A stretch of 64,000 bases of DNA, taken from the NCBI GenBank assembly GCA_035293405.1, contig DATDOE010000040.1, positions 95,672 to 159,671 of the forward strand, given 5' to 3'. The notes beneath the pieces are model-generated. The model saw only the letters and a list, made by a program, of their open reading frames with translations, did no database searches and was not told the DNA's origin. This document shows positions 1-64,000 of the stretch, piece after piece. Source of the DNA: Vicinamibacterales bacterium. Lineage in GTDB: Bacteria; Acidobacteriota; Vicinamibacteria; Vicinamibacterales; UBA2999. Made by a program: the position numbers and the translations under genes. How positions within the stretch are numbered: the stretch's first letter is position 1; each line of letters starts with the position of its first letter.

Positions 1-104
1 TCCGCGAGCAGATGAACATCGTGGCCACGCGAGGCGAGGGCGCGGAGCGCGGGCTCGAAGTTGCGGAGAAACCCGAAGTTGTTGACGGAGAACAGCAGCC
101 GCAT
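1..104 (-). CDS. 5' end (about 34 codons) of another member of the GT-B-like paralog family; gene runs off the left edge
   Basis: Minus-strand ATG at 104-102 reads MRLLFSVNNFGFLRNFEPALRALASRGHDVHLLA. This aligns with the N-termini of the 42087-43586, 15455-17707 and 30966-33914 products (shared ..RGHxV.. motif). Confidence 0.45.
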   Translation of the reverse strand, partial: MRLLFSVNNFGFLRNFEPALRALASRGHDVHLLA

Positions 105-109
105 CTAGG

Positions 110-787
110 TCACGAGGCTTCCGCCGCGGGCGTCGGCGCGGCACTCGGCTGGAGCATCAGGATCTTCTCGTCGGGCACGCCCGACTGGCGCAGGAGTCGC
201 GCCGTTCCCGCCGGCCGCTCGAGCACCGCCACGATCAGCACGTCGTAGGTCACGTCGGCCTGCTCAGCGATCGGCCGAACCGGGAGGCCCAGGAAGCGAC
301 CGTCCCCGTCGGGCGTGAACACCGCCGTCAGCTCGAGGCCCATGTCCCTGACGAGGAGGAAGACGAGCTCGGCGGCATCGCCGGTGCCGTAGATCGCGAC
401 GCTCTTCTGCCGTGCGACGGCCACGCTGAGGCTGCGTCGCAAGTGCCGGCGCGCGTCGCGATAGAAGTCGAGCGAGTACTTCATGAACTCGTAGGTGAGA
501 CGGGCTTTTCGCGCCACACCCCGGGGCGTCAACGAGTAGACCAGCCGGTTTGGCGAGACGGTCACGCACTTGACGTAACCCTTTCGAATCAACCGTTTGA
601 GGTACAGGTTGGTCAGGCCGAGGGCCATCCCCAGGCGCGAGGCGAGCGTGCGCTGGGTAATGGTGGCCTCCTGCTCGAGGGCTTCGAGCAGCTGAAGGTC
701 GCGGCGGGATTCGACGTCCATGTAAGAGACCTTCGGCCTGTCAGTTACAGCCGAAATCGAGGGGGCGGCGGCGGCGCGTTCAATCAA
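110..787 (-). CDS. winged-helix transcriptional regulator with C-terminal Rossmann-like domain
   Basis: 225-aa ORF. wHTH-like segment ATITQRTLASRLGMALGLTNLYLKRLIRKGYV is followed by KSVAIYGTGDAAELVFLLV (nucleotide-binding-like). Alternative start at ATG 721 (MDVESRR). Confidence 0.6.
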   Translation of the reverse strand: MIERAAAAPSISAVTDRPKVSYMDVESRRDLQLLEALEQEATITQRTLASRLGMALGLTNLYLKRLIRKGYVKCVTVSPNRLVYSLTPRGVARKARLTYEFMKYSLDFYRDARRHLRRSLSVAVARQKSVAIYGTGDAAELVFLLVRDMGLELTAVFTPDGDGRFLGLPVRPIAEQADVTYDVLIVAVLERPAGTARLLRQSGVPDEKILMLQPSAAPTPAAEAS

Positions 788-825
788 TGAACGTCGTGTT
801 CACGAATTGAACGTCGAAAGTCTCA

Positions 826-3072
826 ATGATTTCGCTGGATCTGTCAACACCCTGGCCGCGGTTTGGCGACCGCCGCGGCCGACGCCTATACTCCCACTCG
901 TTGAGTCCTCCCTTCCTCTCGGTGGTCGTCCCGGCGTTCAATGAGGAAGGCCGCATCGCATCGTTTATTGAGCGAATGCGCCAGGAACTGGCCACCCTGG
1001 TTCCCTCCTGGGAGATCCTCGTCGCCGACGACGGCAGCCGCGACCGGACCCGCGAGGTCGTCGAGACGCTCGCCGCCTCGGACCCCAACATTCGCCTCCT
1101 CGCCCTGCCTCATCGGGGCAAAGGCGAAGCCGTGCGCCGCGGGCTGCTCGAGGCCCGGGGCACCTGGCGCTTCATGGCCGACGCCGACCTGGCCATGCCC
1201 CCCGACAACCTGCCGCGATTCCTCGAACATACAAAGGACGGCAGCCACACCGCGCTGGTGATTGGCTCGCGCGAGGCCCCTGGCGCCAGGCGGGTCGACG
1301 AGCCCTGGATTCGCCATGTCATCGGCCGCGCCTTCAACTGGGTCGTCAGGCTGCTGTTCGTGGTCCGCGGGATTTCGGATACGCAGTGCGGCTTCAAGCT
1401 GCTCAGCGCCGAGGCCGTCGCGGCGATCTGCCCGCGTCTGACGATCGACGGCTTCGCCTTCGACGTGGAGATGCTGGCGCTCGCGCGTCGCGCGCGCCTG
1501 CCGATACGCGAGATCGGCATCACCTGGCACGGCGATCAGGAGAGCCGCGTGGCCATCGGGCGCGGCGCGGCCGCCTTCGTCGACCTCCTCCGCATCCGGT
1601 GGCGGCTATGGCAAGGCGCCTACGCGGCTCAGGACCAACCGGCCGAACAGGCGATCGAACGGCTGGGCCGCTTCAGCGTCCGCACGTGGGCGTACATCCT
1701 CGCGCTCATCTTCGCGGCCGCCCTGGCCTACGACCTTCTCCGCATGCCCGTGCAGGTGTTCGACGCGCTCGAAGAGATGCTCGCCGCCCAACGAACACCG
1801 TCCGTCGTGGACACGTTCTGGTCGGCGGCCTACAACGCCGCCTACCTCCGTCCCCTCCGCCTCGTCCAGATCAAGCTGATCTTCGACGGGGCACAGGGCC
1901 ACTACTGGCTCGCGTTTCGGGGGTTCCACGCGCTGTTGATGGTGTGCTGCCTGGTCCTGTTCACGCGCGCACTTCGCGTTCGCACGATCGCCGATCTCTG
2001 CGCGGCCGCATTCGCCCTGACGGTCGTCACCGGGCTCCATACGTTCCGCAGCACCGTGCAGGAAGCGTTTCCCATCAATCACTTTCTCGAAATCGCCGTT
2101 CTGGCCCTGGTGATGCTCAACCTCTCGCAGGCACGCCCACGGCTCATCGTCGATCTCGCCAGCCTGGTCATGTTCGTCGTCGCGGCCTTGACGCTGGAGT
2201 CCGGGCTGCTGGTGTGGATCGTGGCCGTCACGGCGTGGCTCGTCGGCATGCGCGGAGTGTCCGCCCGCGGCATTGCCGCGATGACGCTTCTGCTGGCCGT
2301 CTACTTCTATCTGCGGTTCTTCACGCTGTCGGTGGGCGTCCCGGGCCTCGTCGAGCGCAGCTCGGGATTCGTCTTCCAGGTGCTCGAGCCGGCGGAGCTG
2401 AAGCAGCGGTTTGGCGACAGGCTCGCGGTGTTCTACGCCTACAACGTGGTCTCGTCCGCGCTGTCAGTTCTCGCGTCGGAGCCACAGAGCGGGCTCTTCG
2501 TCACCGTGCGGTCATGGCTGGACGGCCACGTTCCTCCGCGCCTGGTGCTGACGTTCGTCAGCTCGCTGATCACGACCGCTCTGATGGTCGTGGCGGGTAT
2601 CCGGTTGATCCGCGGCTATCGATCGTCGGACGCGAGCGACCGACTGCTGCTCGTGTTTGCCGCCGTCCTTGCGGCGAACGCCACGATGTCGTTCGCGTAC
2701 ACCAAGGACGACATCGTGAGCGTCGCGGGCGTCTTCTATGGGTTGGCCGCGTACGCCGCCGTCCGGCTCCTCATCACCGGTGTCTCACCGGCGAACCGGA
2801 TCATGGCCGCTGTCCTGACGACCGTGATCGTCGTGACAGGAAGCGCATGGGCCGTGCGCAGCCTCGGGATTCATCATGTGGCGCGCACGTCCGCGTTCAA
2901 GACGCGCAACGACTGGGCGAGCCAGCCCGGTCTCTGGAAGCGCGCCGGACGATGGCCGTCCGAGCCGGAGAGCCAGCAGCTGATCATCCACCTTCGAAAC
3001 GACGCGCTCTCGCTGCGCGTGCCGAATCCTCGGTTCGAGCCGCCGTGGATCGAACGGCTCTGGGGAGATTGA
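826..3072 (+). CDS. fusion of a GT2 polyprenyl-phosphate hexosyltransferase-like domain (DPG-synthase/ALG5-like) with a C-terminal polytopic membrane domain
   Basis: 748-aa ORF. N-terminus LSVVVPAFNEEGRI...ILVADDGSRDRT...FMADADL is typical GT2. The C-terminal ~480 aa are multi-TM and clearly paralogous to the 52416-53825 product (HYWLAFRGFHAL/RYHFVFRGYHAL; EAFPINHFL/EAFPVNHFL; both end in WGD/WWGED). Start could also be TTG 901. Confidence 0.8.
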   Translation: MISLDLSTPWPRFGDRRGRRLYSHSLSPPFLSVVVPAFNEEGRIASFIERMRQELATLVPSWEILVADDGSRDRTREVVETLAASDPNIRLLALPHRGKGEAVRRGLLEARGTWRFMADADLAMPPDNLPRFLEHTKDGSHTALVIGSREAPGARRVDEPWIRHVIGRAFNWVVRLLFVVRGISDTQCGFKLLSAEAVAAICPRLTIDGFAFDVEMLALARRARLPIREIGITWHGDQESRVAIGRGAAAFVDLLRIRWRLWQGAYAAQDQPAEQAIERLGRFSVRTWAYILALIFAAALAYDLLRMPVQVFDALEEMLAAQRTPSVVDTFWSAAYNAAYLRPLRLVQIKLIFDGAQGHYWLAFRGFHALLMVCCLVLFTRALRVRTIADLCAAAFALTVVTGLHTFRSTVQEAFPINHFLEIAVLALVMLNLSQARPRLIVDLASLVMFVVAALTLESGLLVWIVAVTAWLVGMRGVSARGIAAMTLLLAVYFYLRFFTLSVGVPGLVERSSGFVFQVLEPAELKQRFGDRLAVFYAYNVVSSALSVLASEPQSGLFVTVRSWLDGHVPPRLVLTFVSSLITTALMVVAGIRLIRGYRSSDASDRLLLVFAAVLAANATMSFAYTKDDIVSVAGVFYGLAAYAAVRLLITGVSPANRIMAAVLTTVIVVTGSAWAVRSLGIHHVARTSAFKTRNDWASQPGLWKRAGRWPSEPESQQLIIHLRNDALSLRVPNPRFEPPWIERLWGD

Positions 3073-3073
3073 G

Positions 3074-3403
3074 GTGAGCCGACGGATGCTTCTCGTCGCC
3101 ACCGTGCCGGTCGCGGTGCTGGCCGCGGCTCGCGTGGTGTTTCTGATCCTGGCGATCTGGGACCTCCATCCCTTCTGGATGTGGGAGCCGCTGAACCTGT
3201 CGGAAGCGGCCGCACTCCGCGATCGCGGCGAGGTCGCGCGTCTGCTCGCCGAAGGACAGGATCCGAACGCGAAGTACCGGGTCCGCCGCGGCTTCGTCCG
3301 CGACTACGCGATGCAGTTGACGCCGACCGAAGCCGCGCGTGCCACCCGGCGGGATGAGATCGTCGAGATTCTCGTCGACGCGGGTGCCCGGCCGGACCCG
3401 TAG
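3074..3403 (+). CDS. small N-terminally membrane-anchored ankyrin-repeat-like protein
   Basis: 109 aa with GTG start 1 nt after the upstream TGA. N-terminal TM LLVATVPVAVLAAARVVFLILAIW. ANK-like LTPTEAARATRRDEIVEILVDAGARPD. Paralog of the 53827-54288 product. Confidence 0.6.
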   Translation: MSRRMLLVATVPVAVLAAARVVFLILAIWDLHPFWMWEPLNLSEAAALRDRGEVARLLAEGQDPNAKYRVRRGFVRDYAMQLTPTEAARATRRDEIVEILVDAGARPDP

Positions 3404-3420
3404 TGCGTCAGGCGCTCTCA

Positions 3421-3529
3421 CAACTCCCAACTCCCAATCCGATTCCCGAACCAACTCCCAAGCTGGAAGATGGGGGGGAGCGTTTGGGTGTTGGCTCGGA
3501 GATCGGGTTGGGAGTTAGGAGTTGGGAGG
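3421..3529. repeat. heptamer-based palindromic element (CTCCCAA units forward, TTGGGAG units reverse)
   Basis: Read directly: caactcccaactcccaatccgattcccgaaccaactcccaa ... ttgggtgttggctcggagatcgggttgggagttaggagttgggagg. The arms are imperfect reverse complements. A second copy lies at 55179-55302. Confidence 0.75.
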
Positions 3530-3583
3530 TCTGTGGTTAGCGGGTACTCTGCGCGGCGCAGTCGCTCGAGCCGTCTCGACACC

Positions 3584-3788
3584 CGACACACGGGCCGTGG
3601 GAAACGGGCTGCTCTGCGAACCGCTCGACGGCGCGGGAAAACAGTTCTCCGGGATGCGGGGATGCGACCCGGCCAGGTCCGTGACCTGGCCGGCCGGCTC
3701 CCCTTCGAAATGTTTTCCCATCTGGCGCGTGCGACGCGCCGCTCGCATGGTTCGCTGCCGCAGCCCATTTCCCGCGGCCCGTGTGTCG
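3584..3788. repeat. long inverted-repeat element (MITE-like or structured RNA), 29-bp termini matching 27/29
   Basis: Left arm cgacacacgggccgtgggaaacgggctgc (3584-3612). Reverse complement of 3760-3788 is cgacacacgggccgcgggaaatgggctgc. There is a central perfect palindrome ccggccaggtc-cgt-gacctggccgg near 3669-3693. Confidence 0.65.
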
Positions 3789-3814
3789 ATGGCGCAACCG
3801 GCCGGCGACCTGGT

Positions 3815-4080
3815 GCGGCGCCGCAGGGGGCGTACCGGGCCGGGACCTGCGTGCGCAAGGCCGACGCGGGGATCCTGGAAATCGTTCGCCGCGATTCATC
3901 CCTCGACTTCCGTCCATGCGTTCGAGTTGTGCGAGACCGCTCGGACAATTCGAGCCGGAGGCACATGTCGCGTCGAGGCCGCTCGTAGTCGAGGGGGGGA
4001 TCGGCAGGTCACGAGCAAGGACGATTTCCCGGCCGCGGCGCCCGCAGGTCCGGGCCCGGTACGCCCCCTGCGGCGCTGCC
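3815..4080. repeat. second long inverted-repeat element (MITE-like or structured RNA), 31-bp termini matching 30/31
   Basis: Left arm ccgcagggggcgtaccgggccgggacctgcg (3821-3851). Reverse complement of 4043-4073 is ccgcagggggcgtaccgggcccggacctgcg. Interior is partly self-complementary (ggaaatcgttc / ggacgatttcc). Confidence 0.65.
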
Positions 4081-4192
4081 CCCTCATCGCCAGTCAACGC
4101 GATGGCGTCTGCTCGCCAGAGTGACGCACTTCCAACGACGGGCCACCGTCAGCAGACCCGTTAACCTGATACGTTGGGAGTTGATCGCGCGT

Positions 4193-5026
4193 CTAGCGTC
4201 GGCGTGCGAGCCGGCGCTCACGCCACGCGGCGACGGAAGGTGCCGGCGCCACGTCATAGCCCAACAGCCGGGCCAGTGCGGGATCCCCCGCGTGCTTCCC
4301 CTGCAGCGCATCCGGCAGCGAGATCTGCTGCGCGATGATCGGCACCGAGAACACATGATTGACGGCGCGCCGCGGACGATCCGAGCGATTCTCGCCGGCC
4401 CGATGAAAGATCATCGAATCGAACACGATGAACGACCCGGGCTCGGCGGTCACGACGGTGTCCAGATCGGCCGCCACCGCGGCGCTCGGGAATGCTTCCA
4501 TGCGATGTGACGCGGGAATCAGCGTGGTGGCGCCGGTCTCGGCCCGGAACGGATCGATGCAGAACAACGCGCTGATCGCCAGCGGCCGGCTCGACACGAA
4601 GTGCTGATACGGAAGATCGCGGTGATAGGCCAGCTGCGTATGCCGCTGACCGGCGGGATTGATCACGCCGTTCTGCTGCATCAGGATGATGTAGTCCCCG
4701 AGCAGCTCGCGGCACAGGGCGAGTACCGCCGCATGCGCCGCCAGCGTCACGAACGCATCGTCATAGAGAAGCGGGCACCGGGCCGTCAGCGTGTCGCCGA
4801 TCGCGGCCAGGCGATCGGCGCCGCCAAACTCCTCGACCTGGCGTTCCATCACGCGGTCGAGGCGCGCTCCCAGGTCGGCGATCTCGGCGGTCGAGAATCC
4901 ACCGTGCACGACGGCGTAGCCGGAAAGGCGGATGCGCTCGGCGGCCAGCGCGATGGCGTTATCCGCGCCCCCGCGCTCGACGATCCCGTATCCCGGTGCG
5001 GTGCCGCCCTCAGACGCGCTCGTCAT
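4193..5026 (-). CDS. phytanoyl-CoA dioxygenase (PhyH) family Fe(II)/2-oxoglutarate oxygenase
   Basis: Motifs AYHRDLPYQHF...ATTLIPASHR...FHRAGENRSDRPRRAVNHVFS. Start chosen at ATG 5026 (MTSASEGG), overlapping the upstream stop by 17 nt. The track ORF extends to 5194. Confidence 0.8.
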   Translation of the reverse strand: MTSASEGGTAPGYGIVERGGADNAIALAAERIRLSGYAVVHGGFSTAEIADLGARLDRVMERQVEEFGGADRLAAIGDTLTARCPLLYDDAFVTLAAHAAVLALCRELLGDYIILMQQNGVINPAGQRHTQLAYHRDLPYQHFVSSRPLAISALFCIDPFRAETGATTLIPASHRMEAFPSAAVAADLDTVVTAEPGSFIVFDSMIFHRAGENRSDRPRRAVNHVFSVPIIAQQISLPDALQGKHAGDPALARLLGYDVAPAPSVAAWRERRLARRR

Positions 5027-6185
5027 CGACGAAATCGTACCATGTAACCACGTGCCGGAACCGCGCGCCGAGCCGCTCCGCCACGCGCGGCTGATCGCTC
5101 GGACGCAGGCCGAGCAGGATCGTTTCGTCGGCGCGGACAGAGTCGAGCGGGATGATCGGCAGATCTCCGAACACGCCCATGGCCTCGCCATCAACGGTGC
5201 AGGCTCTCACTGTGCTCCACGCACGCGGCGCGTACGCCCGCAGAAGACCGGCGGCTTCGCCGGCGCCGAAACACACGGTCGTCGTACCCAGACGGGACTG
5301 CAGATGCGCATCGAGCCGCCGCCAGCGATCGAGGTACGCGCGACGGCCGTCGGGCAGCACGCTGGTAAATGGGGCCGATCCGCCGGGAAGGTTGGCACCA
5401 ACGGGGGCACCGGCTTCTGGTCGTGCCTCGCGATCGGCGACGACCATCTGAAACGCACCCAGTGCCGGCGGCGCGATCGCCGTGGACACGACCGGCATAC
5501 CTGCACGCGCGAGCAGCGCTTCCAGATGCGGGCGCGCGAACGAGAACAGATGATCCGCGAACAGCAGCTCGACGCCAGGCCGCCCACCATCCGGGCACAC
5601 CAGGACCAGGCGACCGCCCGGCGACAGCGCGTGCCGCAGCGCGAGCACGAAGGCCAACGGATCCGCAGTGTGCTCGATCACGTTGACCGACATGACGAGG
5701 TCCGCGGCATCGTGAGGCAGGTCGTCCGCGGTCCCGCACCAGAGCTGCAGTCCGTCGCCGGCACCATGGGTGATGCTCTCCGCTGATGGATCGCACCCGA
5801 GCAGCGCCGTGCGCGGCCAATGCGGGCGCAGCGCGCGCAGCAACGATCCGTTGCCGCAGCCGACGTCGAGCGCCCGTGCTGGAACCTGCGGCACGACATC
5901 GGCAATCCAGCGCGCGTACTCCTCTTGTCGCGCGCCCTCTCGAGCCTCACCGGGCGCGTGCGCGTAGAGACCGTAGCCGGATGCGTACAGCGACTCGCCA
6001 GTTACCGATGACGGATGACGCCGCGCGAGGCCGCACTCGTCGCACGCCCACCGCGAGAGCGGCTCGGGAACGACCCGCCAGTCGCTGGCCATCGACTGCG
6101 GGCCGGGGTCCGGCAGCTTCGTCCAGCGCGTTCCTTCGCACACGATGCACGGCGGCACAATCGGCGGCGCGATCGTTGGCGTCAC
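5010..6185 (-). CDS. class I SAM-dependent methyltransferase with N-terminal Cys4 zinc-ribbon
   Basis: 391 aa. CIVCEG...CDECG zinc ribbon. SAM motif ALDVGCGNGSLL and post-I/II motifs (VMSVNVIEHTADP...LSPGGRLVL). Confidence 0.75.
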   Translation of the reverse strand: MTPTIAPPIVPPCIVCEGTRWTKLPDPGPQSMASDWRVVPEPLSRWACDECGLARRHPSSVTGESLYASGYGLYAHAPGEAREGARQEEYARWIADVVPQVPARALDVGCGNGSLLRALRPHWPRTALLGCDPSAESITHGAGDGLQLWCGTADDLPHDAADLVMSVNVIEHTADPLAFVLALRHALSPGGRLVLVCPDGGRPGVELLFADHLFSFARPHLEALLARAGMPVVSTAIAPPALGAFQMVVADREARPEAGAPVGANLPGGSAPFTSVLPDGRRAYLDRWRRLDAHLQSRLGTTTVCFGAGEAAGLLRAYAPRAWSTVRACTVDGEAMGVFGDLPIIPLDSVRADETILLGLRPSDQPRVAERLGARFRHVVTWYDFVDDERV

Positions 6186-6238
6186 GCCGCGACCCGTCGT
6201 CGAGAAACTGCGTGATAAACTCGCCCGCTGGCGGTGGA

Positions 6239-6955
6239 ATGTCCCACAAGCGCGTCGCGATCGTGCAATCGAGCTACATCCCCTGGAAGGGCTATTTCGA
6301 TCTGATCAGGGCCGCCGACGAGTTCATCCTGCTCGACGACGTACAGTTCACCAAGCGAGACTGGCGCAGCCGCAACCGTATCAAGACGAAGGACGGGCTG
6401 CACTGGCTGACGATCCCGGTCCACACCAAGGGGCGATACGAGCAGCGGATCATGGACACCACGATCTCCGAGTCGTCCTGGGGCGAGCGTCACTGGCAGA
6501 CGATCCAGAGCGCCTATGCCCGTACGGCCTTCTTCGACGCGTACGCGCCATCGGTGCGTGCGTTATACGAGAAGCCGGTGTCGGAGAAGTTGAGCGAGGT
6601 CAATCGCTCCTTGATTGACGTCATCTGTCGCGCGCTCGGAATCGCCACACCCATCAGATGGTCGTCAGAATATCATCCGTCCGAGGGACGGAACGAGCGC
6701 CTGATCGACCTGTGCCTGAAAGCCGGCGCGACCGACTACCTGTCGGGACCGAGCGCGCGCGGGTACATGGACGAAGCGGCGTTCGCCCGCGCGGGTGTCA
6801 CGGTGCAGTTCGTCGACTACTCCGGCTACTCCGAATATCCGCAGCCCTACCCGCCGTTCGAGCACGCGGTGTCGGCGCTGGACCTGCTGTTCTGCACGGG
6901 CCCGCGCGCGATCGACTATCTGAAAGACCTGTGCCCGGCACGCGTCGCGTCATGA
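6239..6955 (+). CDS. WbqC-like family protein
   Basis: MSHKRVAIVQSSYIPWKGYFDLIRAADEFILLDDVQFTKRDWRSRNRIKT is the characteristic WbqC N-terminus. Start ATG 6239 lies within the longer track ORF 5786-6955. Confidence 0.8.
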   Translation: MSHKRVAIVQSSYIPWKGYFDLIRAADEFILLDDVQFTKRDWRSRNRIKTKDGLHWLTIPVHTKGRYEQRIMDTTISESSWGERHWQTIQSAYARTAFFDAYAPSVRALYEKPVSEKLSEVNRSLIDVICRALGIATPIRWSSEYHPSEGRNERLIDLCLKAGATDYLSGPSARGYMDEAAFARAGVTVQFVDYSGYSEYPQPYPPFEHAVSALDLLFCTGPRAIDYLKDLCPARVAS

Positions 6956-7908
6956 GCAGCGAGGCGCCGGTGGCGCTGTCGATCGTCTCGTCCATGTATC
7001 GGTCGGCCGCGTTCTTGAACGAGTTCCATGCCCGGTGCACGGCCGCCGCCACGCGTCTGGCGGCGTCATCGTACGAGATCATCCTCGTGAACGACGGCTC
7101 GCCAGACGACTCGCTGACGGTGGCCATCGCCCTGCACGCGCGCGACCCACACGTGCGGGTCATCGATCTGTCACGGAACTTCGGGCACCACAAGGCGCTG
7201 ATGACGGGGCTCGCGCATGCGCGGGGCGACCTGGTGTTTCTGATCGATTGCGACCTCGAGGAGGATCCGGGCTGGCTGTCGTCGTTCCACGAGACGCTCA
7301 CCGGGAACGCCGTTGATGTGGTGTACGGCGTCCAGGGCGAACGTAAGGGCCGGCGGGTCGAGCGGATCGCCGGCTGGATCTTCTTCAGCCTCTTCAATCG
7401 GATGCTGACCCACCCGATTCCGGTGAACGTCCTGACCGCCCGCGTGATGACGAGGCGCTATGTGAAGGCGCTGGTGAGTCACCAGGAACGCGAGCTGTGC
7501 CTGGCCGGCCTGTGGGCGATTACCGGGTTCGAGCAGCGGGCGATCCCGGTGAACAAGGGCAGCCGTCCGGATTCGTCCTACACCACCCGCAAGCGCCTGT
7601 CCGTCTTCGCCAACGCCATCACCTCGTTCAGCAACCGGCCGCTGATCTACATCTTCCAGATCGGCATGGCGGTGATGGCGCTGTCCGTGGTGGCGGCAGT
7701 GATTCTGCTCTACATGAGACTCAACGGCCAGATCGGTGTGCCGGGGTGGGCGTCGATCATGGTCTCGATCTGGTTTCTCGGCGGACTGATCATCTTCTGC
7801 CTCGGCGTGATCGGGATGTATCTGGCCAAGATCTTCACCGAGATCAAGCAGCGGCCGTACACGATTGTCCGCGCCGAGTACGGCCCGGATCGGGACCTGC
7901 CCCAGTGA
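6952..7908 (+). CDS. GT2 polyprenyl-phosphate glycosyltransferase (ArnC/GtrB-like) with two C-terminal TM helices
   Basis: LSIVSSMYRSAAFL...ILVNDGSPDDS...DCDLEEDP. C-terminal TMs PLIYIFQIGMAVMALSVVAAVILL and IMVSIWFLGGLIIFCLGVIGMYL. ATGA overlap with the upstream gene. Confidence 0.85.
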   Translation: MSSEAPVALSIVSSMYRSAAFLNEFHARCTAAATRLAASSYEIILVNDGSPDDSLTVAIALHARDPHVRVIDLSRNFGHHKALMTGLAHARGDLVFLIDCDLEEDPGWLSSFHETLTGNAVDVVYGVQGERKGRRVERIAGWIFFSLFNRMLTHPIPVNVLTARVMTRRYVKALVSHQERELCLAGLWAITGFEQRAIPVNKGSRPDSSYTTRKRLSVFANAITSFSNRPLIYIFQIGMAVMALSVVAAVILLYMRLNGQIGVPGWASIMVSIWFLGGLIIFCLGVIGMYLAKIFTEIKQRPYTIVRAEYGPDRDLPQ

Positions 7909-8528
7909 GCCACGACGTGCGTCGCGGCCAGGCCCGCGACTACTACGACGCCAAGCTCCGCGCACATGGCGCGACGCCGGCCGGCGCCGACTGGAATTCG
8001 GTCGAGTCGCAGGAGCTGCGCTTCGATCAGCTCGCGCACTTGTGGCGGGATGACGCCGACGCCAGCCTCATCGACTACGGCTGCGGATACGGCGCGCTGG
8101 CCGGCTACCTGCGAACGCGTGGGCACCGTGGGCCCTACCTCGGCTTCGACGTCAGCACCGCGATGGTGGACGCGGCGAGGGCACGCGTCGGGTCGCTCCC
8201 GGCCTGCCGCGTCACGACGCACCACGAGGAACTGGTCGCCGCCGACTACGCGGTGGCCAGCGGCGTGTTCAACGTGAAGCAGGAATCCACAGACGAGGAC
8301 TGGGACGCATACGTCTGGGAGACGGTGGGCGACCTTGCCGCGCTGGGCACCCGCGGGTTCGCGTTCAACGCCCTCACGTTGTACTCGGACCAGGACAAGC
8401 GGCGAGCCGACCTGTTCTACGCCGACCCGCTCCAGCTGTTCGACCGCTGCAAGCGCACCCATTCCAGGTTCGTCACGCTGCTGCACGACTACCCGCTCTA
8501 CGAGTTCACGATCATCGTGCGACGCTAA
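7905..8528 (+). CDS. class I SAM-dependent methyltransferase
   Basis: GTG start in a GTGA overlap with the upstream stop. SAM motif LIDYGCGYGALAGYL. Confidence 0.7.
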   Translation: MSHDVRRGQARDYYDAKLRAHGATPAGADWNSVESQELRFDQLAHLWRDDADASLIDYGCGYGALAGYLRTRGHRGPYLGFDVSTAMVDAARARVGSLPACRVTTHHEELVAADYAVASGVFNVKQESTDEDWDAYVWETVGDLAALGTRGFAFNALTLYSDQDKRRADLFYADPLQLFDRCKRTHSRFVTLLHDYPLYEFTIIVRR

Positions 8529-8532
8529 TCTC

Positions 8533-9192
8533 ATGGCCAGACTCGTCATCTTCGGCGCCAGCGACATCGCGCGTCTTGCGCATCACTACTTCACGCACGA
8601 CAGTCCTCACGAGGTCGCCGCGTTCGTGGTCGACCGCGCCTTCCGGCAGGGCGACGAGTTCCTCGGCCTGCCGCTGGCCGACGCCGAGGACGCCCTCACC
8701 CGATTTCCGCCGAGCCAGTACGACATGTTCGTGGCACTCAGCTACGCCAAGATGAACGGACTCCGCGCGGAGAAGTACTCGGCGATGAAGGCGGCCGGCT
8801 ATCGGCTGGTCAGCTACGTCAGCTCGCGCTGCAGCTACCTGTCGCAGCACGCCCCTGGCGACAACTGCCTGATCCTCGAGGACAACACGATCCAGCCGTT
8901 CGTCACCATCGGCAACAACGTGACGCTGTGGAGTGGCAATCACATCGGCCACGATGTGACGATCGAGGACCACTGCTTCATCTCGTCGCACGTCGTGGTG
9001 TCCGGCCACGTGCGTGTCGGGACTCGCTCCTTCATCGGCGTCAACGCGACGCTGCGAAACTCGATCACGATCGCCCCGCAAACGCTCATCGGCGCGGGAG
9101 CGGTGATCATGAAGGACACCAGGCCCAAGGGCGTGTACCTGCCAGAGCGGGCGACCCTGTTCGACAAATCAAGCGACGAGATCGACCTGTGA
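8533..9192 (+). CDS. NeuD/PglD-like sugar N-/O-acyltransferase (N-terminal Rossmann-like domain plus left-handed beta-helix)
   Basis: MARLVIFGASDIARLAHHYF, then hexapeptide repeats IGNNVTLWSGNHIGHDVTIEDHCFISSHVVVSGHVRVGTRSFIGVNATL. Confidence 0.8.
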   Translation: MARLVIFGASDIARLAHHYFTHDSPHEVAAFVVDRAFRQGDEFLGLPLADAEDALTRFPPSQYDMFVALSYAKMNGLRAEKYSAMKAAGYRLVSYVSSRCSYLSQHAPGDNCLILEDNTIQPFVTIGNNVTLWSGNHIGHDVTIEDHCFISSHVVVSGHVRVGTRSFIGVNATLRNSITIAPQTLIGAGAVIMKDTRPKGVYLPERATLFDKSSDEIDL

Positions 9193-9216
9193 GCACCGCC
9201 TTATGAACACTGCCTT

Positions 9217-10128
9217 ATGAACACTGCCTGGCGGCGGCTCGGCCGTCTTCCGCTCGAGACCATTGACGCACCCTGGGCCGCCACTCACGCCGCACTGCCG
9301 ATCGTGGAGCCGCTCGGCGACGCGCGGTTCGGGGTCTACCTCAGCCTGCGGGACGTCGAAGGGCGCGCGCGCATCGGGCGGACCACGCTGACGATGTCCA
9401 GCACACCGGCATTCGACCCGCTCGATCCCGATCCGGTACTCGATCTCGGTGCGCTCGGAGCCTTTGACGACAGCGGCGTCACCTCGTCATGCCTGGTCAT
9501 CTCCGGGAGCACGCGATTCCTCTACTACACGGGATGGGCCAGAGGTGTGACCGTCCCCTTCTACCTGGCGGCGGGACTCGCGATCAGTCGCAGCGGCCGT
9601 CCGTTCGAGCGGCTCTCGCCGGCGCCGCTGCTCGACAGGACCGCCGTCGATCCGTTTCTCACCGCCTCGCCGTTCGTCATGGTGGACGAGGGACGATGGC
9701 GGATGTGGTACGTGTCGGCGACGGAGTGGCGGCCGGGCGAGGCGGCGGCGCGGCACTACTACAACATTCGATACGCCGAGTCAGGCGACGGCATCAGCTG
9801 GCAGCGCGATGGCATCGTCTGCCTCGATTACCAGGCGCCGTCCGAGCACGCGTTCGCCCGTCCGTGGGTCATCCGAGACAGGGACGGCTACCGGATGTGG
9901 TTCGCCGCCCGCGGCGATCGCTATCGGATCGAGTTCGCCGAGTCGCAGGACGGGACCAGCTGGACCCGGCGCAGCGAGTATGGGCTGTCTCAAGGCACGG
10001 AGGAGTGGGAGTCGATCATGGTCGAATACCCGTGCGTGTTCGACTGGAACGGCCGGCGGTACATGCTCTACAACGGCAACGACTACGGACGAACCGGTGT
10101 CGGACTCGCCGTCCTCGAGCAGGCGTGA
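9217..10128 (+). CDS. conserved hypothetical, possibly a GH43/DUF377-like beta-propeller
   Basis: 303-aa ORF with good coding look. Repeated W-rich blade-like segments (RWRMWYVSA, GYRMWFAARG, RRYMLYNGND). Functional call is from memory of similar genes in O-antigen loci. Confidence 0.5.
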   Translation: MNTAWRRLGRLPLETIDAPWAATHAALPIVEPLGDARFGVYLSLRDVEGRARIGRTTLTMSSTPAFDPLDPDPVLDLGALGAFDDSGVTSSCLVISGSTRFLYYTGWARGVTVPFYLAAGLAISRSGRPFERLSPAPLLDRTAVDPFLTASPFVMVDEGRWRMWYVSATEWRPGEAAARHYYNIRYAESGDGISWQRDGIVCLDYQAPSEHAFARPWVIRDRDGYRMWFAARGDRYRIEFAESQDGTSWTRRSEYGLSQGTEEWESIMVEYPCVFDWNGRRYMLYNGNDYGRTGVGLAVLEQA

Positions 10129-10145
10129 AGAGTAAGATTCCACGG

Positions 10146-11279
10146 ATGATCCCGTTCAACCGACCCCACCTGACCGGACGCGAATTCGGCTACGTGCAGG
10201 AGGCGGTCAACGCCGGTCAGCTCGCCGGGAACGGTCAATTCACCCGGCGCTGTCAGCAGTGGCTGCAGCAGCACCTCGGCTCACCTCGCGCGCTGCTCAC
10301 ACACTCGTGCACGGCGGCGCTGGAGATGGCCGCGCTCCTGCTGAATCTCGAGCCCGGCGACGAGGTGATCATGCCCTCGTTCACGTTCGTCTCGACGGCG
10401 AACGCCTTCGTGCTGCGCGGCGCGACGCCGGTCTTCGTCGACATCAGAGCTGACACGTTGAACATCGACGAGCGTCTCGTGGAAGCGGCGATCACTCCGC
10501 GGACGAAGGCCGTCGTGGCGGTGCACTATGCCGGCGTCGCGTGCCGGATGGACGACCTCGTGGCCATCGCGCGGCGCCATGGCCTGGTCGTGATCGAGGA
10601 CGCGGCGCAGGGGCTGATCGCGTCGTACCACGGGCGTCCGCTGGGCTCGATCGGTGATCTCGCGGCCTTCAGCTTCCACGAGACCAAGAACGTCATGTGC
10701 GGCGAGGGCGGCGCGCTCGTGATCAACAACCCGAGTTACGCCGAGCGCGCGGAGATCCTCTGGGAGAAAGGCACTGACCGCTCCAAATTCTCCCGAGGCG
10801 AGGTGGACAAGTACACCTGGGTCGACCTGGGCTCGTCATTCCTGCCTGGCGAGCTGACGGCGGCGTTTCTCTGGGCACAGCTCGAGGGCGTGGACGCGAT
10901 CACCGCTCAACGCCTGTCGCTGTGGCACAGCTATGACGCGGCATCAAAGGGCCTCGCCGACCACGGGGTCGAGGGTCCGACGGTTCCAGACGACTGCGAG
11001 CACAACGGTCATCTGTTCCGGCTGCTGCTGCCTCGTCACGTCGATCGGCGTGAGCTGCTGGCGGAGCTGAATCGTCGCGGCATCAACGCGGTGTTTCACT
11101 ACGTGCCGCTGCATTCCGCGCCGGCCGGGCGACGCTTCGGACGGGTCGCGGGGTCGATGGCGGTGACCGACGACTGCAGCGCGCGCCTGGTGCGGCTGCC
11201 GCTGTGGATCGGGATGGGTGCCGACACTCCGGGTCGCGTCCTGACCGAGGTCTCGGCCGCGATCTCGGCGCGCGTGTGA
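10146..11279 (+). CDS. DegT/DnrJ/EryC1/StrS-family aminotransferase, WecE-like (NDP-4-keto-6-deoxyhexose 4-aminotransferase)
   Basis: MIPFNRPHLTGREFGYVQEAVNAGQLAGNGQFTRRCQQWL...HSCTAALEMAALLL...FSFHETKNVMCGEGGAL (PLP-lysine context). Confidence 0.9.
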   Translation: MIPFNRPHLTGREFGYVQEAVNAGQLAGNGQFTRRCQQWLQQHLGSPRALLTHSCTAALEMAALLLNLEPGDEVIMPSFTFVSTANAFVLRGATPVFVDIRADTLNIDERLVEAAITPRTKAVVAVHYAGVACRMDDLVAIARRHGLVVIEDAAQGLIASYHGRPLGSIGDLAAFSFHETKNVMCGEGGALVINNPSYAERAEILWEKGTDRSKFSRGEVDKYTWVDLGSSFLPGELTAAFLWAQLEGVDAITAQRLSLWHSYDAASKGLADHGVEGPTVPDDCEHNGHLFRLLLPRHVDRRELLAELNRRGINAVFHYVPLHSAPAGRRFGRVAGSMAVTDDCSARLVRLPLWIGMGADTPGRVLTEVSAAISARV

Positions 11280-11383
11280 GCCGGCACTGCAACATCGTCA
11301 ACTCGACCCGTGACAACGTCCGCCTTTCTTGGCCCGCCGAAGCCGCGTAGCGGCGAAGGCGGCAGCCGGACCGTGTCCCGATC

Positions 11384-11646
11384 GCCGCGGGAGACGCATA
11401 CCGACCCGCGGTCGCGGGCGCTGCGGCCGGGAAAGCGACCTCCGTCTCGTTCTCTATCGCTCCCTGCGCGTCTACTAGCTCTTTCGTGACGACATCTGTT
11501 ACGCGGCTCGAAACGTCGGCGGTATCTCGTGGCAACGAGAACGCGATGGCGGGAGACGCGCAGAGGAATCGCTCCGGCCGCTTTCCGGCTACGCCCCGAG
11601 CTCGGCCTTGCGCACGCGACCGCCGCTCGGCATGCGTCCCCGCGGC
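11384..11646. repeat. third long imperfect inverted repeat in a convergent intergenic region
   Basis: gccgcgggagacgcataccg (11384-11403) versus the reverse complement of 11628-11646, gccgcggggacgcatgccg. Inner matches include ccctgcgcgtct / agacgcgcagag. Confidence 0.45.
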
Positions 11647-11671
11647 GATGAGCACAACTTCACGAAACCGC

Positions 11672-12151
11672 CTAACGGCCGCGGTCCTTCACCGCCGCAC
11701 GCGTTTCGCGATCGACCTCGCGCTTGCGGATCGTCTCGCGCTTGTCGTGCGCCTGCTTGCCCTTGACGAGCGCGAGCGCGATCTTCACGCGTCCCTTCTT
11801 GAAATACATGCGCAGCGGGACGAGGGTGAGCCCCTTCTCGTTGATACGCCCGCTCAGCTTCAGGATCTCGTGCCGGTGCAGCAGCAGCTTCCGCTGGCGC
11901 CGCTCCGAGTGGTCAGCAGAGCCCCGGTGACTATAGGGGCTGATGTGGACGTTGTTCAACCAGACCTCGCCCTTGTCCACGCGCGCGAAGCTGTCCCGGA
12001 GATTGACCCGGCCCTCGCGAATGGCTTTGACCTCGGTGCCGAGGAGCGCGACCCCGGCCTCCCACTCGTCGAGGACGTGATAGTCGAACAGCGCCTTGCG
12101 GTTGTCCGCAATCAGCTTCTGCGCCTTCTCGCGTTCGGTCTTGGCGGTCAT
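11672..12151 (-). CDS. smpB: SsrA-binding protein SmpB
   Basis: 159 aa. IADNRKALFDYHVLDEWEAGVALLGTEVKAIREGRVNLRDSFARV...LLLHRHEI is canonical SmpB. Confidence 0.95.
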   Translation of the reverse strand: MTAKTEREKAQKLIADNRKALFDYHVLDEWEAGVALLGTEVKAIREGRVNLRDSFARVDKGEVWLNNVHISPYSHRGSADHSERRQRKLLLHRHEILKLSGRINEKGLTLVPLRMYFKKGRVKIALALVKGKQAHDKRETIRKREVDRETRAAVKDRGR

Positions 12152-12157
12152 GGCGTG

Positions 12158-13603
12158 CTACCGCGCCACCAGGCGCAGCCGGCCCCGGTCATCGTACTCG
12201 GCCACGCCTGCCGCGACCGCGCGCTCGACGGCCGCGGGCCATTCGGCCGCCACGCGCGGCCGCAGATGCTCGTCAACGCCGAGCACGGCGCGATCGAAGG
12301 CCTGCCAGTAGGCATCGACGCGCGCGTCTTTCTGCCGTGAAGTCATCGTGACGAGGGGGGGTGGAGAGGACGCCAGTCGCGCGAGGACGAGATGGTGCAG
12401 ATTGCGCCCCTTGATGAACACCGTCTCGAAGCCATTGGCCGCCAGCCCGCGTACGAGCGAGGCCTGGTCGAAGGCCTGCATGTGCAGCGGGTTCAGCGTG
12501 GCAAACATCGACTGGTTCCCGGCCAGGAACTCCGCGTCATCGGGCTCGGCGTAGAGGTAGATGTGGCCGCCCGGGTTCAGCTTGCGCCGCAGCTCGGCGA
12601 AGAAATCGCGCGGGCGGAGCGCGTGCGTGAACATGTGGTTGCAGACGATCAGATCGAAGGTGCCGTCAAAGGGAATCTGGAACTGCTCGAAGTCGATCAG
12701 CGGCGAGGTGGTGATGCCGAACAACTCGCGCAGTAGAAACTGCTGGCTTTCCCAGATCGGCATCGCGAAGACGCTGGCCCCCCAGGCCCGCCGCAGTCCA
12801 TCGAGAATCGTGCCTGCCCGCGACCGCACTTCGAGCACACGCGCGCCCCGCGGCTCGAGCAGCGAACCCAGGATGTCGGTGTGGATGCTGTTCTCGAGCC
12901 GATCGCGCAAGAGTGGCGCGAGGTACTGCTTGCCGGTCAGTCCGAGATGATCGGAGACGAACACTCCGTGCGCGGCGAGTCGCCTGAGCTCCTCTCGATC
13001 GGCGTCGGTCAGCGGATACGGATTGAGCAGCCGGTTGGTAATCACCCCGGTCCCGGCAGCGCCCCGTTTGGCCACGACCTCACCGAAGTGGGCCAGCAGA
13101 TAGTGATAGCGGCTGCCCAGCGGGCGACGGGCCGCGAACAGGACGCCACAGGAGTGACACATCGAATAGTCATAGCGAGCCGATGTCTGATCGGGAGCCG
13201 TGGCAATCAGAATCAGCTTGTTCCAGGGATTGACGAGCGTCCGCTCCTGGCCGCCGCACACGGAACAGGCGTCCAGATCCCACCATTCGCGCCCATCGGG
13301 ATCAGGGAATGGATCGCCGTCGGCGATCGCCTCCCAGGTCGCCGGCTCGAGCTCGCCTGCGTCAGTGGGAATCGCCCGCCCCGACAGCCGGCGGGCCTGC
13401 GCCTCCTCGGCGTTTGACACCCGAGCGAGGCGTCCGAGCTGATGGTTGTACTGGAGCAGACGCGCGTGCATCTCGCGACGGAGCTCGCGGACCTCTTCCT
13501 GGACGACGCGCAGCTCGCTATCGAGCGGACGCCGCCAGGCGCGGACCGCGGCCCGGACCCGTCCGAACATTCCGTTGTTTGGGGAAGCGTCGCCAGCCAT
13601 CAA
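12158..13603 (-). CDS. SAM-dependent methyltransferase with N-terminal coiled-coil and Cys4 zinc-ribbon
   Basis: 481 aa. CSVCGG...CHSCG. RVLEVRSRAGTILDGL and FDLIVCNHMFTHALRPRDFFAELRRKLNPGGHIYL. Confidence 0.7.
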   Translation of the reverse strand: MMAGDASPNNGMFGRVRAAVRAWRRPLDSELRVVQEEVRELRREMHARLLQYNHQLGRLARVSNAEEAQARRLSGRAIPTDAGELEPATWEAIADGDPFPDPDGREWWDLDACSVCGGQERTLVNPWNKLILIATAPDQTSARYDYSMCHSCGVLFAARRPLGSRYHYLLAHFGEVVAKRGAAGTGVITNRLLNPYPLTDADREELRRLAAHGVFVSDHLGLTGKQYLAPLLRDRLENSIHTDILGSLLEPRGARVLEVRSRAGTILDGLRRAWGASVFAMPIWESQQFLLRELFGITTSPLIDFEQFQIPFDGTFDLIVCNHMFTHALRPRDFFAELRRKLNPGGHIYLYAEPDDAEFLAGNQSMFATLNPLHMQAFDQASLVRGLAANGFETVFIKGRNLHHLVLARLASSPPPLVTMTSRQKDARVDAYWQAFDRAVLGVDEHLRPRVAAEWPAAVERAVAAGVAEYDDRGRLRLVAR

Positions 13604-13606
13604 TAA

Positions 13607-13686
13607 GCCACGGAGGTCACGGAGATCACGGAGCCGACTGAGAGCCGTTCGACCGCGCGGCCAACATCTTCGTGGCCTCCGTGGCC
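13607..13686. repeat. CACGGAG-family heptamer repeat, compact forward+reverse (hairpin) copy
   Basis: gccacggaggtcacggagatcacggag ... cttcgtggcctccgtggc. Overlaps the last ~20 codons of the 13626-15458 ORF. Confidence 0.75.
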
Positions 13687-15458
13687 ACAGTCGGGGGGAT
13701 CATCACCCCCGAGTGTGCCACGTCGCTGCCCGTACCGTAACAGGGCCAGCCGAGCGGCTGCCACACACGGGTCGGCGAGCGGTCGCGGCGGACGTACAGG
13801 CTGACGCCGAATCGCCCGTCGAAGAGGTGCGTGGCCGCCAGCTCATAGCGCTCGTCGATGTAGGCGGTCACGATCGGAAACGACTTGTAGAAGTTCCGGA
13901 GCGACTCGTCGGTCTCGAGGAGAATCACCGGAACCGACTGCCGCTGCAGGCGAGCCAGCGTCAGGCGTTGCGCGTCCTCGGTCTCGAAGAAGCCGGGCCG
14001 CAGATCGGCGTGACCGCCGGCAAAGGCGCGGCGCGCCAGCGCCAGCACCTGCGGCATGTATGGCTGCACCAGGATGCGATCGGTCGGCACCGTGCACGCG
14101 TTGACGTACATCGCCAGCGTGATCAGATCCGGCCGGTCCTTGCGAGACGCCCAGGACTGCAAATCCCAATCGAGCCGCAGCTGTTCCGACACGCTGCCCA
14201 CGCGCTCGAAGGCTTGACCGAACCGCTCGGTCATCGCCGCCTTCTCGAGCCGGCTGTAGAAATCGCCACTCACGACCAGCATCAACAGCAGCGCGATCGC
14301 CGCTCCCACGGCCGCGGCCACGCCGCGTACTGCCCATCGACCCGGACGCAGCACCGGCTGCAGCGACGCGTCGCCTCTCCACATCCGCGGCAGCGCCACG
14401 GCCAGCCACGCGACGAGAATCACCAACGGCACCGACGGATCGGCGAGACGCGCCTCGAGCGGGCTGCGCAGAAACCCCACATCGAGCGCAGCGGTGAGCA
14501 CCGCAACCATCGCGAGCTTGGCCCGGGCATGCGGCCACTCTGGTCGGAACCCGTCACGCGAGACCGCCAGCACGAACAGGGCGAAGAACGGGAGCAGGAT
14601 CTCGAGGTAGTACATCCATGCCGTGGTGTTGTCGCGCAGCACGCCGACGAGCGATCCCGCCTTCGCGGCATCGGATACGCCATCGGGGTTCTCGAAGAGG
14701 CCTGGCCACACCACCGGCGCGCGGTCGCGATCGCGCTCCGCCCACGCCGACGCCTGGCGGAAGTAGGACACCAGACCGCCGTTGTACTCGATGAACGCGA
14801 GGTAGGGCGCCACCAGCAGCGCGACGAGCAGACCGTAGATCAGCACATGCCGAAGCCGCTCCCTCCAACGAAGCCTCGTCTGCGACAGCATCAGTACGGT
14901 CGTCGCGAGGCCGATGAACGCCCCGTGGTCGTGACGGAACAGGAAGCCGATGACGGTCACCACCGCAATCCAGGCACGGAGCCTGGCGCTCGGGCGATCG
15001 GCGAACCACCAGAGCAACGGGATTGCGGCGGCGTACACCAGGATCTTCGGATAGTTGTAGAAGCGTGGTCCCAGCCAGATGTGGAGGAAACATCCGGCGA
15101 GGCCGGCCCAGATCGATCCCGACGCCTTGGTAGCGAGCCAGAACGTCATCGCCGCGCCAATCGACAGGACCGTCGTACAGAAGACCAGCTCGGACACCGT
15201 GCCTCGTCCGAGCACCGCCTGCACCGCCGCGCCGACGTAGTAGAAGAGCGGCGCGCCGTGATCCACGAAGTCCTTGACCGGCAGATCGCCGAACAGAATC
15301 TGCCAGCCGCGGACGAGATAGAAGAAGTGATCGTCGGTCAGGCCCGCAAACGATCCACCAGGGTCGTTGAAGCGGAACAGCCAGGAGAAGACGACGATGC
15401 CCACCGCGAGGATCCACATTAGCGCGGTGCGCGCTCGCGGGGACATCCGGCCGCTCAC
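13626..15458 (-). CDS. large polytopic membrane protein, GT-C-like (ArnT/PMT-like) glycosyltransferase candidate
   Basis: 610 aa with more than 10 predicted TM helices, then a soluble C-terminal ~200 aa. Acidic DDH motif in the first loop (GLTDDHFFYLVRGW). ATGA overlap with the upstream gene. Fold assignment is inference. Confidence 0.65.
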   Translation of the reverse strand: MSGRMSPRARTALMWILAVGIVVFSWLFRFNDPGGSFAGLTDDHFFYLVRGWQILFGDLPVKDFVDHGAPLFYYVGAAVQAVLGRGTVSELVFCTTVLSIGAAMTFWLATKASGSIWAGLAGCFLHIWLGPRFYNYPKILVYAAAIPLLWWFADRPSARLRAWIAVVTVIGFLFRHDHGAFIGLATTVLMLSQTRLRWRERLRHVLIYGLLVALLVAPYLAFIEYNGGLVSYFRQASAWAERDRDRAPVVWPGLFENPDGVSDAAKAGSLVGVLRDNTTAWMYYLEILLPFFALFVLAVSRDGFRPEWPHARAKLAMVAVLTAALDVGFLRSPLEARLADPSVPLVILVAWLAVALPRMWRGDASLQPVLRPGRWAVRGVAAAVGAAIALLLMLVVSGDFYSRLEKAAMTERFGQAFERVGSVSEQLRLDWDLQSWASRKDRPDLITLAMYVNACTVPTDRILVQPYMPQVLALARRAFAGGHADLRPGFFETEDAQRLTLARLQRQSVPVILLETDESLRNFYKSFPIVTAYIDERYELAATHLFDGRFGVSLYVRRDRSPTRVWQPLGWPCYGTGSDVAHSGVMIPPTVATEATKMLAARSNGSQSAP

Positions 15459-17707
15459 GGCGTGGCGGCTCCGACGGGTTCGCCGGCCGCGGCCCTCTGC
15501 AGGACCACGTGGGCGTTCTTGCGAGACAGCTGAATGTGCTGGGCCACGACCCAGTCGAGCCGTGCGAGGTGCGCCGCCAGGGCATCACTCTCTTCCGAGG
15601 GCATCGTGAAGACGATCGTCTTCAACGTGCTCGACTTCAAGACGCCGGTCGCTCCGGCCAGCACCTGCGCCGCCGTCCTGGGATTGCCAAGACGCAGGTG
15701 ATGTGGAGCGGGCAGCGCGTAGCGCGGGACCACCTGATCGAGCGACATCGCGTACACCGGCTGCTTCACGGTGCGCTCTTCTCCGCTCGAGCGCTTGACA
15801 CGCCAGGGCAGCGGCTTGACGCCATGCCCATGCCACCCCGCCAGGCCGGTCGGGTATTTCAGCTCGCCCATGCCGTCGAAGTCGGCCAGCGCGACCGGAA
15901 GCGGGATGACCGAGCCATCGCAGCCGTTGATGCGCACGTTCTCGCACAAGGCATTGAACGAGGCGAAGCCAGGCTCGAACGCCACGACCACCGCACCGTG
16001 ATATTTCGCCGCCAGCAGTGTGTAAATCCCCAGGCCGGCATCGATGTCGTAGACCACGTCGCCGATGCCGAGTTGCTGGAGCCAGACGAGCGTGCCCTTG
16101 TTCAACCGGCAGTGTCGTTCGGCATCCCGCAGGTTCGTCGCCTGCACGTGCAGGTTGTAGCCGTACCGCTCGTTCGCGATCGAGCAGATCGTGCCTGCGC
16201 CGACGACAGACGAGGCCGCCCTGACCTCTGGCGCGGCTGCCGCCTCGACGACACCGACCGGGGAGCGTGACTGACCGGTCTCCATGGGCCCGGCCTGCGC
16301 GGCCGTGCGCTCAATCGCTTCTGCCAGCAACGGCGACACGGCGCGCTCGATCCCGTGTGGCCGAAGGAACTCACCGGCGAAGCGGCGGATCGTCGCACGG
16401 TCCTGTGGCGACTCGAGCTCCGCCTGTAGCTGCGCGACGTGCTCGGCCAGACCGCGCGCGCTGCGCACGCATCCACCCTGCTCCTCGAGCAGGTAGTGGA
16501 AGTGCAGCGTGCTGCTCTGGCCATCGGCGTCCTCGTCGCCGGCGAACACCGTGTACACCGGCGTGCCGACAATCGCCGCTTCGAGCTCCGCGCTGGTATT
16601 GAGCCCGACGACTGCCGCGCTGTGCACGAGGCATTCGTAGAGTCCCTGTTGGGCCCGGTCCGACGTCTTCAGCACGATCGCGCGCGGGTCATCGAACGGC
16701 CGCGCCACAAACCCCTTGGCGCCGCGCACCGACGGCCACGCAATCTGGACAAACGGCTCTTCGTCGCCAAGCAGTGCGATATCCGGATGCGGCCGGACGA
16801 TCACATTGCAGTCCCTGAGCGGGCCGGCCGAACCCCGGATGGCCGCAAGCCACTTGCGCACGAAGACCGCTTCGCCGGCTGACACGAGCTGCGACGAGCA
16901 GACGTAGAGCAGGGTCGGCTGTCGAGGGTCGAGACCGAGCCGCTCGTGAAACTCCTCGCGCGGCAGACGCCGGCGCAGTTCGAAGAAGGCATCGAACCGC
17001 GGCGCACCGGCCACGACCACGCGGTCCTCTGGAAACGCATGCAGGGCCCGTGCTTCGGCGCGCTGCCGCTCGTTCCACACGAACATCCAGTCGGGCGGCC
17101 GATGCAGGCATCCCTTGGTGCTGAGATTGTCCCAGCTATAGAGCAGCATCCCGACGGGGATGCCCAGCGCACGGGCGCTGGCGACGAAGTCGGCCTGCGC
17201 CGATCCGAAATGCACGAGCGGGGACAGGAGCAGCACGTCCGGAGCCTGCTCGCGAAGAAACGAATCGTAGAGCGGGTCGCTCGGCAGCTGCCGCTCGGCC
17301 AGTCCGAACACGGCCTCGAGGCGTTGGATCTGCAGCGGCGGCAGCTCGCGAAGTGCCCCGGCGACCGACTCGTTGTCGCCGCTGACGCGCAGCTCCTCAC
17401 GCAGCTTCTGAATGCTTCGCGCCTGCAGCTTCACGGCGTTCCGCATCGCGTCCTGCTGATAGTGGGCGCAGTCGCGCAGGCTGCGCAGCAGCCGGGCCAC
17501 GTCGGCCCAGTCGTCTACGCGATGGGCCGGGCAGCGCACGAGCGAGAAGCGCGGAGAATCGACGGCCCCCCGGTACTGCGCTTCGCGGGTATCGACGTGC
17601 TCTTGAACCGCCAGCGCCACTGAATGCCCGCGCTCGACGAGCACGCGGATCGTGGCGATGAAAGTCTCGACGGTTTTCTTCTGTTTGACGACGAGGAGGA
17701 TCTTCAT
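15455..17707 (-). CDS. fusion protein: GT-B-like paralog-family domain plus C-terminal FkbM-family methyltransferase
   Basis: N-terminus MKILLVVKQ...RGHSVALAV, LGIPVGMLLYSWDNLSTKG, VRPHPD, VVGLNTSAELEAAIVGTPV. C-terminus VYDIDAGLGIYTLLAAKYHGAVVVAFEPGFASFNALCENV (FkbM-type). Start at ATG 17707; the track ORF runs to 17782. Confidence 0.75.
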   Translation of the reverse strand: MKILLVVKQKKTVETFIATIRVLVERGHSVALAVQEHVDTREAQYRGAVDSPRFSLVRCPAHRVDDWADVARLLRSLRDCAHYQQDAMRNAVKLQARSIQKLREELRVSGDNESVAGALRELPPLQIQRLEAVFGLAERQLPSDPLYDSFLREQAPDVLLLSPLVHFGSAQADFVASARALGIPVGMLLYSWDNLSTKGCLHRPPDWMFVWNERQRAEARALHAFPEDRVVVAGAPRFDAFFELRRRLPREEFHERLGLDPRQPTLLYVCSSQLVSAGEAVFVRKWLAAIRGSAGPLRDCNVIVRPHPDIALLGDEEPFVQIAWPSVRGAKGFVARPFDDPRAIVLKTSDRAQQGLYECLVHSAAVVGLNTSAELEAAIVGTPVYTVFAGDEDADGQSSTLHFHYLLEEQGGCVRSARGLAEHVAQLQAELESPQDRATIRRFAGEFLRPHGIERAVSPLLAEAIERTAAQAGPMETGQSRSPVGVVEAAAAPEVRAASSVVGAGTICSIANERYGYNLHVQATNLRDAERHCRLNKGTLVWLQQLGIGDVVYDIDAGLGIYTLLAAKYHGAVVVAFEPGFASFNALCENVRINGCDGSVIPLPVALADFDGMGELKYPTGLAGWHGHGVKPLPWRVKRSSGEERTVKQPVYAMSLDQVVPRYALPAPHHLRLGNPRTAAQVLAGATGVLKSSTLKTIVFTMPSEESDALAAHLARLDWVVAQHIQLSRKNAHVVLQRAAAGEPVGAATP

Positions 17708-17729
17708 GCGGCGGTCGACTTCGGGCTGC

Positions 17730-18662
17730 TCACAGCCGATCGACGGCGGCCGCTTCGGAGCGGTTGAAGAAGACGGCTCCACCGCTGAAGATCGCCAGCG
17801 TGATCACGACGCCAATCGCGAGACCGAGGCCCGGAGGCTGTCCAATCCCCAGCAGGCCCCACTTGTACAGCTCGACCACCGGGCTCATCGGGTTCAGAAA
17901 CGCGACGAAGCGGAGCTGCTCGGGCAGCAGCTCCAGCAGCTTCGACAGCGGAAAGATCACCGGCGTGACGTAGTACCAGAGCTGCATGAAGTAGCGGATG
18001 GAGAACTGCACGTCCTTGTGGCGGACCTGCCACACCGCTGTCCACAGCCCGACCGCGATGGAGAGAAAGGCCGCCATCACCACCGCGACAAACGCCAACA
18101 GGCTCTGCGGTCCGACGCGAAGGTAGAACACACCGTCCTTCACGTAATAGAAGATGCACGCGCCGATCAGCAGTGCGAACAGCACCAGGAACTCGGTGAG
18201 GGCCGGGGCCACCGACGAGATCGGCGCAATCAGCCGTGGGAAATAGACCTTCTTGATCAGCCCACGGTTCGAATCCAGGCTGCGCGTCACCCGCTGCACG
18301 CCGCGCTCGAAGATGCGCCAGCAGGACATCCCGGCGAGGATGAACAGGAAATAGGGGATGCCGTCGGACGGCACCTGGAGCATGTTGCCGAAGATGATCG
18401 TGCTGATGAAGATCGGCATCAGCGGCCGCGCGAACAGCCAGAACTTGCCGAGCGTCGTGTCCTCGTACCGCTCCTTGATCCGTCGTCCCGCGAAGAACCA
18501 GAGAATGCGACGGTAGCGCCACAGCTCCTGAGTACGGGCCATGAGCCCGACGCGCACGGGCTCGATCACCCATTTCTGCGCCTTGCGATCGATGAAGGGC
18601 TCGCCGGCGCCCGCGGCGACCGGCGCACCGAGCCCCAGCAGGCGTCTAAGCCCGAGCGGCAT
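17730..18662 (-). CDS. wzm: ABC-2 type polysaccharide export permease (Wzm/TagG/KpsM-like)
   Basis: VIEPVRVGLMARTQELWRYRRILWFFAGRRIKERYEDTTLGKFWLFARPLMPIF is the typical Wzm N-terminus, followed by 6 TM helices. Confidence 0.85.
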   Translation of the reverse strand: MPLGLRRLLGLGAPVAAGAGEPFIDRKAQKWVIEPVRVGLMARTQELWRYRRILWFFAGRRIKERYEDTTLGKFWLFARPLMPIFISTIIFGNMLQVPSDGIPYFLFILAGMSCWRIFERGVQRVTRSLDSNRGLIKKVYFPRLIAPISSVAPALTEFLVLFALLIGACIFYYVKDGVFYLRVGPQSLLAFVAVVMAAFLSIAVGLWTAVWQVRHKDVQFSIRYFMQLWYYVTPVIFPLSKLLELLPEQLRFVAFLNPMSPVVELYKWGLLGIGQPPGLGLAIGVVITLAIFSGGAVFFNRSEAAAVDRL

Positions 18663-19905
18663 AGGCTTCCTGCCGGACGGTCCACTCGAGGCGCGGCGCG
18701 ATGAATCCCACGCGATCGAGCCGGCCCGAGGCCGGGGTGTCGGGCGTATCCGTCCCGAACACGAGGAACGACAGCGCGTTGTAGATGACGAGCGGATACT
18801 CCTTCGTCTCGTCCCCTTTCTTGAAGATGCAGCCGACGGTGGCGACGTAGGGCAGCTCGGCCAGCAGATCGCGCGGGATCTTGGCGAGTGCCTCGTAGAC
18901 GCCGGCTTCGGGCAGCGGTCGCATCTCGGTGTCCGACGTTCTGAAGATCAGTTGACCCTTCGTGCTCAGGTCGAGGGCGCACTTCACCGAGAGATTGCCC
19001 TTCGCCGTCCGGAAGCGCGTCTTGATGAACACGTCCTCGGACACCGGCGCGCCGCCAATGTCCTTGCCAGCCGCGGAGACCAGCCGCACCGACAACACCT
19101 CGGCGAGGCGATTGGATCGGCGGCCGCGCTCGGACTGAGCGATGTCGGCCTGGCTCCAGGTCGCGTTCTGATATTCGTCGACGACTTCTTCCGGATCGCC
19201 GAGTCGCGACACGGCGCCCTGATGCAGCCACATCACGCGATTGCAGATCCGAATGATCGCGTCCATGTCGTGCGACACGAACAGGACCGTGAGGCCGGCG
19301 CGTCCGAGCTCGGCGACCTTCTGCAGGCAGCGCTCCTGAAATGCCTGGTCGCCCACGGCGAGAATCTCGTCGGCGAGCAGGATCTGGGGATTCATGTGGA
19401 TCGCGACCGAGAAGGCCAGCCGCAGATACATGCCGCTCGAGTAATGGCGGAGCGGGCTGGTCACGAACTGCTCGACTTCGGCGAACTCCAGGATCTCCTG
19501 GACGCGGCGCTGCGCCTCGGTTCGCGGGATGCCGAGAATCGCCGCGTTCATCAGGATGTTGTCGCGCGCGGGCAGATCCGGATCGAAGCCGGCGCCGAGC
19601 TCGAGCAGCGAGACCACGCGGCCCACGCCCACCACGCGGCCGGTCGTGGGGGCAATCACGCGCGCCAGGATCTTGAGGAGCGTCGTCTTGCCGGCGCCGT
19701 TGGCGCCGATGACGCCCAGGATCGTGCCTGGCTCGACGCGAAACGACACGTCACGGAGCGCCCAGAAGTCCCGCGTCTTGGCGGATGACTCCGAGTCGCC
19801 CAGCGGCGACTTCAGCCGCTGCCACAGTGAGCGCGAGGATTTCCCCTCGGATTCACGGCCCAGGACGTAGCACTTCCCGAGACCGTCGACGACCAGACTA
19901 TCCAT
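18646..19905 (-). CDS. wzt: ABC polysaccharide export ATPase (Wzt/TagH-like) with a ~170-aa C-terminal extension
   Basis: Walker A GANGAGKTT, signature YSSGM, Walker B ILLADEILAVGD. The extra C-terminal domain is consistent with a Wzt_C-type glycan-binding module. Start at MDSLVVDGLGKCY (19905); an alternative ATG lies at 19932. Confidence 0.9.
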   Translation of the reverse strand: MDSLVVDGLGKCYVLGRESEGKSSRSLWQRLKSPLGDSESSAKTRDFWALRDVSFRVEPGTILGVIGANGAGKTTLLKILARVIAPTTGRVVGVGRVVSLLELGAGFDPDLPARDNILMNAAILGIPRTEAQRRVQEILEFAEVEQFVTSPLRHYSSGMYLRLAFSVAIHMNPQILLADEILAVGDQAFQERCLQKVAELGRAGLTVLFVSHDMDAIIRICNRVMWLHQGAVSRLGDPEEVVDEYQNATWSQADIAQSERGRRSNRLAEVLSVRLVSAAGKDIGGAPVSEDVFIKTRFRTAKGNLSVKCALDLSTKGQLIFRTSDTEMRPLPEAGVYEALAKIPRDLLAELPYVATVGCIFKKGDETKEYPLVIYNALSFLVFGTDTPDTPASGRLDRVGFIAPRLEWTVRQEAYAARA

Positions 19906-20022
19906 GGATGCAGCAGGCCACCAGGGTGGCAAGACACTCGATCTACTCGAGGCAAGTGCCCGCGTTCAGCGAACGTATCGAACACACCGTTTATACTACA
20001 CGTGTCCGGATCGCTCTACAGG

Positions 20023-21669
20023 ATGGCACTTTCGATCGCGTTTGCGCAGGTGAATCCCACCGTCGGCGACGTGGCCGGCAACCTCGCGCTCGTGCGACAG
20101 ACTCGCGACCGCGCCGCAGCCCTCGGGGCCGATCTCGTGGTGTTTTCCGAGCTGGTGCTGGTCGGGTACCCGCCTGAAGATCTCGTCCTGCGACCCGCGC
20201 TCGTGCAGACCGCGGCCGAGGCGCTTCGGGACCTGGAGCGCGACAGCCAGTCGGGCGCGCCGGCCCTGCTGGTCACGCTTCCCTGGCACGCCGACGGGTG
20301 TCTGCACAACGCGGTTGCGTTGGTCGCGGACGGCCGCTCCGACCTTCGCTTCAAGCACGAGCTGCCGAACTATGGCGTCTTCGACGAGAAGCGTCTGTTC
20401 GCGCCGGGGCCACTGCCGGCACCGGTCACATTCCGCGGCATCCGCATCGGGATTCCCATCTGCGAGGACATCTGGTTTCCCGCCGTGACCGCCCACCTTG
20501 CGCGTTCGGGGGCGGAGCTGCTGCTCGTGCCGAACGGCTCGCCGTTCGAGGTCGAGAAGTTCGAGCAGCGGCTCGAGCTGGCGCGCGAGCGGACGTCCGA
20601 GACCGGTCTGCCCATCGCCTACGTCAACCAGGTCGGCGGCCAGGACGAGCTCGTGTTCGACGGCGGCTCGTTCGTCATGAACGCCGACGGCGCCCTCGCG
20701 CATCTGCTTCCCTTCTGGCGCGAGTCGCTCGTGATCACACGCTGGGAGCAGTCACAGGGCCGCTTCCGCTGCGCGGGGGAGACGTCGTGGATCGAGCCGC
20801 CTCGCCTCGACGCCATCTACAGCGCGATGATGCTCGGCCTCCGCGACTACGTTCGGAAGAACGGCTTCGGCGGCGTGGTACTCGGCCTCTCGGGCGGCAT
20901 CGACTCGGCGCTCACGGCGGCCGTCGCCGTTGACGCGCTCGGGCCCGAGCGGGTCCGCGGCGTGCGCCTGCCGTCACGGTTCACGTCGCGCGCGAGCATG
21001 GACGATGCCGGGGAGTCGGCGCGGCGGCTGGGCATGCACCTCGACACGGTGGAGATCGAACCGACGGTTGCTGCAGCCGAGGCCGCGCTCGCGCCTCTCT
21101 TCACCGGCCGCGATCGAGACGTAGCGGAAGAGAACCTCCAGGCCCGTGTCCGCGGCCTGCTGCTCATGGGGCTGTCCAACAAGTTCGGCGAGCTGCTCGT
21201 CACCACGGGCAACAAGTCCGAGATGTCGGTCGGCTACGCCACCTTGTACGGCGACATGTGCGGCGGCTACTCAGTGTTGAAGGACATTTACAAAACCGAG
21301 GTCTACGCCCTGTCCCGTTGGCGGAACGCCAACCTGCCGGACGGCAGCGCCTCGTCTGCCAAGGGCGTCATCCCGCAATCGTCGATCGTCAAGGCCCCCA
21401 CCGCGGAGCTCAAGCCGAACCAGACGGACCAGGACTCCCTTCCCCCGTACGAGATGCTCGATGCGATCCTGCACGGGCTGATCGAGGAGGAGAAGAGCGT
21501 CGAGCAGATCGTCGCGAGCGGATTCGCGCGCGAGGTCGTGACGCGCGTGCAGCGTCTGCTCTACACCGCGGAATACAAGCGCCGCCAGGCACCGCCGGGT
21601 GTGAAGATCACGCGTAAGAGCTTCGGGCGGGATCGGCGGTATCCGATGACCAACGCGTTTCGAGAGTAG
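20023..21669 (+). CDS. nadE: glutamine-dependent NAD+ synthetase
   Basis: N-terminal nitrilase/CN-hydrolase domain (IAFAQVNPTVGDVAGN...ICEDIWFP) plus a C-terminal NAD synthetase domain (GLSGGIDSALTA). Confidence 0.9.
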   Translation: MALSIAFAQVNPTVGDVAGNLALVRQTRDRAAALGADLVVFSELVLVGYPPEDLVLRPALVQTAAEALRDLERDSQSGAPALLVTLPWHADGCLHNAVALVADGRSDLRFKHELPNYGVFDEKRLFAPGPLPAPVTFRGIRIGIPICEDIWFPAVTAHLARSGAELLLVPNGSPFEVEKFEQRLELARERTSETGLPIAYVNQVGGQDELVFDGGSFVMNADGALAHLLPFWRESLVITRWEQSQGRFRCAGETSWIEPPRLDAIYSAMMLGLRDYVRKNGFGGVVLGLSGGIDSALTAAVAVDALGPERVRGVRLPSRFTSRASMDDAGESARRLGMHLDTVEIEPTVAAAEAALAPLFTGRDRDVAEENLQARVRGLLLMGLSNKFGELLVTTGNKSEMSVGYATLYGDMCGGYSVLKDIYKTEVYALSRWRNANLPDGSASSAKGVIPQSSIVKAPTAELKPNQTDQDSLPPYEMLDAILHGLIEEEKSVEQIVASGFAREVVTRVQRLLYTAEYKRRQAPPGVKITRKSFGRDRRYPMTNAFRE

Positions 21670-21703
21670 CCACGAAGAGCTCTGAGGTCAGATCGCCACG
21701 AGC

Positions 21704-22432
21704 ATGCGCACAGAAATCGGACATGTGGAGGCGATCTTCCGGTATCCCGTGAAGTCCATGGGCGGCGAACGACTCGAGGTGGCCAATCTGGGCTGGCACG
21801 GCCTCGATGGCGACAGACGCCTGGCATTCCGGCGGCTTGATGACCGCAGCGGGTTTCCGTGGCTGACCGCAAGCAAGCTTCCCGACCTGCTCCTGTTTGC
21901 TCCGCTCCGCCGTGAAGACAGTGCGCAGGGAGACCTTCCCACGCACGTTCGCACGCCGGATGGCGAAGAGATGCCTGTCTTTGGGGAGGACCTGGCCACG
22001 GAGGTCGGACGTCGGCACGGGGCTCCGGTGCAGATGATGCAGTTGAAGCACGGCATCTTCGATGATGCGAGCATCTCGGTGATCGCCGCCGATACGGTGC
22101 GCGAGATCTCACAACTCGCGGGGCGCAGCCCGGACGTGCGGCGATTTCGGCCGAATGTTGTCGTGCGCTTACTGCGTCCGGGGCCCTTCCAGGAGGACGA
22201 GTGGTTGGGTGGTGTGCTCTCATTCGGCGAGGGAGACGAGGCCCCCGCCATTGCCGTCACGATGCGCGACGTGCGCTGCTCGATGGTGAACCTTGATCCG
22301 GACTCGGCAAGTCCTGCGGCCGAAGTGCTGAAGGCAGTCGTTCGGGCGAACCAGAACAACGCGGGAATCTACGGCACCGTCACGCGCATCGGTCGACTGG
22401 CGGTCGGACAGACCATACGCCTCAACAAATGA
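21704..22432 (+). CDS. MOSC domain-containing protein
   Basis: GHVEAIFRYPVKSMGGERLE (MOSC N-terminal beta-barrel) ...FRPNVVV...MRDVRCSMVNLDPD. Confidence 0.85.
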   Translation: MRTEIGHVEAIFRYPVKSMGGERLEVANLGWHGLDGDRRLAFRRLDDRSGFPWLTASKLPDLLLFAPLRREDSAQGDLPTHVRTPDGEEMPVFGEDLATEVGRRHGAPVQMMQLKHGIFDDASISVIAADTVREISQLAGRSPDVRRFRPNVVVRLLRPGPFQEDEWLGGVLSFGEGDEAPAIAVTMRDVRCSMVNLDPDSASPAAEVLKAVVRANQNNAGIYGTVTRIGRLAVGQTIRLNK

Positions 22433-22462
22433 CGCCTCCGCAGCGATAAGGCGAGAAGGATC

Positions 22463-22531
22463 GCCACAGAGGACACGGAGATCTGGCCACGGAGAACACG
22501 GAGAATCGGCCACAAAGAGCACAAAGATCAC
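22463..22531. repeat. CACGGAG-family heptamer repeat cluster, forward orientation
   Basis: gccacagaggacacggagatctggccacggagaacacggagaatcggccacaaagagcacaaagatcac. Confidence 0.8.
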
Positions 22532-22664
22532 TGAGGCTTCTTCCGGAATGAGCCTCTTCGTGAGTTGGATGCCTCCGGCCGTAGACCAAACGTGGACGCC
22601 ATACGGTGCGGCGTTTATCGCGAACAGAGTCAAAGATTGGCAGACGGCCGGTCCGCGGCATGGG

Positions 22665-24728
22665 CTAAATATCTGATCGTCTTGGTTCGGAATGCACTGC
22701 CACCAGTCCGATCCGGCTGTGTCGAACATCTGGGTTCACTCCGCCCCGTCGAGGTGTGCCTGCCGGCCGACTCGCGATGACCGACACATGCGCTTTTCGC
22801 TCATCGCACCAGTCGGCACACCAGACCCATGCACCACGGAGTTGAGGAACGTCGGGAACAGTGTCGCCGCTATCTGGCAGGCGCCGACCAGACCACAGGC
22901 AATATACAAAGGCGTCATACCAAGACAAGCCAGAGACCAAGTTCTGCTGACTCCGCAGGTCAGGTCCGGCGCTCTGCTCGGGGACCAGACCGTCCGTCCC
23001 TGAAGTAGATCCCGTGCCGTCTTCTGCAATATATGTAGGATGCCAGCCGTAGCCAGTAGTGCGCCGCCATCCTGTAGCTTTCAAGAACGTCCGGTACTCG
23101 TCATTCGTCACCGGCCGTGCCCTTCCGTTTTCCCCAGTCCCAGTGAGCGCCCTTCGACATCTCGGGACCAGGAAACGGTTAACGTTGTAACTTCCGATGA
23201 GATCCAATCGAGCTATCGTCGAGGAGTCAAATCTCCTCAGGTCGTCGAAGAGCGATAGAGAGAGAAAGAACTCTTCGATTGAAGAGTGCGACCACGCGTA
23301 GTCACCTGATGGAGTCCGCGTCAGCAGTCCAGCGTGGACGAAACGGTTCGAATCGTCGCTGGCAGGTCGCCGCCCGGTCGACGCACAACGCTTGAGCACT
23401 TCCCAAGCGTCGTCGAGATCGTCGTTTGTGAACAGGCGGTCTCGTAAGAGTAGCGTCCGAATCGCGGCAGCATACAGCTCATCGAGGTCCGTGCGGCCGA
23501 TGACGCTGTGAAGTTCGGGGAGCGCAAGTTGCAGAAAGCGCAGAATTACTGGCACTCGGGGCAAGTTGTCCAAGACGTAGTCAATCGCGGGATTCTCCTT
23601 GCTGTCGGCACCAGCCGCTTCTAGCAGATACCGACGGGCGTCTTCTCTTGACAGCTCGATCAGCTCCATTCGACGAGGCACAGAATTACGCCGCAGGGCC
23701 GCCCTGATGGCATCATCCGTGGAGTCTCCGCTCTTGGGCGTCAGTCCCTTTGGTCGAAGCGCCTCTGTTACGACCTCGCTTGTCGCCTCAAAAGTTGTAC
23801 TTCGGCAGCTGTACACAAGTCGCGCCCCGATCGGAAGAAGTCGTCCGACGGCCGTCAACGTTTCGGCATAGTTGGCCTGATTGTCACCTGTAGGTCCGAT
23901 GAGCTCATCCAACCCATCGATGACGATCATGAGATTGGCGAGCTCGAGAATCTCGTCAGTAGGCACGGGGGGATCGGCGACCGCCAGAAGCTCTTGCCGG
24001 CTGGCTGGCCGCAAATGCTGAAGGTCCCTTGCGGGAATGAATATAGGAATGAACTCGTTGGATTCGGACAACCGGGCGCATAGTCCTCGAAGCAAATAGG
24101 TCTTTCCGGATCCTGGATCCCCCACGAGAACCAAATCCGACGCCTGCGGGTCTCTTATCCATGCGTCGATCGCGGCCCGTGCATCGATTGCTGGGCCAGA
24201 ACCTGCTCTTGCCGCAACGGAGACCAAGCGACGACCCGCCGTCAGGCCGTCGTACTTGGCCGCGTGCGCCTGGCGATACGTGACTAGGACGCCTGACCGT
24301 TGACCCTCTGGTCCTTCTTGACGGTGCTCTCTGCAAGCCTCGATGAGCAGGTCTATTCCAGACGGCATTCGCTCACGCAAGTCGATGTGCTTGTAGCGAG
24401 CTAGTGTGTCCGGGAGTTTGACATCGTCGATTCGAATCGGAACGAACCGTCGAGTGCGGTTCCTAGGATCGCGAAACAGTGCGGTGCTACGTTCGAGATC
24501 GACCCAGTCTGAACCCAGCGCATTCCAGGAGACAAACAGGGCAAGCACCCGCGACGTCTCTAGGCCAGCTTCGATGGACAGGTAAATGTCGTCACCAATA
24601 CCAATTTCCCACTCGTCAAACCAGACTCTCAGGCCGGCGTCGCGCAGTTTCGCGGCAACTGCCCGAACGATATCCTTGTCAGCAGAAGAGTGACTTAGAA
24701 ACACATCATAGGCATATGGTGGCGTCAT
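22665..24728 (-). CDS. TIR - P-loop NACHT/STAND NTPase - FGE/SUMF1-like domain protein (candidate anti-phage STAND)
   Basis: TIR: YDVFLSHSSADKDIVRAVAAKLRDAGLRVWFDEWEIGIGDD. Walker A LVLVGDPGSGKTYLLRGL with Walker B-like LMIVIDGLDEL. C-terminus PVTNDEYRTFLKATGW...GLSWYDAFVYCLWSGRRLPD...WVWCADW (FGE-sulfatase-like). Start set at ATG 24728; the track ORF extends to 25091 through a low-complexity leader. Confidence 0.8.
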   Translation of the reverse strand: MTPPYAYDVFLSHSSADKDIVRAVAAKLRDAGLRVWFDEWEIGIGDDIYLSIEAGLETSRVLALFVSWNALGSDWVDLERSTALFRDPRNRTRRFVPIRIDDVKLPDTLARYKHIDLRERMPSGIDLLIEACREHRQEGPEGQRSGVLVTYRQAHAAKYDGLTAGRRLVSVAARAGSGPAIDARAAIDAWIRDPQASDLVLVGDPGSGKTYLLRGLCARLSESNEFIPIFIPARDLQHLRPASRQELLAVADPPVPTDEILELANLMIVIDGLDELIGPTGDNQANYAETLTAVGRLLPIGARLVYSCRSTTFEATSEVVTEALRPKGLTPKSGDSTDDAIRAALRRNSVPRRMELIELSREDARRYLLEAAGADSKENPAIDYVLDNLPRVPVILRFLQLALPELHSVIGRTDLDELYAAAIRTLLLRDRLFTNDDLDDAWEVLKRCASTGRRPASDDSNRFVHAGLLTRTPSGDYAWSHSSIEEFFLSLSLFDDLRRFDSSTIARLDLIGSYNVNRFLVPRCRRALTGTGENGRARPVTNDEYRTFLKATGWRRTTGYGWHPTYIAEDGTGSTSGTDGLVPEQSAGPDLRSQQNLVSGLSWYDAFVYCLWSGRRLPDSGDTVPDVPQLRGAWVWCADWCDERKAHVSVIASRPAGTPRRGGVNPDVRHSRIGLVAVHSEPRRSDI

Positions 24729-25159
24729 GCTCGCGATCGATCTCACATCGTGTGGAGACAGGGCAGTTGCGTGGTGATCAGGCCGTGAATGTGTGGACGG
24801 CGACTCACCTCCCATACGGCTCGCGAAATTATCTGCCCGATTCGCGCTGGTAGAAAGCCCCGAAGAGGTGGCGGGCGCAGGTGCGCTGCCGGCGGTGCGC
24901 AAGTGTTGCTTGATGCCGGCGGCGACGGGCACGGTCCTCACCATGTTCCGAGGACGTCCGTGCCCCGCCGCCAGGCCCTTGCCTTGGTTTGTTAGATGCA
25001 TGGCGGACAGCACTGCCGCGATGCGGTGGTCACGGTCTAGGCATCGATCGCTGTCCTTGCCGCGCATCAGCGATTCGTCCTGAGTCGCCAAGGATTTACC
25101 TATGTTTTGCCCTCAAGGCGTAGCGGACTTCGTGTTCTTCCTGCCCCAACTCATTGATT

Positions 25160-25233
25160 TCCGTGTCCTCCGTGGCCAAAGATCTCCGTGATCATCGTGT
25201 CCTTTGTGGCCGATTCTCCCTGTCCTTCGTGCC
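25160..25233. repeat. CACGGAG-family heptamer repeat cluster, reverse orientation
   Basis: tccgtgtcctccgtggccaaagatctccgtgatcatcgtgtcctttgtggccgattctccctgtccttcgtgcc. Its reverse complement shares ggagaatcggccacaaag with the 22463-22531 copy. Confidence 0.8.
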
Positions 25234-25290
25234 GGTCCAGCCACAGAAGAACCGCAACCTGAATCAAATCGACCCGCCTACGATTACGCC

Positions 25291-26157
25291 ATGAACGAAC
25301 GGACGACTCGCAGCGACTATGCGATCCGCCTCGAACGGGTCTTCACGTGGCTGGTTGACCATCTGGACGAGACGCTCGATTTGCACCGTCTGGCCGAGGT
25401 CGCCTGCATGTCCCCGTATCACTTTCACCGGATCTACCACGCCATGCAAGGGGAGACCGCCGCCGACACGGTACGGCGGCTGCGCCTGCACCGGGCGGCG
25501 GTGGAGCTGATTACCGGTGAGCTGCCCGTGTCGCGCATCGCGCGCCGGGCCGGGTACGGAAGCCAGGAGGCGTTCACCCGAACATTCAAGGCCGCCTATG
25601 GCGTTCCGCCGGCACGCTACCGGGCCGCGTTCGTTCCCATGCCGACGGCCCACAGAACGGAGCACGAGATGAAGACGATGGACACGGAGACGAGGTATCA
25701 GGCGACCACACGAGAGCTACCGGGCATCACGGTGGCGGCGCTCGCGCACCGAGGCGATTACCAGACGATCCCCGGCACGTTCGTACGGCTGGCGACGATG
25801 GCGGGACCACTCCGCATGTTCCGGCCGGAAACACGATCGTTCGGAATCTATTACGACGACCCGGCGGCAACACCTGTGGAAGCGCTGCGGTCCGAGGCCT
25901 GCATGACGGTGCCAGACGACTGGACGCCGAGCGGCGATCTGGAGCGGCGTGAGATTCGGGGCGGCCGCTATGCGGTGGCGTTGCACGTCGGTCCGTACGC
26001 GGAGCTCGGTCACGTCTACACGTGGCTGTACGGCACGTGGCTCGCGCAGAGCGGAGAGGAAGCGGCCGACGCGCCGTGCATAGAGGAGTATCTGAACGAC
26101 GCGCGCACCGTCCCGGCAGCCGAACTCAGAACCGAGATCTGGTTACCGCTCCGCTGA
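25291..26157 (+). CDS. AraC-family transcriptional regulator fused to a GyrI-like small-molecule-binding domain
   Basis: HTH LHRLAEVACMSPYHFHRIYHAMQGETAADTVRRLRLHRAA...GYGSQEAFTRTFKAAYGVPPARYR. The C-terminal GyrI-like half ends ...EIWLPL. Confidence 0.85.
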   Translation: MNERTTRSDYAIRLERVFTWLVDHLDETLDLHRLAEVACMSPYHFHRIYHAMQGETAADTVRRLRLHRAAVELITGELPVSRIARRAGYGSQEAFTRTFKAAYGVPPARYRAAFVPMPTAHRTEHEMKTMDTETRYQATTRELPGITVAALAHRGDYQTIPGTFVRLATMAGPLRMFRPETRSFGIYYDDPAATPVEALRSEACMTVPDDWTPSGDLERREIRGGRYAVALHVGPYAELGHVYTWLYGTWLAQSGEEAADAPCIEEYLNDARTVPAAELRTEIWLPLR

Positions 26158-26191
26158 AGTCGCTGCCTCCATCTCCGCGTGACTCGAGGAC

Positions 26192-26581
26192 ATGAAGACC
26201 TACGAACACGAGTGGATTTTCGAGCCGTTTGCCAGGCACCGGACCTTCTTCACCAAGAGAATGTTCGGTGCGCTCGCCGCCTACCTCTTCGAGCGTCAGA
26301 TGCTGCTGCTCGTCGAGCCAACGAAGTCCGGCCGCTGGCGCTGGCACGGGGTTCTGGTCTGCACGGACTACGAACATCACGCGTCCCTTCAAGCCGAGTT
26401 CCCGGCGTTGATGCCGCATGCGGTGCTGCGAAAGTGGCTGTTCGTCGATTCGGCCCACGAAGATTTCGAATCGACGATGCACGCCGTGGCGACGCGGGTC
26501 GCACGCAACGATCCGCGCTTCGGTATCGTGCCCGGGAGTCCGAAACCAAAGAAACGAAAGCGCATCGGAGTGCGACGGTGA
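26192..26581 (+). CDS. hypothetical protein, weak TfoX-N-like resemblance
   Basis: 129 aa with SD GAGGA before the ATG. KRMFGALAAYLFERQMLLLV recalls the TfoX/Sxy N-terminal domain. Basic tail KPKKRKR. Confidence 0.5.
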   Translation: MKTYEHEWIFEPFARHRTFFTKRMFGALAAYLFERQMLLLVEPTKSGRWRWHGVLVCTDYEHHASLQAEFPALMPHAVLRKWLFVDSAHEDFESTMHAVATRVARNDPRFGIVPGSPKPKKRKRIGVRR

Positions 26582-26760
26582 ATGCCGTCTTGAGGTGGGT
26601 CCCGAACGAGCCAATCGGCAACAGATCGTCTCTGTCTGCCTTCCCACATTCAATATACGCGTGGCCGGCGCGGTTGACAAGACTGTTTGTGCCGATGATT
26701 TGTTGCTAGGGTGAGCGGACCGCCTCCGGTGCCGGCGACCGGAAATGAGCAAGGAGGTCC

Positions 26761-28455
26761 ATGCGAAAACCCGTTGGTCGTCCTCGTGGACTGCGCGCGA
26801 AGGAATCGGGCTCCACGCAAGACCGGCGTCGTCTGCTCGATCGCATTCTGGACACGCCGCATCTCGCCCGCGTGGTCCCTCACCTGCAGCCGGAGGTGCT
26901 TCACAGGATCATTCAGAGCTGCGGACTCGAGGATTGCGGCGAGATCGTGGCGCTGACGACGCCCGATCAGCTGGCGCGGGTCTTCGATCTCGACCTGTGG
27001 CGCCCCGCGCGACCGGGCTCGGACGAGGAGTTCGACGCCGAACGCTTCGGCCTCTGGCTCGAAGTGATGATGGAAGCCGGTGCGGCGGCCGCGGCGCGGA
27101 CACTCGCCGATGTCGACGTCGATCTGGCGACCGCGGCGTTCGCGCAGCACGTGCGCGTCTTCGATCCTGCGACCCTCTCGCCCGCTGAGACAGCGGACGG
27201 AGACGAGATGCCGGCCGGTGACACACCCAGCGATCATCTGAGTTGCGAGTTAGGCGGATACCTGGTCGTGGCCAGGGAGACCGACTCGTGGGACGCCGTC
27301 GTTGCCGTGCTGTCCGCCCTCGACGCGGAGCATCAGGCCTATTTCCATCGTGTGATGCGCGGGTGTAGAGACCTCACCAACTCCGGGTTCGAAATCGATG
27401 GCCTGGACGATCTGCTCACACACACAGAGCAGACGATGTTCGACCTGGCGTTCGATCGGGAACAACGCCGGGAACAGCACGGGTACGTGACAGCGCCGCA
27501 GGCCCGGGCGTTTCTCCAGATGTCGCGACAGCTGCCGCTCGGCCACGACGCCACGCCGCCCGGCAATCCCGTCGCCCGTGCGTATTTCCGGGCCGTCGAA
27601 TGGACGCCGGCGGACGCGGACAGCGGATCTCACCGTTTGCCGGAGGCATCAGGCGCAGCGCCCGCTGCGGACGACTCCGCCGAGGCCGCCGCCGCCATCG
27701 TCGGAGTGCTTGTCGACGCGGGAATCCTTCCTCAGCAGCCTCGCGGGTTACTCGAGGGACCGAAAGGTCACGCGCCACGTCTTGCGCGTATTCAGACGCA
27801 GATGCAACTCGCTGCTGACCGCGACCACGCGGCGTTTTCGATGAGGAGCCAGGAGCTCGCCTTTCTGGCGAACACGATCGTGGCCGGATGCCCCATCCAG
27901 GCACGGCCCTTCACGGCGCAAGAGGCATCGGACGCCGCTGTTGCGACCTGCAACCTTGGCCTGGAGAACTGGCCGGCCCGCTGGCTCTCAGCCGACCCAC
28001 GCGGCGGCTCCTCCGTTTCACTGCCCGACGACTTTCTCGTCGCGCACGATCTGATCGGCGTGTTTCAGGTCGGATGGACCGTCCTCCACGACGATGTCTG
28101 CATGGACACCGCGGAGCGATTGCTCGGTGTGCTGGCCCATCTCGAGTGTGGCGACCGCGAGACGCAAGCCGGACTCACGGCACTGCGGATCGCGATGACC
28201 AAGCATTGGCGGGCTGGAGCACCGTGGCGGGCCCGTCACGCGCTGGATGTGATCACGATCCTGGACATGCCCGCGTGGGCCACGCTGCTCGGACTGATGG
28301 ACGAATGCCCGGTCATACACGCCGGTATGGCCGTATCCCAAGGCTCACACACCCGCGAGATCAGCGCCACGGCCTTCGAATTCATCTCGGAGAACAGTCA
28401 GATCGCGTCGGTCCACGAATTCATGCGGCTGCTGCCGGAGACACTGCGCGGGTGA
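26761..28455 (+). CDS. conserved hypothetical protein (564 aa), function unknown
   Basis: Strong SD AAGGAGG 5 nt upstream of the ATG. Globular-looking sequence (LLDRILDTPHLARVVPHLQPEVLHRIIQSCGLEDCGEIVALTTPDQLARVFDLDLW). I recognised no catalytic motif. Confidence 0.65.
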   Translation: MRKPVGRPRGLRAKESGSTQDRRRLLDRILDTPHLARVVPHLQPEVLHRIIQSCGLEDCGEIVALTTPDQLARVFDLDLWRPARPGSDEEFDAERFGLWLEVMMEAGAAAAARTLADVDVDLATAAFAQHVRVFDPATLSPAETADGDEMPAGDTPSDHLSCELGGYLVVARETDSWDAVVAVLSALDAEHQAYFHRVMRGCRDLTNSGFEIDGLDDLLTHTEQTMFDLAFDREQRREQHGYVTAPQARAFLQMSRQLPLGHDATPPGNPVARAYFRAVEWTPADADSGSHRLPEASGAAPAADDSAEAAAAIVGVLVDAGILPQQPRGLLEGPKGHAPRLARIQTQMQLAADRDHAAFSMRSQELAFLANTIVAGCPIQARPFTAQEASDAAVATCNLGLENWPARWLSADPRGGSSVSLPDDFLVAHDLIGVFQVGWTVLHDDVCMDTAERLLGVLAHLECGDRETQAGLTALRIAMTKHWRAGAPWRARHALDVITILDMPAWATLLGLMDECPVIHAGMAVSQGSHTREISATAFEFISENSQIASVHEFMRLLPETLRG

Positions 28456-28477
28456 CTGTGAGAATGCAGGGGTCTTG

Positions 28478-28529
28478 GGCCACGGAGGCCACGGAGATTA
28501 GGCCACCGGAGAATCAGCCACAAAGAGCA
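28478..28529. repeat. CACGGAG-family heptamer repeat cluster, forward orientation
   Basis: ggccacggaggccacggagattaggccaccggagaatcagccacaaagagca. Confidence 0.8.
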
Positions 28530-28704
28530 TGAGCCGTAGACCAGAGTCGGGCACCATACACTACGGCGTTTTCGGCGAGGCAACGGCACCCCACTGCGGC
28601 GAAACTGCCGAACATGCTGATGAAAGCAGACCCATTCATACTCGACGTGTTCGAATGTGAGCTGCTCGTCGCTCAAACTCCGGCTCGCCCTTGGTAACGA
28701 AACG

Positions 28705-29370
28705 ATGACTACCTCACACGATCGGATCGCACTTCGTGCGTATGAGCTCTTTGAGGCGCGGGGAAAGCAACACGGTCAGGACTGGGCCGACTGGTTCGAG
28801 GCAGAGCGCGACATACGTGACCATTCTCGCGCCCGCTACTTCAGTTTGGCGCTCCAGTACTACGTTGCCGGGCGGTTTGCCGTTCATGCCAGCCTCAATC
28901 CTGTCGCTGGCAATCTCTTACATCACGCGATCGAGCTCGCGCTCAAAGGCGGTTTGGCACGTGTGACAAGTTCGGAGGATCTCAAGAAGAAATACATGCA
29001 CTCGCTCAATCCGCTGTGGAGAGACTTCAAATTGAGCGTCAGTGACCCACGGCTCGATCGGTTGGATCGAGTCGTCAGCGAGCTGGATCAATTTGAAACG
29101 ATTCGATATCCGGAGCACGTAGAGCAGCACGGAATGTTGGCGTCGATCGCGCCGATTCGCCGTGATCAAGACGCGAAGGGCCCAAGAAAACTACCGTCTC
29201 CCGTGCCGCGGTATAAGTTGTATCTCCCTGAGATCGATGGGTTGCTTGATGCGGTATTCGTTGGTGCGAGCGTCAACCCAGCATTCTTCAAGGGTGAAGT
29301 ATTCAAGAGCGAAGCACGAGACTTCCTGGGACGCGATAACATGACTCGTCTGCGAGATCTCGGCCCGTGA
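28705..29370 (+). CDS. DUF2934-like N-terminus plus HEPN-like helical domain protein
   Basis: RIALRAYELFEARGKQHGQDWADWFEAERDI (DUF2934-type), then ALQYYVAGRFAV...LLHHAIELALKG...FETIRYPEH (HEPN-like). Locally lower GC. Confidence 0.5.
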   Translation: MTTSHDRIALRAYELFEARGKQHGQDWADWFEAERDIRDHSRARYFSLALQYYVAGRFAVHASLNPVAGNLLHHAIELALKGGLARVTSSEDLKKKYMHSLNPLWRDFKLSVSDPRLDRLDRVVSELDQFETIRYPEHVEQHGMLASIAPIRRDQDAKGPRKLPSPVPRYKLYLPEIDGLLDAVFVGASVNPAFFKGEVFKSEARDFLGRDNMTRLRDLGP

Positions 29371-29376
29371 CATCGC

Positions 29377-29411
29377 GGGGAGGCCCCTTGGCGTTGGTTC
29401 GGCCTCCCCTA
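29377..29411 (+). terminator. stem-loop downstream of the HEPN-like gene
   Basis: ggggaggcc-ccttggcgttggttc-ggcctcccc: 9-bp GC stem starting 7 nt after the stop. No clear T-tract. Confidence 0.35.
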
Positions 29412-29670
29412 CCCGACGCGGCCCCGACTACTCCTGATAGGTCGCCTATTGTTTATCAAACGCGTGCGACCGTCGCGGCCTTGATGGTCCTTTCGACATC
29501 GATCAGAATCGGCTCGACCTCGATCCTGAATCGAAAACACAAGACTGCGTTCGGGCTGAGGCGTATGCCAAACATCGAACGCCTCCAAGTTGGACGCCAT
29601 GGGCTTGGCAGACTGGAAGTGGCTCTAAGGCGTTTCGGGAATCTTTGCGTTCCTGGCCCAAGCTCAATAG

Positions 29671-29713
29671 TCTCCGTGCGCTCCGTGGCCAAAGATCTTC
29701 GTGATCTTCGTGG
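29671..29713. repeat. CACGGAG-family heptamer repeat cluster, reverse orientation
   Basis: tctccgtgcgctccgtggccaaagatcttcgtgatcttcgtggc. The reverse complement resembles that of the 25160-25233 copy (gatcacg[ag]agatctttggccacggag). Confidence 0.8.
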
Positions 29714-30112
29714 CTAGCGGGTGGGCGCGCAGAGATCGTCCGTGCAGCGGCCGCGGCGGACGCGGTTGGCGGCGATAGTCCGATAGATCGCGTGGCCGAT
29801 CTGCCGGAAGCCGGGCAGCCGGCCGATGAGGCCGAATGGCCACATCAGCGGTACCACGCGAGCGATCTGCAGATACCCTTCGAATCCCGCGTGAAGTCTG
29901 CCCCGCTGGTCGATCACATACATCTCGACCATCACGGCCGCTTCGCTCAGGCCCGGCGCGAAAAACTCGCGCGCCTCAGCATTGGTCGCGTCCACAAACT
30001 GCAGGCGGTCCATCCAATCCGTCGCGTGAAGGATCCGCGCGGTGCGGCGGCACAGCGGGCAGCCGCCGTCGAAGAGCACGGGCAAACGCGATGGGGACTG
30101 TGCCGACGCCAT
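29714..30112 (-). CDS. thiol-disulfide oxidoreductase DCC family (DUF393)
   Basis: PVLFDGGCPLCRRTARILHATDWMDRLQFVDA is the characteristic DCC motif. Confidence 0.8.
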   Translation of the reverse strand: MASAQSPSRLPVLFDGGCPLCRRTARILHATDWMDRLQFVDATNAEAREFFAPGLSEAAVMVEMYVIDQRGRLHAGFEGYLQIARVVPLMWPFGLIGRLPGFRQIGHAIYRTIAANRVRRGRCTDDLCAPTR

Positions 30113-30113
30113 G

Positions 30114-30932
30114 TCAACCGGCGCGGAAGATCGCCGCCTGCCCGCTCAGCAGGTGGAGACGGCGAAACTCCGGGTTGGCGGTGATGAAATCGTCTACCGC
30201 CTTCTGTGCCCCCGGACAGGTGACCACGCCGTAGTCGTCCACGATCATCATGGCGCCAGGCGCGAGCCGCGACGAGAAGAAGCGCAGGCAGAAGTCGGTC
30301 GCCGGGTGCACGTCAACGTCGATGTGCACGAAGCCGAATCCCGGCTCCGAGGTCAGTCGCTTGCTCGTCTCGAAGATGTCGCCGACCACGAGCTCGACGT
30401 TCGGGTAGCCGGACAGGTACTCGGCAACCCCCTCGGCCGAGGTGTCCTTGAACCCGTCATCGGAGTGCACGCCGTCGATCGCCGGATCAAGCCTGGCGTG
30501 CCCCTGGAAGGTGTCGCACACATAGAAACGCGGCGAGCGGCCGGCCTGCCTCAACGTTTCGGCGATGAACTTGGACGATCCGCCCTGGTAGCTTCCGACC
30601 TCGACCATCGGGAACGTGCGCGGCGCGCCGGTGACCGCCTGCCACAAGGTGTACAGGCGATCGAAGTTCATCCCGATGCGGCCGTCGGCGATCACCTGCT
30701 TGGCGACCACCGAGAAGTCCGGCAGCGTGCTGATGTCGATCTTCTTGCCGATGCCGCTCAGGTAATAGCTGCGGCGCAGCGCCTCGTGCTCTTCGTGGAG
30801 GCGAAGCCGCTCTTCGGTCGAGCGGGCCATCTTGGCCCTCAACTGCTCGAACTTGACCGCGAGCCGCTCTTCATTGGCCGGTGACTTTCTTCGAACCTCA
30901 CCGTCCTGCCGTTCGACCTCGTCCTCGCTCAC
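30114..30932 (-). CDS. TylF/MycF-like class I SAM-dependent O-methyltransferase
   Basis: MVEVGSYQGGSSKFIAE...YVCDTFQGH...FVHIDVDVHPATDFCLRFFSSRLAPGAMMIVDDYG. Confidence 0.8.
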   Translation of the reverse strand: MSEDEVERQDGEVRRKSPANEERLAVKFEQLRAKMARSTEERLRLHEEHEALRRSYYLSGIGKKIDISTLPDFSVVAKQVIADGRIGMNFDRLYTLWQAVTGAPRTFPMVEVGSYQGGSSKFIAETLRQAGRSPRFYVCDTFQGHARLDPAIDGVHSDDGFKDTSAEGVAEYLSGYPNVELVVGDIFETSKRLTSEPGFGFVHIDVDVHPATDFCLRFFSSRLAPGAMMIVDDYGVVTCPGAQKAVDDFITANPEFRRLHLLSGQAAIFRAG

Positions 30933-30965
30933 GGTTCTATCGTAGCCGAGATGATGCGACGCATC

Positions 30966-33914
30966 TCAGCGTCCAACCTTGCCGAGGAGCCGTCCTGCCA
31001 GATTCACGAGTCCGGCAATCATGAGGAGCGGAACCCGCATCGCGAGCGCGCCGATTGAAACACGCGGGCGCGCGCGCCGTCGCGATCGGCGTCCCAGACG
31101 TTCCACGTGATCGGCCGCAACCACTGATGGCCGCTCCCCTGAACCCGACCGAACCATCGTCTTGAAGAATGGGTTCGAGCTGTCCGGCTGCGGTGCACCA
31201 AGAGCCGTGCGCACGTGCCGGTTCACGTCTTCGAGCGTTTCTGCATGGACAACGGAGCTGCCGCTGGTGCTCCACAGGAATTCGACGGGGCCGGTGTCGT
31301 GTACCGTCTTCGCCCCATCCGGGCGAAGCACTGCGACCCCCGGCTTCCCGAGTGCGGCGGCCATCGTCAGCGACAAGGCATCGATACCGACGGTCACGGC
31401 CGCATATCGAACCGACTCCGCCAGGAGGACGGCATCGAGCTCACCCGAACGCTCGTACGCCCGCGGAATCATTACCACATTGTCGACGCCGGTGAAATCA
31501 AGCGATCGCCACCGCGGTGAACGGACCGCCGGACGAATCAGCACCGGCAGGTCGTGCAGCCGCTGATCGGTGCTCGCGCGCAACGAGCTCACCCATCGGC
31601 GGACGAGATCCACTTCCCTCCCGGGCTCGCTCAACACGCCCACCGACCCGGCAAAGAATGCGAACGCCCGGCCAGGTGGCAGGCCAAGCAGCGCACGGAA
31701 CTCGTCGGGCCCGACGGCTGGCGGCTCGTCCAGACATCGTTCGAGAAGTGTGGCCCCGGTCACGATGATGCCGGCGTCGGGCAGATGCAGGTCGCGGACG
31801 ACCGCCGCCCGCTGCGCATCATTCCAGACAAAGACCGCGGATGGTTTTGGCTGCAGGAGCGTGGCGTGCAGCTGTCCGTCGCCACCGCCGGCGATCGCGA
31901 TGGCGGGGATGCCGAGCGAGGACGCCGCGCGAAGGAGGTCCGCCTCTGCTCCGGCGCTCTCCAACGCTGTGACCACATCGCTGTCGGGCAGCGCGAGCAC
32001 CACGTCCGGCTTCTGCTGAACGAGCACATCGCGGGCCGCCGTTGACGAGGGAATCGCTCGATCGAACCGGGCCACGAACCGGCGCAGCGGCCTCGGCATG
32101 CCGCGCCACTGACGGGCGATCCGCGCGATCGGCCGCGCACCTCGCGGCACGACCGCCAGCGCGAGTCGCACGAGCCACGACTGCGCGTTACCTTGGCCGC
32201 GGAGGTCCAGCATCGAGAGATAGGCCGACATGCCAAGCAGTCCCTGACTGATCTCCGCCCACATCCCGTCGGGCTGCGGCAGCAGGCCGGCCTGTATCAC
32301 GCCAGGCACGTCGCACCTGATGCGGGAGTACGCGTCCTCGGTCTGGCCACGACGAGGGGTGAAGACGATCGCGAGGCGATGGCCTCGTTCGGCAAGCGCG
32401 CGAAGGATTGGCTGGTGCAGGAACAGCGATTCCGCCGAGGGCACGCCGAACAGCACGCTGACGAAGTCTTCGCTGTCGCGGCGCGCGGGCAACCCCGCGG
32501 CCCGCCACGCGGTGTAGCTGGCCAACGGCGCGATGATCCTGCGCAGCAACGGTACCCAACGCGGAACGGCTCGCGGCGCGGCGAGGCGATCGGCGACTTC
32601 CTGAACCAGACGAGCCCACATCAGGAAACCGGGCAACAGGTCGGTGCCATGCGGCCGCACCAGCGCGCGCGCGGCGGCCTGATGGGCGCGGTCGAGTCCA
32701 TGGTCGAGAATCCCCCTCAGCGCCACCCCGTGCTCATCGAGGCTCCGCGCGACGCTGGGCCACCCTCGCTGCTCGGCCACCTCCGCACAAAACCGCGCCA
32801 GCTCTTCGTCGCCGTCGTCCGGCCACAACAGCGCGACCACCGGGCGGGCACGCGCCGCAGCCTCGAGCACGAGCGACATATCCATCGCGATCACGGCGTC
32901 CGCGTGCTGCAGCGCCTCGGCGATATCGGCGGCGTACTTCCGGAAGTCGGTGTCGAACCGAGGCAGCACGGCCTCGGAGATCTGTGGATAGGCCTTCTGC
33001 TGCACGCCGGGCGGCGGCGCGGAGTAGACGATCACTCCAGCATCACGAATACGAGGATCGCTGCTCGAGCGAAGGCTGTCGATCCATTGCCGAATCTGCG
33101 CGTGCCGCCGCTCGATGGCGCGACTGCCGGCGGCGAGCAGAAGGACGGTGCGCGCCGGGTCGAGACCGTGGCGGCGGCAGAACTCCTCACGAGTGGTGGT
33201 CACAGCGCCAGCCGTGTCGAGTGGCAGGCACGCGCCGATGACTGCCGTCCTGCGCGCGGGAACGCCAAGGATCTCCACCGCCTGCCGGCGCTGCTCACGG
33301 CTCCACAGAGCCATGCAGTCGGGCAGGACGTGCGGCAGCGCACCGCTGGTCAGATCATCCCATCGCGCAGGCAGTCCGATCGTCGGGATCCCCAGCGTGT
33401 TCGCGGCCCGGATGTAGTCGCTCGCCACCGAGCCGATGCCGAAGAGCGGCGCCACGACCAGCAGGTCGGGATTGTGCGCGTTCAGGAAGTCGACGATGGG
33501 AGGCGGAGGCGGGAGCACCCGCACGAGCATGCGCAGGATTCGAGTGGTCAGCGGCCGGACCAGACGGACGCGCAGCAATCGATTGCGTGCGAGCCGCGAC
33601 GCGAGCGGGGACGCCTCCTGCAGCGCGCGCCGATAGGCACCCTCGTCTCGCGCGTCGAGAAAACGCCAGCAGTCGAGACAGCCGCGAGCGGTCGCGCTCA
33701 ACTCGGCCCAGCGATCGAGATTCGGCGCCAGGCCGATGGTCAGTCGGCGAAACTTTCCGGAGAATGCGGCGACGTCGGTACCCGGTGGCGCCTCGCCGTG
33801 CACGGCGATGTGCACGCGGCCGCGACGCGCCGTCAACTCGGTCAGCGCACTCGCGGACGTCGTCAGCGCACCAAGGTGGGGCGCGACAACCAGTGTGCTT
33901 TTCAGCAGCCGCAT
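30966..33914 (-). CDS. 982-aa protein with two tandem copies of the GT-B-like paralog-family domain
   Basis: Copy 1: MRLLKS...LGIPTIGLPARWDDLTSG...AVIAMDMSLVLEAAARARPVV. Copy 2: VSVLFGVPSAESLFLHQPILRALAERGHRLAIVF...LGIPAIAIAGGGDG...IRPAVRSP...VTVGIDALSLTMAAALGKPGV. Confidence 0.75.
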   Translation of the reverse strand: MRLLKSTLVVAPHLGALTTSASALTELTARRGRVHIAVHGEAPPGTDVAAFSGKFRRLTIGLAPNLDRWAELSATARGCLDCWRFLDARDEGAYRRALQEASPLASRLARNRLLRVRLVRPLTTRILRMLVRVLPPPPPIVDFLNAHNPDLLVVAPLFGIGSVASDYIRAANTLGIPTIGLPARWDDLTSGALPHVLPDCMALWSREQRRQAVEILGVPARRTAVIGACLPLDTAGAVTTTREEFCRRHGLDPARTVLLLAAGSRAIERRHAQIRQWIDSLRSSSDPRIRDAGVIVYSAPPPGVQQKAYPQISEAVLPRFDTDFRKYAADIAEALQHADAVIAMDMSLVLEAAARARPVVALLWPDDGDEELARFCAEVAEQRGWPSVARSLDEHGVALRGILDHGLDRAHQAAARALVRPHGTDLLPGFLMWARLVQEVADRLAAPRAVPRWVPLLRRIIAPLASYTAWRAAGLPARRDSEDFVSVLFGVPSAESLFLHQPILRALAERGHRLAIVFTPRRGQTEDAYSRIRCDVPGVIQAGLLPQPDGMWAEISQGLLGMSAYLSMLDLRGQGNAQSWLVRLALAVVPRGARPIARIARQWRGMPRPLRRFVARFDRAIPSSTAARDVLVQQKPDVVLALPDSDVVTALESAGAEADLLRAASSLGIPAIAIAGGGDGQLHATLLQPKPSAVFVWNDAQRAAVVRDLHLPDAGIIVTGATLLERCLDEPPAVGPDEFRALLGLPPGRAFAFFAGSVGVLSEPGREVDLVRRWVSSLRASTDQRLHDLPVLIRPAVRSPRWRSLDFTGVDNVVMIPRAYERSGELDAVLLAESVRYAAVTVGIDALSLTMAAALGKPGVAVLRPDGAKTVHDTGPVEFLWSTSGSSVVHAETLEDVNRHVRTALGAPQPDSSNPFFKTMVRSGSGERPSVVAADHVERLGRRSRRRARPRVSIGALAMRVPLLMIAGLVNLAGRLLGKVGR

Positions 33915-33920
33915 CGGTTC

Positions 33921-34451
33921 CTAAGAACCTTTGTTCGCCGGCCAGCGAACGGCGAGTGCGGCGATGCGCTTCACGCGCTCCTGGGCACGGCTGGCCAGGT
34001 GCTCTTCGAGGGCCGTGCCGGCGGGAATTCTTCCGGGCACAGTGCTCATGACCATGCCGGTGGCGGACAGAGTGGGAAGCGTGGCGTCGGGCATCGGGTG
34101 CGCCGACGCAGCAGCAACCCGGCGGCGCACGAACGGCCGGACGAGCGCCACTCCGATCGACGAGATCAGCGGCCGGGAGACTCCGATGCCCGCCATCTTC
34201 GTGAGCGTGGACCGCATCGCGTCCGATCCGTCCGCCGTGTCGTCATCGGCGGCCAACGCCGGCATCTCCACGACGCGGAACGGCGCGACACCGTGGGTCA
34301 CGATCGCGGCCGCACGCTGATCGCCGGTCGCGACGAGGATCCAGTCAGGGGTTGACGAGCGGGCCTCGTCCACCACGCGCACACCTGCAGGGGCAAGCGC
34401 TTTGACGCGCTGCAGCGCCGACGCGGTCGCGCCGATCACGAGCAGCATCAT
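33921..34451 (-). CDS. hypothetical protein (176 aa)
   Basis: In-operon ORF with an ATGA overlap to the upstream gene (MMLLVIGATASALQ...). No recognisable domain. The track ORF extends to 34634. Confidence 0.4.
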   Translation of the reverse strand: MMLLVIGATASALQRVKALAPAGVRVVDEARSSTPDWILVATGDQRAAAIVTHGVAPFRVVEMPALAADDDTADGSDAMRSTLTKMAGIGVSRPLISSIGVALVRPFVRRRVAAASAHPMPDATLPTLSATGMVMSTVPGRIPAGTALEEHLASRAQERVKRIAALAVRWPANKGS

Positions 34452-35641
34452 GCCGCCACGAGCTCCGCGCCCGATGCGTCGAGATAGTTGGCAGACACAC
34501 CGAGCTCGCGGCACGCGGCGGCAATCTCGGCCAGATAGTTCGGATTCATGACCACGACAGCCAGCGGCGTCTCGCCGATCTGCCGGAGCGTGTCGGGCGC
34601 CTCGATTTGCCGGCCCGAGATCGGCACGTAGCATCCCTGCTTGTTCGCGTTCACGTCCACGGTGTGGTCGATCAAGGTCGAGTCCGGATCGACCATGAGC
34701 GAGAACATGATGCCCTTGGTCGCCATGCCCCAGAGCGCCACACGGTCGCCTCGCGCTTTCAATTCACGCAGCCGGCCTTGAATCGCGCCGACGCGATCCT
34801 GCTCACCCGCGACGTACTCCCGCAGCCGCCCCTGCAGCACGCTGCCCGCATCCGATGGGCGCCGGCTCGTCGTGTCGTGCGCAGGGACTGCCTCCATCCA
34901 CCGGTACTGGCTGCCGAAGGCCACGCGCGTGGACGTGGGCCTGAACCCGGCGCGCCGGAGCACCTGAGCGAGGCTGGCGTCGGTGAAGTAGTTGCAGTGC
35001 TCGTAACAGAAGTCCCAGAACGCGCGATGCTCGAGGATCCATCCGAGGTCCGGCACCTCGACGAACAGCGGCACATCGAGGTCGTCCATCGCGGTCCGCA
35101 GATCGCGCACGAACGCGACGGGGCTCGGCATGTGCTCGAGCACGTGGCGGCTGAGGAAGAGCGACGGTGGTCGATCGAGAAGATCCTTCGAGAACACGCC
35201 GCTGACGAGCCTGATTCGTCCGTCCGCACGGACCTCGTCACCGGGAAGAGCCGGATCGACGCCGAGCCCATGGCACTCGGGCCAGACGCGGCACAGAACG
35301 TCGAGGAACCGGCCATCGCCGCACCCGACGTCAACGACAAGACCACCGCGTGCCAGCGAGTACGCCCGTCCGAGATACTGGGCAATCTCTTCGTAATAGC
35401 GCGCCATCACCGCCGACGGCACCGCGTTGTCGTAGCCGGCGTCGTATTCGAGCTTCGACGGATCGAAGGTGGCGTTCCAGGAGAATCCGCAAGCCGGACA
35501 CGTCGCCAGGGAGACCTGACCTCGCGTGGCCGCCCGCGCCGCTTCGCGCGTCCGGTGCACGTAGTTCTGCATCGACGGCACGCGGTCTCGGGTCACGGTG
35601 AGTAGCGGATCCTCCGCCGCACAGACGGGGCACACGGTCAC
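34448..35641 (-). CDS. C-methyltransferase-like SAM enzyme (zinc-ribbon + class I MTase + C-terminal Methyltransf_14-like domain)
   Basis: CPVCAA...CPACGF. VVDVGCGDGRFLDVL. C-terminal RVALWGMATKGIMFSLMV. GTG start in a GTGA overlap at 35641; an alternative ATG lies at 35677. Confidence 0.75.
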   Translation of the reverse strand: MTVCPVCAAEDPLLTVTRDRVPSMQNYVHRTREAARAATRGQVSLATCPACGFSWNATFDPSKLEYDAGYDNAVPSAVMARYYEEIAQYLGRAYSLARGGLVVDVGCGDGRFLDVLCRVWPECHGLGVDPALPGDEVRADGRIRLVSGVFSKDLLDRPPSLFLSRHVLEHMPSPVAFVRDLRTAMDDLDVPLFVEVPDLGWILEHRAFWDFCYEHCNYFTDASLAQVLRRAGFRPTSTRVAFGSQYRWMEAVPAHDTTSRRPSDAGSVLQGRLREYVAGEQDRVGAIQGRLRELKARGDRVALWGMATKGIMFSLMVDPDSTLIDHTVDVNANKQGCYVPISGRQIEAPDTLRQIGETPLAVVVMNPNYLAEIAAACRELGVSANYLDASGAELVAA

Positions 35642-36636
35642 GCGCGTTCCCAGTCTCCGAACCAGCGGCGGTACCAATCAAGTGTCTCGCGCAGCCCCTG
35701 GTCCATCGTGTACGCCGGCGTCCACCCGAGGGTCCTGGTCGCCTTGTCGAACGAGAGCCATTGCTCGCGGATCTCGGCTCGGGCGGTGTTCCGGACGTCA
35801 GGGGTCAGATCCATTCGGCCGGTGAGGCGCTGGATGTCCGCGATCACCTCGAGCACGGTGCGGCGCGCGGCGCCACCGATGTTCACCGCCTGGCCGCGAA
35901 GCGTGCCGGTAAACGCCGCCTCCGCCAGACAGAGGTACGCCGACGCCGCGTCCTGGACGTAGAGATAGTCACGGATGAAGGTGCCATCGCTGCGGACGAT
36001 CGGCCGTTCGCCGCGCAGCAGCGAGCGGATCGTGCCCGGGACGAGACGCGTCCAGTTCAAATCGCCGCCACCGTAGATGTTGCCGCACCGCGCGATCAGG
36101 ACCGGGAGCCCGTAGGTGTCGTGGTAGGTCTGCGCCAGCATGTCGGCACAGGCCTTCGACACATCGTACGGGTGTTGCGCGCGTAGCGGCGTCTGCTCCG
36201 TATACGGCAGATCGGGCGACGTGCCATAGGCCTTGTCGCTCGAGGCAACCACGACCGACTTGATCATCTCGGCGTGGACGCGGCAGGCGTCCAGCAGGTG
36301 ATACGTGCCGCGGATGTTCGCCTCGAAGGTCGGGACAGGCGCGCGCGCGGCCACGCCGACCAGCGTTTGCGCGCCGAGGTGCATCACCGTGTCCACTTCC
36401 CACACGCCCACCGCGCGCTCGACCGTGGCGTAGTCCTCGAGCGAGCCGTAGACCTGCTTCACCTTGTGGATGTCCCCGCTCCGTACCAGCTCGCACTGCG
36501 GGTCCAGGTCCACGCACAAGGCAACAACCGTGGCGCCGCGCTCGAGAAGCGCCTTCACCACCCACGAGCCGACAATGCCCGTCGCGCCCGTCACCAGGAC
36601 GCGCCGGCTGCGCCACGAGAAGGTCTCGCTGGTCAT
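35638..36636 (-). CDS. rfbG: CDP-glucose 4,6-dehydratase-like SDR
   Basis: WRSRRVLVTGATGIVGSWVVKALLERGATV...VVASSDKAYG (SxnYxxxK-type context). ATGA overlaps at both ends. The track ORF extends to 37110. Confidence 0.8.
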   Translation of the reverse strand: MTSETFSWRSRRVLVTGATGIVGSWVVKALLERGATVVALCVDLDPQCELVRSGDIHKVKQVYGSLEDYATVERAVGVWEVDTVMHLGAQTLVGVAARAPVPTFEANIRGTYHLLDACRVHAEMIKSVVVASSDKAYGTSPDLPYTEQTPLRAQHPYDVSKACADMLAQTYHDTYGLPVLIARCGNIYGGGDLNWTRLVPGTIRSLLRGERPIVRSDGTFIRDYLYVQDAASAYLCLAEAAFTGTLRGQAVNIGGAARRTVLEVIADIQRLTGRMDLTPDVRNTARAEIREQWLSFDKATRTLGWTPAYTMDQGLRETLDWYRRWFGDWERA

Positions 36637-37400
36637 CGTGTCCGCCTGAGATAGGCCTGCGGCCAGTGCGTGACATTCTGATCGAGATCGCTCTCGTTGA
36701 ACGGCCACGGCGGCTGCTCGAGCGTGAACTCCGGGTGCGTACGGAGGAAGTCGTGGACGGCGGCGATGGGGTTGTCGGCTCGCCACGAAGCCTGGCCGCG
36801 GGGCGTGTCCGCGACTTCCTGCATCACACCGTCGGTAGCCACGATATACGAGCCGACCGAAACGAGCGGCGCATACGCCTCCAGCTCCGCGCGCACGTGG
36901 TCCCGCAGGTGATTCGAGTCGAGCAGGACCAGCACCGTATCGCCGGCGTTGATCTGCTTCCGCACGTGACCGACGATCGCCGCATCGATCGAGCTTCCCT
37001 CGACGAGGGTGATCAGGCCGGTCAGTGGATGGCTCTCGATGGCCGCCCTGTTGTGCGGGCGGATCTCGATGTCGACGCCGATCACGCGGCCACGGTCGAG
37101 CGCCTTGCACAGCGACGCGTAGTAGACGAGCGACCCGCCGTGCGCCACGCCGGTTTCGACGATCACGTCCGGCGCCACGCGGTGAATCACTTCCTGCAGC
37201 CGGATCATGTCATCCGGCAGTTGAATGACCGGCCGCCCGAACCAGCTGAAGGTGTAGGTGTACTTCTGGTTCCACCCGACCTTGAGCCACAAGCGCGACA
37301 GCAGCTCGAAGCCCTCCTTCGAATACAGCGGCACCCGCGACTCGCCGCCCTCCGCGTGCTGAACGATCACGCCGGCGGTGGTGTCGACCGTGAAGGTCAT
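36633..37400 (-). CDS. CmcI (cephalosporin hydroxylase)-family methyltransferase
   Basis: VIQLPDDMIRLQEVIHRVAPDVIVETGVAHGGSLVYYASLCKALDRGRVIGVDIEIRPHN is the typical CmcI / rhamnosyl O-methyltransferase-like core. Confidence 0.8.
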   Translation of the reverse strand: MTFTVDTTAGVIVQHAEGGESRVPLYSKEGFELLSRLWLKVGWNQKYTYTFSWFGRPVIQLPDDMIRLQEVIHRVAPDVIVETGVAHGGSLVYYASLCKALDRGRVIGVDIEIRPHNRAAIESHPLTGLITLVEGSSIDAAIVGHVRKQINAGDTVLVLLDSNHLRDHVRAELEAYAPLVSVGSYIVATDGVMQEVADTPRGQASWRADNPIAAVHDFLRTHPEFTLEQPPWPFNESDLDQNVTHWPQAYLRRTR

Positions 37401-38314
37401 GCCTGCACCATCTTGTCGTGGGCCTTCCACCAGGCAACCGTCTGCCGAATCCCGTCCTCGAGTCGATACCGCACGGTCCACGCGACGTCGCTTTGCAGCC
37501 GCGTCACATCGGCCACGACGATCGGCGATGGGTCGGCCACGCTCTCCTCCGAACGTTCGAGCCTGAGGCCGTTGCCGACCGCGTCGCCTACCAGCTGTCC
37601 CAACCGTCCGAGCTCAACACCTTCGCCCGAAGCAATGTTCACGGCACCCTGTGCGTCCGAGGCCAGCAGCGCGGCAAATGCGGACCCGGCGTCGGATACA
37701 TGCATGTAGTCCCGAACCTGCTTCGGATGCCGAAGCGTCATCGGCGTCCGGGCGTCCGAGGCCCGGATCATCGACGGCACCAGCCGTTCTGGCGCCTCAC
37801 CCGGACCATACACCCAGAAGAGCCGGCCGGCCGCAAAGCCAAACCCCGCCTGCGCGGACCAGCGTTCCACCACCTCGAACACGGCATGCTTGCACGCGGC
37901 ATAGAGTGTCGCCGGTCGGCACGGCGTCGTGCGCTCCGAGCACGTTCCCTCGCTCCAGTCGTACTCCGCGGCACTCCCCGCCAGGACGATGCGCTGACCA
38001 CCGTTGGCAAGGAACGCCTCGACGAGCTGCAGCGAGGACTGCACCCACCTCGGGTTCTCGAGCGACGTCAGGTACACACCGGGCGTCGCAATCCAGGCGA
38101 AGTGGAGCAAGTGCGTCGGTCGTACTTGCCGCATCAACGCGTCCACAGCGCCGCGGTCGTGCAGATCGACTTGGTGCACCTCGTGTTCGTAGTGTCCGGC
38201 TTCAGCCGGACCCGTCACCGCATGCACTTCCGCGCCCCGCTCGCGCAGCGGCTCGATCGACCATCGCCCCACGAAGCCGCTCGCCCCGGTCACGAGCACA
38301 CGCGTCATCGTCAT
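37397..38314 (-). CDS. NAD-dependent epimerase/dehydratase-family SDR (probable 4-ketoreductase or epimerase)
   Basis: MTMTRVLVTGASGFVGRW...YAACKHA (YxxxK). ATGA overlaps at both ends. Confidence 0.8.
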   Translation of the reverse strand: MTMTRVLVTGASGFVGRWSIEPLRERGAEVHAVTGPAEAGHYEHEVHQVDLHDRGAVDALMRQVRPTHLLHFAWIATPGVYLTSLENPRWVQSSLQLVEAFLANGGQRIVLAGSAAEYDWSEGTCSERTTPCRPATLYAACKHAVFEVVERWSAQAGFGFAAGRLFWVYGPGEAPERLVPSMIRASDARTPMTLRHPKQVRDYMHVSDAGSAFAALLASDAQGAVNIASGEGVELGRLGQLVGDAVGNGLRLERSEESVADPSPIVVADVTRLQSDVAWTVRYRLEDGIRQTVAWWKAHDKMVQA

Positions 38315-38841
38315 CGGCTGAGCAATCCCCAGCGGCGATCCTGATCCGAGACGACCGTCGGCGGAATCGGCCACTGGATCGCGAGCGTCGGATCGTCCCA
38401 GCGCACGCCGTCGCCGAGCTGCGGCGCGTAGTAGTCGCTCAGGTGATAGTGCACGGTGGTGTCATCGGCCAGCGTCTGGAATCCGTGCGCGACGCCCTCG
38501 GGGAGGAACACCGCACGGCGATTCTCTGGCGTCAGCTCGAACCCCTCCCACTGGCCGAACGTCGGGGACCCGGGCCGCACATCGGCCACCACATCGTACA
38601 GGGAACCACTGACGCAGATGACCAGCTTCGCCTCCGGATGCGGCGAACGCTGAAAGTGCAGACCACGCATCGTGCCCCGGTGATGATTCTGGGACAGCGC
38701 GCTTCGCACGAACGAGCCATGCCACCCGTGCTCGGCCAGGAGACGCAGTTGATACACCTCCGTGAATGAGCCCCGGTCGTCCACCGCGCTTGTCTGCTCG
38801 ATCAGGAACACACCGTCGATACGGGTTGGTTGGATTTTCAC
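38311..38841 (-). CDS. RmlC-like NDP-4-keto-6-deoxyhexose 3,5-epimerase (cupin)
   Basis: IDGVFLIEQTSAVDDRGSFTEVY...MRGLHFQ...KLVICVSGSLYDVVADVRPGSPTFGQW...FLPEGVAHGFQTL. GTG start in a GTGA overlap. Confidence 0.85.
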   Translation of the reverse strand: MKIQPTRIDGVFLIEQTSAVDDRGSFTEVYQLRLLAEHGWHGSFVRSALSQNHHRGTMRGLHFQRSPHPEAKLVICVSGSLYDVVADVRPGSPTFGQWEGFELTPENRRAVFLPEGVAHGFQTLADDTTVHYHLSDYYAPQLGDGVRWDDPTLAIQWPIPPTVVSDQDRRWGLLSR

Positions 38842-40076
38842 TGCAGCTCGATCCGAGGCACGGCGAGGATGAAGCGGCCGCCTCTTTGACGATAGGCATC
38901 CTCCTGGCGCACCACTTCGTCCTTCAGGTTCCAGATGAGGATGAGAAGGTAGTCCGGCTGTCGCTCGGTGATGACGTCCGGACCGACGACCGGGATGCCG
39001 CAGCCGGGCATGCGGCGGCCCTGTTTGTACGGGCTGCGATCGGCGACGAAGGCCACCGTGCTCGGCGTAATCCCGCAGTAGTTAAGGAGGATCGTTCCCT
39101 TCGCCGCGGCGCCGTAGGCGCCGATGGTGGCGCCCGACGCGCGAAGACGCCCGAGCGTCTGGTTGAGGTCGTCGCGCACCCGCTCAACCGCCATCCGGAA
39201 GTCGCGGTAGTAATCCTCGCGCGTCAGCCCGAGTGCCTCTTCCTCCTGGAGCAGTCTCTCCGTCGTTTCGCCATGCGCGGTTCCTGGCGAGATGAAGAAC
39301 CGGAGAGAGCCGCCGTGGATCGGGACACGCTCGACGCGCTCCAGGACGAGGCCATGGCGGCGCACGAGCGCAGCGACGGCGTGCACCGAAAAGTAGCAGA
39401 GGTGCTCGTGATAGATCGTGTCGAACTCGGTGCGCTCGACCATGTCACGGACGTAGGGGGCTTCGATCACCGCGATGCCGCCCGGCGCCAGCATCGTCGC
39501 GATGCCGCTCATGAAGCCGTTCAGGTCCGGCACGTGCGCCATCACGTTCAGGCCGAGGAGCACGTCGGCGCGCTTCCCTTCGCCGCGCAGGCGTGTCGCC
39601 AGCTCATGACCGAAGAACTCGGTGATCGTCGGGATGTGCCGATCGCGCTCGGCGACAGCGGCGATATTGGCCGCCGGCTCGATTCCGAGGACCTGCACAC
39701 CGGCCTTCTGAAAGTACTGAAGCAGGTAGCCGTCGTTGCTGGCGACCTCGACGACCAGGCGCTCGGGTCCGAGACGGCGCTCGGCGACGAGCGTGGCCGC
39801 GAGCGCCTCGGCGTGCTGCAGCATCGACGTGGAATACGACGAGAAATACAGGTACTCGGAGAACAGGTGCTCGGGGGCCACGATGTGTCGCAGCTGCACG
39901 AGCGAACAGCCCGGACAGAACGCCACGTCGAGCGGGAAGCGCGGCTCGTCGGCTGGGGCGCCAGCGGCAGGATAGGCGTTCGGCAGCGGCAGCGAACCGA
40001 GCGAGAGAATCTCGCGCAGTCCGTCGGCGTCACACGACAGGCACCGCGTGCGCGGGGCGGGAACCGCTATGCCCAT
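38838..40076 (-). CDS. NDP-hexose C-methyltransferase, TylCIII-like (Methyltransf_13 zinc-binding + class I MTase + Methyltransf_14)
   Basis: CLSCDADGLREILSLGSLPLPNAY...VAFCPGCSLVQL...VVEVASNDGYLLQYF...GATIGAYGAAAKGTILLNYCG. Confidence 0.8.
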   Translation of the reverse strand: MGIAVPAPRTRCLSCDADGLREILSLGSLPLPNAYPAAGAPADEPRFPLDVAFCPGCSLVQLRHIVAPEHLFSEYLYFSSYSTSMLQHAEALAATLVAERRLGPERLVVEVASNDGYLLQYFQKAGVQVLGIEPAANIAAVAERDRHIPTITEFFGHELATRLRGEGKRADVLLGLNVMAHVPDLNGFMSGIATMLAPGGIAVIEAPYVRDMVERTEFDTIYHEHLCYFSVHAVAALVRRHGLVLERVERVPIHGGSLRFFISPGTAHGETTERLLQEEEALGLTREDYYRDFRMAVERVRDDLNQTLGRLRASGATIGAYGAAAKGTILLNYCGITPSTVAFVADRSPYKQGRRMPGCGIPVVGPDVITERQPDYLLILIWNLKDEVVRQEDAYRQRGGRFILAVPRIELQ

Positions 40077-40840
40077 CGCTTCCACGGCGCCTGGCCACGC
40101 TCCCAGAGGTCTTCGAGCAGGTAGCGATCGCGCAGCGTGTCCATGCACTGCCAGAAGCCGTCATGCGTGTGCACCGCGAGCTGGCGGTCCACCGCCAGCT
40201 GTTCGAGCACTTCCTTCTCGAGGCTGTCGGTCCCCTCGTTCATGTATTTGAAGACGCCAGGCTCGAAGATCATGAAGCCGCCATTGATCCAGCCTTCGCC
40301 GATCTGCGGCTTCTCCTGGAAGTCGGTGACGATGCCGCTCTCGAAGGTGAGGCCGCCAAAGCGTGACGGGGGCCGGACGGCGGTCACCGTGGCGAGCTTG
40401 CCCGAGCGCCGATGTGTCGCCATCAGCGCGGAGAGATCGACGTCGCACACGCCATCACCGTAGGTCAGCAGGAAGGCCTCGTCGCGCAGCCACTGCCGAA
40501 GCCTGTGCAAGCGTCCCCCAGTCCCCGTCGTCAGCCCCGTTTCCACGAGATGGATCGTCCAGTCATCGTTTGAACCGCTGTCGTGGAGCTGGCTAGTACC
40601 TGACGCGAGATCGACGGTGATCGTGGCGCTCAGCAGCCGGTAGTTGAGGAAGAACTCCTTGATGACATCTCCCTTGTAGCCGAGCGCGAGCACGAACTCC
40701 TTGTGATCGAAGGTCGAGAAATGCTTCATGATGTGCCACAGGATCGGACGGTCGCCGATGTGCACCATGGGCTTCGGCACGACCTCCGTGAGCTCGGCCA
40801 GGCGGCTGCCACGGCCGCCGGCCAGAATCACGACTCTCAT
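40067..40840 (-). CDS. rfbF: glucose-1-phosphate cytidylyltransferase
   Basis: MRVVILAGGRGSRLAELTEVVPKPMVHIGDRPILWHIMKHFSTFDHKEFVLALGYKGDVIKEFFLNY is near-canonical RfbF. Confidence 0.9.
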   Translation of the reverse strand: MRVVILAGGRGSRLAELTEVVPKPMVHIGDRPILWHIMKHFSTFDHKEFVLALGYKGDVIKEFFLNYRLLSATITVDLASGTSQLHDSGSNDDWTIHLVETGLTTGTGGRLHRLRQWLRDEAFLLTYGDGVCDVDLSALMATHRRSGKLATVTAVRPPSRFGGLTFESGIVTDFQEKPQIGEGWINGGFMIFEPGVFKYMNEGTDSLEKEVLEQLAVDRQLAVHTHDGFWQCMDTLRDRYLLEDLWERGQAPWKRWA

Positions 40841-42090
40841 GCGGCTCCGGCGCTGGCGTCGCGGTGCCGCCAGGCATAGAAGGGACTCAGGGTCTCGAGA
40901 CTTGGCATCGTGAGAAGGACGTTCGGGCCAACGGGACGGGGCGTCCTCTCCCCCCACTCGAGCGCGTCGAAGACGGTCGGGAAGCGCGGCAAGTCATCGT
41001 CGGGGGTATCGGCCTGCGGGTCCGGCTCCCCATCGCGCGCCTGCCGCTCCGGAGGCAACACCGACAATGCCTCGAGGTAGACCTGGCGTGATCGCACCCA
41101 TCGCTGCACATCGTCGGACTCCCTGTTCAGGCCGTCGATGAGCGAGTCGTAATCCTCGGCGAGATCCACTCCGGCCCGCGACGAGCGGAAGTAGTCGAGC
41201 AGGCACCCCGCAAAGTAGCGAGGTCGATCGAGATCACATGAGGCAAACGCCTCGGGCAGCGTTTCCCTGAGGCGCATGAGATCGTTCAGCACGACCGCAT
41301 GCGTGAAGCACGCATCAGTCGGCATGCGATCGACGAGATCGTTCCATGACATGCCGAGGTCGCGCCGAAAACGGTCGGCCAGTGGGCCCCGTCGCCTGAA
41401 CGCGGACCCGTTCCCGAGACCGCAGCTCACATAGAGCGAGTCGTCCAAGAGCACGATCCGATCGGTGTGCGCCACCATGAGATATCCCGACGTGTAGTCA
41501 GGACAGACCGGCGGGCACATGCGGCCAAGAGGCGAGCGCCGAACGCGCTCGATCACCGCAAGCTGACAGAAGGCGCCCATGAGCTTTGGCAGGAGCTTGG
41601 GACCGAAGTTGGGATGGCCATGCGCGAAATACCGCAGCAGCTCGGCGCTGTCGAACTCGCGTCGTTCGCCCGAGCAGACCCGCCGCTTGAACTTCGTCCC
41701 GGCCGGATCGCGGCCATACGAATCCGGAAACCAGCCGACGACTGGTGTTCCACTGCGGTCGATCTCGGCATGAATCAGGCTGAGGGCGTCGCGCCGATAG
41801 ACGGACCGGTCGGTGAGAATGGTGACGTACTCGCCTCGGGCGTCGGCAATCGAGCGCTCCCAGTTGTCGGGCATCGACAGCGTGCCGCTGGTCCGCACGT
41901 ACCTGACACGAGGATCCTCTGTCTCAACCGCGATCGCCGCCGTTGCCGGCGAGATGGCGTCGTCGCTGTTGTCACAGATGATCACCTCGAAGTCGGTAAA
42001 GGTCTGCTCGAGCACGCCGCGCACGGCGTTCCGCAGGCGATCGACACGGTTCTTGGTGGGGATGGCAATCGTGAAGAACGGACGGCTCAT
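40837..42090 (-). CDS. GT2-family glycosyltransferase
   Basis: MSRPFFTIAIPTKNRVDRLRNAVRGVLEQTFTDFEVIICDNSDD. ATGA overlaps at both ends. The upstream part of the track ORF (to 42924) overlaps the neighbouring gene and was rejected. Confidence 0.75.
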   Translation of the reverse strand: MSRPFFTIAIPTKNRVDRLRNAVRGVLEQTFTDFEVIICDNSDDAISPATAAIAVETEDPRVRYVRTSGTLSMPDNWERSIADARGEYVTILTDRSVYRRDALSLIHAEIDRSGTPVVGWFPDSYGRDPAGTKFKRRVCSGERREFDSAELLRYFAHGHPNFGPKLLPKLMGAFCQLAVIERVRRSPLGRMCPPVCPDYTSGYLMVAHTDRIVLLDDSLYVSCGLGNGSAFRRRGPLADRFRRDLGMSWNDLVDRMPTDACFTHAVVLNDLMRLRETLPEAFASCDLDRPRYFAGCLLDYFRSSRAGVDLAEDYDSLIDGLNRESDDVQRWVRSRQVYLEALSVLPPERQARDGEPDPQADTPDDDLPRFPTVFDALEWGERTPRPVGPNVLLTMPSLETLSPFYAWRHRDASAGAA

Positions 42091-43586
42091 CGGCCGATGC
42101 CCTCTGACGCCAGCGTGAGTCCCGGAACCGACCGCCGGCGCGCCCCGTCGGAGATCGGCGCCACGCCCCCCCGCGGCTGCGCTGCGCTCTCGATGACATC
42201 CGCCACAACCTCGCCCGCGGGCGTGTCGAGCCCACAGGGTCGCAGGAACCATCGGGTAAATCCACGGCGGCCTTCGGCTTTCTCGTCGGCGCCCTCCAGG
42301 ATGCGGCGTACGTGTGCCGCGAGATCGTCCATGTCGCTGCACACCTCCAGGAAGTCTCCCTTCAACAGGTGTCGGAAGTGCCCCGTCCGCCCCTGCGCTC
42401 GCCAGTACGCCTCGCTGACGATGGTGAGACATGGCCGATTCGCCATGACCGCTTCGAGAAACGCGGTCGTGTTCAGGCCAAACACGCAGGTCGCGTGGGA
42501 GAGCTGGTCGTAGTATTCCTGCCACGACGCGGACGAGTCCGCCTGGTCTCCGTCCTTCGGGTGCACCACGACGCCGGGATACGAGAACGCCTTGAACACC
42601 CCGGGGTTGGTTGGATGGGGCCGGACGACGAGCGTCGGTGCGTGGCTCGCAGCGGCCCTTTTCGGACCGGCCAGGTACTCGCGAGCCAACGCATCGGCCA
42701 TCGCCTTGACCATGCCGATCTCGTTCTCCCAAATCGTCCGCGAGCTGCAGAGGAACACCATGTAGGGTCCGTCTGGACATCCCATCTGCGCGCACACTTC
42801 CTGCCGGCTCATGCGGGGCCGCAGCAGGAAGAATGCGTCGAGATGAGGAGCGCCCGTAATGCGGATCGTCTCCTTCGGCACATCGTGAATCTCGGCGGCC
42901 TCGATCGCCATCGGCTCGTTCCACACGATGAACAGGTCGGGCACAACGTGAACCGTCCCCTTGCTCGTCAAGTTGTCCCAGCTGTTGATGAACCCGATGG
43001 TCGGAATGCCGAGCGTCCGTGCCGCGTGCAGATAGTCGGCCTCGACCGGGTCTTTGGGCCAGATCGTCGGCGACACGAGCACCACATCCGGATCGATCTC
43101 GCGCAGGAGGCGCAGCAGTGTCTCGCTTGGAGGGCTGGCCGCCTCAATCCATCGCCACACACTCAAGGCGGACCTGGTGCCAAGCGCCATTCGCCAGGCC
43201 GGCGTACGGACCTTTTGTTGAAGTCCTGCCGGCAGGCTTCGCTCGATGCCTTCGACGACGCGGTCGGGAGACGGGTGGCCCTTGCGGAAGTAGATGCCGC
43301 GGTTGATGACCTGGCGGCCCACGCGCAGACGGAGCGGCCACGGTTCATCCGGCTCCGGGCGATATCCGCTCGTGACGCCGGCGATCTCGGATTGCACCGC
43401 CTGGAGACCGCGGCCAAGCAGCCGCTTCTTCGAGGCGTCCTTGGTGATCTTGGCGCGCACGCGCTCGTCGTCCAGACGCGTGCCGTGCAGAAACACCACC
43501 TCGTGCCCACGCCGGCACAGCTCCCGCATGACCGAGTCGAGACTGCGGAAGAAGTTCACGTGCTGGCCGATCATCAGGACTTTCAT
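42087..43586 (-). CDS. GT-B-like paralog-family protein (single domain), first gene of the operon
   Basis: MKVLMIGQHVNFFRSLDSVMRELCRRGHEVVFLHG...LGIPTIGFINSWDNLTSKG...VRPHPTNP...VFGLNTTAFLEAVMANRPCL. Confidence 0.7.
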   Translation of the reverse strand: MKVLMIGQHVNFFRSLDSVMRELCRRGHEVVFLHGTRLDDERVRAKITKDASKKRLLGRGLQAVQSEIAGVTSGYRPEPDEPWPLRLRVGRQVINRGIYFRKGHPSPDRVVEGIERSLPAGLQQKVRTPAWRMALGTRSALSVWRWIEAASPPSETLLRLLREIDPDVVLVSPTIWPKDPVEADYLHAARTLGIPTIGFINSWDNLTSKGTVHVVPDLFIVWNEPMAIEAAEIHDVPKETIRITGAPHLDAFFLLRPRMSRQEVCAQMGCPDGPYMVFLCSSRTIWENEIGMVKAMADALAREYLAGPKRAAASHAPTLVVRPHPTNPGVFKAFSYPGVVVHPKDGDQADSSASWQEYYDQLSHATCVFGLNTTAFLEAVMANRPCLTIVSEAYWRAQGRTGHFRHLLKGDFLEVCSDMDDLAAHVRRILEGADEKAEGRRGFTRWFLRPCGLDTPAGEVVADVIESAAQPRGGVAPISDGARRRSVPGLTLASEGIGR

Positions 43587-44529
43587 GAAACCTGCGTCAC
43601 TCGCTCGTTATCTTGATCCGGACCCGAGGCGTGTTGCAAGCCGCGCGGCGTCGATCAGGCTGGCCGAATCCGCGACGTTCTGCCCGCAATGTCGAACGCC
43701 GTTCCACGATCGAGCAATGGCGAATTCGTCGTAGCGGAGGGTCTCTAGCCCGCCGTGAGAGCTGGGTCAGACCCCGGCGACGATCCAACTCACGGCTTGC
43801 AGAAAATGCGTACTTAGCAACTTGGGAAGCTGGTCGTTCTTGCGATCTTCACGGTGCTTCGACAGACGCCCTTGGCGTTTCGCTAACACTTCTTCGCCGC
43901 ACGGTTGTGGGCGCGCGCTTTGCTCTCTTCAGTCGCACACGAGGCGAAGTGATCTTGATCTTGCCGGCGTGTTCATGCGATCAAGCGGCTCCAGAGTGCA
44001 ACGACGTGGGTCTACCCGCATCTTTAGTGTGCGTTGCACTGAAACTGCATCCCGATGCGATTCCTGTGCACGCTCAGCCGACCATCTATTCAGATCCCGT
44101 CTATGATTCATGAGATTCACGACGTTCTGGCTCAGGTCATGATGCGCGATGACTGGGTGAAGGCGACCATAGCCGTGGGGCAAGAGGCGGCAGGGTTCGA
44201 CATTGCACGTCTCTTTGGACGACGCTGGAGCGCCTCGCTGCCCGGATTGATTCACCACAGAGTCAGCTGGAATGCACGTTTGCGACGCATATTCTCGAGC
44301 GGGCCGCAATGGAAGTGCTGCGAACGCAGGCTGCCTATGGCATCAAGAGTCACGAAGCGCATTCAACGAATGGAATCATGTTCTAAGAATCATCGAAGCT
44401 GTCCAATGGGTCGAATTGCCCGATCGACTCCGAACCGCCGACCACGTGGTCGAGGTTCACTCGCTCGCCTGTCGCGTCCGGACGTTCCTGAACAGTCACG
44501 TCACACAGAGGTCGCTCAAGGAGTGTTGC

Positions 44530-47226
44530 ATGGGCCGTGTGAAGAGCAGTGTCGTCGGTTCGAGGGCTGGAGCCCCGCAGTTGGTATTTGACTCTATGAG
44601 CAGACAGATCCTCTGCTGCATCTTCGCCACCGCGCTATTGCTCGCTGCGGATAGCGATGCCGGAGCGCAAGGCCTCTCGATTGCGCCGAACCTGGCAACC
44701 CCGCGCCCGGCTGGAACGGCCATTACCTGGACAGCCACAGTGAGCGGAGGCACGGCGCCGTTCACCTATCGGTGGTATGTCTCGCCCGATTCCGGCGGCA
44801 CATGGAACCTGATGCAGGACTGGAGCACATCGGCGACGTTTGCCTGGAACCCAAGCGTGCCTGGTGTCTACCTGGTGTCAGCGTGGGTACGCAACGCCGG
44901 CAATACCTCTGATAACCGGGATGACGGCACGTCCTACTACTATCAGATCACGACGCCATTGCTGCAGGTGTCGTTGGCGGCCGATCGGTCTGCCCCTCAG
45001 CCAGCGACGACGACGATACGGTGGACCGCGTCCACGTCCGGAGGAACGGCTCCGTATTCGTACAAGTTTTGGGTGACGGCGAATAACGGGGCAACCTGGC
45101 AAATAGTACAGGATTGGAGTCAGACTCCGACCTTCGACTGGATACCGAACCAGGCTGGCAACGACTATTTCGTGGCGGTGTGGGCACGTAGTGCGGGGAA
45201 CACGGCGGACGCGTACGACGATGCGACGTCTCGGCCGTTTCCGATTAGCGCGGCGCCTGTGGGTGCGTCGATAACTGTGAATCAACCAGCACCACAAGGG
45301 ACCGGCACGACGATCACATGGACCGCGTCGTCATCCGGTGGCGTTTCCCCACACAGCTACAAGTGGTGGCTCTCAACGGACAACGGTATCAATTGGCAAG
45401 CGATGACCGGCTGGAGCACGAGTACGACGTACCAGTGGGCCCCGGTGAACCCGGCACCGACTGCCGTGATGAAGGTGTGGGCCCGTGGCGCCAACAACAA
45501 CACGGAGGCCTACGAGAACACGGCGTCGATGCCGTATGCCGTCACACGAGGCACGACGCAGGTATCGCTTAGTAACGACCGGTCGTCTCCGCAATCAGCG
45601 GGTTCCTTGATTACCTGGACGGCAGTCGGACAGGGCGGGGTCCCTCCGTATAGCTACAAGTGGTGGACTTCAGTTGACGGCGGGACGAATTGGAACCAGG
45701 TAGCGGACTGGAGTACGAACGCCACGTTGACGTGGCAGCCCTGGGTGCCGAGCGATAACTACGTCGTGGCTGTTTGGGTCAGAAGCGTCGACAACACCAC
45801 TGACTATCGCGAGGACGCCACGTCAGCGCTTTATGCGATCAACTCTTGTAGTTTTACGTTGAATCCGCCCTCAATCGATCTGTCGTCGGCCGGAGGTACA
45901 TATTCGATTTCCTTCACGCCGTCGTCACCTACCTGCGGATGGGCCGCAGCGAGCACCGTCGGCTGGGTGCAGGTCACGGGGTCAACGCAAGGGGTTGGGT
46001 CTGGTTCAACGACGATCTTCGTGGAGCCGAACCAGGGATCGACCCCACGCGCGGCGCCCCTGCTCATCGGGAGCGCGGGCGTAGACCTCGACCAGGCGTG
46101 GAATAACAACGGCGTCAATGACTGGACGTGGCCCCCGGGTAGTTCGGGCGGATCTGGCGGCGGCGGTGGCGCTTGCGGGGTAACAATCAGCCCCGCCGAA
46201 ATCACGCTCCCGCCAGGTGGGGGGGCCGCTCAAGTGACGCTGAATGCAGGCACCAGCTGCAACTGGTCGATTGCCGGGAACGACTGGCTATCGCTCAGTG
46301 CACCGAATGGACAGGGCAGCGCTGTCATAACCCTAACGGCGCCGGTGAATCCTCAGACCTATGCGCGTGGGCTACTGCTGTCCGTAAACGATTCTTGGCT
46401 CGCTGTGCTCCAAAGCGGCAGCGAGGAGGGCGCAACGTTCTATGCGGCGCAACAGACGCCATCGCCATCACTCGTTGCATCTGGTGGCGTCCTCGATTGC
46501 CAGTTTACGATCAATACAGGAAACCGGAATCGCTTTCTCTTCGCGACGATGGGAGTCTACCTTGACGATAGACTGATTGGCACCGTGTCACAAAATGGTC
46601 ATCAGTATTCCCTTCGTGTGATGCGCATGTATCAAGACAGACCGTGGGCTCGCACGGCTACGTGTGTGGTCCGCCGTGTGCCGACAGGCGAAGTAATCAG
46701 GACCAGCTCGATTCAAATAGCGGCGGTTGGTGGACCAGTGTGCGTACCCTTATTGCAACAATCGCTCAAGATCTACTCCTACTCCTTGCGAGACGACCTC
46801 GGTCTCGTCTGGTCAGCTGCCGAAAAACTAGTGGTTCAAAACCTTACCTCACGTTGGAACAGTCTTGTTGCGAGATACAGCGCGGCCACCTCTGTCCGTC
46901 CCTTTCGATTGGAAACCAACGCCGGAGCGGCGAATCTATGGCTCATTATTAATCCTAGTATGATCAATACCGGCGTGTGGGGGCATTATCACGACGGTAT
47001 CCTCGACATCAATCCACAAGCACTCCAGGAGTCGTTTGCATTCCGCGACGGCATCATCCTGCACGAACTCGGGCACGCGCGTGGCTATGGCCACGTGAGC
47101 AACGCATGCCCCGTGTCGGATTCGATCATGTATCCAGAGGCATCACCAATTGGACTCTACCCGAGGGATCTCGGCCCTGGCGACGATATCGCAACCGAAA
47201 GAGACATTTTGGGTCTTCCGAATTGA
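44530..47226 (+). CDS. secreted multidomain protein: 4 Ig-like (Y_Y_Y-type) repeats, 2 BACON-like domains, C-terminal matrixin-like zinc metalloprotease
   Basis: SD AAGGAG 6 nt before ATG 44530 (alternative ATG at 44596). Signal-like ILCCIFATALLLAADSDAGAQG. Four ~100-aa repeats (ITWTA..GG.(A/P)P(F/Y)(S/T)Y(K/R)(W/F)W...G..W...DWS). Two Cys-bracketed domains (CSFTLNPPSIDL..., CGVTISPAEITL...). HELGHARGYGH at nt 47062-47094 followed by SIMYP. Confidence 0.8.
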   Translation: MGRVKSSVVGSRAGAPQLVFDSMSRQILCCIFATALLLAADSDAGAQGLSIAPNLATPRPAGTAITWTATVSGGTAPFTYRWYVSPDSGGTWNLMQDWSTSATFAWNPSVPGVYLVSAWVRNAGNTSDNRDDGTSYYYQITTPLLQVSLAADRSAPQPATTTIRWTASTSGGTAPYSYKFWVTANNGATWQIVQDWSQTPTFDWIPNQAGNDYFVAVWARSAGNTADAYDDATSRPFPISAAPVGASITVNQPAPQGTGTTITWTASSSGGVSPHSYKWWLSTDNGINWQAMTGWSTSTTYQWAPVNPAPTAVMKVWARGANNNTEAYENTASMPYAVTRGTTQVSLSNDRSSPQSAGSLITWTAVGQGGVPPYSYKWWTSVDGGTNWNQVADWSTNATLTWQPWVPSDNYVVAVWVRSVDNTTDYREDATSALYAINSCSFTLNPPSIDLSSAGGTYSISFTPSSPTCGWAAASTVGWVQVTGSTQGVGSGSTTIFVEPNQGSTPRAAPLLIGSAGVDLDQAWNNNGVNDWTWPPGSSGGSGGGGGACGVTISPAEITLPPGGGAAQVTLNAGTSCNWSIAGNDWLSLSAPNGQGSAVITLTAPVNPQTYARGLLLSVNDSWLAVLQSGSEEGATFYAAQQTPSPSLVASGGVLDCQFTINTGNRNRFLFATMGVYLDDRLIGTVSQNGHQYSLRVMRMYQDRPWARTATCVVRRVPTGEVIRTSSIQIAAVGGPVCVPLLQQSLKIYSYSLRDDLGLVWSAAEKLVVQNLTSRWNSLVARYSAATSVRPFRLETNAGAANLWLIINPSMINTGVWGHYHDGILDINPQALQESFAFRDGIILHELGHARGYGHVSNACPVSDSIMYPEASPIGLYPRDLGPGDDIATERDILGLPN

Positions 47227-47238
47227 CCAGGAGAGAAC

Positions 47239-47829
47239 ATGAAATCCTCGATTGCGAGAGCGACGTTGCTTGCCACTGCTGTCATCGTCAGTCCCGTCCC
47301 CGTTGTAGACCGATCCGCTCATGCTGAACAGAAGCCTGTGCAGGAGCGCGAGACGATTATCGAGGCGATGGTACCTCCAGAATCGCTTAGTGAAATGGTG
47401 CGCGTGGTCGATGCGGTGATCCTGGCAACATTCACCGGAAAGGGGCAATTCATCGAACCCAGTACGCCCTACGGAATCGAGTTTACGAATTACGTGTTCG
47501 TAGTCGATGAGATCATGAAGCCCGATGCGTTAGTAGGCGTCGTGGGAGATGAATTGACAGTCAGAATGATCGGAGGTGAAAAGGAATTCGCTACGCACAT
47601 CCGGCGAACTCGGGTTGCAGGAGTCGATCCGCTTCTCCAAGGTCGCAAGTATGTGATGTTTCTGCGACGTCATCCGACGAAGAACTCTGTTGACCTCGCT
47701 TGGGGGCCTAACAGTGTGTACGACGTCACCCAAGGTACTGTTCGGCCCATCGAGCGTGAATTGAAACGCCGCGACGGTGCGCCCGCCGCTGCGTTTATCG
47801 AAGCGTTGAGGGTCGCAGCGGCACAATAA
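47239..47829 (+). CDS. small secreted hypothetical protein co-transcribed with the metalloprotease
   Basis: SD AGGAGA. Starts 12 nt after the upstream stop. Signal peptide MKSSIARATLLATAVIVSPVPVVDRSAHA. No recognisable domain. Confidence 0.6.
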   Translation: MKSSIARATLLATAVIVSPVPVVDRSAHAEQKPVQERETIIEAMVPPESLSEMVRVVDAVILATFTGKGQFIEPSTPYGIEFTNYVFVVDEIMKPDALVGVVGDELTVRMIGGEKEFATHIRRTRVAGVDPLLQGRKYVMFLRRHPTKNSVDLAWGPNSVYDVTQGTVRPIERELKRRDGAPAAAFIEALRVAAAQ

Positions 47830-47914
47830 GAGTTCCCGCGATCAACACCGCGTCGAAGACACTCGAGCTCCGTCGACTGTGCGTGCTCCGCGAACCGCGC
47901 GAAAGACCTGCTAG

Positions 47915-48793
47915 TCACTGGTCCGGACGTTTTGGGTACGCGGCCGCGGGTTCGCTACTCATGCCGCACTTCAGTCGGCTCCTGTCTCGTACGGCGCGAA
48001 AGAACTCCTCGGTCAGGGACTCTCCAGCACCTGGGCTTGCGTGGTTTCCTGGACTTGCCTCAGCGCACCCGTCGGGACGTCCTCGCCGCGAACGAACCGA
48101 TCGATCACATCTTGATAAGCGTCCGTTGCCGCTTTCAACGACGATGTCATTGACGATCGCGGCAAATCTCGGATCGCGAATGAGCGCGAGCCAAAACGCG
48201 TGGCCCTGCTGATTGCCGGTGTTGGAACCTGCTAAGGAGGAAGACTCGGGGCGGAAGATGAAACAGTCCCCATAAGGTTGCCGCAAGCGCTGGGGTGCGA
48301 TCATACCTCTCATCGCGCTTGGGGCGATTCTGTTGTTGGCCTGGCCGATTGCTCCATCGACATAACTGTTCGAGCACGCTTGGCGGCGAGTTCGCATCCT
48401 CGCGCATTTGGGCCTGTGTTCCAAGAGTGGTGCCCGCTCGATGCGGCGTGCGTAAAGCATCATCGAGGCGAGTGGCCGGGGAGTGGGAAGCACTAGGCCC
48501 CGTTCAGCGCGATCGATCGCCCGACCGACGCGATCCCACGAGGAGCGGTTCTGCCGCAGAAGGAACTGGAACGCACTGCAGAGCCCACTCGGCCGCCAAG
48601 CGCGCGCGATCCCAATCCCGAAGTCGGAACCCGGACAAAGCTTGGCGGCAGGACGAGTGCAATGGCGGTTCGTCTGTGAGCGACCGAACCGTTCGGGCGG
48701 GCCCTGAACTTCGGAACTGACACCTACACGGGGAATGGGTTGGTCATCGGATACGGAGGAGGTCAGCCTCCTGAGTTCATCACCTGCCTGCAC
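47915..48793 (-). pseudogene. frameshifted remnant of an unidentified globular protein
   Basis: The track frame reads protein-like GDCFIFRPESSSLAGSNTGNQQGHAFWLALIRDPRFAAIVNDIVVESGN, then Arg-rich junk. A shifted frame over ~48125-48027 reads ATDAYQDVIDRFVRGEDVPTGALRQVQETTQAQVLESP*. After that the original frame is sensible again (LTEEFFRAVRDRS). Confidence 0.45.
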
Positions 48794-48896
48794 GAGGAAT
48801 CATGGGTCTCGCGCAGACGATCTGCGGTGACGTGTGCGCGAATTGCCGACCGAATTGCCGACCTCTCGAACGCCTGAGTGCGTGTATTCTTCCTCT

Positions 48897-49622
48897 ATGC
48901 CAAGCGTTTTGTCCGGATCATCCGCAAGGGAATCCCTGCACGAGATGGGATACGCGCTCGTCAGAAACGTGGTGTCCCCGGACAGCATTGATTCGCTGCT
49001 GTCGCACTACCTTCGTCTTGTCCATGAGGTGACTGGCCGGGCGTTCACCGATCCCTTCGGCGCCGATCTGGTCGAATACTTCGACGCCCACCGCGACGAG
49101 GAGTCAGAGATCTATCTCAGGATCCGCGACAAGCCCTGGCTCGAAGAGTTCTCGCGGCAGGCGGGCATCGTGGCGGCCATCCGGGGCATCGTCGATGCTC
49201 CCTGCGCACTGTTCCGCAAGATCCCGTTTCGCATCGACATGCCGCAATGGGTGCACGAACTGGCGCTCTGGCACCAGGACTACTTCTACGTGCGCGGAAA
49301 CACGGAGGTGATTACCGCGTGGATTCCGCTGCAGGACGTGACCTATCTGAATGGCTGTCTGAGCGTCATGCCGCGGTCTCACCTGCTCGGCCCGGTGGAG
49401 CACGACCTCCAGATCGGCAAGAAGAGCGTGCCCTCCAGCATATTCGGCGGCGAGATGCGCATGGTGGAGATGCGGAAAGGTGACATGCTGATCTTCTCCG
49501 CGCTCATGCTGCATTCGTCGAACTTGAATCTCTCCAACAGCATCCGATACTCCGTGCAGGCTCGGTATACACCTGTCGGCAAACCGATCGATCCGGCGAT
49601 GGGCGGAAGCGTTCAGTTATAG
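48897..49622 (+). CDS. phytanoyl-CoA dioxygenase (PhyH) family Fe(II)/2-oxoglutarate oxygenase
   Basis: LALWHQDYFYVRGNTEVITAWIPLQDVTYLNGCLSVMPRSHLLG...LHSSNLNLSNSIRYSVQARY. Start at ATG 48897 (MPSVLSG). Confidence 0.8.
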   Translation: MPSVLSGSSARESLHEMGYALVRNVVSPDSIDSLLSHYLRLVHEVTGRAFTDPFGADLVEYFDAHRDEESEIYLRIRDKPWLEEFSRQAGIVAAIRGIVDAPCALFRKIPFRIDMPQWVHELALWHQDYFYVRGNTEVITAWIPLQDVTYLNGCLSVMPRSHLLGPVEHDLQIGKKSVPSSIFGGEMRMVEMRKGDMLIFSALMLHSSNLNLSNSIRYSVQARYTPVGKPIDPAMGGSVQL

Positions 49623-49631
49623 GACCTCACG

Positions 49632-50375
49632 ATGATCAGAGAACCGCGGAACCAGTCGTCCGCCGACAGTGCGCAGTTCGACATGGTCGAGCGGGTCTTT
49701 GCACAGTCCGCCGGCACCCTCGCCGAAAAGGCCGATGCGTTTGGCAAGTTCGCATCCAGGCAGGCGATCGGAAAGTTTCTCGCGCGCTATGAAATCTTCA
49801 AGAAGATCCTCGGCGTCAACGGGTCGATCATCGAATGCGGCGTGCTCCACGGCGCGGGATTGCTGACCTACGCCAAGCTGTCGTCGCTGTTCGAGCCCGC
49901 CAATCACGTGCGGAAGGTCGTCGGCTTCGATACGTTTGCCGGTTTCCCATCGATCGCGGACAAAGACTCCTCGGGTACATCGTCGCACCTGGAGGTTGGT
50001 GGTCTGTCCGGCTCCAGCCTGGACGATGTCGCGGCGGCGGTCGCGCTGTATGACACGAACCGGCCGCTGTCCCACATCCAGAAGATCGAGCTCGTCCAGG
50101 GCGATCTGACCGTGACTGCGCCTCAGTATCTGAAGGACAACCCGCATCTGGTCGTGGCCTTGCTCTATCTGGACGTCGACCTGTACGAACCGACGCTCGC
50201 CGCCCTTCGAACGTTCGTCCCCCGGATGCCCAAGGGGGCGGTCATCGTGTTCGACGAGCTCAACGCCCGGATGTTTCCCGGCGAGACATTGGCGGTTGAC
50301 GAAGCGCTCGGCATCCGCAATCTCCGAATCGAGCGCTTTCAGTTCGACTCATACGTCTCCTATTGCGTGCTCTAA
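49632..50375 (+). CDS. TylF/MycF/NovP-like O-methyltransferase
   Basis: GSIIECGVLHGAGLLTYAKL...GFDTFAGFPS...VALLYLDVDLYEPTLAALRTFVPRMPKGAVIVFDE. Confidence 0.8.
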   Translation: MIREPRNQSSADSAQFDMVERVFAQSAGTLAEKADAFGKFASRQAIGKFLARYEIFKKILGVNGSIIECGVLHGAGLLTYAKLSSLFEPANHVRKVVGFDTFAGFPSIADKDSSGTSSHLEVGGLSGSSLDDVAAAVALYDTNRPLSHIQKIELVQGDLTVTAPQYLKDNPHLVVALLYLDVDLYEPTLAALRTFVPRMPKGAVIVFDELNARMFPGETLAVDEALGIRNLRIERFQFDSYVSYCVL

Positions 50376-50420
50376 GCACCGCCTGACGGCTATCGCGTGG
50401 CGCGCCCGGCCGACTCGCCG

Positions 50421-51293
50421 CTATCGTGACGCGGACGCGAGGCGTGCCGCGAGCAGCACCGCCTCGATCATGCTCGTGGGATCCGCGAGGTTCCTGCCCG
50501 CGATGTCGAACGCGGTCCCGTGGTCCACGGAGGTGCGAATGATCGGGAGGCCAAGCGTGACGTTGACCGAGTGGCCGAAGGCGAGCAGCTTCACGGGAAT
50601 GAGGCCCTGGTCGTGGTAGCACGCGATCACGGCGTCGAATTCGCCTGTGACCGCGCGGCCGAAGACCGTGTCGCCGGGGAATGGCCCCTGGATGTTCACG
50701 CCACGGGCGCGCGCGGCATCGATCGACGGGCGGATCACGCGGGCCTCTTCGTCCCCGAGCAGCCCTTCTTCACCGGCATGAGGGTTGAGGCCGGCGACGG
50801 CCAGACGCGGGGCTGCGATCCCGAACCGCGGCAGCTCGCGCGCGGCCAGGTCGATCGTGCCGTCAACGACGTCGCGGGTCAGCGCGCTCGACACGGAGGA
50901 CAGAGGGATGTGGACGGTCGCCAGGATCACCTTGAGCGGCTCGGACCAGAACATCATCGCCACGCGAGCGCTGCCGGTCAGGTGCCCGAGCAGATCGGTG
51001 TGCCCTTTCCATGGCAGGCCGGCGCGAGAAAACGCGAGCTTGTTGACCGGCGCCGTGGCGATGGCCGCCACCGTGCCGGCCTGGGCGTCACGGACGGCGG
51101 CGCCAATCGCGTCGTAGGCCGCACGGCCCGCATCGGCCGACAGCTCGCCGGCCACGAACCGCGCACCGGTTGGGGGACCGTAGAGCACCGGCTCGCACGC
51201 CGCGCGCACCCGCTCGTCGGCAGCCGCCTTGGCGGCAATCTCCGGCCCGATGCCGGCCGGGTCGCCAACCGTGATCGCGATGCGCGGTTTCAT
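50421..51293 (-). CDS. pdxA: 4-hydroxythreonine-4-phosphate dehydrogenase
   Basis: MKPRIAITVGDPAGIGPEI...ATAPVNK...GHTDLL...AGLNPHAGE...YHDQGLIP...IIRTSVDHGTAFDIAG. Start at ATG 51293. Confidence 0.9.
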   Translation of the reverse strand: MKPRIAITVGDPAGIGPEIAAKAAADERVRAACEPVLYGPPTGARFVAGELSADAGRAAYDAIGAAVRDAQAGTVAAIATAPVNKLAFSRAGLPWKGHTDLLGHLTGSARVAMMFWSEPLKVILATVHIPLSSVSSALTRDVVDGTIDLAARELPRFGIAAPRLAVAGLNPHAGEEGLLGDEEARVIRPSIDAARARGVNIQGPFPGDTVFGRAVTGEFDAVIACYHDQGLIPVKLLAFGHSVNVTLGLPIIRTSVDHGTAFDIAGRNLADPTSMIEAVLLAARLASASR

Positions 51294-51306
51294 GGCCCGA
51301 GGCCTC

Positions 51307-52320
51307 TCACAACTGCAGCACCAGCCAATCGGCAACCACTTTCGGGCTGGCGTTGCGCTCCAGCGCGGCGAGCGCGCGGTCGACCGCGGCGTAGGCGGTG
51401 GTGCTGCGACGGCTGTCGAAGGCGCGCGTGAGGGGCTCGAGCTGGGCTTCGAGATCGGCGTTGCCGAGCATGCGCCGGTCGGCGCCAATTGCCAGGATGC
51501 CGATGTCACGCAGCAGCGAGGCCAGTGCGCGCAAACAGGCCGCCAGCTGATCGCGCTCTCCGGCCGCGCTGCTCTTTCTGGACCCGAGATCCTTGGCCGC
51601 CTCGAGACGGCGGACGGGATCGCTCACCCGCGCCGTCTGCTCGAGGAGCCGGTGCGCCAGGGTCCGCGCCTCGACCAGATCCGCCGACTCCGCCGCAAGG
51701 GCACGACCCACGCTGCCGTCGGCATCGGATGCGGCCGCGCGCGCGTCGGCCTCGGTGTATTCGTGATCGCGCACCAGAACTTCGGCGACTTCCGCCGGCG
51801 CGAGCGCCCCAAACCGCAGCCGCGGACATCTCGAAAGCACGGTCGGGAGCAGCGCATCAGGAATCGATGACACAAGGAGAAACATCGACGCCGACGGCGG
51901 CTCCTCGAGTGTCTTCAGGAGCGCATTCTGCGCGGCCGGGACCAGCGCGTCGGCCTCGTCGATGATCACCACGCGCTTCCGTCCCTCGAACGGCCGGTAC
52001 CCCGCGCGGTCGATCGCGTCGCGTACCTGTTCGATCTTGATCGACCCGGTGTCGCCAGGCTCGATCAGGATCACGTCCGGATGCGCGCCGCGCCCGATGC
52101 GCCGGCACGCCGTGCACTCGCCGCAACCGTCGCGCTCCAGATCGCCCGTCGATCGCGGCTGCAGACAATTCGCGGCTTCGGCGATGGCGATCGCCGCCCG
52201 GCGCTTCCCCACGCCGGCGGGACCAGCCAGCAGGAGCGACGGCGGGAGCGTCTCGCGCCCGACCGCCCGCGACAGCAGGCCAATCAGACGCCGATGACCG
52301 ACGATGGTGCGAAAGGGCAC
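51307..52320 (-). CDS. holB: DNA polymerase III subunit delta-prime
   Basis: IVGHRRLIGLLSRAVGRETLPPSLLLAGPAGVGKRRAAIAIAEAANC...CGECTACRRI...VVIIDEADAL...NALLKTLEEPP. Confidence 0.85.
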   Translation of the reverse strand: MPFRTIVGHRRLIGLLSRAVGRETLPPSLLLAGPAGVGKRRAAIAIAEAANCLQPRSTGDLERDGCGECTACRRIGRGAHPDVILIEPGDTGSIKIEQVRDAIDRAGYRPFEGRKRVVIIDEADALVPAAQNALLKTLEEPPSASMFLLVSSIPDALLPTVLSRCPRLRFGALAPAEVAEVLVRDHEYTEADARAAASDADGSVGRALAAESADLVEARTLAHRLLEQTARVSDPVRRLEAAKDLGSRKSSAAGERDQLAACLRALASLLRDIGILAIGADRRMLGNADLEAQLEPLTRAFDSRRSTTAYAAVDRALAALERNASPKVVADWLVLQL

Positions 52321-52415
52321 GTCGATAGATTATGTGCGGGTTTCGTATGTGACAATGCCCTGCCCAAGTCCGGCTAAAGCCGGACACCACGAAGACCAGA
52401 CCGTACAACGCGCTC

Positions 52416-53825
52416 ATGTCAAGAGGACCTGCCGTTGCTGCGTGGACGCTCGGCGTGCTGACGGCGCTCGCACTCGCCGGCAGCGTCTACCGCGTGCCGA
52501 TCCAGGTCTCCGACTCGCTCGAAGTCATCGAGCGTGTCGTCACGCTGCCATCGGTGAGGACCGCCTTCGTCGACGGCCTTCACAACTCCCCCACGATGCT
52601 GCGGCCGCTCAAGGAAGTACGGGTGAAGCTGCTGGTTCAGGCCGGTGAAGCACTCGGCGGCCGGTACCACTTCGTGTTTCGCGGATACCACGCCCTCGCC
52701 GGGGCAATCCTGATTGGCCTCTTCGTGTGGGTGTGCCGCGCCCGCACATGGACGGACGTGGCCGCCCTCGGCTTTGCGCTCGCGGTGCTGACCGGAATGC
52801 ACACCTTCGTCGGGCTGTTCCGCGAAGCGTTCCCGGTGAATCACTTTCTGATCGTCACCATCAGCACACTGGCAACGTTTGCCGTCGCGCAGACCCGCGG
52901 CGGATGGCTCGCCGATCTCCTTGCCATCACGCTGCTCTCGGTCGCGGCGCTGTCATTCGAATCGGGCCTGCTCGTGTGGCCCGTTGCCATCGCCGCCTAC
53001 GCCTCCGGTTTGCGCGGTATCTCACGGCGGGGCATCGCCGCCATGACCGCGATTCTCATCGCCTACGCCCTGTTTCGCGGGGGCTATCTGGGCAAGCAGA
53101 GCGCGGGCGTCGGAAACCGCCCGACGGGGTTCGGCGCCGGCACCCTGAGCACATCGGAACAGGTCGAACGGTTCCGGGACAACCCGCTTCCCTTCTACGC
53201 CTACAACGCGACGATGGCCGGCACGACAGTGCTGCTCTCGCAGCCATCGGTCGGCCAGTGGACCGTGGTGAACGCCTGGCGCGGTGGTCCCCTGCCACCT
53301 GTGTTCATCATCCAGATCGGATCGTCGCTCCTGACGACGGCGCTCATCGCGTGGTACGTGTTGGGCCGCAGGCCCTCCGGCCGGAGACGATGGCGCGACC
53401 CGATTCCATTGACCTTCTGTGCGCTGCTGGCGGCCAACGCGCTCGTCAGCTATGCCTACGCGAAGGACGAGATCGTCAGCGCCGCCGGCGTCTTCTACGC
53501 CCTCGCCGCGTATGCCGCGGCACGGGAGCTGCTCACCCGCCGGCCGCCGTTGTGGCTCGCCGGGCCGCTCATCGTACTGGCGCTGGTCCTGAGCAGCGCC
53601 TGGGCGATCCGCGCGGCCGGACTGCACCTGAAGCTGCGGCACGGCGCGTTCGAATCACGCGCGGAGTGGGCGGCGGTGTTGTATCCGACCAATCGGGCAA
53701 GCTGGCCGAAGGATGCGCACACGCTGCAAGTGGTCACGCGCATGCGCGACGAGGCGCTGATGCACCCGACGGTCGTGCCGGCGATGCTGCCGCGCTGGAC
53801 CGAGTTGTGGTGGGGCGAGGACTGA
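52416..53825 (+). CDS. polytopic membrane protein, stand-alone paralog of the C-terminal domain of the 826-3072 product
   Basis: 469 aa, multi-TM, with long collinear similarity to residues ~290-748 of the 826-3072 protein. Confidence 0.75.
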   Translation: MSRGPAVAAWTLGVLTALALAGSVYRVPIQVSDSLEVIERVVTLPSVRTAFVDGLHNSPTMLRPLKEVRVKLLVQAGEALGGRYHFVFRGYHALAGAILIGLFVWVCRARTWTDVAALGFALAVLTGMHTFVGLFREAFPVNHFLIVTISTLATFAVAQTRGGWLADLLAITLLSVAALSFESGLLVWPVAIAAYASGLRGISRRGIAAMTAILIAYALFRGGYLGKQSAGVGNRPTGFGAGTLSTSEQVERFRDNPLPFYAYNATMAGTTVLLSQPSVGQWTVVNAWRGGPLPPVFIIQIGSSLLTTALIAWYVLGRRPSGRRRWRDPIPLTFCALLAANALVSYAYAKDEIVSAAGVFYALAAYAAARELLTRRPPLWLAGPLIVLALVLSSAWAIRAAGLHLKLRHGAFESRAEWAAVLYPTNRASWPKDAHTLQVVTRMRDEALMHPTVVPAMLPRWTELWWGED

Positions 53826-53826
53826 C

Positions 53827-54288
53827 GTGAAGCGGTGGACCACCATCCTGCTGCCGCTGGCGCTGGTCGCCGCGCCGGCGATCGCGATCACCGTGCTGGC
53901 CGCATCGGGGGTCGCAGCACTCGTGCGCGGGCAGCCACTCATCTGGCCGGCGCAGACGGTGACGCTCACTGAAGCCGTGGGCATGCACGACGCGGCCGAG
54001 GTCGTCCGGCAGATCGCCCTGGGCGCGAACCCGAACGCGCGCTACGACGCGTGGGACATCCTGAAGCGATTCCAGCATGTGTCAGTCACCCCGCTCGAGG
54101 CGGCGGTCGCCACGCGCGAGCTGTACATGTTCGACCTGATCGTCGCTGAAGGAGCGTTGCTGACGCCGGATAACGCGCGCACGCTGCAGTGCTTTGCGGC
54201 GCAGGAACGCGCCACCGAGATCGCAGCCTGGCTTGCCGAGCGCTTTCCGCGGCCGGAGTCGTGCGAAGGGGTCACGCTGCCTTGGTGA
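53827..54288 (+). CDS. small membrane-anchored ankyrin-repeat-like protein (paralog of 3074-3403)
   Basis: GTG start 1 nt after the upstream TGA, the same junction as at 3072/3074. TM ILLPLALVAAPAIAITVLAA. LTEAVGMHDAAEVVRQIALGANPNARYD and TPLEAAVATRELYMFDLIVAEGALL. Confidence 0.6.
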   Translation: MKRWTTILLPLALVAAPAIAITVLAASGVAALVRGQPLIWPAQTVTLTEAVGMHDAAEVVRQIALGANPNARYDAWDILKRFQHVSVTPLEAAVATRELYMFDLIVAEGALLTPDNARTLQCFAAQERATEIAAWLAERFPRPESCEGVTLPW

Positions 54289-54327
54289 ACGCTCTCCATT
54301 GAGGCCCGATTTCATTACAATCCCCGC

Positions 54328-55206
54328 ATGACCGCTCCAGCTAAACCGCTGCCACCGCTTCCCGAGGATGACCACCGTGAAGGCACCATGGGGTTTCTCG
54401 ATCATCTGGAGGAGCTTCGCTCGCGACTCATTCGCTCGGGCATCGCCGTTGGCATCGGGATGCTCGTGGCTTTTGTTTTCAGGGATCGCCTTGCCAGCAT
54501 CGTCCTCGAACCCACGCTCCGGGCGCTGCCACCTGGCGCGTCACTGATTGCCACGAAGCCAGGGGAAGGGTTCGCCTTCTACCTCGATGTGGCTCTGATC
54601 GGCGGGGCCGTACTCGCGGCGCCCTACGTGATCTTTCAGGTGTGGAGGTTCATCGCGCCGGGGCTGCATGCAAGCGAGCGCCGGCTGGCGATTCCGTTCC
54701 TGATCATGGCCACTGGAGGCACCGTGGCGGGCGCGCTCTTCGCGCACAGCGTCCTGTTTCCGTCCACGATTGCCTTCTTCGCCACCTTCGACTCATCGGC
54801 CATCAAGTTGACGCCCAGGGTCGAAGAGACCTTCGGCCTCTACCGGAACATGCTGTTGGGCATGATCGCGGTGTTTCAGCTTCCGACGCTGATCTTCTTC
54901 CTCGCCCTCATGCGGCTCGTCACCGCCCGCTGGCTCTGGCGCAATGTCAAGTACGCCATTCTCATCAGCTTCGTCGCCGCCGCGCTGCTCACCTCGTCAC
55001 CGGACCCGTGGAACCAGGCGGTCACCGCCGCGCCCATGATTGCGTTGTATGTCGTCAGCATCGGCATCGCGTGGGTCGTTGGCCTGAGGCACAGGCACGA
55101 ACCCAGTCCAATCGGCGCGCACAAACTTCGACTGGTCGTCACCGCCACGATGGTGGAGCAAGTTCGCCGTGCGGGCATCAACTCCCAACGCCCAACCCGA
55201 ACCTGA
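54328..55206 (+). CDS. tatC: twin-arginine translocase subunit TatC
   Basis: MGFLDHLEELRSRLIRSGIAVGIGMLVAF...FQVWRFIAPGL...6 TM helices. The 3' end runs into the CTCCCAA repeat. Confidence 0.9.
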   Translation: MTAPAKPLPPLPEDDHREGTMGFLDHLEELRSRLIRSGIAVGIGMLVAFVFRDRLASIVLEPTLRALPPGASLIATKPGEGFAFYLDVALIGGAVLAAPYVIFQVWRFIAPGLHASERRLAIPFLIMATGGTVAGALFAHSVLFPSTIAFFATFDSSAIKLTPRVEETFGLYRNMLLGMIAVFQLPTLIFFLALMRLVTARWLWRNVKYAILISFVAAALLTSSPDPWNQAVTAAPMIALYVVSIGIAWVVGLRHRHEPSPIGAHKLRLVVTATMVEQVRRAGINSQRPTRT

Positions 55207-55302
55207 AGGAAACTCCCAATCCGAACCTGAATCCAACCCCCAACTTCCAACCCCTTCCCCCGATTCCCATTGGGAGTTGGCATCAGGTGCGGATTGGGAG
55301 TT
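55179..55302. repeat. heptamer-based palindromic element (CTCCCAA/CCCAACC units forward, TTGGGAG reverse), second copy
   Basis: caactcccaacgcccaacccgaacctgaaggaaactcccaatccgaacctgaatccaacccccaacttccaacc ... cattgggagttggcatcaggtgcggattgggagtt. Confidence 0.75.
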
Positions 55303-55397
55303 GCCCGCCGCCGCCTGACGAATGCCGTCACGAGCGTCAGGCTTTGGCGAGGCCACGCCGAAGCGCGCGTTGACTGAGGCGCGCGAAGGCGGGGGAG

Positions 55398-58544
<3,147 letters not shown>

Positions 58545-58568
58545 AGCTACCTCTAAAGGCCCAAGGCA

Positions 58569-58641
58569 CAATGCTCAATGCAGAATGCCCAAGCATTGAG
58601 CACTCGACTTTGGGCATTGAGCATTGGGCATTGAGCATTGA
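58569..58641. repeat. intercistronic palindromic repeat (GCATTGAGCA / TTGGGCA units) between adaptor and pump genes
   Basis: caatgctcaatgcagaatgcccaagcattgagcactcgactttgggcattgagcattgggcattgagcattg. Confidence 0.7.
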
Positions 58642-59841
58642 TCAGCGAGATCCCCCGACGGCGACGCGTACGCCGTCGGCCAACTGCGCGACGTGGCTCG
58701 TGGCCACCTTCTCACCGGTCTTGATGCCGCTCGTGATCTCGACGAGGTCCCCCACCGGCTGACCCAGCGTGACCAGTCGTTCTTCCGCGCGATCGCCCGA
58801 GACGACGTAGACGCGCGAGGTGCCAGCCACGGTCCGCACCGATGCGGCCGGCACGAGCACGGCCGGAGTATGCGAAGCCTGCTCGATCTGTGCGGTCGCG
58901 AACGATCCCGGCCTGAGCGAGCCGGCCTCATTCGGGACGACGGCCTCGACGATGAGCGTGCGGGAGTCGGCCTGGAGCGCGGGCGAGACGTAGCGCACCT
59001 TTCCCCTGAACTGCTTGCCGGGTGCGGAGTCGACTTCGAGCGACACGGTGCGACCGACGGCCACGTCTGTACTGAACTGCTGCGGCACCGTGAGCTCGAC
59101 GCGGAGAGGGTTGGTGCGCATGACGGAGGCCACCTTCGTGCCCCGAGTGACGTAGTCGCCCACCGACACGAGACGCTCTCCCACGACGCCGGTGAATGGC
59201 GCCCTGACCACGGTGTCGGCAAGCGCCTTCCGTGCGAGGGTCACTCGCGCGCGGGCGGCCAGCAGCGCCTGATACTGCTGGACGGCGCTGTTTCGCGCGA
59301 TGTCGTACTGCCGCCGTGTGACCTCTGCCTGCGAGCTTCGTTGATCGAACTCAGCCTGCGACAACAGCTTCTTCTCGAAGAGCGTGCGCGCGCGCTCGAA
59401 GTCGCCCTGCGAGAGCGACAGCGTCGCGCGGGCGTTGGCCACTTCGGGCACCTTTTCGATGTCGAGCTCGGTTCCGCCATTCAGGCCGAGCCGCCCTTCG
59501 AGCTGCGCGGCGTTCGCCTCCGCCTCCGCGGCCTGAGCCTGTGCTTCCGCGGGCGCGATGCGAATGAGATCCGCGCCCTCGGCCACGCGTGTGCCACGTT
59601 CCACCGGCGTCGCAATGACCCGGCCCTGGATCTCGGCGGCCACATCAGCGGATTCCTCGGCCGCGAGCGTGCCGGTGACCTTGAGGAACCGCGTGATCTG
59701 CTGTTCGGTGGCGGCAACCGTGGTCACGGTCAGCGCGGCGGCGGCTCCGGTCGTGGACGTGGATTCCCCTTTTGCGGTGCCGCAGCCGGCCGCGAGCGCG
59801 GCGATGAGTAATACGTGGGTCCCGTGTATGAATCGAAACAT
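58642..59841 (-). CDS. RND efflux periplasmic adaptor (membrane fusion protein, HlyD family)
   Basis: 399 aa with a lipoprotein-like N-terminus (LIAALAAGCG). Coiled-coil hairpin AEAQAQAAEAEANAAQLE. Beta-barrel / MP domains. Confidence 0.9.
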   Translation of the reverse strand: MFRFIHGTHVLLIAALAAGCGTAKGESTSTTGAAAALTVTTVAATEQQITRFLKVTGTLAAEESADVAAEIQGRVIATPVERGTRVAEGADLIRIAPAEAQAQAAEAEANAAQLEGRLGLNGGTELDIEKVPEVANARATLSLSQGDFERARTLFEKKLLSQAEFDQRSSQAEVTRRQYDIARNSAVQQYQALLAARARVTLARKALADTVVRAPFTGVVGERLVSVGDYVTRGTKVASVMRTNPLRVELTVPQQFSTDVAVGRTVSLEVDSAPGKQFRGKVRYVSPALQADSRTLIVEAVVPNEAGSLRPGSFATAQIEQASHTPAVLVPAASVRTVAGTSRVYVVSGDRAEERLVTLGQPVGDLVEITSGIKTGEKVATSHVAQLADGVRVAVGGSR

Positions 59842-59862
59842 GGAATGAGGGCTCCTCGAGTA

Positions 59863-60540
59863 CTAAGCGGTGCGAGTGGCAGACAGTTCGGGCGCGACCT
59901 CGCAGGGCGTCGTCGGCCGTGCGTGTCGTGGCGCGCCGGCGCGAATGCCGGCGATGGTGGTGTCGATGGCGTCGCGGACGAGCGCGTCGGCATCCTCGGC
60001 CGGCGCGAGCCTCTCTGACAGGCGCGCCGCGGCGATACCGAAGATGGGCGCCCAGAGGAGGCGGAGCGCGACCTCCGCGTGCGTCGTCTCGGGGAACACG
60101 CGCTCCGCGATGCAGCGCTGCACCTGGGCGAGGATGCGGTTTCGCATCTCCGAGATAAACGCAAAGCCTTCGTACTCGCGGCTGACTCGTGGCACGCGCC
60201 GGTCGAGGAACACGAGCGCGAAGTACTGCGGCTGTTCCTTGCTGAACTCATACAGCCGCCACGCCGCTGCGCGGACATCGTCGAGCGGATCGTCGCTCGG
60301 CGCGCCCGTGTGCTGCTTTGCACCGAGCTGCCGGAACCCTTCTTCAGCGAGCGCGAAGAAGATCTCGTCCTTCGAGGTGAAGTAGCCGTAGATCGCGCCG
60401 GGGCTGTACTCGACCTTGGCGGCGATATTTCGAATGGAGACCTGCGCGTACCCGTCGGCGATGAAGAGTTCGAGCGCGGCGTCCAGGATCGCGCGGCGTG
60501 TCGTCTCGCGCGCGAGCTGCTGCCGTTCTTCTCTGCTCAA
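59863..60540 (-). CDS. TetR/AcrR-family transcriptional regulator
   Basis: TTRRAILDAALELFIADGYAQVSIRNIAAKVEYSPGAIYGYFTSKDEIF. Confidence 0.9.
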   Translation of the reverse strand: MSREERQQLARETTRRAILDAALELFIADGYAQVSIRNIAAKVEYSPGAIYGYFTSKDEIFFALAEEGFRQLGAKQHTGAPSDDPLDDVRAAAWRLYEFSKEQPQYFALVFLDRRVPRVSREYEGFAFISEMRNRILAQVQRCIAERVFPETTHAEVALRLLWAPIFGIAAARLSERLAPAEDADALVRDAIDTTIAGIRAGAPRHARPTTPCEVAPELSATRTA

Positions 60541-60660
60541 CGTGAGCCTTTCGTATCGTGGATTGAACGCTGTTCAGTACTCTAAACGACGTTCAGCCAA
60601 GACACAACAGCCGGATGCGCCTCGAACCAGGAGCATTTGCCTCTTTCGTCTGAACGAGCG

Positions 60661-60772
60661 TTTCAGGTTACAAAATTATTTCAATATCATTTCACTATTC
60701 GTTTCATTGTTCGTAAATATCATCGTTTTTATGAGTAATTTGTTGATATACGCCATGGTAGAATAGTTTCAC
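60661..60772. promoter_or_regulatory. strikingly AT-rich divergent promoter region with an extended -10 (TGgTAGAAT) immediately upstream of the hipA-like GTG
   Basis: tttcaggttacaaaattatttcaatatcatttcactattcgtttcattgttcgtaaatatcatcgtttttatgagtaatttgttgatatacgccatggtagaatagtttcac. tagaat sits at 60759-60764, 8 nt before GTG 60773, with no SD. Confidence 0.5.
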
Positions 60773-62035
60773 GTGAACACTGCATTAGTCGAGCTGCGTC
60801 GTGGAGTTCTGGGCGCTGGGGACCTCAGGGGACGACTGGGCGTTTCTGCGGCTACCCTGATGCGCCGGCTTCGCGAAGGGGGGGCTGATGTGGTCCAGAT
60901 CGGTCGCGCCCGCGCCACGCGATACGGGCTGCGACAGTCGTGGCCGGGTCTCGAGACCTCTCGTTTCCCGTTGTTTCGAATAACCGAGGACGGGACTCCG
61001 GCATCGGCAGGCGAACTCTTGACATTGGCGGCCCATCAGACCGTTTCGATGCCCGAGGGTGTCGTGTCTGAGGGACTGCCGACAGAACTGGCCGACGCGC
61101 GGCCATCGGGTTTCCTAGGACGACACTTCGCCGCGAGTCATCCTGATCTGAGGCTGCCCCCGCGCCTCGCCGATTGGTCTGCTCATCACATTCTGATCGC
61201 GATGTCCCGGCGCGGTGAGGATTTCCCCGGCAATCTCATTGTTGGGGATGAATCGTTTGCCCGCTGGCAAGCGCTCGACATCCCTGCCAGGACAAGGAAC
61301 GATTATCCTGCTCTCGCGGAGGCAACGATCGCAGGACACCCTCCCGGATCGTCAGCGGGCGGCGAGCGTCCGAAATTCGGGGCCTTGGTTGGCGGACGTC
61401 ACGTGCTCGTCAAGTTTGCCGTGCGTGGCGCCGCAGGTGATGTGGTTGCTAGGCGGTGGTGCGACCTGCTGGTCCTCGAAGCGCTGGCGCTGGACGCGGC
61501 GTCTTCGCGCGGCTTGTCGGTAGCCCGCACAGCAATTGTCGACACCGCTTCGCACTACTTCCTCGAGAGCGAACGATTTGATCGCGTAGGAATGCGGGGA
61601 CGTATTGCCGTAATGACTCTTGCGGCGGCTCATGACGATCCTGCGGACCCATGGGCTCGGGCGGCCGTTCTTCTAAAGAGCACAGGTCGGATGTCTGATG
61701 AAGATGCCCGTCGCCTTCGGTGGCTCGATGCTTTTGGTGCGCTCATCGCCAACACGGATCGTCATCCGTACAACGTGGTGTTCTTTAGCGAAGGCGCAAC
61801 TCTGCGCCTTGCCCCGGCGTTCGATCAGGTATCGATGTTGTACGCGCCAACGGCGGATGGCCAAGTGGCGCCTCGAATCTTTGCATTACCGCACGCGACG
61901 TCAGACACCCTGGACGTGTGGGATGACGCGCGTATGGCCGCGCGCGAGTTCTGGCAACGGGCCAGTGATGATGCTCGCGTATCAGATGACGTTCGCAGGT
62001 TTTCCGCTGCGAACGCGAATGCTCTCGCCAAATGA
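60773..62035 (+). CDS. HipA-family Ser/Thr kinase with fused N-terminal HTH (YjjJ/HipH-like)
   Basis: N-terminus LGAGDLRGRLGVSAATLMRRLREGGADVVQIGRARATRYGL. C-terminus GGERPKF...FDRVG...FGALIANTDRHPYNVVFF (HipA_C catalytic motif). Confidence 0.8.
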   Translation: MNTALVELRRGVLGAGDLRGRLGVSAATLMRRLREGGADVVQIGRARATRYGLRQSWPGLETSRFPLFRITEDGTPASAGELLTLAAHQTVSMPEGVVSEGLPTELADARPSGFLGRHFAASHPDLRLPPRLADWSAHHILIAMSRRGEDFPGNLIVGDESFARWQALDIPARTRNDYPALAEATIAGHPPGSSAGGERPKFGALVGGRHVLVKFAVRGAAGDVVARRWCDLLVLEALALDAASSRGLSVARTAIVDTASHYFLESERFDRVGMRGRIAVMTLAAAHDDPADPWARAAVLLKSTGRMSDEDARRLRWLDAFGALIANTDRHPYNVVFFSEGATLRLAPAFDQVSMLYAPTADGQVAPRIFALPHATSDTLDVWDDARMAAREFWQRASDDARVSDDVRRFSAANANALAK

Positions 62036-62141
62036 GTGCGGGATGTGCTCGTCCGATCTACGCAGGCGAAGCAGGCGCAGACGATGAGACAGAACTGGTC
62101 GGCGACGCCGAGCGGTAGGACGAACGTCGCTGTCCGTTGTT

Positions 62142-64000
62142 CTACTTGTTCTTGCCGACGCCGAACACGCGCGACCAGAACCCTCGCTTGCGCGGAGCCT
62201 GCGTCTCGACCTTGGGAGGCGGAGCGCTGTCGTTCACCACAGCGGCCGGAGCCGGCTGTGAAGGCACCGGCGCGTGAGAGGTAGGCGCGGATCTCGGATT
62301 GAAGAGCGCGGCAAGCGCTCGCAGGGGATTGCCGATGACCCGGCCATGGATCGGGCAGGAGTCGGTCGGTTCGGTCCCGACCACGAAGTTCTCGTTGTAG
62401 ACCATCGACTGCCGCGACACCTCGCCGGCCTTGTTCACGATCACGGCGTCGCGACACAAATCGGTTGCCAGTTTGCCGCTCAGACGACAGATGGTGGCGG
62501 ACGTGACGTTGCGTGGGCGGCTGAACCAGGTCGCCTGGTCGTGCCCTGTCGCATCGATCATGAAGTGCGCCCAGAGCGGCACAGCGAGCTCCGCGGCGTA
62601 TCCGCGGCTGATGATCTTTCTCGGCTGGTCGTAGCCGACCCACACTCCGGTGACCAGACGCGGTGTGAATCCCACGAACCACGCATCGTGATAATCGTTC
62701 GTGGTTCCCGTCTTGCCGGCGGCCGGCAGCGTGAACCCCTCACGCCGCGCCGGCCAGGCAGTACCGGAGTTCACGACGTCGGCGAGCATCTCCGCCATCT
62801 GAAACGCGGTGGCTTCGCTGACCGCGCGCTGCTGCACGTGCTCGTCGGTATAGAGGACTTCTCCATCGTTGGTCTCGACGCGCCGGACGAGCACCGCTGC
62901 CGGCACCATGCCGCGGTTGGCAAACGTGCCGAAGGCCGACGTCATCGAAACGAGCGTCACTTCTCCCGATCCAAGCGCCAACGACGGCACGCTCGGCACC
63001 GAGCCCACGCCAAGCTGCTTGGCGTACTGCACCGTGACCGCGATGCCCACGTCCTCGAGCATCCGGACCGCTGCCCGGTTGCTCGAGGTCCGCAGCGCCA
63101 TCCGCATCGTCATCGACGGGCTCTCGAGGTGCTCGTCTTCCGGCACCCACGCGCCCTGCAGGGTCATGATCGGCTCATCCAGCCTGGTGATCAGCGTGCC
63201 TGGCGAAAACCCACGCTCGAGAGCCGCGGCGTAGACAAACGGCTTGAACGCCGAACCGGGCTGGCGCTTGGCCTGGGTCGCCCGGTTGAAGGAGCTGTGC
63301 GCGAAGTCGCGGCCGCCGACCATGGCCCGCACATCGCCGGTCTGCGGGTCCATCGCGACGAGGGCCGCCTGCAGTGCGTCGGTGCCCGACGTCTTCGCCT
63401 TCCCCTGCCGGCGCTCGATGTCCGCGAGCGCGCGGGCCACTTCGGCCTCGGCGGCCTTCTGCATCTCCAGGTCGATCGTGGTGTAGACCTTCAACCCGCC
63501 CTCATAGACACGCCCCCATCCGAAGCGCTCTACGAGAAATCGACGGACTTCCTCTTTGAAGTACTGCCCGTAGGCCTCACCCTGCCGCAGCCCGTCGTTG
63601 AGGACGACCGGCGCCTTGACAGCACCGTCGTAGGCGGCGCGATCGATCATCTTTTCGTCACGCATCGCCTGCAAGACGACGTTGCGCCGCGCTGTCGCGC
63701 GCTCGATGCTGACGGTGGGCGCATAGCTGGACGGCGCTTTCACCAGACCGGCCAGAAGCGCCGCCTCGGCCACCGACACTTCGGACGCATGCTTCCCGAA
63801 ATAGCCGAGTGCTGCCGCCTCGACGCCGTAGAGCCCGTCGCCGAAGTACACCTTATTGAGATAGAAGGAAAGGATCTCGTTCTTGGTGTACTGGCTCTCG
63901 AGCCGCGCCGCGACAATGACCTCCGTCACCTTCCGGCGGATGGTCTTGTCGGCGGTGAGAAAGCTCTGTCGGGCCAGCTGCTGGGTAATGGTGCTGCCGC
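62142..64000 (-). CDS. class A penicillin-binding protein (PBP1A-type transglycosylase/transpeptidase), N-terminus beyond the right edge
   Basis: GT51 motifs continue to the window edge (GSTITQQLARQSFL...RKVTEVIVAARLE...KNEILSFYLNKVYFG). Transpeptidase motifs follow (RQPGSAFKP, KTGTTND). Confidence 0.9.
   Translation of the reverse strand, partial: GSTITQQLARQSFLTADKTIRRKVTEVIVAARLESQYTKNEILSFYLNKVYFGDGLYGVEAAALGYFGKHASEVSVAEAALLAGLVKAPSSYAPTVSIERATARRNVVLQAMRDEKMIDRAAYDGAVKAPVVLNDGLRQGEAYGQYFKEEVRRFLVERFGWGRVYEGGLKVYTTIDLEMQKAAEAEVARALADIERRQGKAKTSGTDALQAALVAMDPQTGDVRAMVGGRDFAHSSFNRATQAKRQPGSAFKPFVYAAALERGFSPGTLITRLDEPIMTLQGAWVPEDEHLESPSMTMRMALRTSSNRAAVRMLEDVGIAVTVQYAKQLGVGSVPSVPSLALGSGEVTLVSMTSAFGTFANRGMVPAAVLVRRVETNDGEVLYTDEHVQQRAVSEATAFQMAEMLADVVNSGTAWPARREGFTLPAAGKTGTTNDYHDAWFVGFTPRLVTGVWVGYDQPRKIISRGYAAELAVPLWAHFMIDATGHDQATWFSRPRNVTSATICRLSGKLATDLCRDAVIVNKAGEVSRQSMVYNENFVVGTEPTDSCPIHGRVIGNPLRALAALFNPRSAPTSHAPVPSQPAPAAVVNDSAPPPKVETQAPRKRGFWSRVFGVGKNK

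Follow-up and report, generated by a model that had tools for sequence, protein, structure and literature searches.

Two long hairpins in one intergenic region of a Vicinamibacterales genome, here called A and B, probably belong to lineage-specific families of dispersed elements that pair along their whole length, and the family of B appears to be a selected, strand-specific nucleic acid of ~255 nt, likely RNA. We hold this reading with moderate confidence. The feature is real, non-random and of an ordinary kind, either a structured element dispersed over intergenic regions or a candidate noncoding RNA, and our best guess is that the B family constitutes a structured RNA module placed at the 3' ends of genes.

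Three hairpins between convergent genes

The region in question, 3404–4192, lies within the window, that is, the whole 64-kb stretch of DNA analysed here. Its gene table was taken from L113, an ENA contig (ERZ27254861 k141_1222857) carrying the same DNA in reverse orientation. On one side the region is bordered by a 105-aa ORF on the plus strand (3086–3403; 109 aa from an upstream GTG; no Pfam family), which is preceded by the gene for a 748-aa GT2 glycosyltransferase (826–3072). On the other side, convergent with B, is the minus-strand gene for a 277-aa PhyH-family dioxygenase (4193–5026; Pfam, 1.4e-23), for which orthologues were found and an identical protein is deposited at NCBI under Vicinamibacterales bacterium, from a metagenome-assembled genome (MAG).

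Between these genes are three long imperfect hairpins, namely H1 (3412–3532), A (3584–3788) and B (3812–4082). The region as a whole folds with a z-score of -15.3, computed like all z-scores below against dinucleotide shuffles, none of which folded equally well. H1, A and B are each more stable than every one of their dinucleotide shuffles, with pairing that runs along the entire length.

Of the three, H1 is the shortest at ~120 nt (MFE -73 kcal/mol, z -7.4) and starts 9 nt past the stop codon of the 105/109-aa ORF. Its arms, 3417–3461 and 3484–3528, are built from AACTCCC-type heptads in one and their complements (TTGGGAG) in the other, and a related copy is located elsewhere in the window at 55179–55305. 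The AACTCCCAA motif is enriched (17 matches against 5 expected), and a single occurrence at 4174–4182 on the minus strand, the PhyH coding strand, follows the PhyH stop codon by ~10 nt.

Element A is a 205-nt hairpin with an MFE of -140 kcal/mol (z -11.3). A preliminary description of this DNA had reported ends complementary at 27 of 29 positions and a perfect central palindrome, and we recovered both: the arms span 3584–3612 and 3760–3788 (29 nt, 93%), and the palindrome, ccggccaggtc-cgt-gacctggccgg, forms the apex at 3670–3694. For element B (MFE -187 kcal/mol, z -9.4), which had been placed at about 3815–4080, the inverted repeat was likewise found, although the reported arm length needs correction, the real arms being 3812–3856 and 4038–4082 (45 nt, 91%).

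The absence of a credible coding sequence from the convergent region, as proposed earlier, also agrees with our data. Four mirrored ORFs within 3404–4192 have no Pfam match, and the alignment of the B family is full of 1-nt indels that would break any reading frame; the family is therefore non-coding. The peptide ARYAPCGAAP, noted previously on both strands, is a direct consequence of the B arms being inverted repeats.

A family of B-like elements: structure and strand

A sensitive self-search of the window returned a second copy of B, designated B2 (11383–11647), which is 68.6% identical to B over 271 nt (E 8e-25; 62–69% overall), folds with a z-score of -6.1, has its sense orientation on the minus strand and scores 246 bits there with a covariance model (CM), as compared to 18 bits on the plus strand. 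B2 starts 25 nt past the stop codon of smpB (11672–12151, minus strand; PF01668), which lies upstream and in the same orientation, and its 3' end is 104 nt from the stop codon of a convergent DegT/DnrJ/EryC1 aminotransferase gene (10146–11279, plus strand; annotated in the L113 gene table). Given that B2 adjoins smpB, tmRNA was looked for and rejected as an identity: ARAGORN found none in the window, and B2 is devoid of tmRNA features.

Pattern searches extended the family. A first, loose pattern applied to GTDB (GCGTGCGCAAGGCCG...CCGGCCGC) hit more than 112 loci, and the four true relatives among the matches listed all derive from Vicinamibacterales or Acidobacteriota MAGs. A tighter pattern run on JGI metagenomes hit 21 loci, 17 of which contain full copies. 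Following removal of duplicates, we report 19 distinct full-length copies (alignment A3)—B, B2 and 17 others—from Vicinamibacterales MAGs and soil metagenomes, plus a truncated copy in L132 and a distant relative, the C type, that sits head-to-head with a B copy in L009, L124 and L067. Recurrence, which the preliminary description had anticipated for a mobile element, was thus observed (B2 and at least 17 further relatives); conservation of the ends among copies, equally anticipated, was not.

The covariance model identified no copy beyond B and B2 in the 64-kb window, and the 54 kb of sequence recovered from relatives contained no copy of B or A. Neither did viral contigs, plasmids and phages match the B family. 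Rfam 15 returned nothing in the window at gathering score, and at E up to 10 only spurious matches to eukaryotic miRNA hairpins, on H1 and A; six other B-family members had no Rfam match, and the models for 6S, Ms1, Y RNA, TwoAYGGAY, Acido-1, Acido-Lenti-1, tmRNA, RNase P and SRP failed to reach gathering score. A search of the accessible literature yielded no description of the family. Apparently, then, these are previously uncatalogued, ~255-base folded elements of soil Acidobacteria (Vicinamibacterales).

All copies share one architecture, with a uniform 253–261 nt between the outermost modelled pairs. The closing helix measures ~42 bp, the outer ~30 bp of which change freely while pairing is kept: this part is essentially unrelated in sequence among paralogues, always pairs, and bears a small irregularity at a conserved position. 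In B, the two strands of this variable helix, P1, occupy 3812–3848 and 4046–4082 on the plus strand, and 26 of 33 pairs of helix 1 have changed on both sides. The inner closing helix, P1b, is invariant (GCG-U-GCGC-AA-GGCCG versus CGGCC-GCN-GCGC-C-CGC). It forms part of a conserved asymmetric core of ~200 nt (3849–4045 in B, plus strand; nhmmer match E 1e-43; alignments A2 and A3). Further in, helix P2 (GGAAA.../...UUUCC) is formed by GGAAAGCGGCC and GGCCGCUUUCC, and helix P3 (CGUCGAC/GUCGACG) by CGCGUCGAC and GUCGACGCG. The two are separated by an asymmetric internal loop with GAGCGAUUC on the 5' side and GGGAGCGGNAGGGUACGAGCGGAGG on the 3' side (GAGCGAUUC opposite GGGUACGAGCGGAGG in B itself), and the asymmetric apex of ~80 nt contains the conserved stretches CGCGUUCUGGUUG, GCGUUUUGAGCCGCGUGACGGAUGUCGC and CGAGUCAGC, and in B the sequence ACGGAUGUCG. 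A candidate pairing of CGACUUCCGU with ACGGAUGUCG was ruled out: where A is replaced by U, in B2 and L067, the covarying position is the P3 partner.

The base pairs of the B family are backed by compensatory changes beyond controls. Pairing is kept in 94.4% of the cells of the named structure, compared to 79.3% after column shuffling and 31–43% when partners were slid by 1–3 columns. Changes on both sides affect 40 of the 73 pairs, and the covariation score amounts to 0.421 (0.135 for shuffles; 0.045–0.074 for slid partners). None of 500 shuffles reached any of the covariation measures. A large structured RNA, one of the readings offered in the preliminary description, hence finds backing for B in strong covariation and strand asymmetry; for A, with one homologue, the data point in this direction weakly. 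Some core blocks—TGCGCAAGGCCG, GCGATTC, GCGTT and CCGGCCGC—served as search pattern, so that their invariance partly reflects ascertainment, whereas the patterns contained neither the covarying helices nor the remaining conserved blocks.

Three lines of evidence assign the same sense strand, plus for B and minus for B2. Among the modelled pairs, G-U combinations outnumber A-C by 98 to 14; for the variable outer helix, in which both strands are equally able to pair, the figures are 27 to 7. Folding without any consensus structure gives the sense strand the lower MFE in 18 of 19 copies (mean difference 9.9 kcal/mol; Wilcoxon p 1.5e-4). Lastly, covariance model R1 assigns 184–272 bits to sense and 18–39 bits to antisense strands (199.8 on the plus and 21.8 on the minus strand for B). 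G-T wobble pairs also stabilise DNA hairpins. The modelled folds accordingly fit a strand-specific nucleic acid that may be RNA or single-stranded DNA, with RNA most likely.

Element A falls outside this family. The B-family HMM did not detect it as a diverged B or C member (nhmmer, nothing at E up to 10), and the covariance model awarded it 21 bits on the minus and 8 bits on the plus strand, scores generic for long hairpins. Its one homologue, 214 nt compared to 205 nt in A, maps to L135 (860–1075; E 2e-4) and recurs in the near-identical contigs L129, L131 and L122. The pair share the blocks GACG.CGCGG.A.AAC, GCGACCCG and UCUG.CGCGUG as well as an identical CGU (CGT) apex loop; the apex stem differs in sequence yet is compensated, and the outer stems are unrelated. 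From these two sequences, it may tentatively be suggested that A is built on the lines of B, with a conserved core, an apex stem maintained by compensating changes, and outer stems that bear no relation to each other. The A-like element of L135 has arms that form an inverted pair of REPs, and insertion of the core into pre-existing palindromes may have supplied that copy's outer stem. Such an origin is unlikely for the variable outer stems of the B family, because stem length is uniform and, in close lineages, copies with similar cores also have similar outer stems, as seen in the orthologous group, in B and L116, and in L117.

Retention, spread and genomic context

Copies in L071, L118, L119 and L134 reside beside homologous genes, encoding a DUF1330 protein and a 718-aa protein. 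These orthologous copies are 81–91% identical, whereas the adjacent coding DNA is 74–83% identical (closest pair 91%), and they are under purifying selection. Over all pairs of the 19 copies, the median identity is 73% in the core (range 58–89%), as opposed to 45% (minimum 22%) in the outer arms, which resemble each other only among orthologues or in the closest lineages. The B-family copies are old retained paralogues rather than the product of a recent burst.

The family has nonetheless reached new sites. The closest relative of B, in L116, agrees with it at 85% of positions by blastn, and at 83% in alignment A3, over the full length of the hairpin, while its flanks, including a DinB-family gene, are non-homologous to those of B. 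In six related genomes, with PhyH identities of 80–85%, a 750-aa gene follows PhyH within 0–54 nt, and smpB lies directly against its neighbour. The window has the block of the 750-aa, 606-aa, methyltransferase and smpB genes on the opposite side of the DegT...PhyH genes, and the two new junctions, absent from all six relatives, are occupied by B2 and by B together with A and H1. An inversion between B and B2 was considered as the source of this gene order and discarded, since it does not reproduce the relatives' arrangement. Based on the non-homologous flanks of B and L116 and on these junction positions, we infer that copies do arrive at new sites, albeit rarely, and that the unit is the entire hairpin.

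When orthologues are collapsed, ~16 independent loci remain. The 3'-side gene is convergent in 11–12 of these, mostly at a distance of 9–155 nt; in about a quarter of copies the downstream gene is co-directional, and the orientation of the 5'-side gene is mixed. The convergent 3' neighbour is thus a modest bias, a tendency and not a rule. We found no sigma-70-like promoter around B or B2 and no conserved promoter or motif in the 5' flanks of the copies. In the C-type/B doublets, the 5' ends are ~10 nt apart, which leaves no room for promoters in between and is awkward for independent promoters.

In the mechanism we propose, the ~42-bp closing helix would hold the conserved asymmetric core, with its internal loops and ~80-nt apex. 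The sense strand might be transcribed by read-through—from smpB in the case of B2, and from the operon of the GT2 and 105-aa genes in the case of B—or else from a promoter of its own. The long duplex, a plausible RNase III substrate and barrier to 3' exonucleases, could set or protect RNA ends, the conserved loops may bind a protein or another nucleic acid, and new copies would arise only rarely.

Alternative readings and known counterparts

A serious rival, if in our estimation an unlikely one, ties the elements to REP/RAYT biology. It posits single-stranded DNA elements akin to REP/BIME sequences, integron attC sites or IS200/IS605 ends, one strand of which would fold during replication or transfer and be recognised and spread by an HUH/tyrosine (RAYT-like) or other recombinase. 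Strand asymmetry involving G-T wobbles is equally expected for folded DNA, the head-to-head doublets resemble BIME and REPIN arrangements, new copies occur at rearrangement junctions, and the arms of the A-like element in L135 fit the same picture. Moreover, a REP of the RAYT-type GTAG class follows 8 of the 19 B copies at 10–35 nt on the 3' side, always in the same orientation (hairpin, then ACTACGTACG on the sense strand), and the window itself contains a genuine GTAG REP (GTAG-TGTCCGGC-TTCA-GCCGGAC) at 38183–38212, separate from A and B. REPs of this class, which are connected to RAYT transposases, measure 20–40 bp and carry a terminal GTAG (PMC3733652); like A and B, they are palindromic intergenic repeats, enriched between convergent or co-directional genes and probably transcribed. 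At 205 and 271 nt, however, A and B are 6–10 times longer, lack a GTAG or CGTC tag at their ends, and have a complex interior in which conservation is concentrated, rather than at the ends where a nuclease would cut. No RAYT or other recombinase was seen beside any copy among the flanking genes checked. Orthologous retention with conservation exceeding that of coding DNA favours a host function over a mobile single-stranded DNA element.

A bolder proposal, which we regard as doubtful, is that the B family—and, judging by architecture, the A and C types—constitutes a new class of element, in which a conserved RNA core clamped by a ~42-bp duplex, the outer sequence of which can vary freely, is released by RNase III to act in trans, or which copies itself via a hairpin route. 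If so, RNase III would cut the duplex out of read-through transcripts, and the released RNA might be a guide or else a decoy that engages a protein or polymerase. In the second variant, a hairpin-dependent mechanism, linked to RAYT and the GTAG REPs nearby, would allow the element to copy itself to new gene 3' ends, making it a selfish structured RNA or DNA element that hosts afterwards retained.

We deem it improbable that the hairpins are generic bidirectional terminators or stabilisers of mRNA 3' ends, a role that any long GC-rich hairpin could fill, with conservation reflecting common descent. Consistent with it, three hairpins fill a single convergent intergenic region, most B copies point towards a convergent gene whose 3' end is close by, and other convergent regions of the window also hold hairpins, for example at 55179–55305. 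Yet no U-tract terminator was found on either strand in 3300–4300 or 11200–11800, roughly a quarter of copies have a co-directional gene downstream, and sense and antisense strands are far from equivalent. Neither is a 200-nt asymmetric core with invariant loops, 58–89% identical among ancient paralogues, required of a terminator. These findings argue against the bidirectional terminator array that the preliminary description had entertained.

No more probable is a special case of our favoured reading, according to which B-family transcripts might be trans-acting RNAs that sequester a protein in the manner of 6S/Ms1 or Y RNAs, titrating RNA polymerase or another protein because an asymmetric central bubble in the hairpin would mimic a nucleic-acid substrate. 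6S and Ms1 RNAs are long irregular hairpins of 180–300 nt with an asymmetric central loop and a conserved structure. By this general description the B family looks alike, as it has a long closing stem and a terminal domain, with a large asymmetric internal loop separating P2 from P3, its loop nucleotides are strongly conserved, and its paralogues have been retained independently. It differs, however, in that the Rfam models for 6S, Ms1 and Y RNA produced no match at E values as high as 10, the 5' flanks yielded no conserved promoter, and the presence of at least two copies within 8 kb as well as doublets exceeds what is typical of such RNAs.

Least probable of all, we consider, is the MITE-like interpretation of the preliminary description, in which a transposase encoded elsewhere moves the elements via their terminal inverted repeats and the hairpin is a by-product of these repeats. 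MITEs are recognised by sequence-conserved terminal inverted repeats (the transposase binding sites), a flanking target-site duplication and near-identical copies from recent bursts. A and B resemble them in being non-coding, intergenic, multicopy elements of 200–270 bp with inverted repeats at their ends; B copies are dispersed in unrelated contexts, B and L116 are 83–85% identical across the whole hairpin between non-homologous flanks, and the junctions of B and B2 are absent from six related genomes. The interpretation fails on a refuting condition stated in that description itself, as the ends are the least conserved part (outer arms, median 45%; core, 73%). Further, no duplication is visible, no partner insertion sequence was found among the few flanking genes checked, and copies are old and selected. 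In agreement with the preliminary description, we detected no direct repeat at the flanks of A, B, B2 and 16 other copies, although very short duplications may be missed because the exact ends of the elements are fuzzy. The genes checked in the flanks have unrelated housekeeping roles, with no transposase, reverse transcriptase or nuclease among them. Near-identical copies are likewise missing, with the pair in the window at 62–69% identity and no third copy detected by the covariance model in 64 kb; orthologous copies are retained and more conserved than neighbouring genes, and the elements pair from end to end, contain conserved asymmetric loops and favour one strand.

Returning to the reading of the B family as a selected folded element, likely RNA, its closest analogues by behaviour appear to be ERIC-type whole-length palindromes and the multicopy TwoAYGGAY RNAs. 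ERIC and Correia/NEMIS sequences are whole-length imperfect palindromes, and ERIC spans ~127 nt that are conserved throughout. The B family shares with ERIC the palindromic nature of the entire element, an intergenic location in likely transcribed regions and conservation across species, and orientation-dependent effects on mRNAs are plausible for both. Unlike ERIC, to which it has no homology, it is twice as long (255 nt) and shows no sequence conservation in its outer arms.

TwoAYGGAY RNAs of Pseudomonadota (Rfam RF01731) have an extended architecture and, in Pseudomonas, are multicopy, enriched in divergent doublets, and positioned with short repeat arrays before and REP arrays after them (bioRxiv 10.64898/2026.09.22.753630). 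The B family parallels them in each respect: it is multicopy, structured and intergenic with an elongated basal stem, forms divergent doublets (three loci), follows arrays of 5–7-nt repeats in three copies (H1 for B, AACTCCCAA motifs for the L116 copy and a GGGATTC array for that in L056), and has REPs downstream at a fixed side (eight copies). The two nonetheless belong to different phyla, and RF01731 matches no B-family copy by sequence or model. Where TwoAYGGAY RNAs present hexamers in two terminal loops, B-family elements contain one AYGGAY-like hexamer, ACGGAU, for which pairing is predicted. Copy number also looks lower in the B family, with two in the 64-kb window and none in 54 kb from relatives.

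For annotation, these elements carry a warning: equating long terminal inverted repeats with a MITE is a common mis-annotation, and in this case conservation is lowest at the ends. Hardly any experimental RNA biology exists for Vicinamibacterales, a group of Acidobacteria abundant in soil, and for one of their uncatalogued elements, 255 nt in length, we provide an alignment, a consensus structure with unusually clear covariation and a covariance model. That the B family and TwoAYGGAY RNAs have doublets, upstream arrays and downstream REPs in common suggests that REP-coupled multicopy structured elements may be a recurrent feature of bacterial intergenic regions.

Gene order at the element junctions

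Comparison of the gene tables of six related genomes with window positions 3074-12151 revealed that gene order is not the same. Two blocks inside a polysaccharide-type gene cluster, one comprising the 750aa and 606aa genes, a methyltransferase gene and smpB, and the other running from the DegT-family gene through WbqC and methyltransferase genes to PhyH, are swapped. The two new junctions coincide exactly with the hairpin elements: one with B2, the second B-family copy of the window (11383-11647, minus strand), and the other with the adjacent elements B (3812-4082), A (3584-3788) and H1 (3412-3532). The ancestral junctions, as found in the related genomes, measure 0-54 nt and are free of any element. 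With respect to known RNA genes, ARAGORN and Rfam searches of the entire 64 kb (1-64000) detected no known RNA genes, tRNA and tmRNA included; specifically, no tmRNA adjoining smpB was found within the window.

Heptad repeats and other hairpins

Heptads of the AACTCCCAA type are over-represented (17 matches vs 5 expected) and occur in the window at 3412-3532 (that is, H1), 4174-4182 (minus strand) and 55179-55305, as well as on the minus strand of locus L116 (790-835). On the coding strand, they lie immediately 3' of the stop codons of the 105-aa ORF, PhyH and the L116 DinB gene. Heptads and their complements form long hairpins at 3412-3532 and 55179-55305; the second of these intervals lies in a further intergenic region, one that a crude gene caller predicted to be convergent. 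The heptad complement includes GGGAG, which resembles a Shine-Dalgarno sequence. A fourfold GGGATTC array lies upstream of the B copy in locus L056 (3985-4015).

Further hairpins in the window include one built of short, AT-richer repeats (CAATGCTCAATGC and GCATTGAGCATTGGGCATTGAGCATTG; 58553-58640), with a GC fraction of 0.49 vs 67% for the genome, and a long one at 13595-13697 with arms at 13607-13685 (GCCACGGAGGTCACGGAGAT and ATCTTCGTGGCCTCCGTGGC). Two more long hairpins (51495-51590 and 34438-34536) gave only generic-hairpin matches (12-15 bits) to the covariance model built from the B family.

Relatives of the B family and associated REPs

The same model detected distant, C-type relatives (65-103 bits) in L009 (1840-2125, minus strand), L124 (4705-4990, plus strand) and L067 (5292-5477, minus strand). 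Each stands head-to-head with a B copy, their 5' ends ~10 nt apart, and a convergent gene lies opposite each 3' end of these doublets. A truncated B-family copy in L132 (6972-7093, minus strand; 71 bits) is confined to the apex region, covering model positions 86-215; a full copy lies ~600 nt away in the opposite orientation.

This genome and its relatives also carry a GTAG-tagged family of short palindromic repeats (REPs), GTAG-TGTCCGGC-TTCA-GCCGGACC, the opposite strand reading GGTCCGGCTGAAGCCGGACACTACGTACG. Members occur in the window (38183-38212 and 52367-52392), in L135 (548-577 and 2393-2421) and 3' of the B copies in L117, L118, L128 and L129. For 8 of the 19 B-family copies, a GTAG REP follows 10-35 nt downstream, in constant orientation. 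In L135, two REP-like hairpins in inverted orientation (GTGTCCGCCTTCAGGCGGACC and GGTCCGCTGAAGGCG) make up the outer arms of the A-like element (860-1075), so that the conserved A core is enclosed by a REPIN-like doublet.

Follow-up and report, generated by a model that had tools for sequence, protein, structure and literature searches.

The window analysed here, a 64-kb stretch of Vicinamibacterales DNA, contains five clusters of the heptamer CAC[GA][GA]AG, most of which recur with a period of 9 nt. All five had been placed correctly in the initial annotation, and the arrays are real and non-random: clusters of at least three degenerate heptamers were observed five times against 0.015 expected (200 first-order Markov simulations, maximum of one), and exact CACGGAG occurs 28 times in the window, compared with 16.2 ± 3.6 expected. 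Neither the rest of the 64 kb nor the 9.2 kb of contig upstream of it yielded another cluster of two or more heptamers. The repeat unit is a nonamer (7 + 2), made up of the CACGGAG core and two additional nucleotides; of about 250 spacings of up to 40 nt that separate neighbouring heptamers in element-bearing loci, 198 measure 9 nt. Degenerate units such as CACAAAG and CACGAAG lack GGA, and the array ends read TTCAC-CACGGAG and GCCACGGAG.

One copy in the window is complete, four are halves or otherwise partial, and a sixth is a remnant; each of them is intergenic or overlaps the end of an open reading frame. Element A (13607-13686, no strand assigned; heptamers at 13609-13683) is a compact palindrome of three forward and two reverse heptamers that pair across a 34-nt loop. 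It overlaps the final ~20 codons of a 606-aa ORF (13626-15446, minus strand) and stops 6 nt short of where a methyltransferase gene starts. A degenerate array remnant (21670-21703, plus strand) lies directly 3′ of the NadE stop codon (TAG followed by CCACGAAG). Array B (22463-22562, plus strand; heptamers at 22465-22562) starts 30 nt past the MOSC stop codon and comprises six forward heptamers in three 23-nt super-units, a super-period imposed on the nonamers, together with one reverse heptamer; its non-heptamer tail (22563-22625, plus strand, termed L-inner) is common to the tail of element C and partly to the NadE-MOSC spacer of the relative L187. Element D (25092-25233, minus strand; heptamers at 25128-25231) occupies the divergent spacer between the TIR-NACHT and AraC genes, and carries five reverse heptamers and an inner tail (25092-25160, R-inner) homologous to that of element E. 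Element C (28478-28578, plus strand; heptamers at 28481-28525) starts 23 nt past the DUF6178 stop codon, with three to four forward heptamers (28478-28529) and a tail (28530-28578). Element E (29620-29713, minus strand), composed of an inner tail (29620-29670) and four reverse heptamers (29672-29712), directly abuts the stop codon of a DCC1-like gene on the minus strand (0 nt), and this junction (TAG followed by CCACGAAG) is identical to that between NadE and the remnant.

The orientations across 22.4-29.7 kb are forward, reverse, forward, reverse, as originally described, and the longer cores said to be shared between copies were confirmed. Similarity is also seen outside the heptamers: 22578-22623 in the B tail matches 28533-28578 in the C tail (74% in a repeat search), and 25100-25199 matches 29620-29712. 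The claim that only the 13607 copy is a compact hairpin also held, since RNA folding gave −45.1 kcal/mol for A (z = −2.0) while B, C, D and E folded no better than shuffled sequences. The pairing distance is 2.6 kb for B and D and 1.15 kb for C and E. Part of the alternation in orientation arises because B, C and E each follow a neighbouring gene, +30, +23 and 0 nt past its stop codon, respectively, and share that gene's sense; element D is the exception to this rule.

Two genes are bracketed by these inverted arrays. The first (22665-25067, minus strand; GC content 58.8%) encodes an 800-aa TIR-NACHT-FGE-sulfatase domain protein, as identified with Pfam and PADLOC. The second lies in a block of 28572-29406 (plus strand; GC content 56.8%) that comprises a DUF2934-domain gene and its own flanks; the ORF starts at 28705 or 28657 and ends at 29370 (666-714 nt), and was left uncalled by the ENA and JGI gene callers. 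This gene had been labelled HEPN-like, but the HEPN match is faint (E = 0.12) compared with that to Pfam DUF2934 (E = 2.5e-11). The GC content of the cargo (57-59%) is below that of neighbouring genes (64-68%), and both bracketed genes are missing from relatives. In both units the inner tails occupy the same sides (B with C, D with E), despite the opposite directions of the two genes. The closest homolog of the TIR-NACHT-FGE protein (53%) is encoded on a contig of 48% GC without arrays, and a further locus, L193, shares with the window just 28572-29406, at 87% nucleotide identity (90% amino acid identity for the gene product), in another context and again without arrays. The cargo is foreign, and cargo and arrays are independent of each other. 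The occurrence of the same genes without the repeats speaks against the earlier proposal of repeat-mediated cassette insertion or exchange.

In relatives at 91-96% identity the arrays are kept, but their unit numbers and their positions differ. The L187 ortholog of A has three forward and nine reverse units (12 compared with five) and is 110 nt longer. Array B corresponds to L187 positions 9824-9898 (89%, E = 7e-21), which lie between NadE and MOSC, so that the array has switched sides: it follows MOSC in the window and occupies the NadE-MOSC spacer in relatives. In L187 and L188 this spacer contains a full array and tail, 143 nt more than in the window. All four indels of at least 100 nt relative to these genomes fall in array-bearing spacers; elsewhere, 17 kb of collinear sequence contains just three indels, of 13-57 nt. 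Gene content likewise differs exactly at array-bearing spacers. At the TIR-NACHT-FGE site, L187 and L188 have a 222-aa gene and a GNAT gene instead, as judged by synteny, and the D array persists upstream of AraC with the GNAT gene as its neighbour. Its position is kept in L183 and L187, with CTTTGTG units, and the homology of relatives beside it begins at 25149 (ATCAATGAG). L183 lacks element C; its spacer there, of 236 nt, is a different one. One breakpoint with respect to relatives is located 14 nt past the MOSC stop codon, another beside D at ATCAATGAG, and a third where the C tail ends on its inner side; those of the cargo are therefore near the heptamers and not at them, contrary to what was anticipated for cassettes that are present or absent precisely at the repeat boundaries. 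In a further relative, L180, a 23S_rRNA_IVP gene lies between inverted arrays of a different nonamer, GGGGTCT.

The architecture is widespread. Inverted pairs of (CACRGAG NN)x3 enclosing 10-300 nt were found in at least 10 phyla, including Acidobacteriota, Gemmatimonadota, Verrucomicrobiota, Planctomycetota, Chloroflexota, Myxococcota, Desulfobacterota, Bacteroidota and Pseudomonadota among bacteria and one member of the Methanocellaceae among archaea. Copies in other genomes measure 60-400 nt, and within single genomes they form dispersed families of 170-215 nt with 84-93% identity. The orientation of the heptamers relative to the element ends varies between families. In one deltaproteobacterial family (M1802), two of three copies have 8-bp flanking direct repeats (ATCTAGAT/ATCTAGAT and CTAGTCCC/CGAGTCCC), and the flanks of the third share only CTAGG. 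According to rough gene calls, 31 copies occupy tandem spacers, 12 convergent and six divergent ones, the usual distance to a stop codon being 0-30 nt. Arrays also lie between core genes, as in the NadE-MOSC spacer of L187 and L188, between the methyltransferase gene and the 606-aa gene in both genomes, and between gmd and fcl in Bacteroides ovatus. Measured against the refuting conditions named in the initial annotation, its specific cassette claims do not hold, since arrays have such core neighbours and the bracketed genes occur without them. An inverted pair enclosing a gene was not found among the element-bearing loci from other genomes, in contrast with two of the three pairs in the window. 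Stability of the palindromes does not differ between the strands, with the sense strand favoured in six and the antisense strand in 13 of 19 cases; this lack of a strand or G·U bias toward the transcribed strand suggests DNA-level repeats.

The closest counterparts are the 'class 2' sites of Geobacter metallireducens GS-15 (Gmet_I2xx), 21 sites with about three tandem copies of TCTCCGTS[Y] at a period of 8-9, paired on opposite strands at variable distance, which were catalogued in 2009 with no function assigned (Aklujkar et al., PMC2700814). All 13 of the listed pairs occupy tandem or convergent spacers between core genes, for example pdh E1alpha and E1beta, and the sites were proposed to bind a global regulator, with a speculative role for IHF/HU (PMC2700814). 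That report concerned one genome and described no gene-bearing pairs, cross-phylum spread or variability between relatives (PMC2700814). TCTCCGTS[Y] is the reverse of CACGGAG plus spacer, and the window arrays have this core and architecture in common with class 2: tandem repeats, opposite-strand pairs and multiple intergenic copies 3′ of genes. The Vicinamibacterales arrays differ in being longer (up to ~10 units) and in their 23-nt super-units and GATC-rich spacers. A related Geobacter repeat class serves as a target of IS110-family insertion.

The arrays are also REP/BIME-like, as the initial annotation had suggested, in kind if not in detail. With REPs, BIMEs and REPINs they share an extragenic, multi-copy distribution mostly downstream of genes, inverted hairpin-forming doublets, mosaic clusters with alternating orientation and variation between strains. 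A REP unit is a 20-40-nt imperfect palindrome with a GTAG (or CGTC) tag at one end (PMC3733652), whereas each arm in the window is a non-palindromic tandem nonamer array, palindromic only as a pair, the array ends carry neither tag, and neither a RAYT nor a TIRYT turned up in the window or the retrieved loci. MITEs of bacteria (Correia/NEMIS, RUP, ERIC, Nezha) are similarly dispersed non-coding families of 60-400 nt with terminal or subterminal inverted repeats. Element A and the copies elsewhere conform to this description, B-D and C-E do not as they enclose genes, and the 8-bp duplications flanking two of three copies of one genome's family may add to the likeness. No parent insertion sequence with the same ends was found beside the arrays in ~60 loci, and a core common to many phyla is unusual for MITEs. 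Arms built of tandem sub-repeats, as in the nonamer arrays, are a feature of eukaryotic foldback elements.

Searches for a cognate enzyme were negative. In 73 kb of the contig, which is also the extent of the repeat census of the host genome, searches that included Pfam revealed no recombinase, integrase, transposase or RAYT, and neither there nor in ~1 Mb of loci was an autonomous element or cognate transposase detected. A single-sequence search with an approximate E. coli RayT query revealed no Y1-transposase-like ORF in the window or the retrieved loci, and in a limited sample of ~60 element-bearing loci no protein family recurred beside the arrays. Target-site duplications were not recognisable at A, B-D or C-E. 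The elements showed no terminator enrichment (eight found compared with 9.6 expected) and no Rfam match, and a U-tract was absent after most hairpins.

We considered several explanations for these arrays. That they represent chance or low-complexity sequence devoid of biological meaning might be argued from the shortness of the heptamers and the GC-rich genome, but the probability is negligible in view of the cluster statistics, the flank homology between copies and the identical architecture in many genomes; a chance origin was ruled out by the Markov simulations together with the conservation of orthologous arrays in relatives. A functional alternative is that the arrays are immobile operator-like sites for a chromosomal DNA-binding protein, an IHF/HU-type nucleoid protein or global regulator, with three tandem sites per arm recruiting an oligomer and the elements retained for their part in chromosome organisation or regulation. 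Such a role is what was originally proposed for the identical G. metallireducens sites (PMC2700814); the strict 9-bp period and conserved core would fit a protein-recognition code, a core preserved in so many phyla suggests that its reader is conserved too, and the D array is retained in relatives in a divergent promoter region. We nevertheless regard it as rather unlikely: most copies lie behind stop codons and not in promoters, unit number and position vary between ~95% identical genomes, the family-specific flanks and flanking duplications resemble mobile DNA, and no candidate protein was found. Alternatively, the arrays could act in RNA as 3′-UTR elements, the hairpin copies terminating transcription or protecting mRNA 3′ ends and the one-armed copies exposing GGAG/GGA repeats for ribosomes or a CsrA-like protein. 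The stems are indeed very stable, B, C and E follow stops by 0-30 nt in sense orientation, several nonamer families present GGA every 9 nt, and REPs and MITEs have such RNA roles (PMC3733652). On the other hand, the transcribed strand folds no better than its complement, the solo arrays B-E are unstructured, some units are devoid of GGA, and the terminator, U-tract and Rfam results were negative, so that a function of this type seems unlikely.

The bracketed genes raise the question of a dedicated cassette system, in which the inverted arrays are recombination sites for capture, inversion or exchange of single genes by an enzyme encoded elsewhere, analogous to integron attC sites, pdif modules and mobile insertion cassettes. 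As in integron cassettes, Acinetobacter pdif modules and MIC231, short repeated sites enclose single accessory genes that have no mobility functions, and these sites are inverted in pdif modules and MICs as they are in the window. Two single-gene, low-GC units with homologous left and right inner tails and genes in either orientation, both missing from relatives, would be in keeping with this, as would the inverted GGGGTCT arrays of L180. However, there is no IntI in the 73 kb searched; attC sites are all co-oriented, whereas the arrays alternate in direction and have no GTTRRRY attC core; the window sites are 25-100 nt of tandem nonamers, unlike the 28-bp XerC-6-XerD sites of pdif (11-6-11, dif-like), and no IS ends are present as in MICs. 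Moreover, both cargo genes have close homologs elsewhere that are accompanied by neither arrays nor tails, sites occur without cargo, the breakpoints are off the heptamers, the D array persists beside a different gene, arrays flank core genes, no gene-bearing inverted pair was seen in other genomes' loci and no recombinase was found in the 73 kb. A dedicated cassette-exchange system is therefore not supported, and we consider it improbable.

The explanation we favour, with a probability of roughly 0.6, is that the arrays belong to a dispersed non-coding, REP/MITE-like family of intergenic repeats that act as rearrangement hotspots; this and the operator-site proposal are not mutually exclusive. 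Tandem nonamers in inverted arrays form long imperfect DNA palindromes, located in intergenic DNA and preferentially right behind stop codons; according to the favoured explanation, the family would multiply within genomes by a transposition-like process. Between close relatives, unit numbers change, slippage being the most likely cause, and copies occupy new intergenic positions. Because they are repeated and palindromic and would be tolerated in intergenic DNA alone, the elements would be preferred breakpoints, at which foreign low-GC genes such as those for TIR-NACHT-FGE and DUF2934 may have been inserted or swapped in, beside or between elements, by recombination or illegitimate insertion. 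The inverted 'bracket' could then arise by two routes, either because B, C and E point the same way as the gene that ends just before each of them, or from a complete inverted-pair element split by an insertion, and neither would involve site-specific cassette machinery. Several observations fit this explanation less well: the missing target-site duplications at the window copies and the missing cognate transposase or RAYT in 73 kb of contig and ~1 Mb of loci; a single heptamer core across phyla and domains, unusual for REPs as well as MITEs; the same-sided inner tails, which show more order than random insertion predicts; and the excess of gene-enclosing pairs in the window.

Overall, the window arrays are copies of a widespread, poorly understood repeat class that was also catalogued in G. 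metallireducens. More speculatively, and in our estimate unlikely, the arrays may spell out the recognition code of a widely conserved protein that binds or recombines DNA, either a transposase or a nucleoid factor, present in many bacterial phyla and some archaea, and single defence or accessory genes may preferentially land inside the palindromes or right next to them. If so, they would constitute a class of gene-capture site distinct from integrons and pdif modules.

The heptamer clusters reported in the initial annotation were confirmed at all five places. Read directly, the sequence holds tandems of CACGGAG, CACGAAG, CACAAAG or CACAGAG, or their complements, at each of them, with a spacing of mostly 9 nt. 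A scan of the window for CAC[GA][GA]AG located cluster A at 13609-13683 (three forward units followed by two reverse), cluster B at 22465-22562 (six forward, one reverse), cluster D at 25128-25231 (five reverse), cluster C at 28481-28525 (three forward) and cluster E at 29672-29712 (four reverse), and no cluster in the window beyond these. Five clusters of at least three units compare with an expectation of 0.015. Array B consists of three 23-nt super-units. The likeness extends past the heptamers: the B tail resembles the C tail (22578-22623 and 28533-28578), and the D tail resembles the E tail (25100-25199 and 29620-29712). Only A forms a stable hairpin on its own, which bears out the earlier remark that the copy at 13607 alone is a compact hairpin. 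The GC content of the window is 65% overall and 57-60% in parts of the 22-30 kb region, and no tRNA or tmRNA was found as an integration target. The window belongs to a 245-kb metagenome contig (ENA ERZ27254861 k141_1222857); positions 11704-32432 match locus L001 at 100% identity, and there is an identical JGI contig too (sample 3300002124).

From left to right, the order is NadE (+), MOSC (+), array B, TIR-NACHT-FGE (−, 800 aa), array D, AraC/GyrI (+), a 129-aa gene, DUF6178 (+), array C, an uncalled ORF, array E, a DCC1-like gene (−) and a TylF methyltransferase gene (−). Arrays B, C and E lie in sense orientation 30, 23 and 0 nt past the stop codons of MOSC, DUF6178 and DCC1, respectively, and A overlaps the end of a 606-aa ORF. 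The junction of TAG with CCACGAAG is common to E and the NadE stop. Array D, in a divergent spacer, is the exception to this stop-codon rule. The alternation of array orientation arises partly because B, C and E follow the strand of the gene that they trail. For the AraC/GyrI-like regulator next to D (25291-26157, +), a further Pfam match is Cass2 ('integron-associated effector binding protein'); it reflects a fold shared with GyrI-like domains and is no evidence of an integron. Elsewhere in the window, a protein with a HipA-like kinase C-terminal domain (toxin–antitoxin type; 60773-62035, +) adjoins a TetR/RND efflux operon.

Both bracketed genes lie in segments of 57-59% GC, compared with 64-68% in their neighbours. 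The first (22665-25067, −), between B and D, has an unusual combination of TIR, NACHT and a C-terminal FGE-sulfatase-like domain, and its product is a candidate NLR-like defence protein; some relatives carry SEFIR in place of TIR. The second, between C and E, is a real gene of 57% GC that was missed by the ENA and JGI callers (28657-29370, +; ORF also given as 28705-29370). In this gene, labelled HEPN-like in the initial annotation, the N-terminal DUF2934 domain is significant (E 2.5e-11) and the C-terminal part gives only a faint HEPN match (E 0.12). It had no match in PDB, NCBIfam or PADLOC. A second stretch of low GC (59%) at 44000-50000 encodes a 984-aa protein with a faint BNR match and several ORFs lacking a Pfam match. 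It has no flanking heptamer arrays, and low-GC islands here therefore do not need the repeats.

The decisive local evidence comes from close relatives. Selecting relatives by MOSC identity was abandoned, as the first three (90-93%) were non-syntenic and lacked CACGGAG arrays; syntenic relatives were obtained via P0002 and a DUF6178 search. Three loci (L187 and L188, 92-96% identical to the window; L183, 91%) are collinear with 11952-32852. Indels of at least 100 nt relative to them occur only at A, NadE-MOSC, MOSC-AraC and DUF6178-DCC1, compared with three indels of 13-57 nt across 17 kb of collinear blocks. In array A, L187 carries 3+9 units and the window 3+2. The NadE-MOSC spacer of L187 and L188 holds a full array and tail, 89% identical to window B; in the window, B sits after MOSC and only a degenerate 34-nt remnant is kept after NadE. 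Between MOSC and AraC the relatives have a 222-aa gene and a GNAT gene, as opposed to B, TIR-NACHT-FGE and the D tail in the window, and the D array itself is kept in the relatives as CTTTGTG units. The DUF6178-DCC1 spacer is 1260 nt in the window (C, the DUF2934 gene and E) and 236 nt in L183 (3512-3747), where it holds another array of short repeats. Such arrays have been replaced wholesale here between genomes that are about 91% identical. The L183 array is a period-7 (CCTTTGT)n array bounded by CTTCGTG units and followed by GGCCCAAGG-type repeats. The MOSC gene may itself be mobile or recombining: database relatives of its product (21704-22432, +) at 86-93% identity number over 8000, three of the nearest sit in unrelated gene neighbourhoods, and the stretch from 5 nt before its start to 14 nt after its stop is a discrete homology block in comparison with L187.

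To ask how far the arrays extend, we scanned one genome per species for the exact pattern, which returned at least 119 stretches; the taxa are a sample and not a census. Among the matches listed, many are coding tandem repeats or chance, and about half have at least three heptamers outside coding sequence, very frequently as +++ loop −−− palindromes or as inverted arrays 30-300 nt apart. Such non-coding arrays, among the matches listed, come from Vicinamibacterales, Terriglobia, Gemmatimonadota, Verrucomicrobiota, Planctomycetota, Anaerolineae, Myxococcota, Desulfobacterota, Bacteroidota, alpha-, beta- and gammaproteobacteria and a Methanocellaceae archaeon. The last is a MAG with a bacterial-type palindrome of 4+3 CACGGAG units (L105, 2450-2561), for which contamination or mis-binning is possible. 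A consensus-hairpin search located copies between the gmd and fucose synthase genes of Bacteroides plasmids, and 15 places on the two megaplasmids of Gemmatirosa. On B. ovatus plasmid NZ_CP081918.1 the hairpin (L222, 3001-3075; TTCAC CACAGAG GA CACGGAG GG CACAGAG ...) lies between gmd and the GDP-L-fucose synthase gene and offers a convenient experimental handle in a cultivable gut bacterium. Plasmid 1 of Gemmatirosa kalamazoonensis (L223; 17180-17515, 19880-20210 and 25720-26050) carries 165-nt elements in which an outer set of nonamer arrays (CCGCAGAGG) encloses an inner one (CACGGAGGA) and whose arms seem to grow by unit addition and to degenerate outward.

In individual genomes, the arrays belong to dispersed families. 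A Chthoniobacterales MAG has three copies of 170-190 nt. Deltaproteobacteria MAG M1802 has three 210-nt copies, 86-90% identical, with internal CACGGAG arrays, each starting a few nt past a stop codon (L095, 5808-6035; L097, 501-715; L102, 2826-3032). Two are flanked by direct repeats of about 8 bp (ATCTAGAT; CTAGTCCC/CGAGTCCC), the flanks of the third have only CTAGG in common, and all flanks contain CTAG or CGAG. No other copies hint as clearly at transposition into a CTAG-like target. Other cores occur in the same 9-nt register, namely GGAGTCTAG in a relative, AATCAGTCC, AATCCGTGT and CCCCGTG. The relative is L180 (GCA_040961035.1; MOSC 90% identical), whose GGAGTCTAG / GGGGTCTAG family (1-1540 and 18590-18770) shares the window architecture and includes one complete 160-nt palindrome. 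Inverted arrays lie there on both sides of a 127-aa 23S_rRNA_IVP (four-helix-bundle) gene, and beyond a PilZ gene lies a further array.

At what level the elements act was considered from their position and folding. By rough gene calls, tandem spacers hold 31 elements, convergent spacers 12 and divergent spacers six, mostly with a stop codon 0-30 nt away, and transcription through them is likely. Of 19 hairpins for which the upstream gene is defined, only six fold better on the transcribed strand, and no strand preference was found in G.U pairs. Rfam gathering and E-value searches gave no family, only a 22-bit noise match (RAGATH-31) on A, and a scan for intrinsic terminators found eight against 9.6 expected, with only a weak match inside A. 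Strand-neutral folding, the lack of an Rfam match and the lack of terminator enrichment point to a repeat at the DNA level rather than to an RNA structure under selection. A CsrA sponge or Shine–Dalgarno mimic (CANGGANG) was dropped, since GGA is absent from degenerate units, the hairpins would bury the motif and the sense strand has no folding advantage.

Searches with literal array sequences returned nothing relevant in the literature searched. The arrays are the same kind of element as the class 2 paired sites of Geobacter metallireducens, catalogued and uncharacterised, in which three TCTCCGTS[Y] tandem repeats each lie on opposite strands at a variable distance; IHF/HU-like proteins were speculated to bind them, all 13 listed pairs are found between ordinary genes, in spacers of the tandem or convergent type, and the IS110-family ISGme8 lies beside related class 1 sites (Table S4; PMC2700814). 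By the definition of Di Nocera et al., REPs have a self-palindromic unit and a GTAG or CGTC tag (PMC3733652), whereas the window arrays have neither. No RAYT/TnpA(REP)-like or other cognate enzyme was found: the 73 kb available encode no recombinase, transposase or Y1 enzyme, and a RayT-seeded search gave no match. When the ORFs lying up to 1.5 kb from arrays in the fetched loci were clustered all-versus-all, no family recurred, and the L180 23S_rRNA_IVP gene has no homolog near other arrays.

We conclude that the clusters belong to a REP/MITE-like family whose members are palindromes of nonamer arrays. It was initially suggested that the repeats mediate insertion or exchange of the bracketed genes as cassettes. 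The tails shared by B with C and by D with E, together with cargo in either orientation, speak for a more ordered arrangement, as does a third bracketed gene in L180. Against this, the nearest TIR-NACHT-FGE homolog among 5.8 billion proteins is just 53% identical, on a contig (48% GC) with no nonamer arrays of any kind, and this gene was rejected as a travelling cassette. A homolog of the DUF2934 gene (90% aa, 87% nt) has only 28572-29406 in common with the window and sits in a different context, with an IS3 fragment and a barstar-like gene and without arrays. By these comparisons the cargo and the arrays do not travel together, and relatives keep the D array beside other genes. Gene content does differ in array-bearing spacers, and next to the D array homology picks up again exactly at ATCAATGAG. 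A cassette-type explanation is improbable. The other initial suggestion, a REP/BIME-like system, is right in kind. The nonamer-array family is tolerated behind genes, changes rapidly and flags the plastic spacers of this genome.

Overall, this genome of a soil or groundwater member of the Vicinamibacterales has a repeat family that evolves fast, and the positions of its copies predict where close relatives differ in gene content; the site of the TIR-NACHT (NLR-like) gene, a candidate for defence, is one such place. When genomes are scanned, arrays of this type are to be taken as REP/MITE-like signs of plastic sites between genes and not as cassette boundaries. One 7-nt core in one 9-nt register recurs in Bacteroides, Geobacter, Gemmatimonadota, Acidobacteriota and a methanogen, and is covered only by a catalogue entry in the literature searched. 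Such broad sharing implies either an unrecognised, very widespread mobile-element system or a conserved DNA-binding factor, both of which are testable in the cultivable G. metallireducens, B. ovatus and G. kalamazoonensis.
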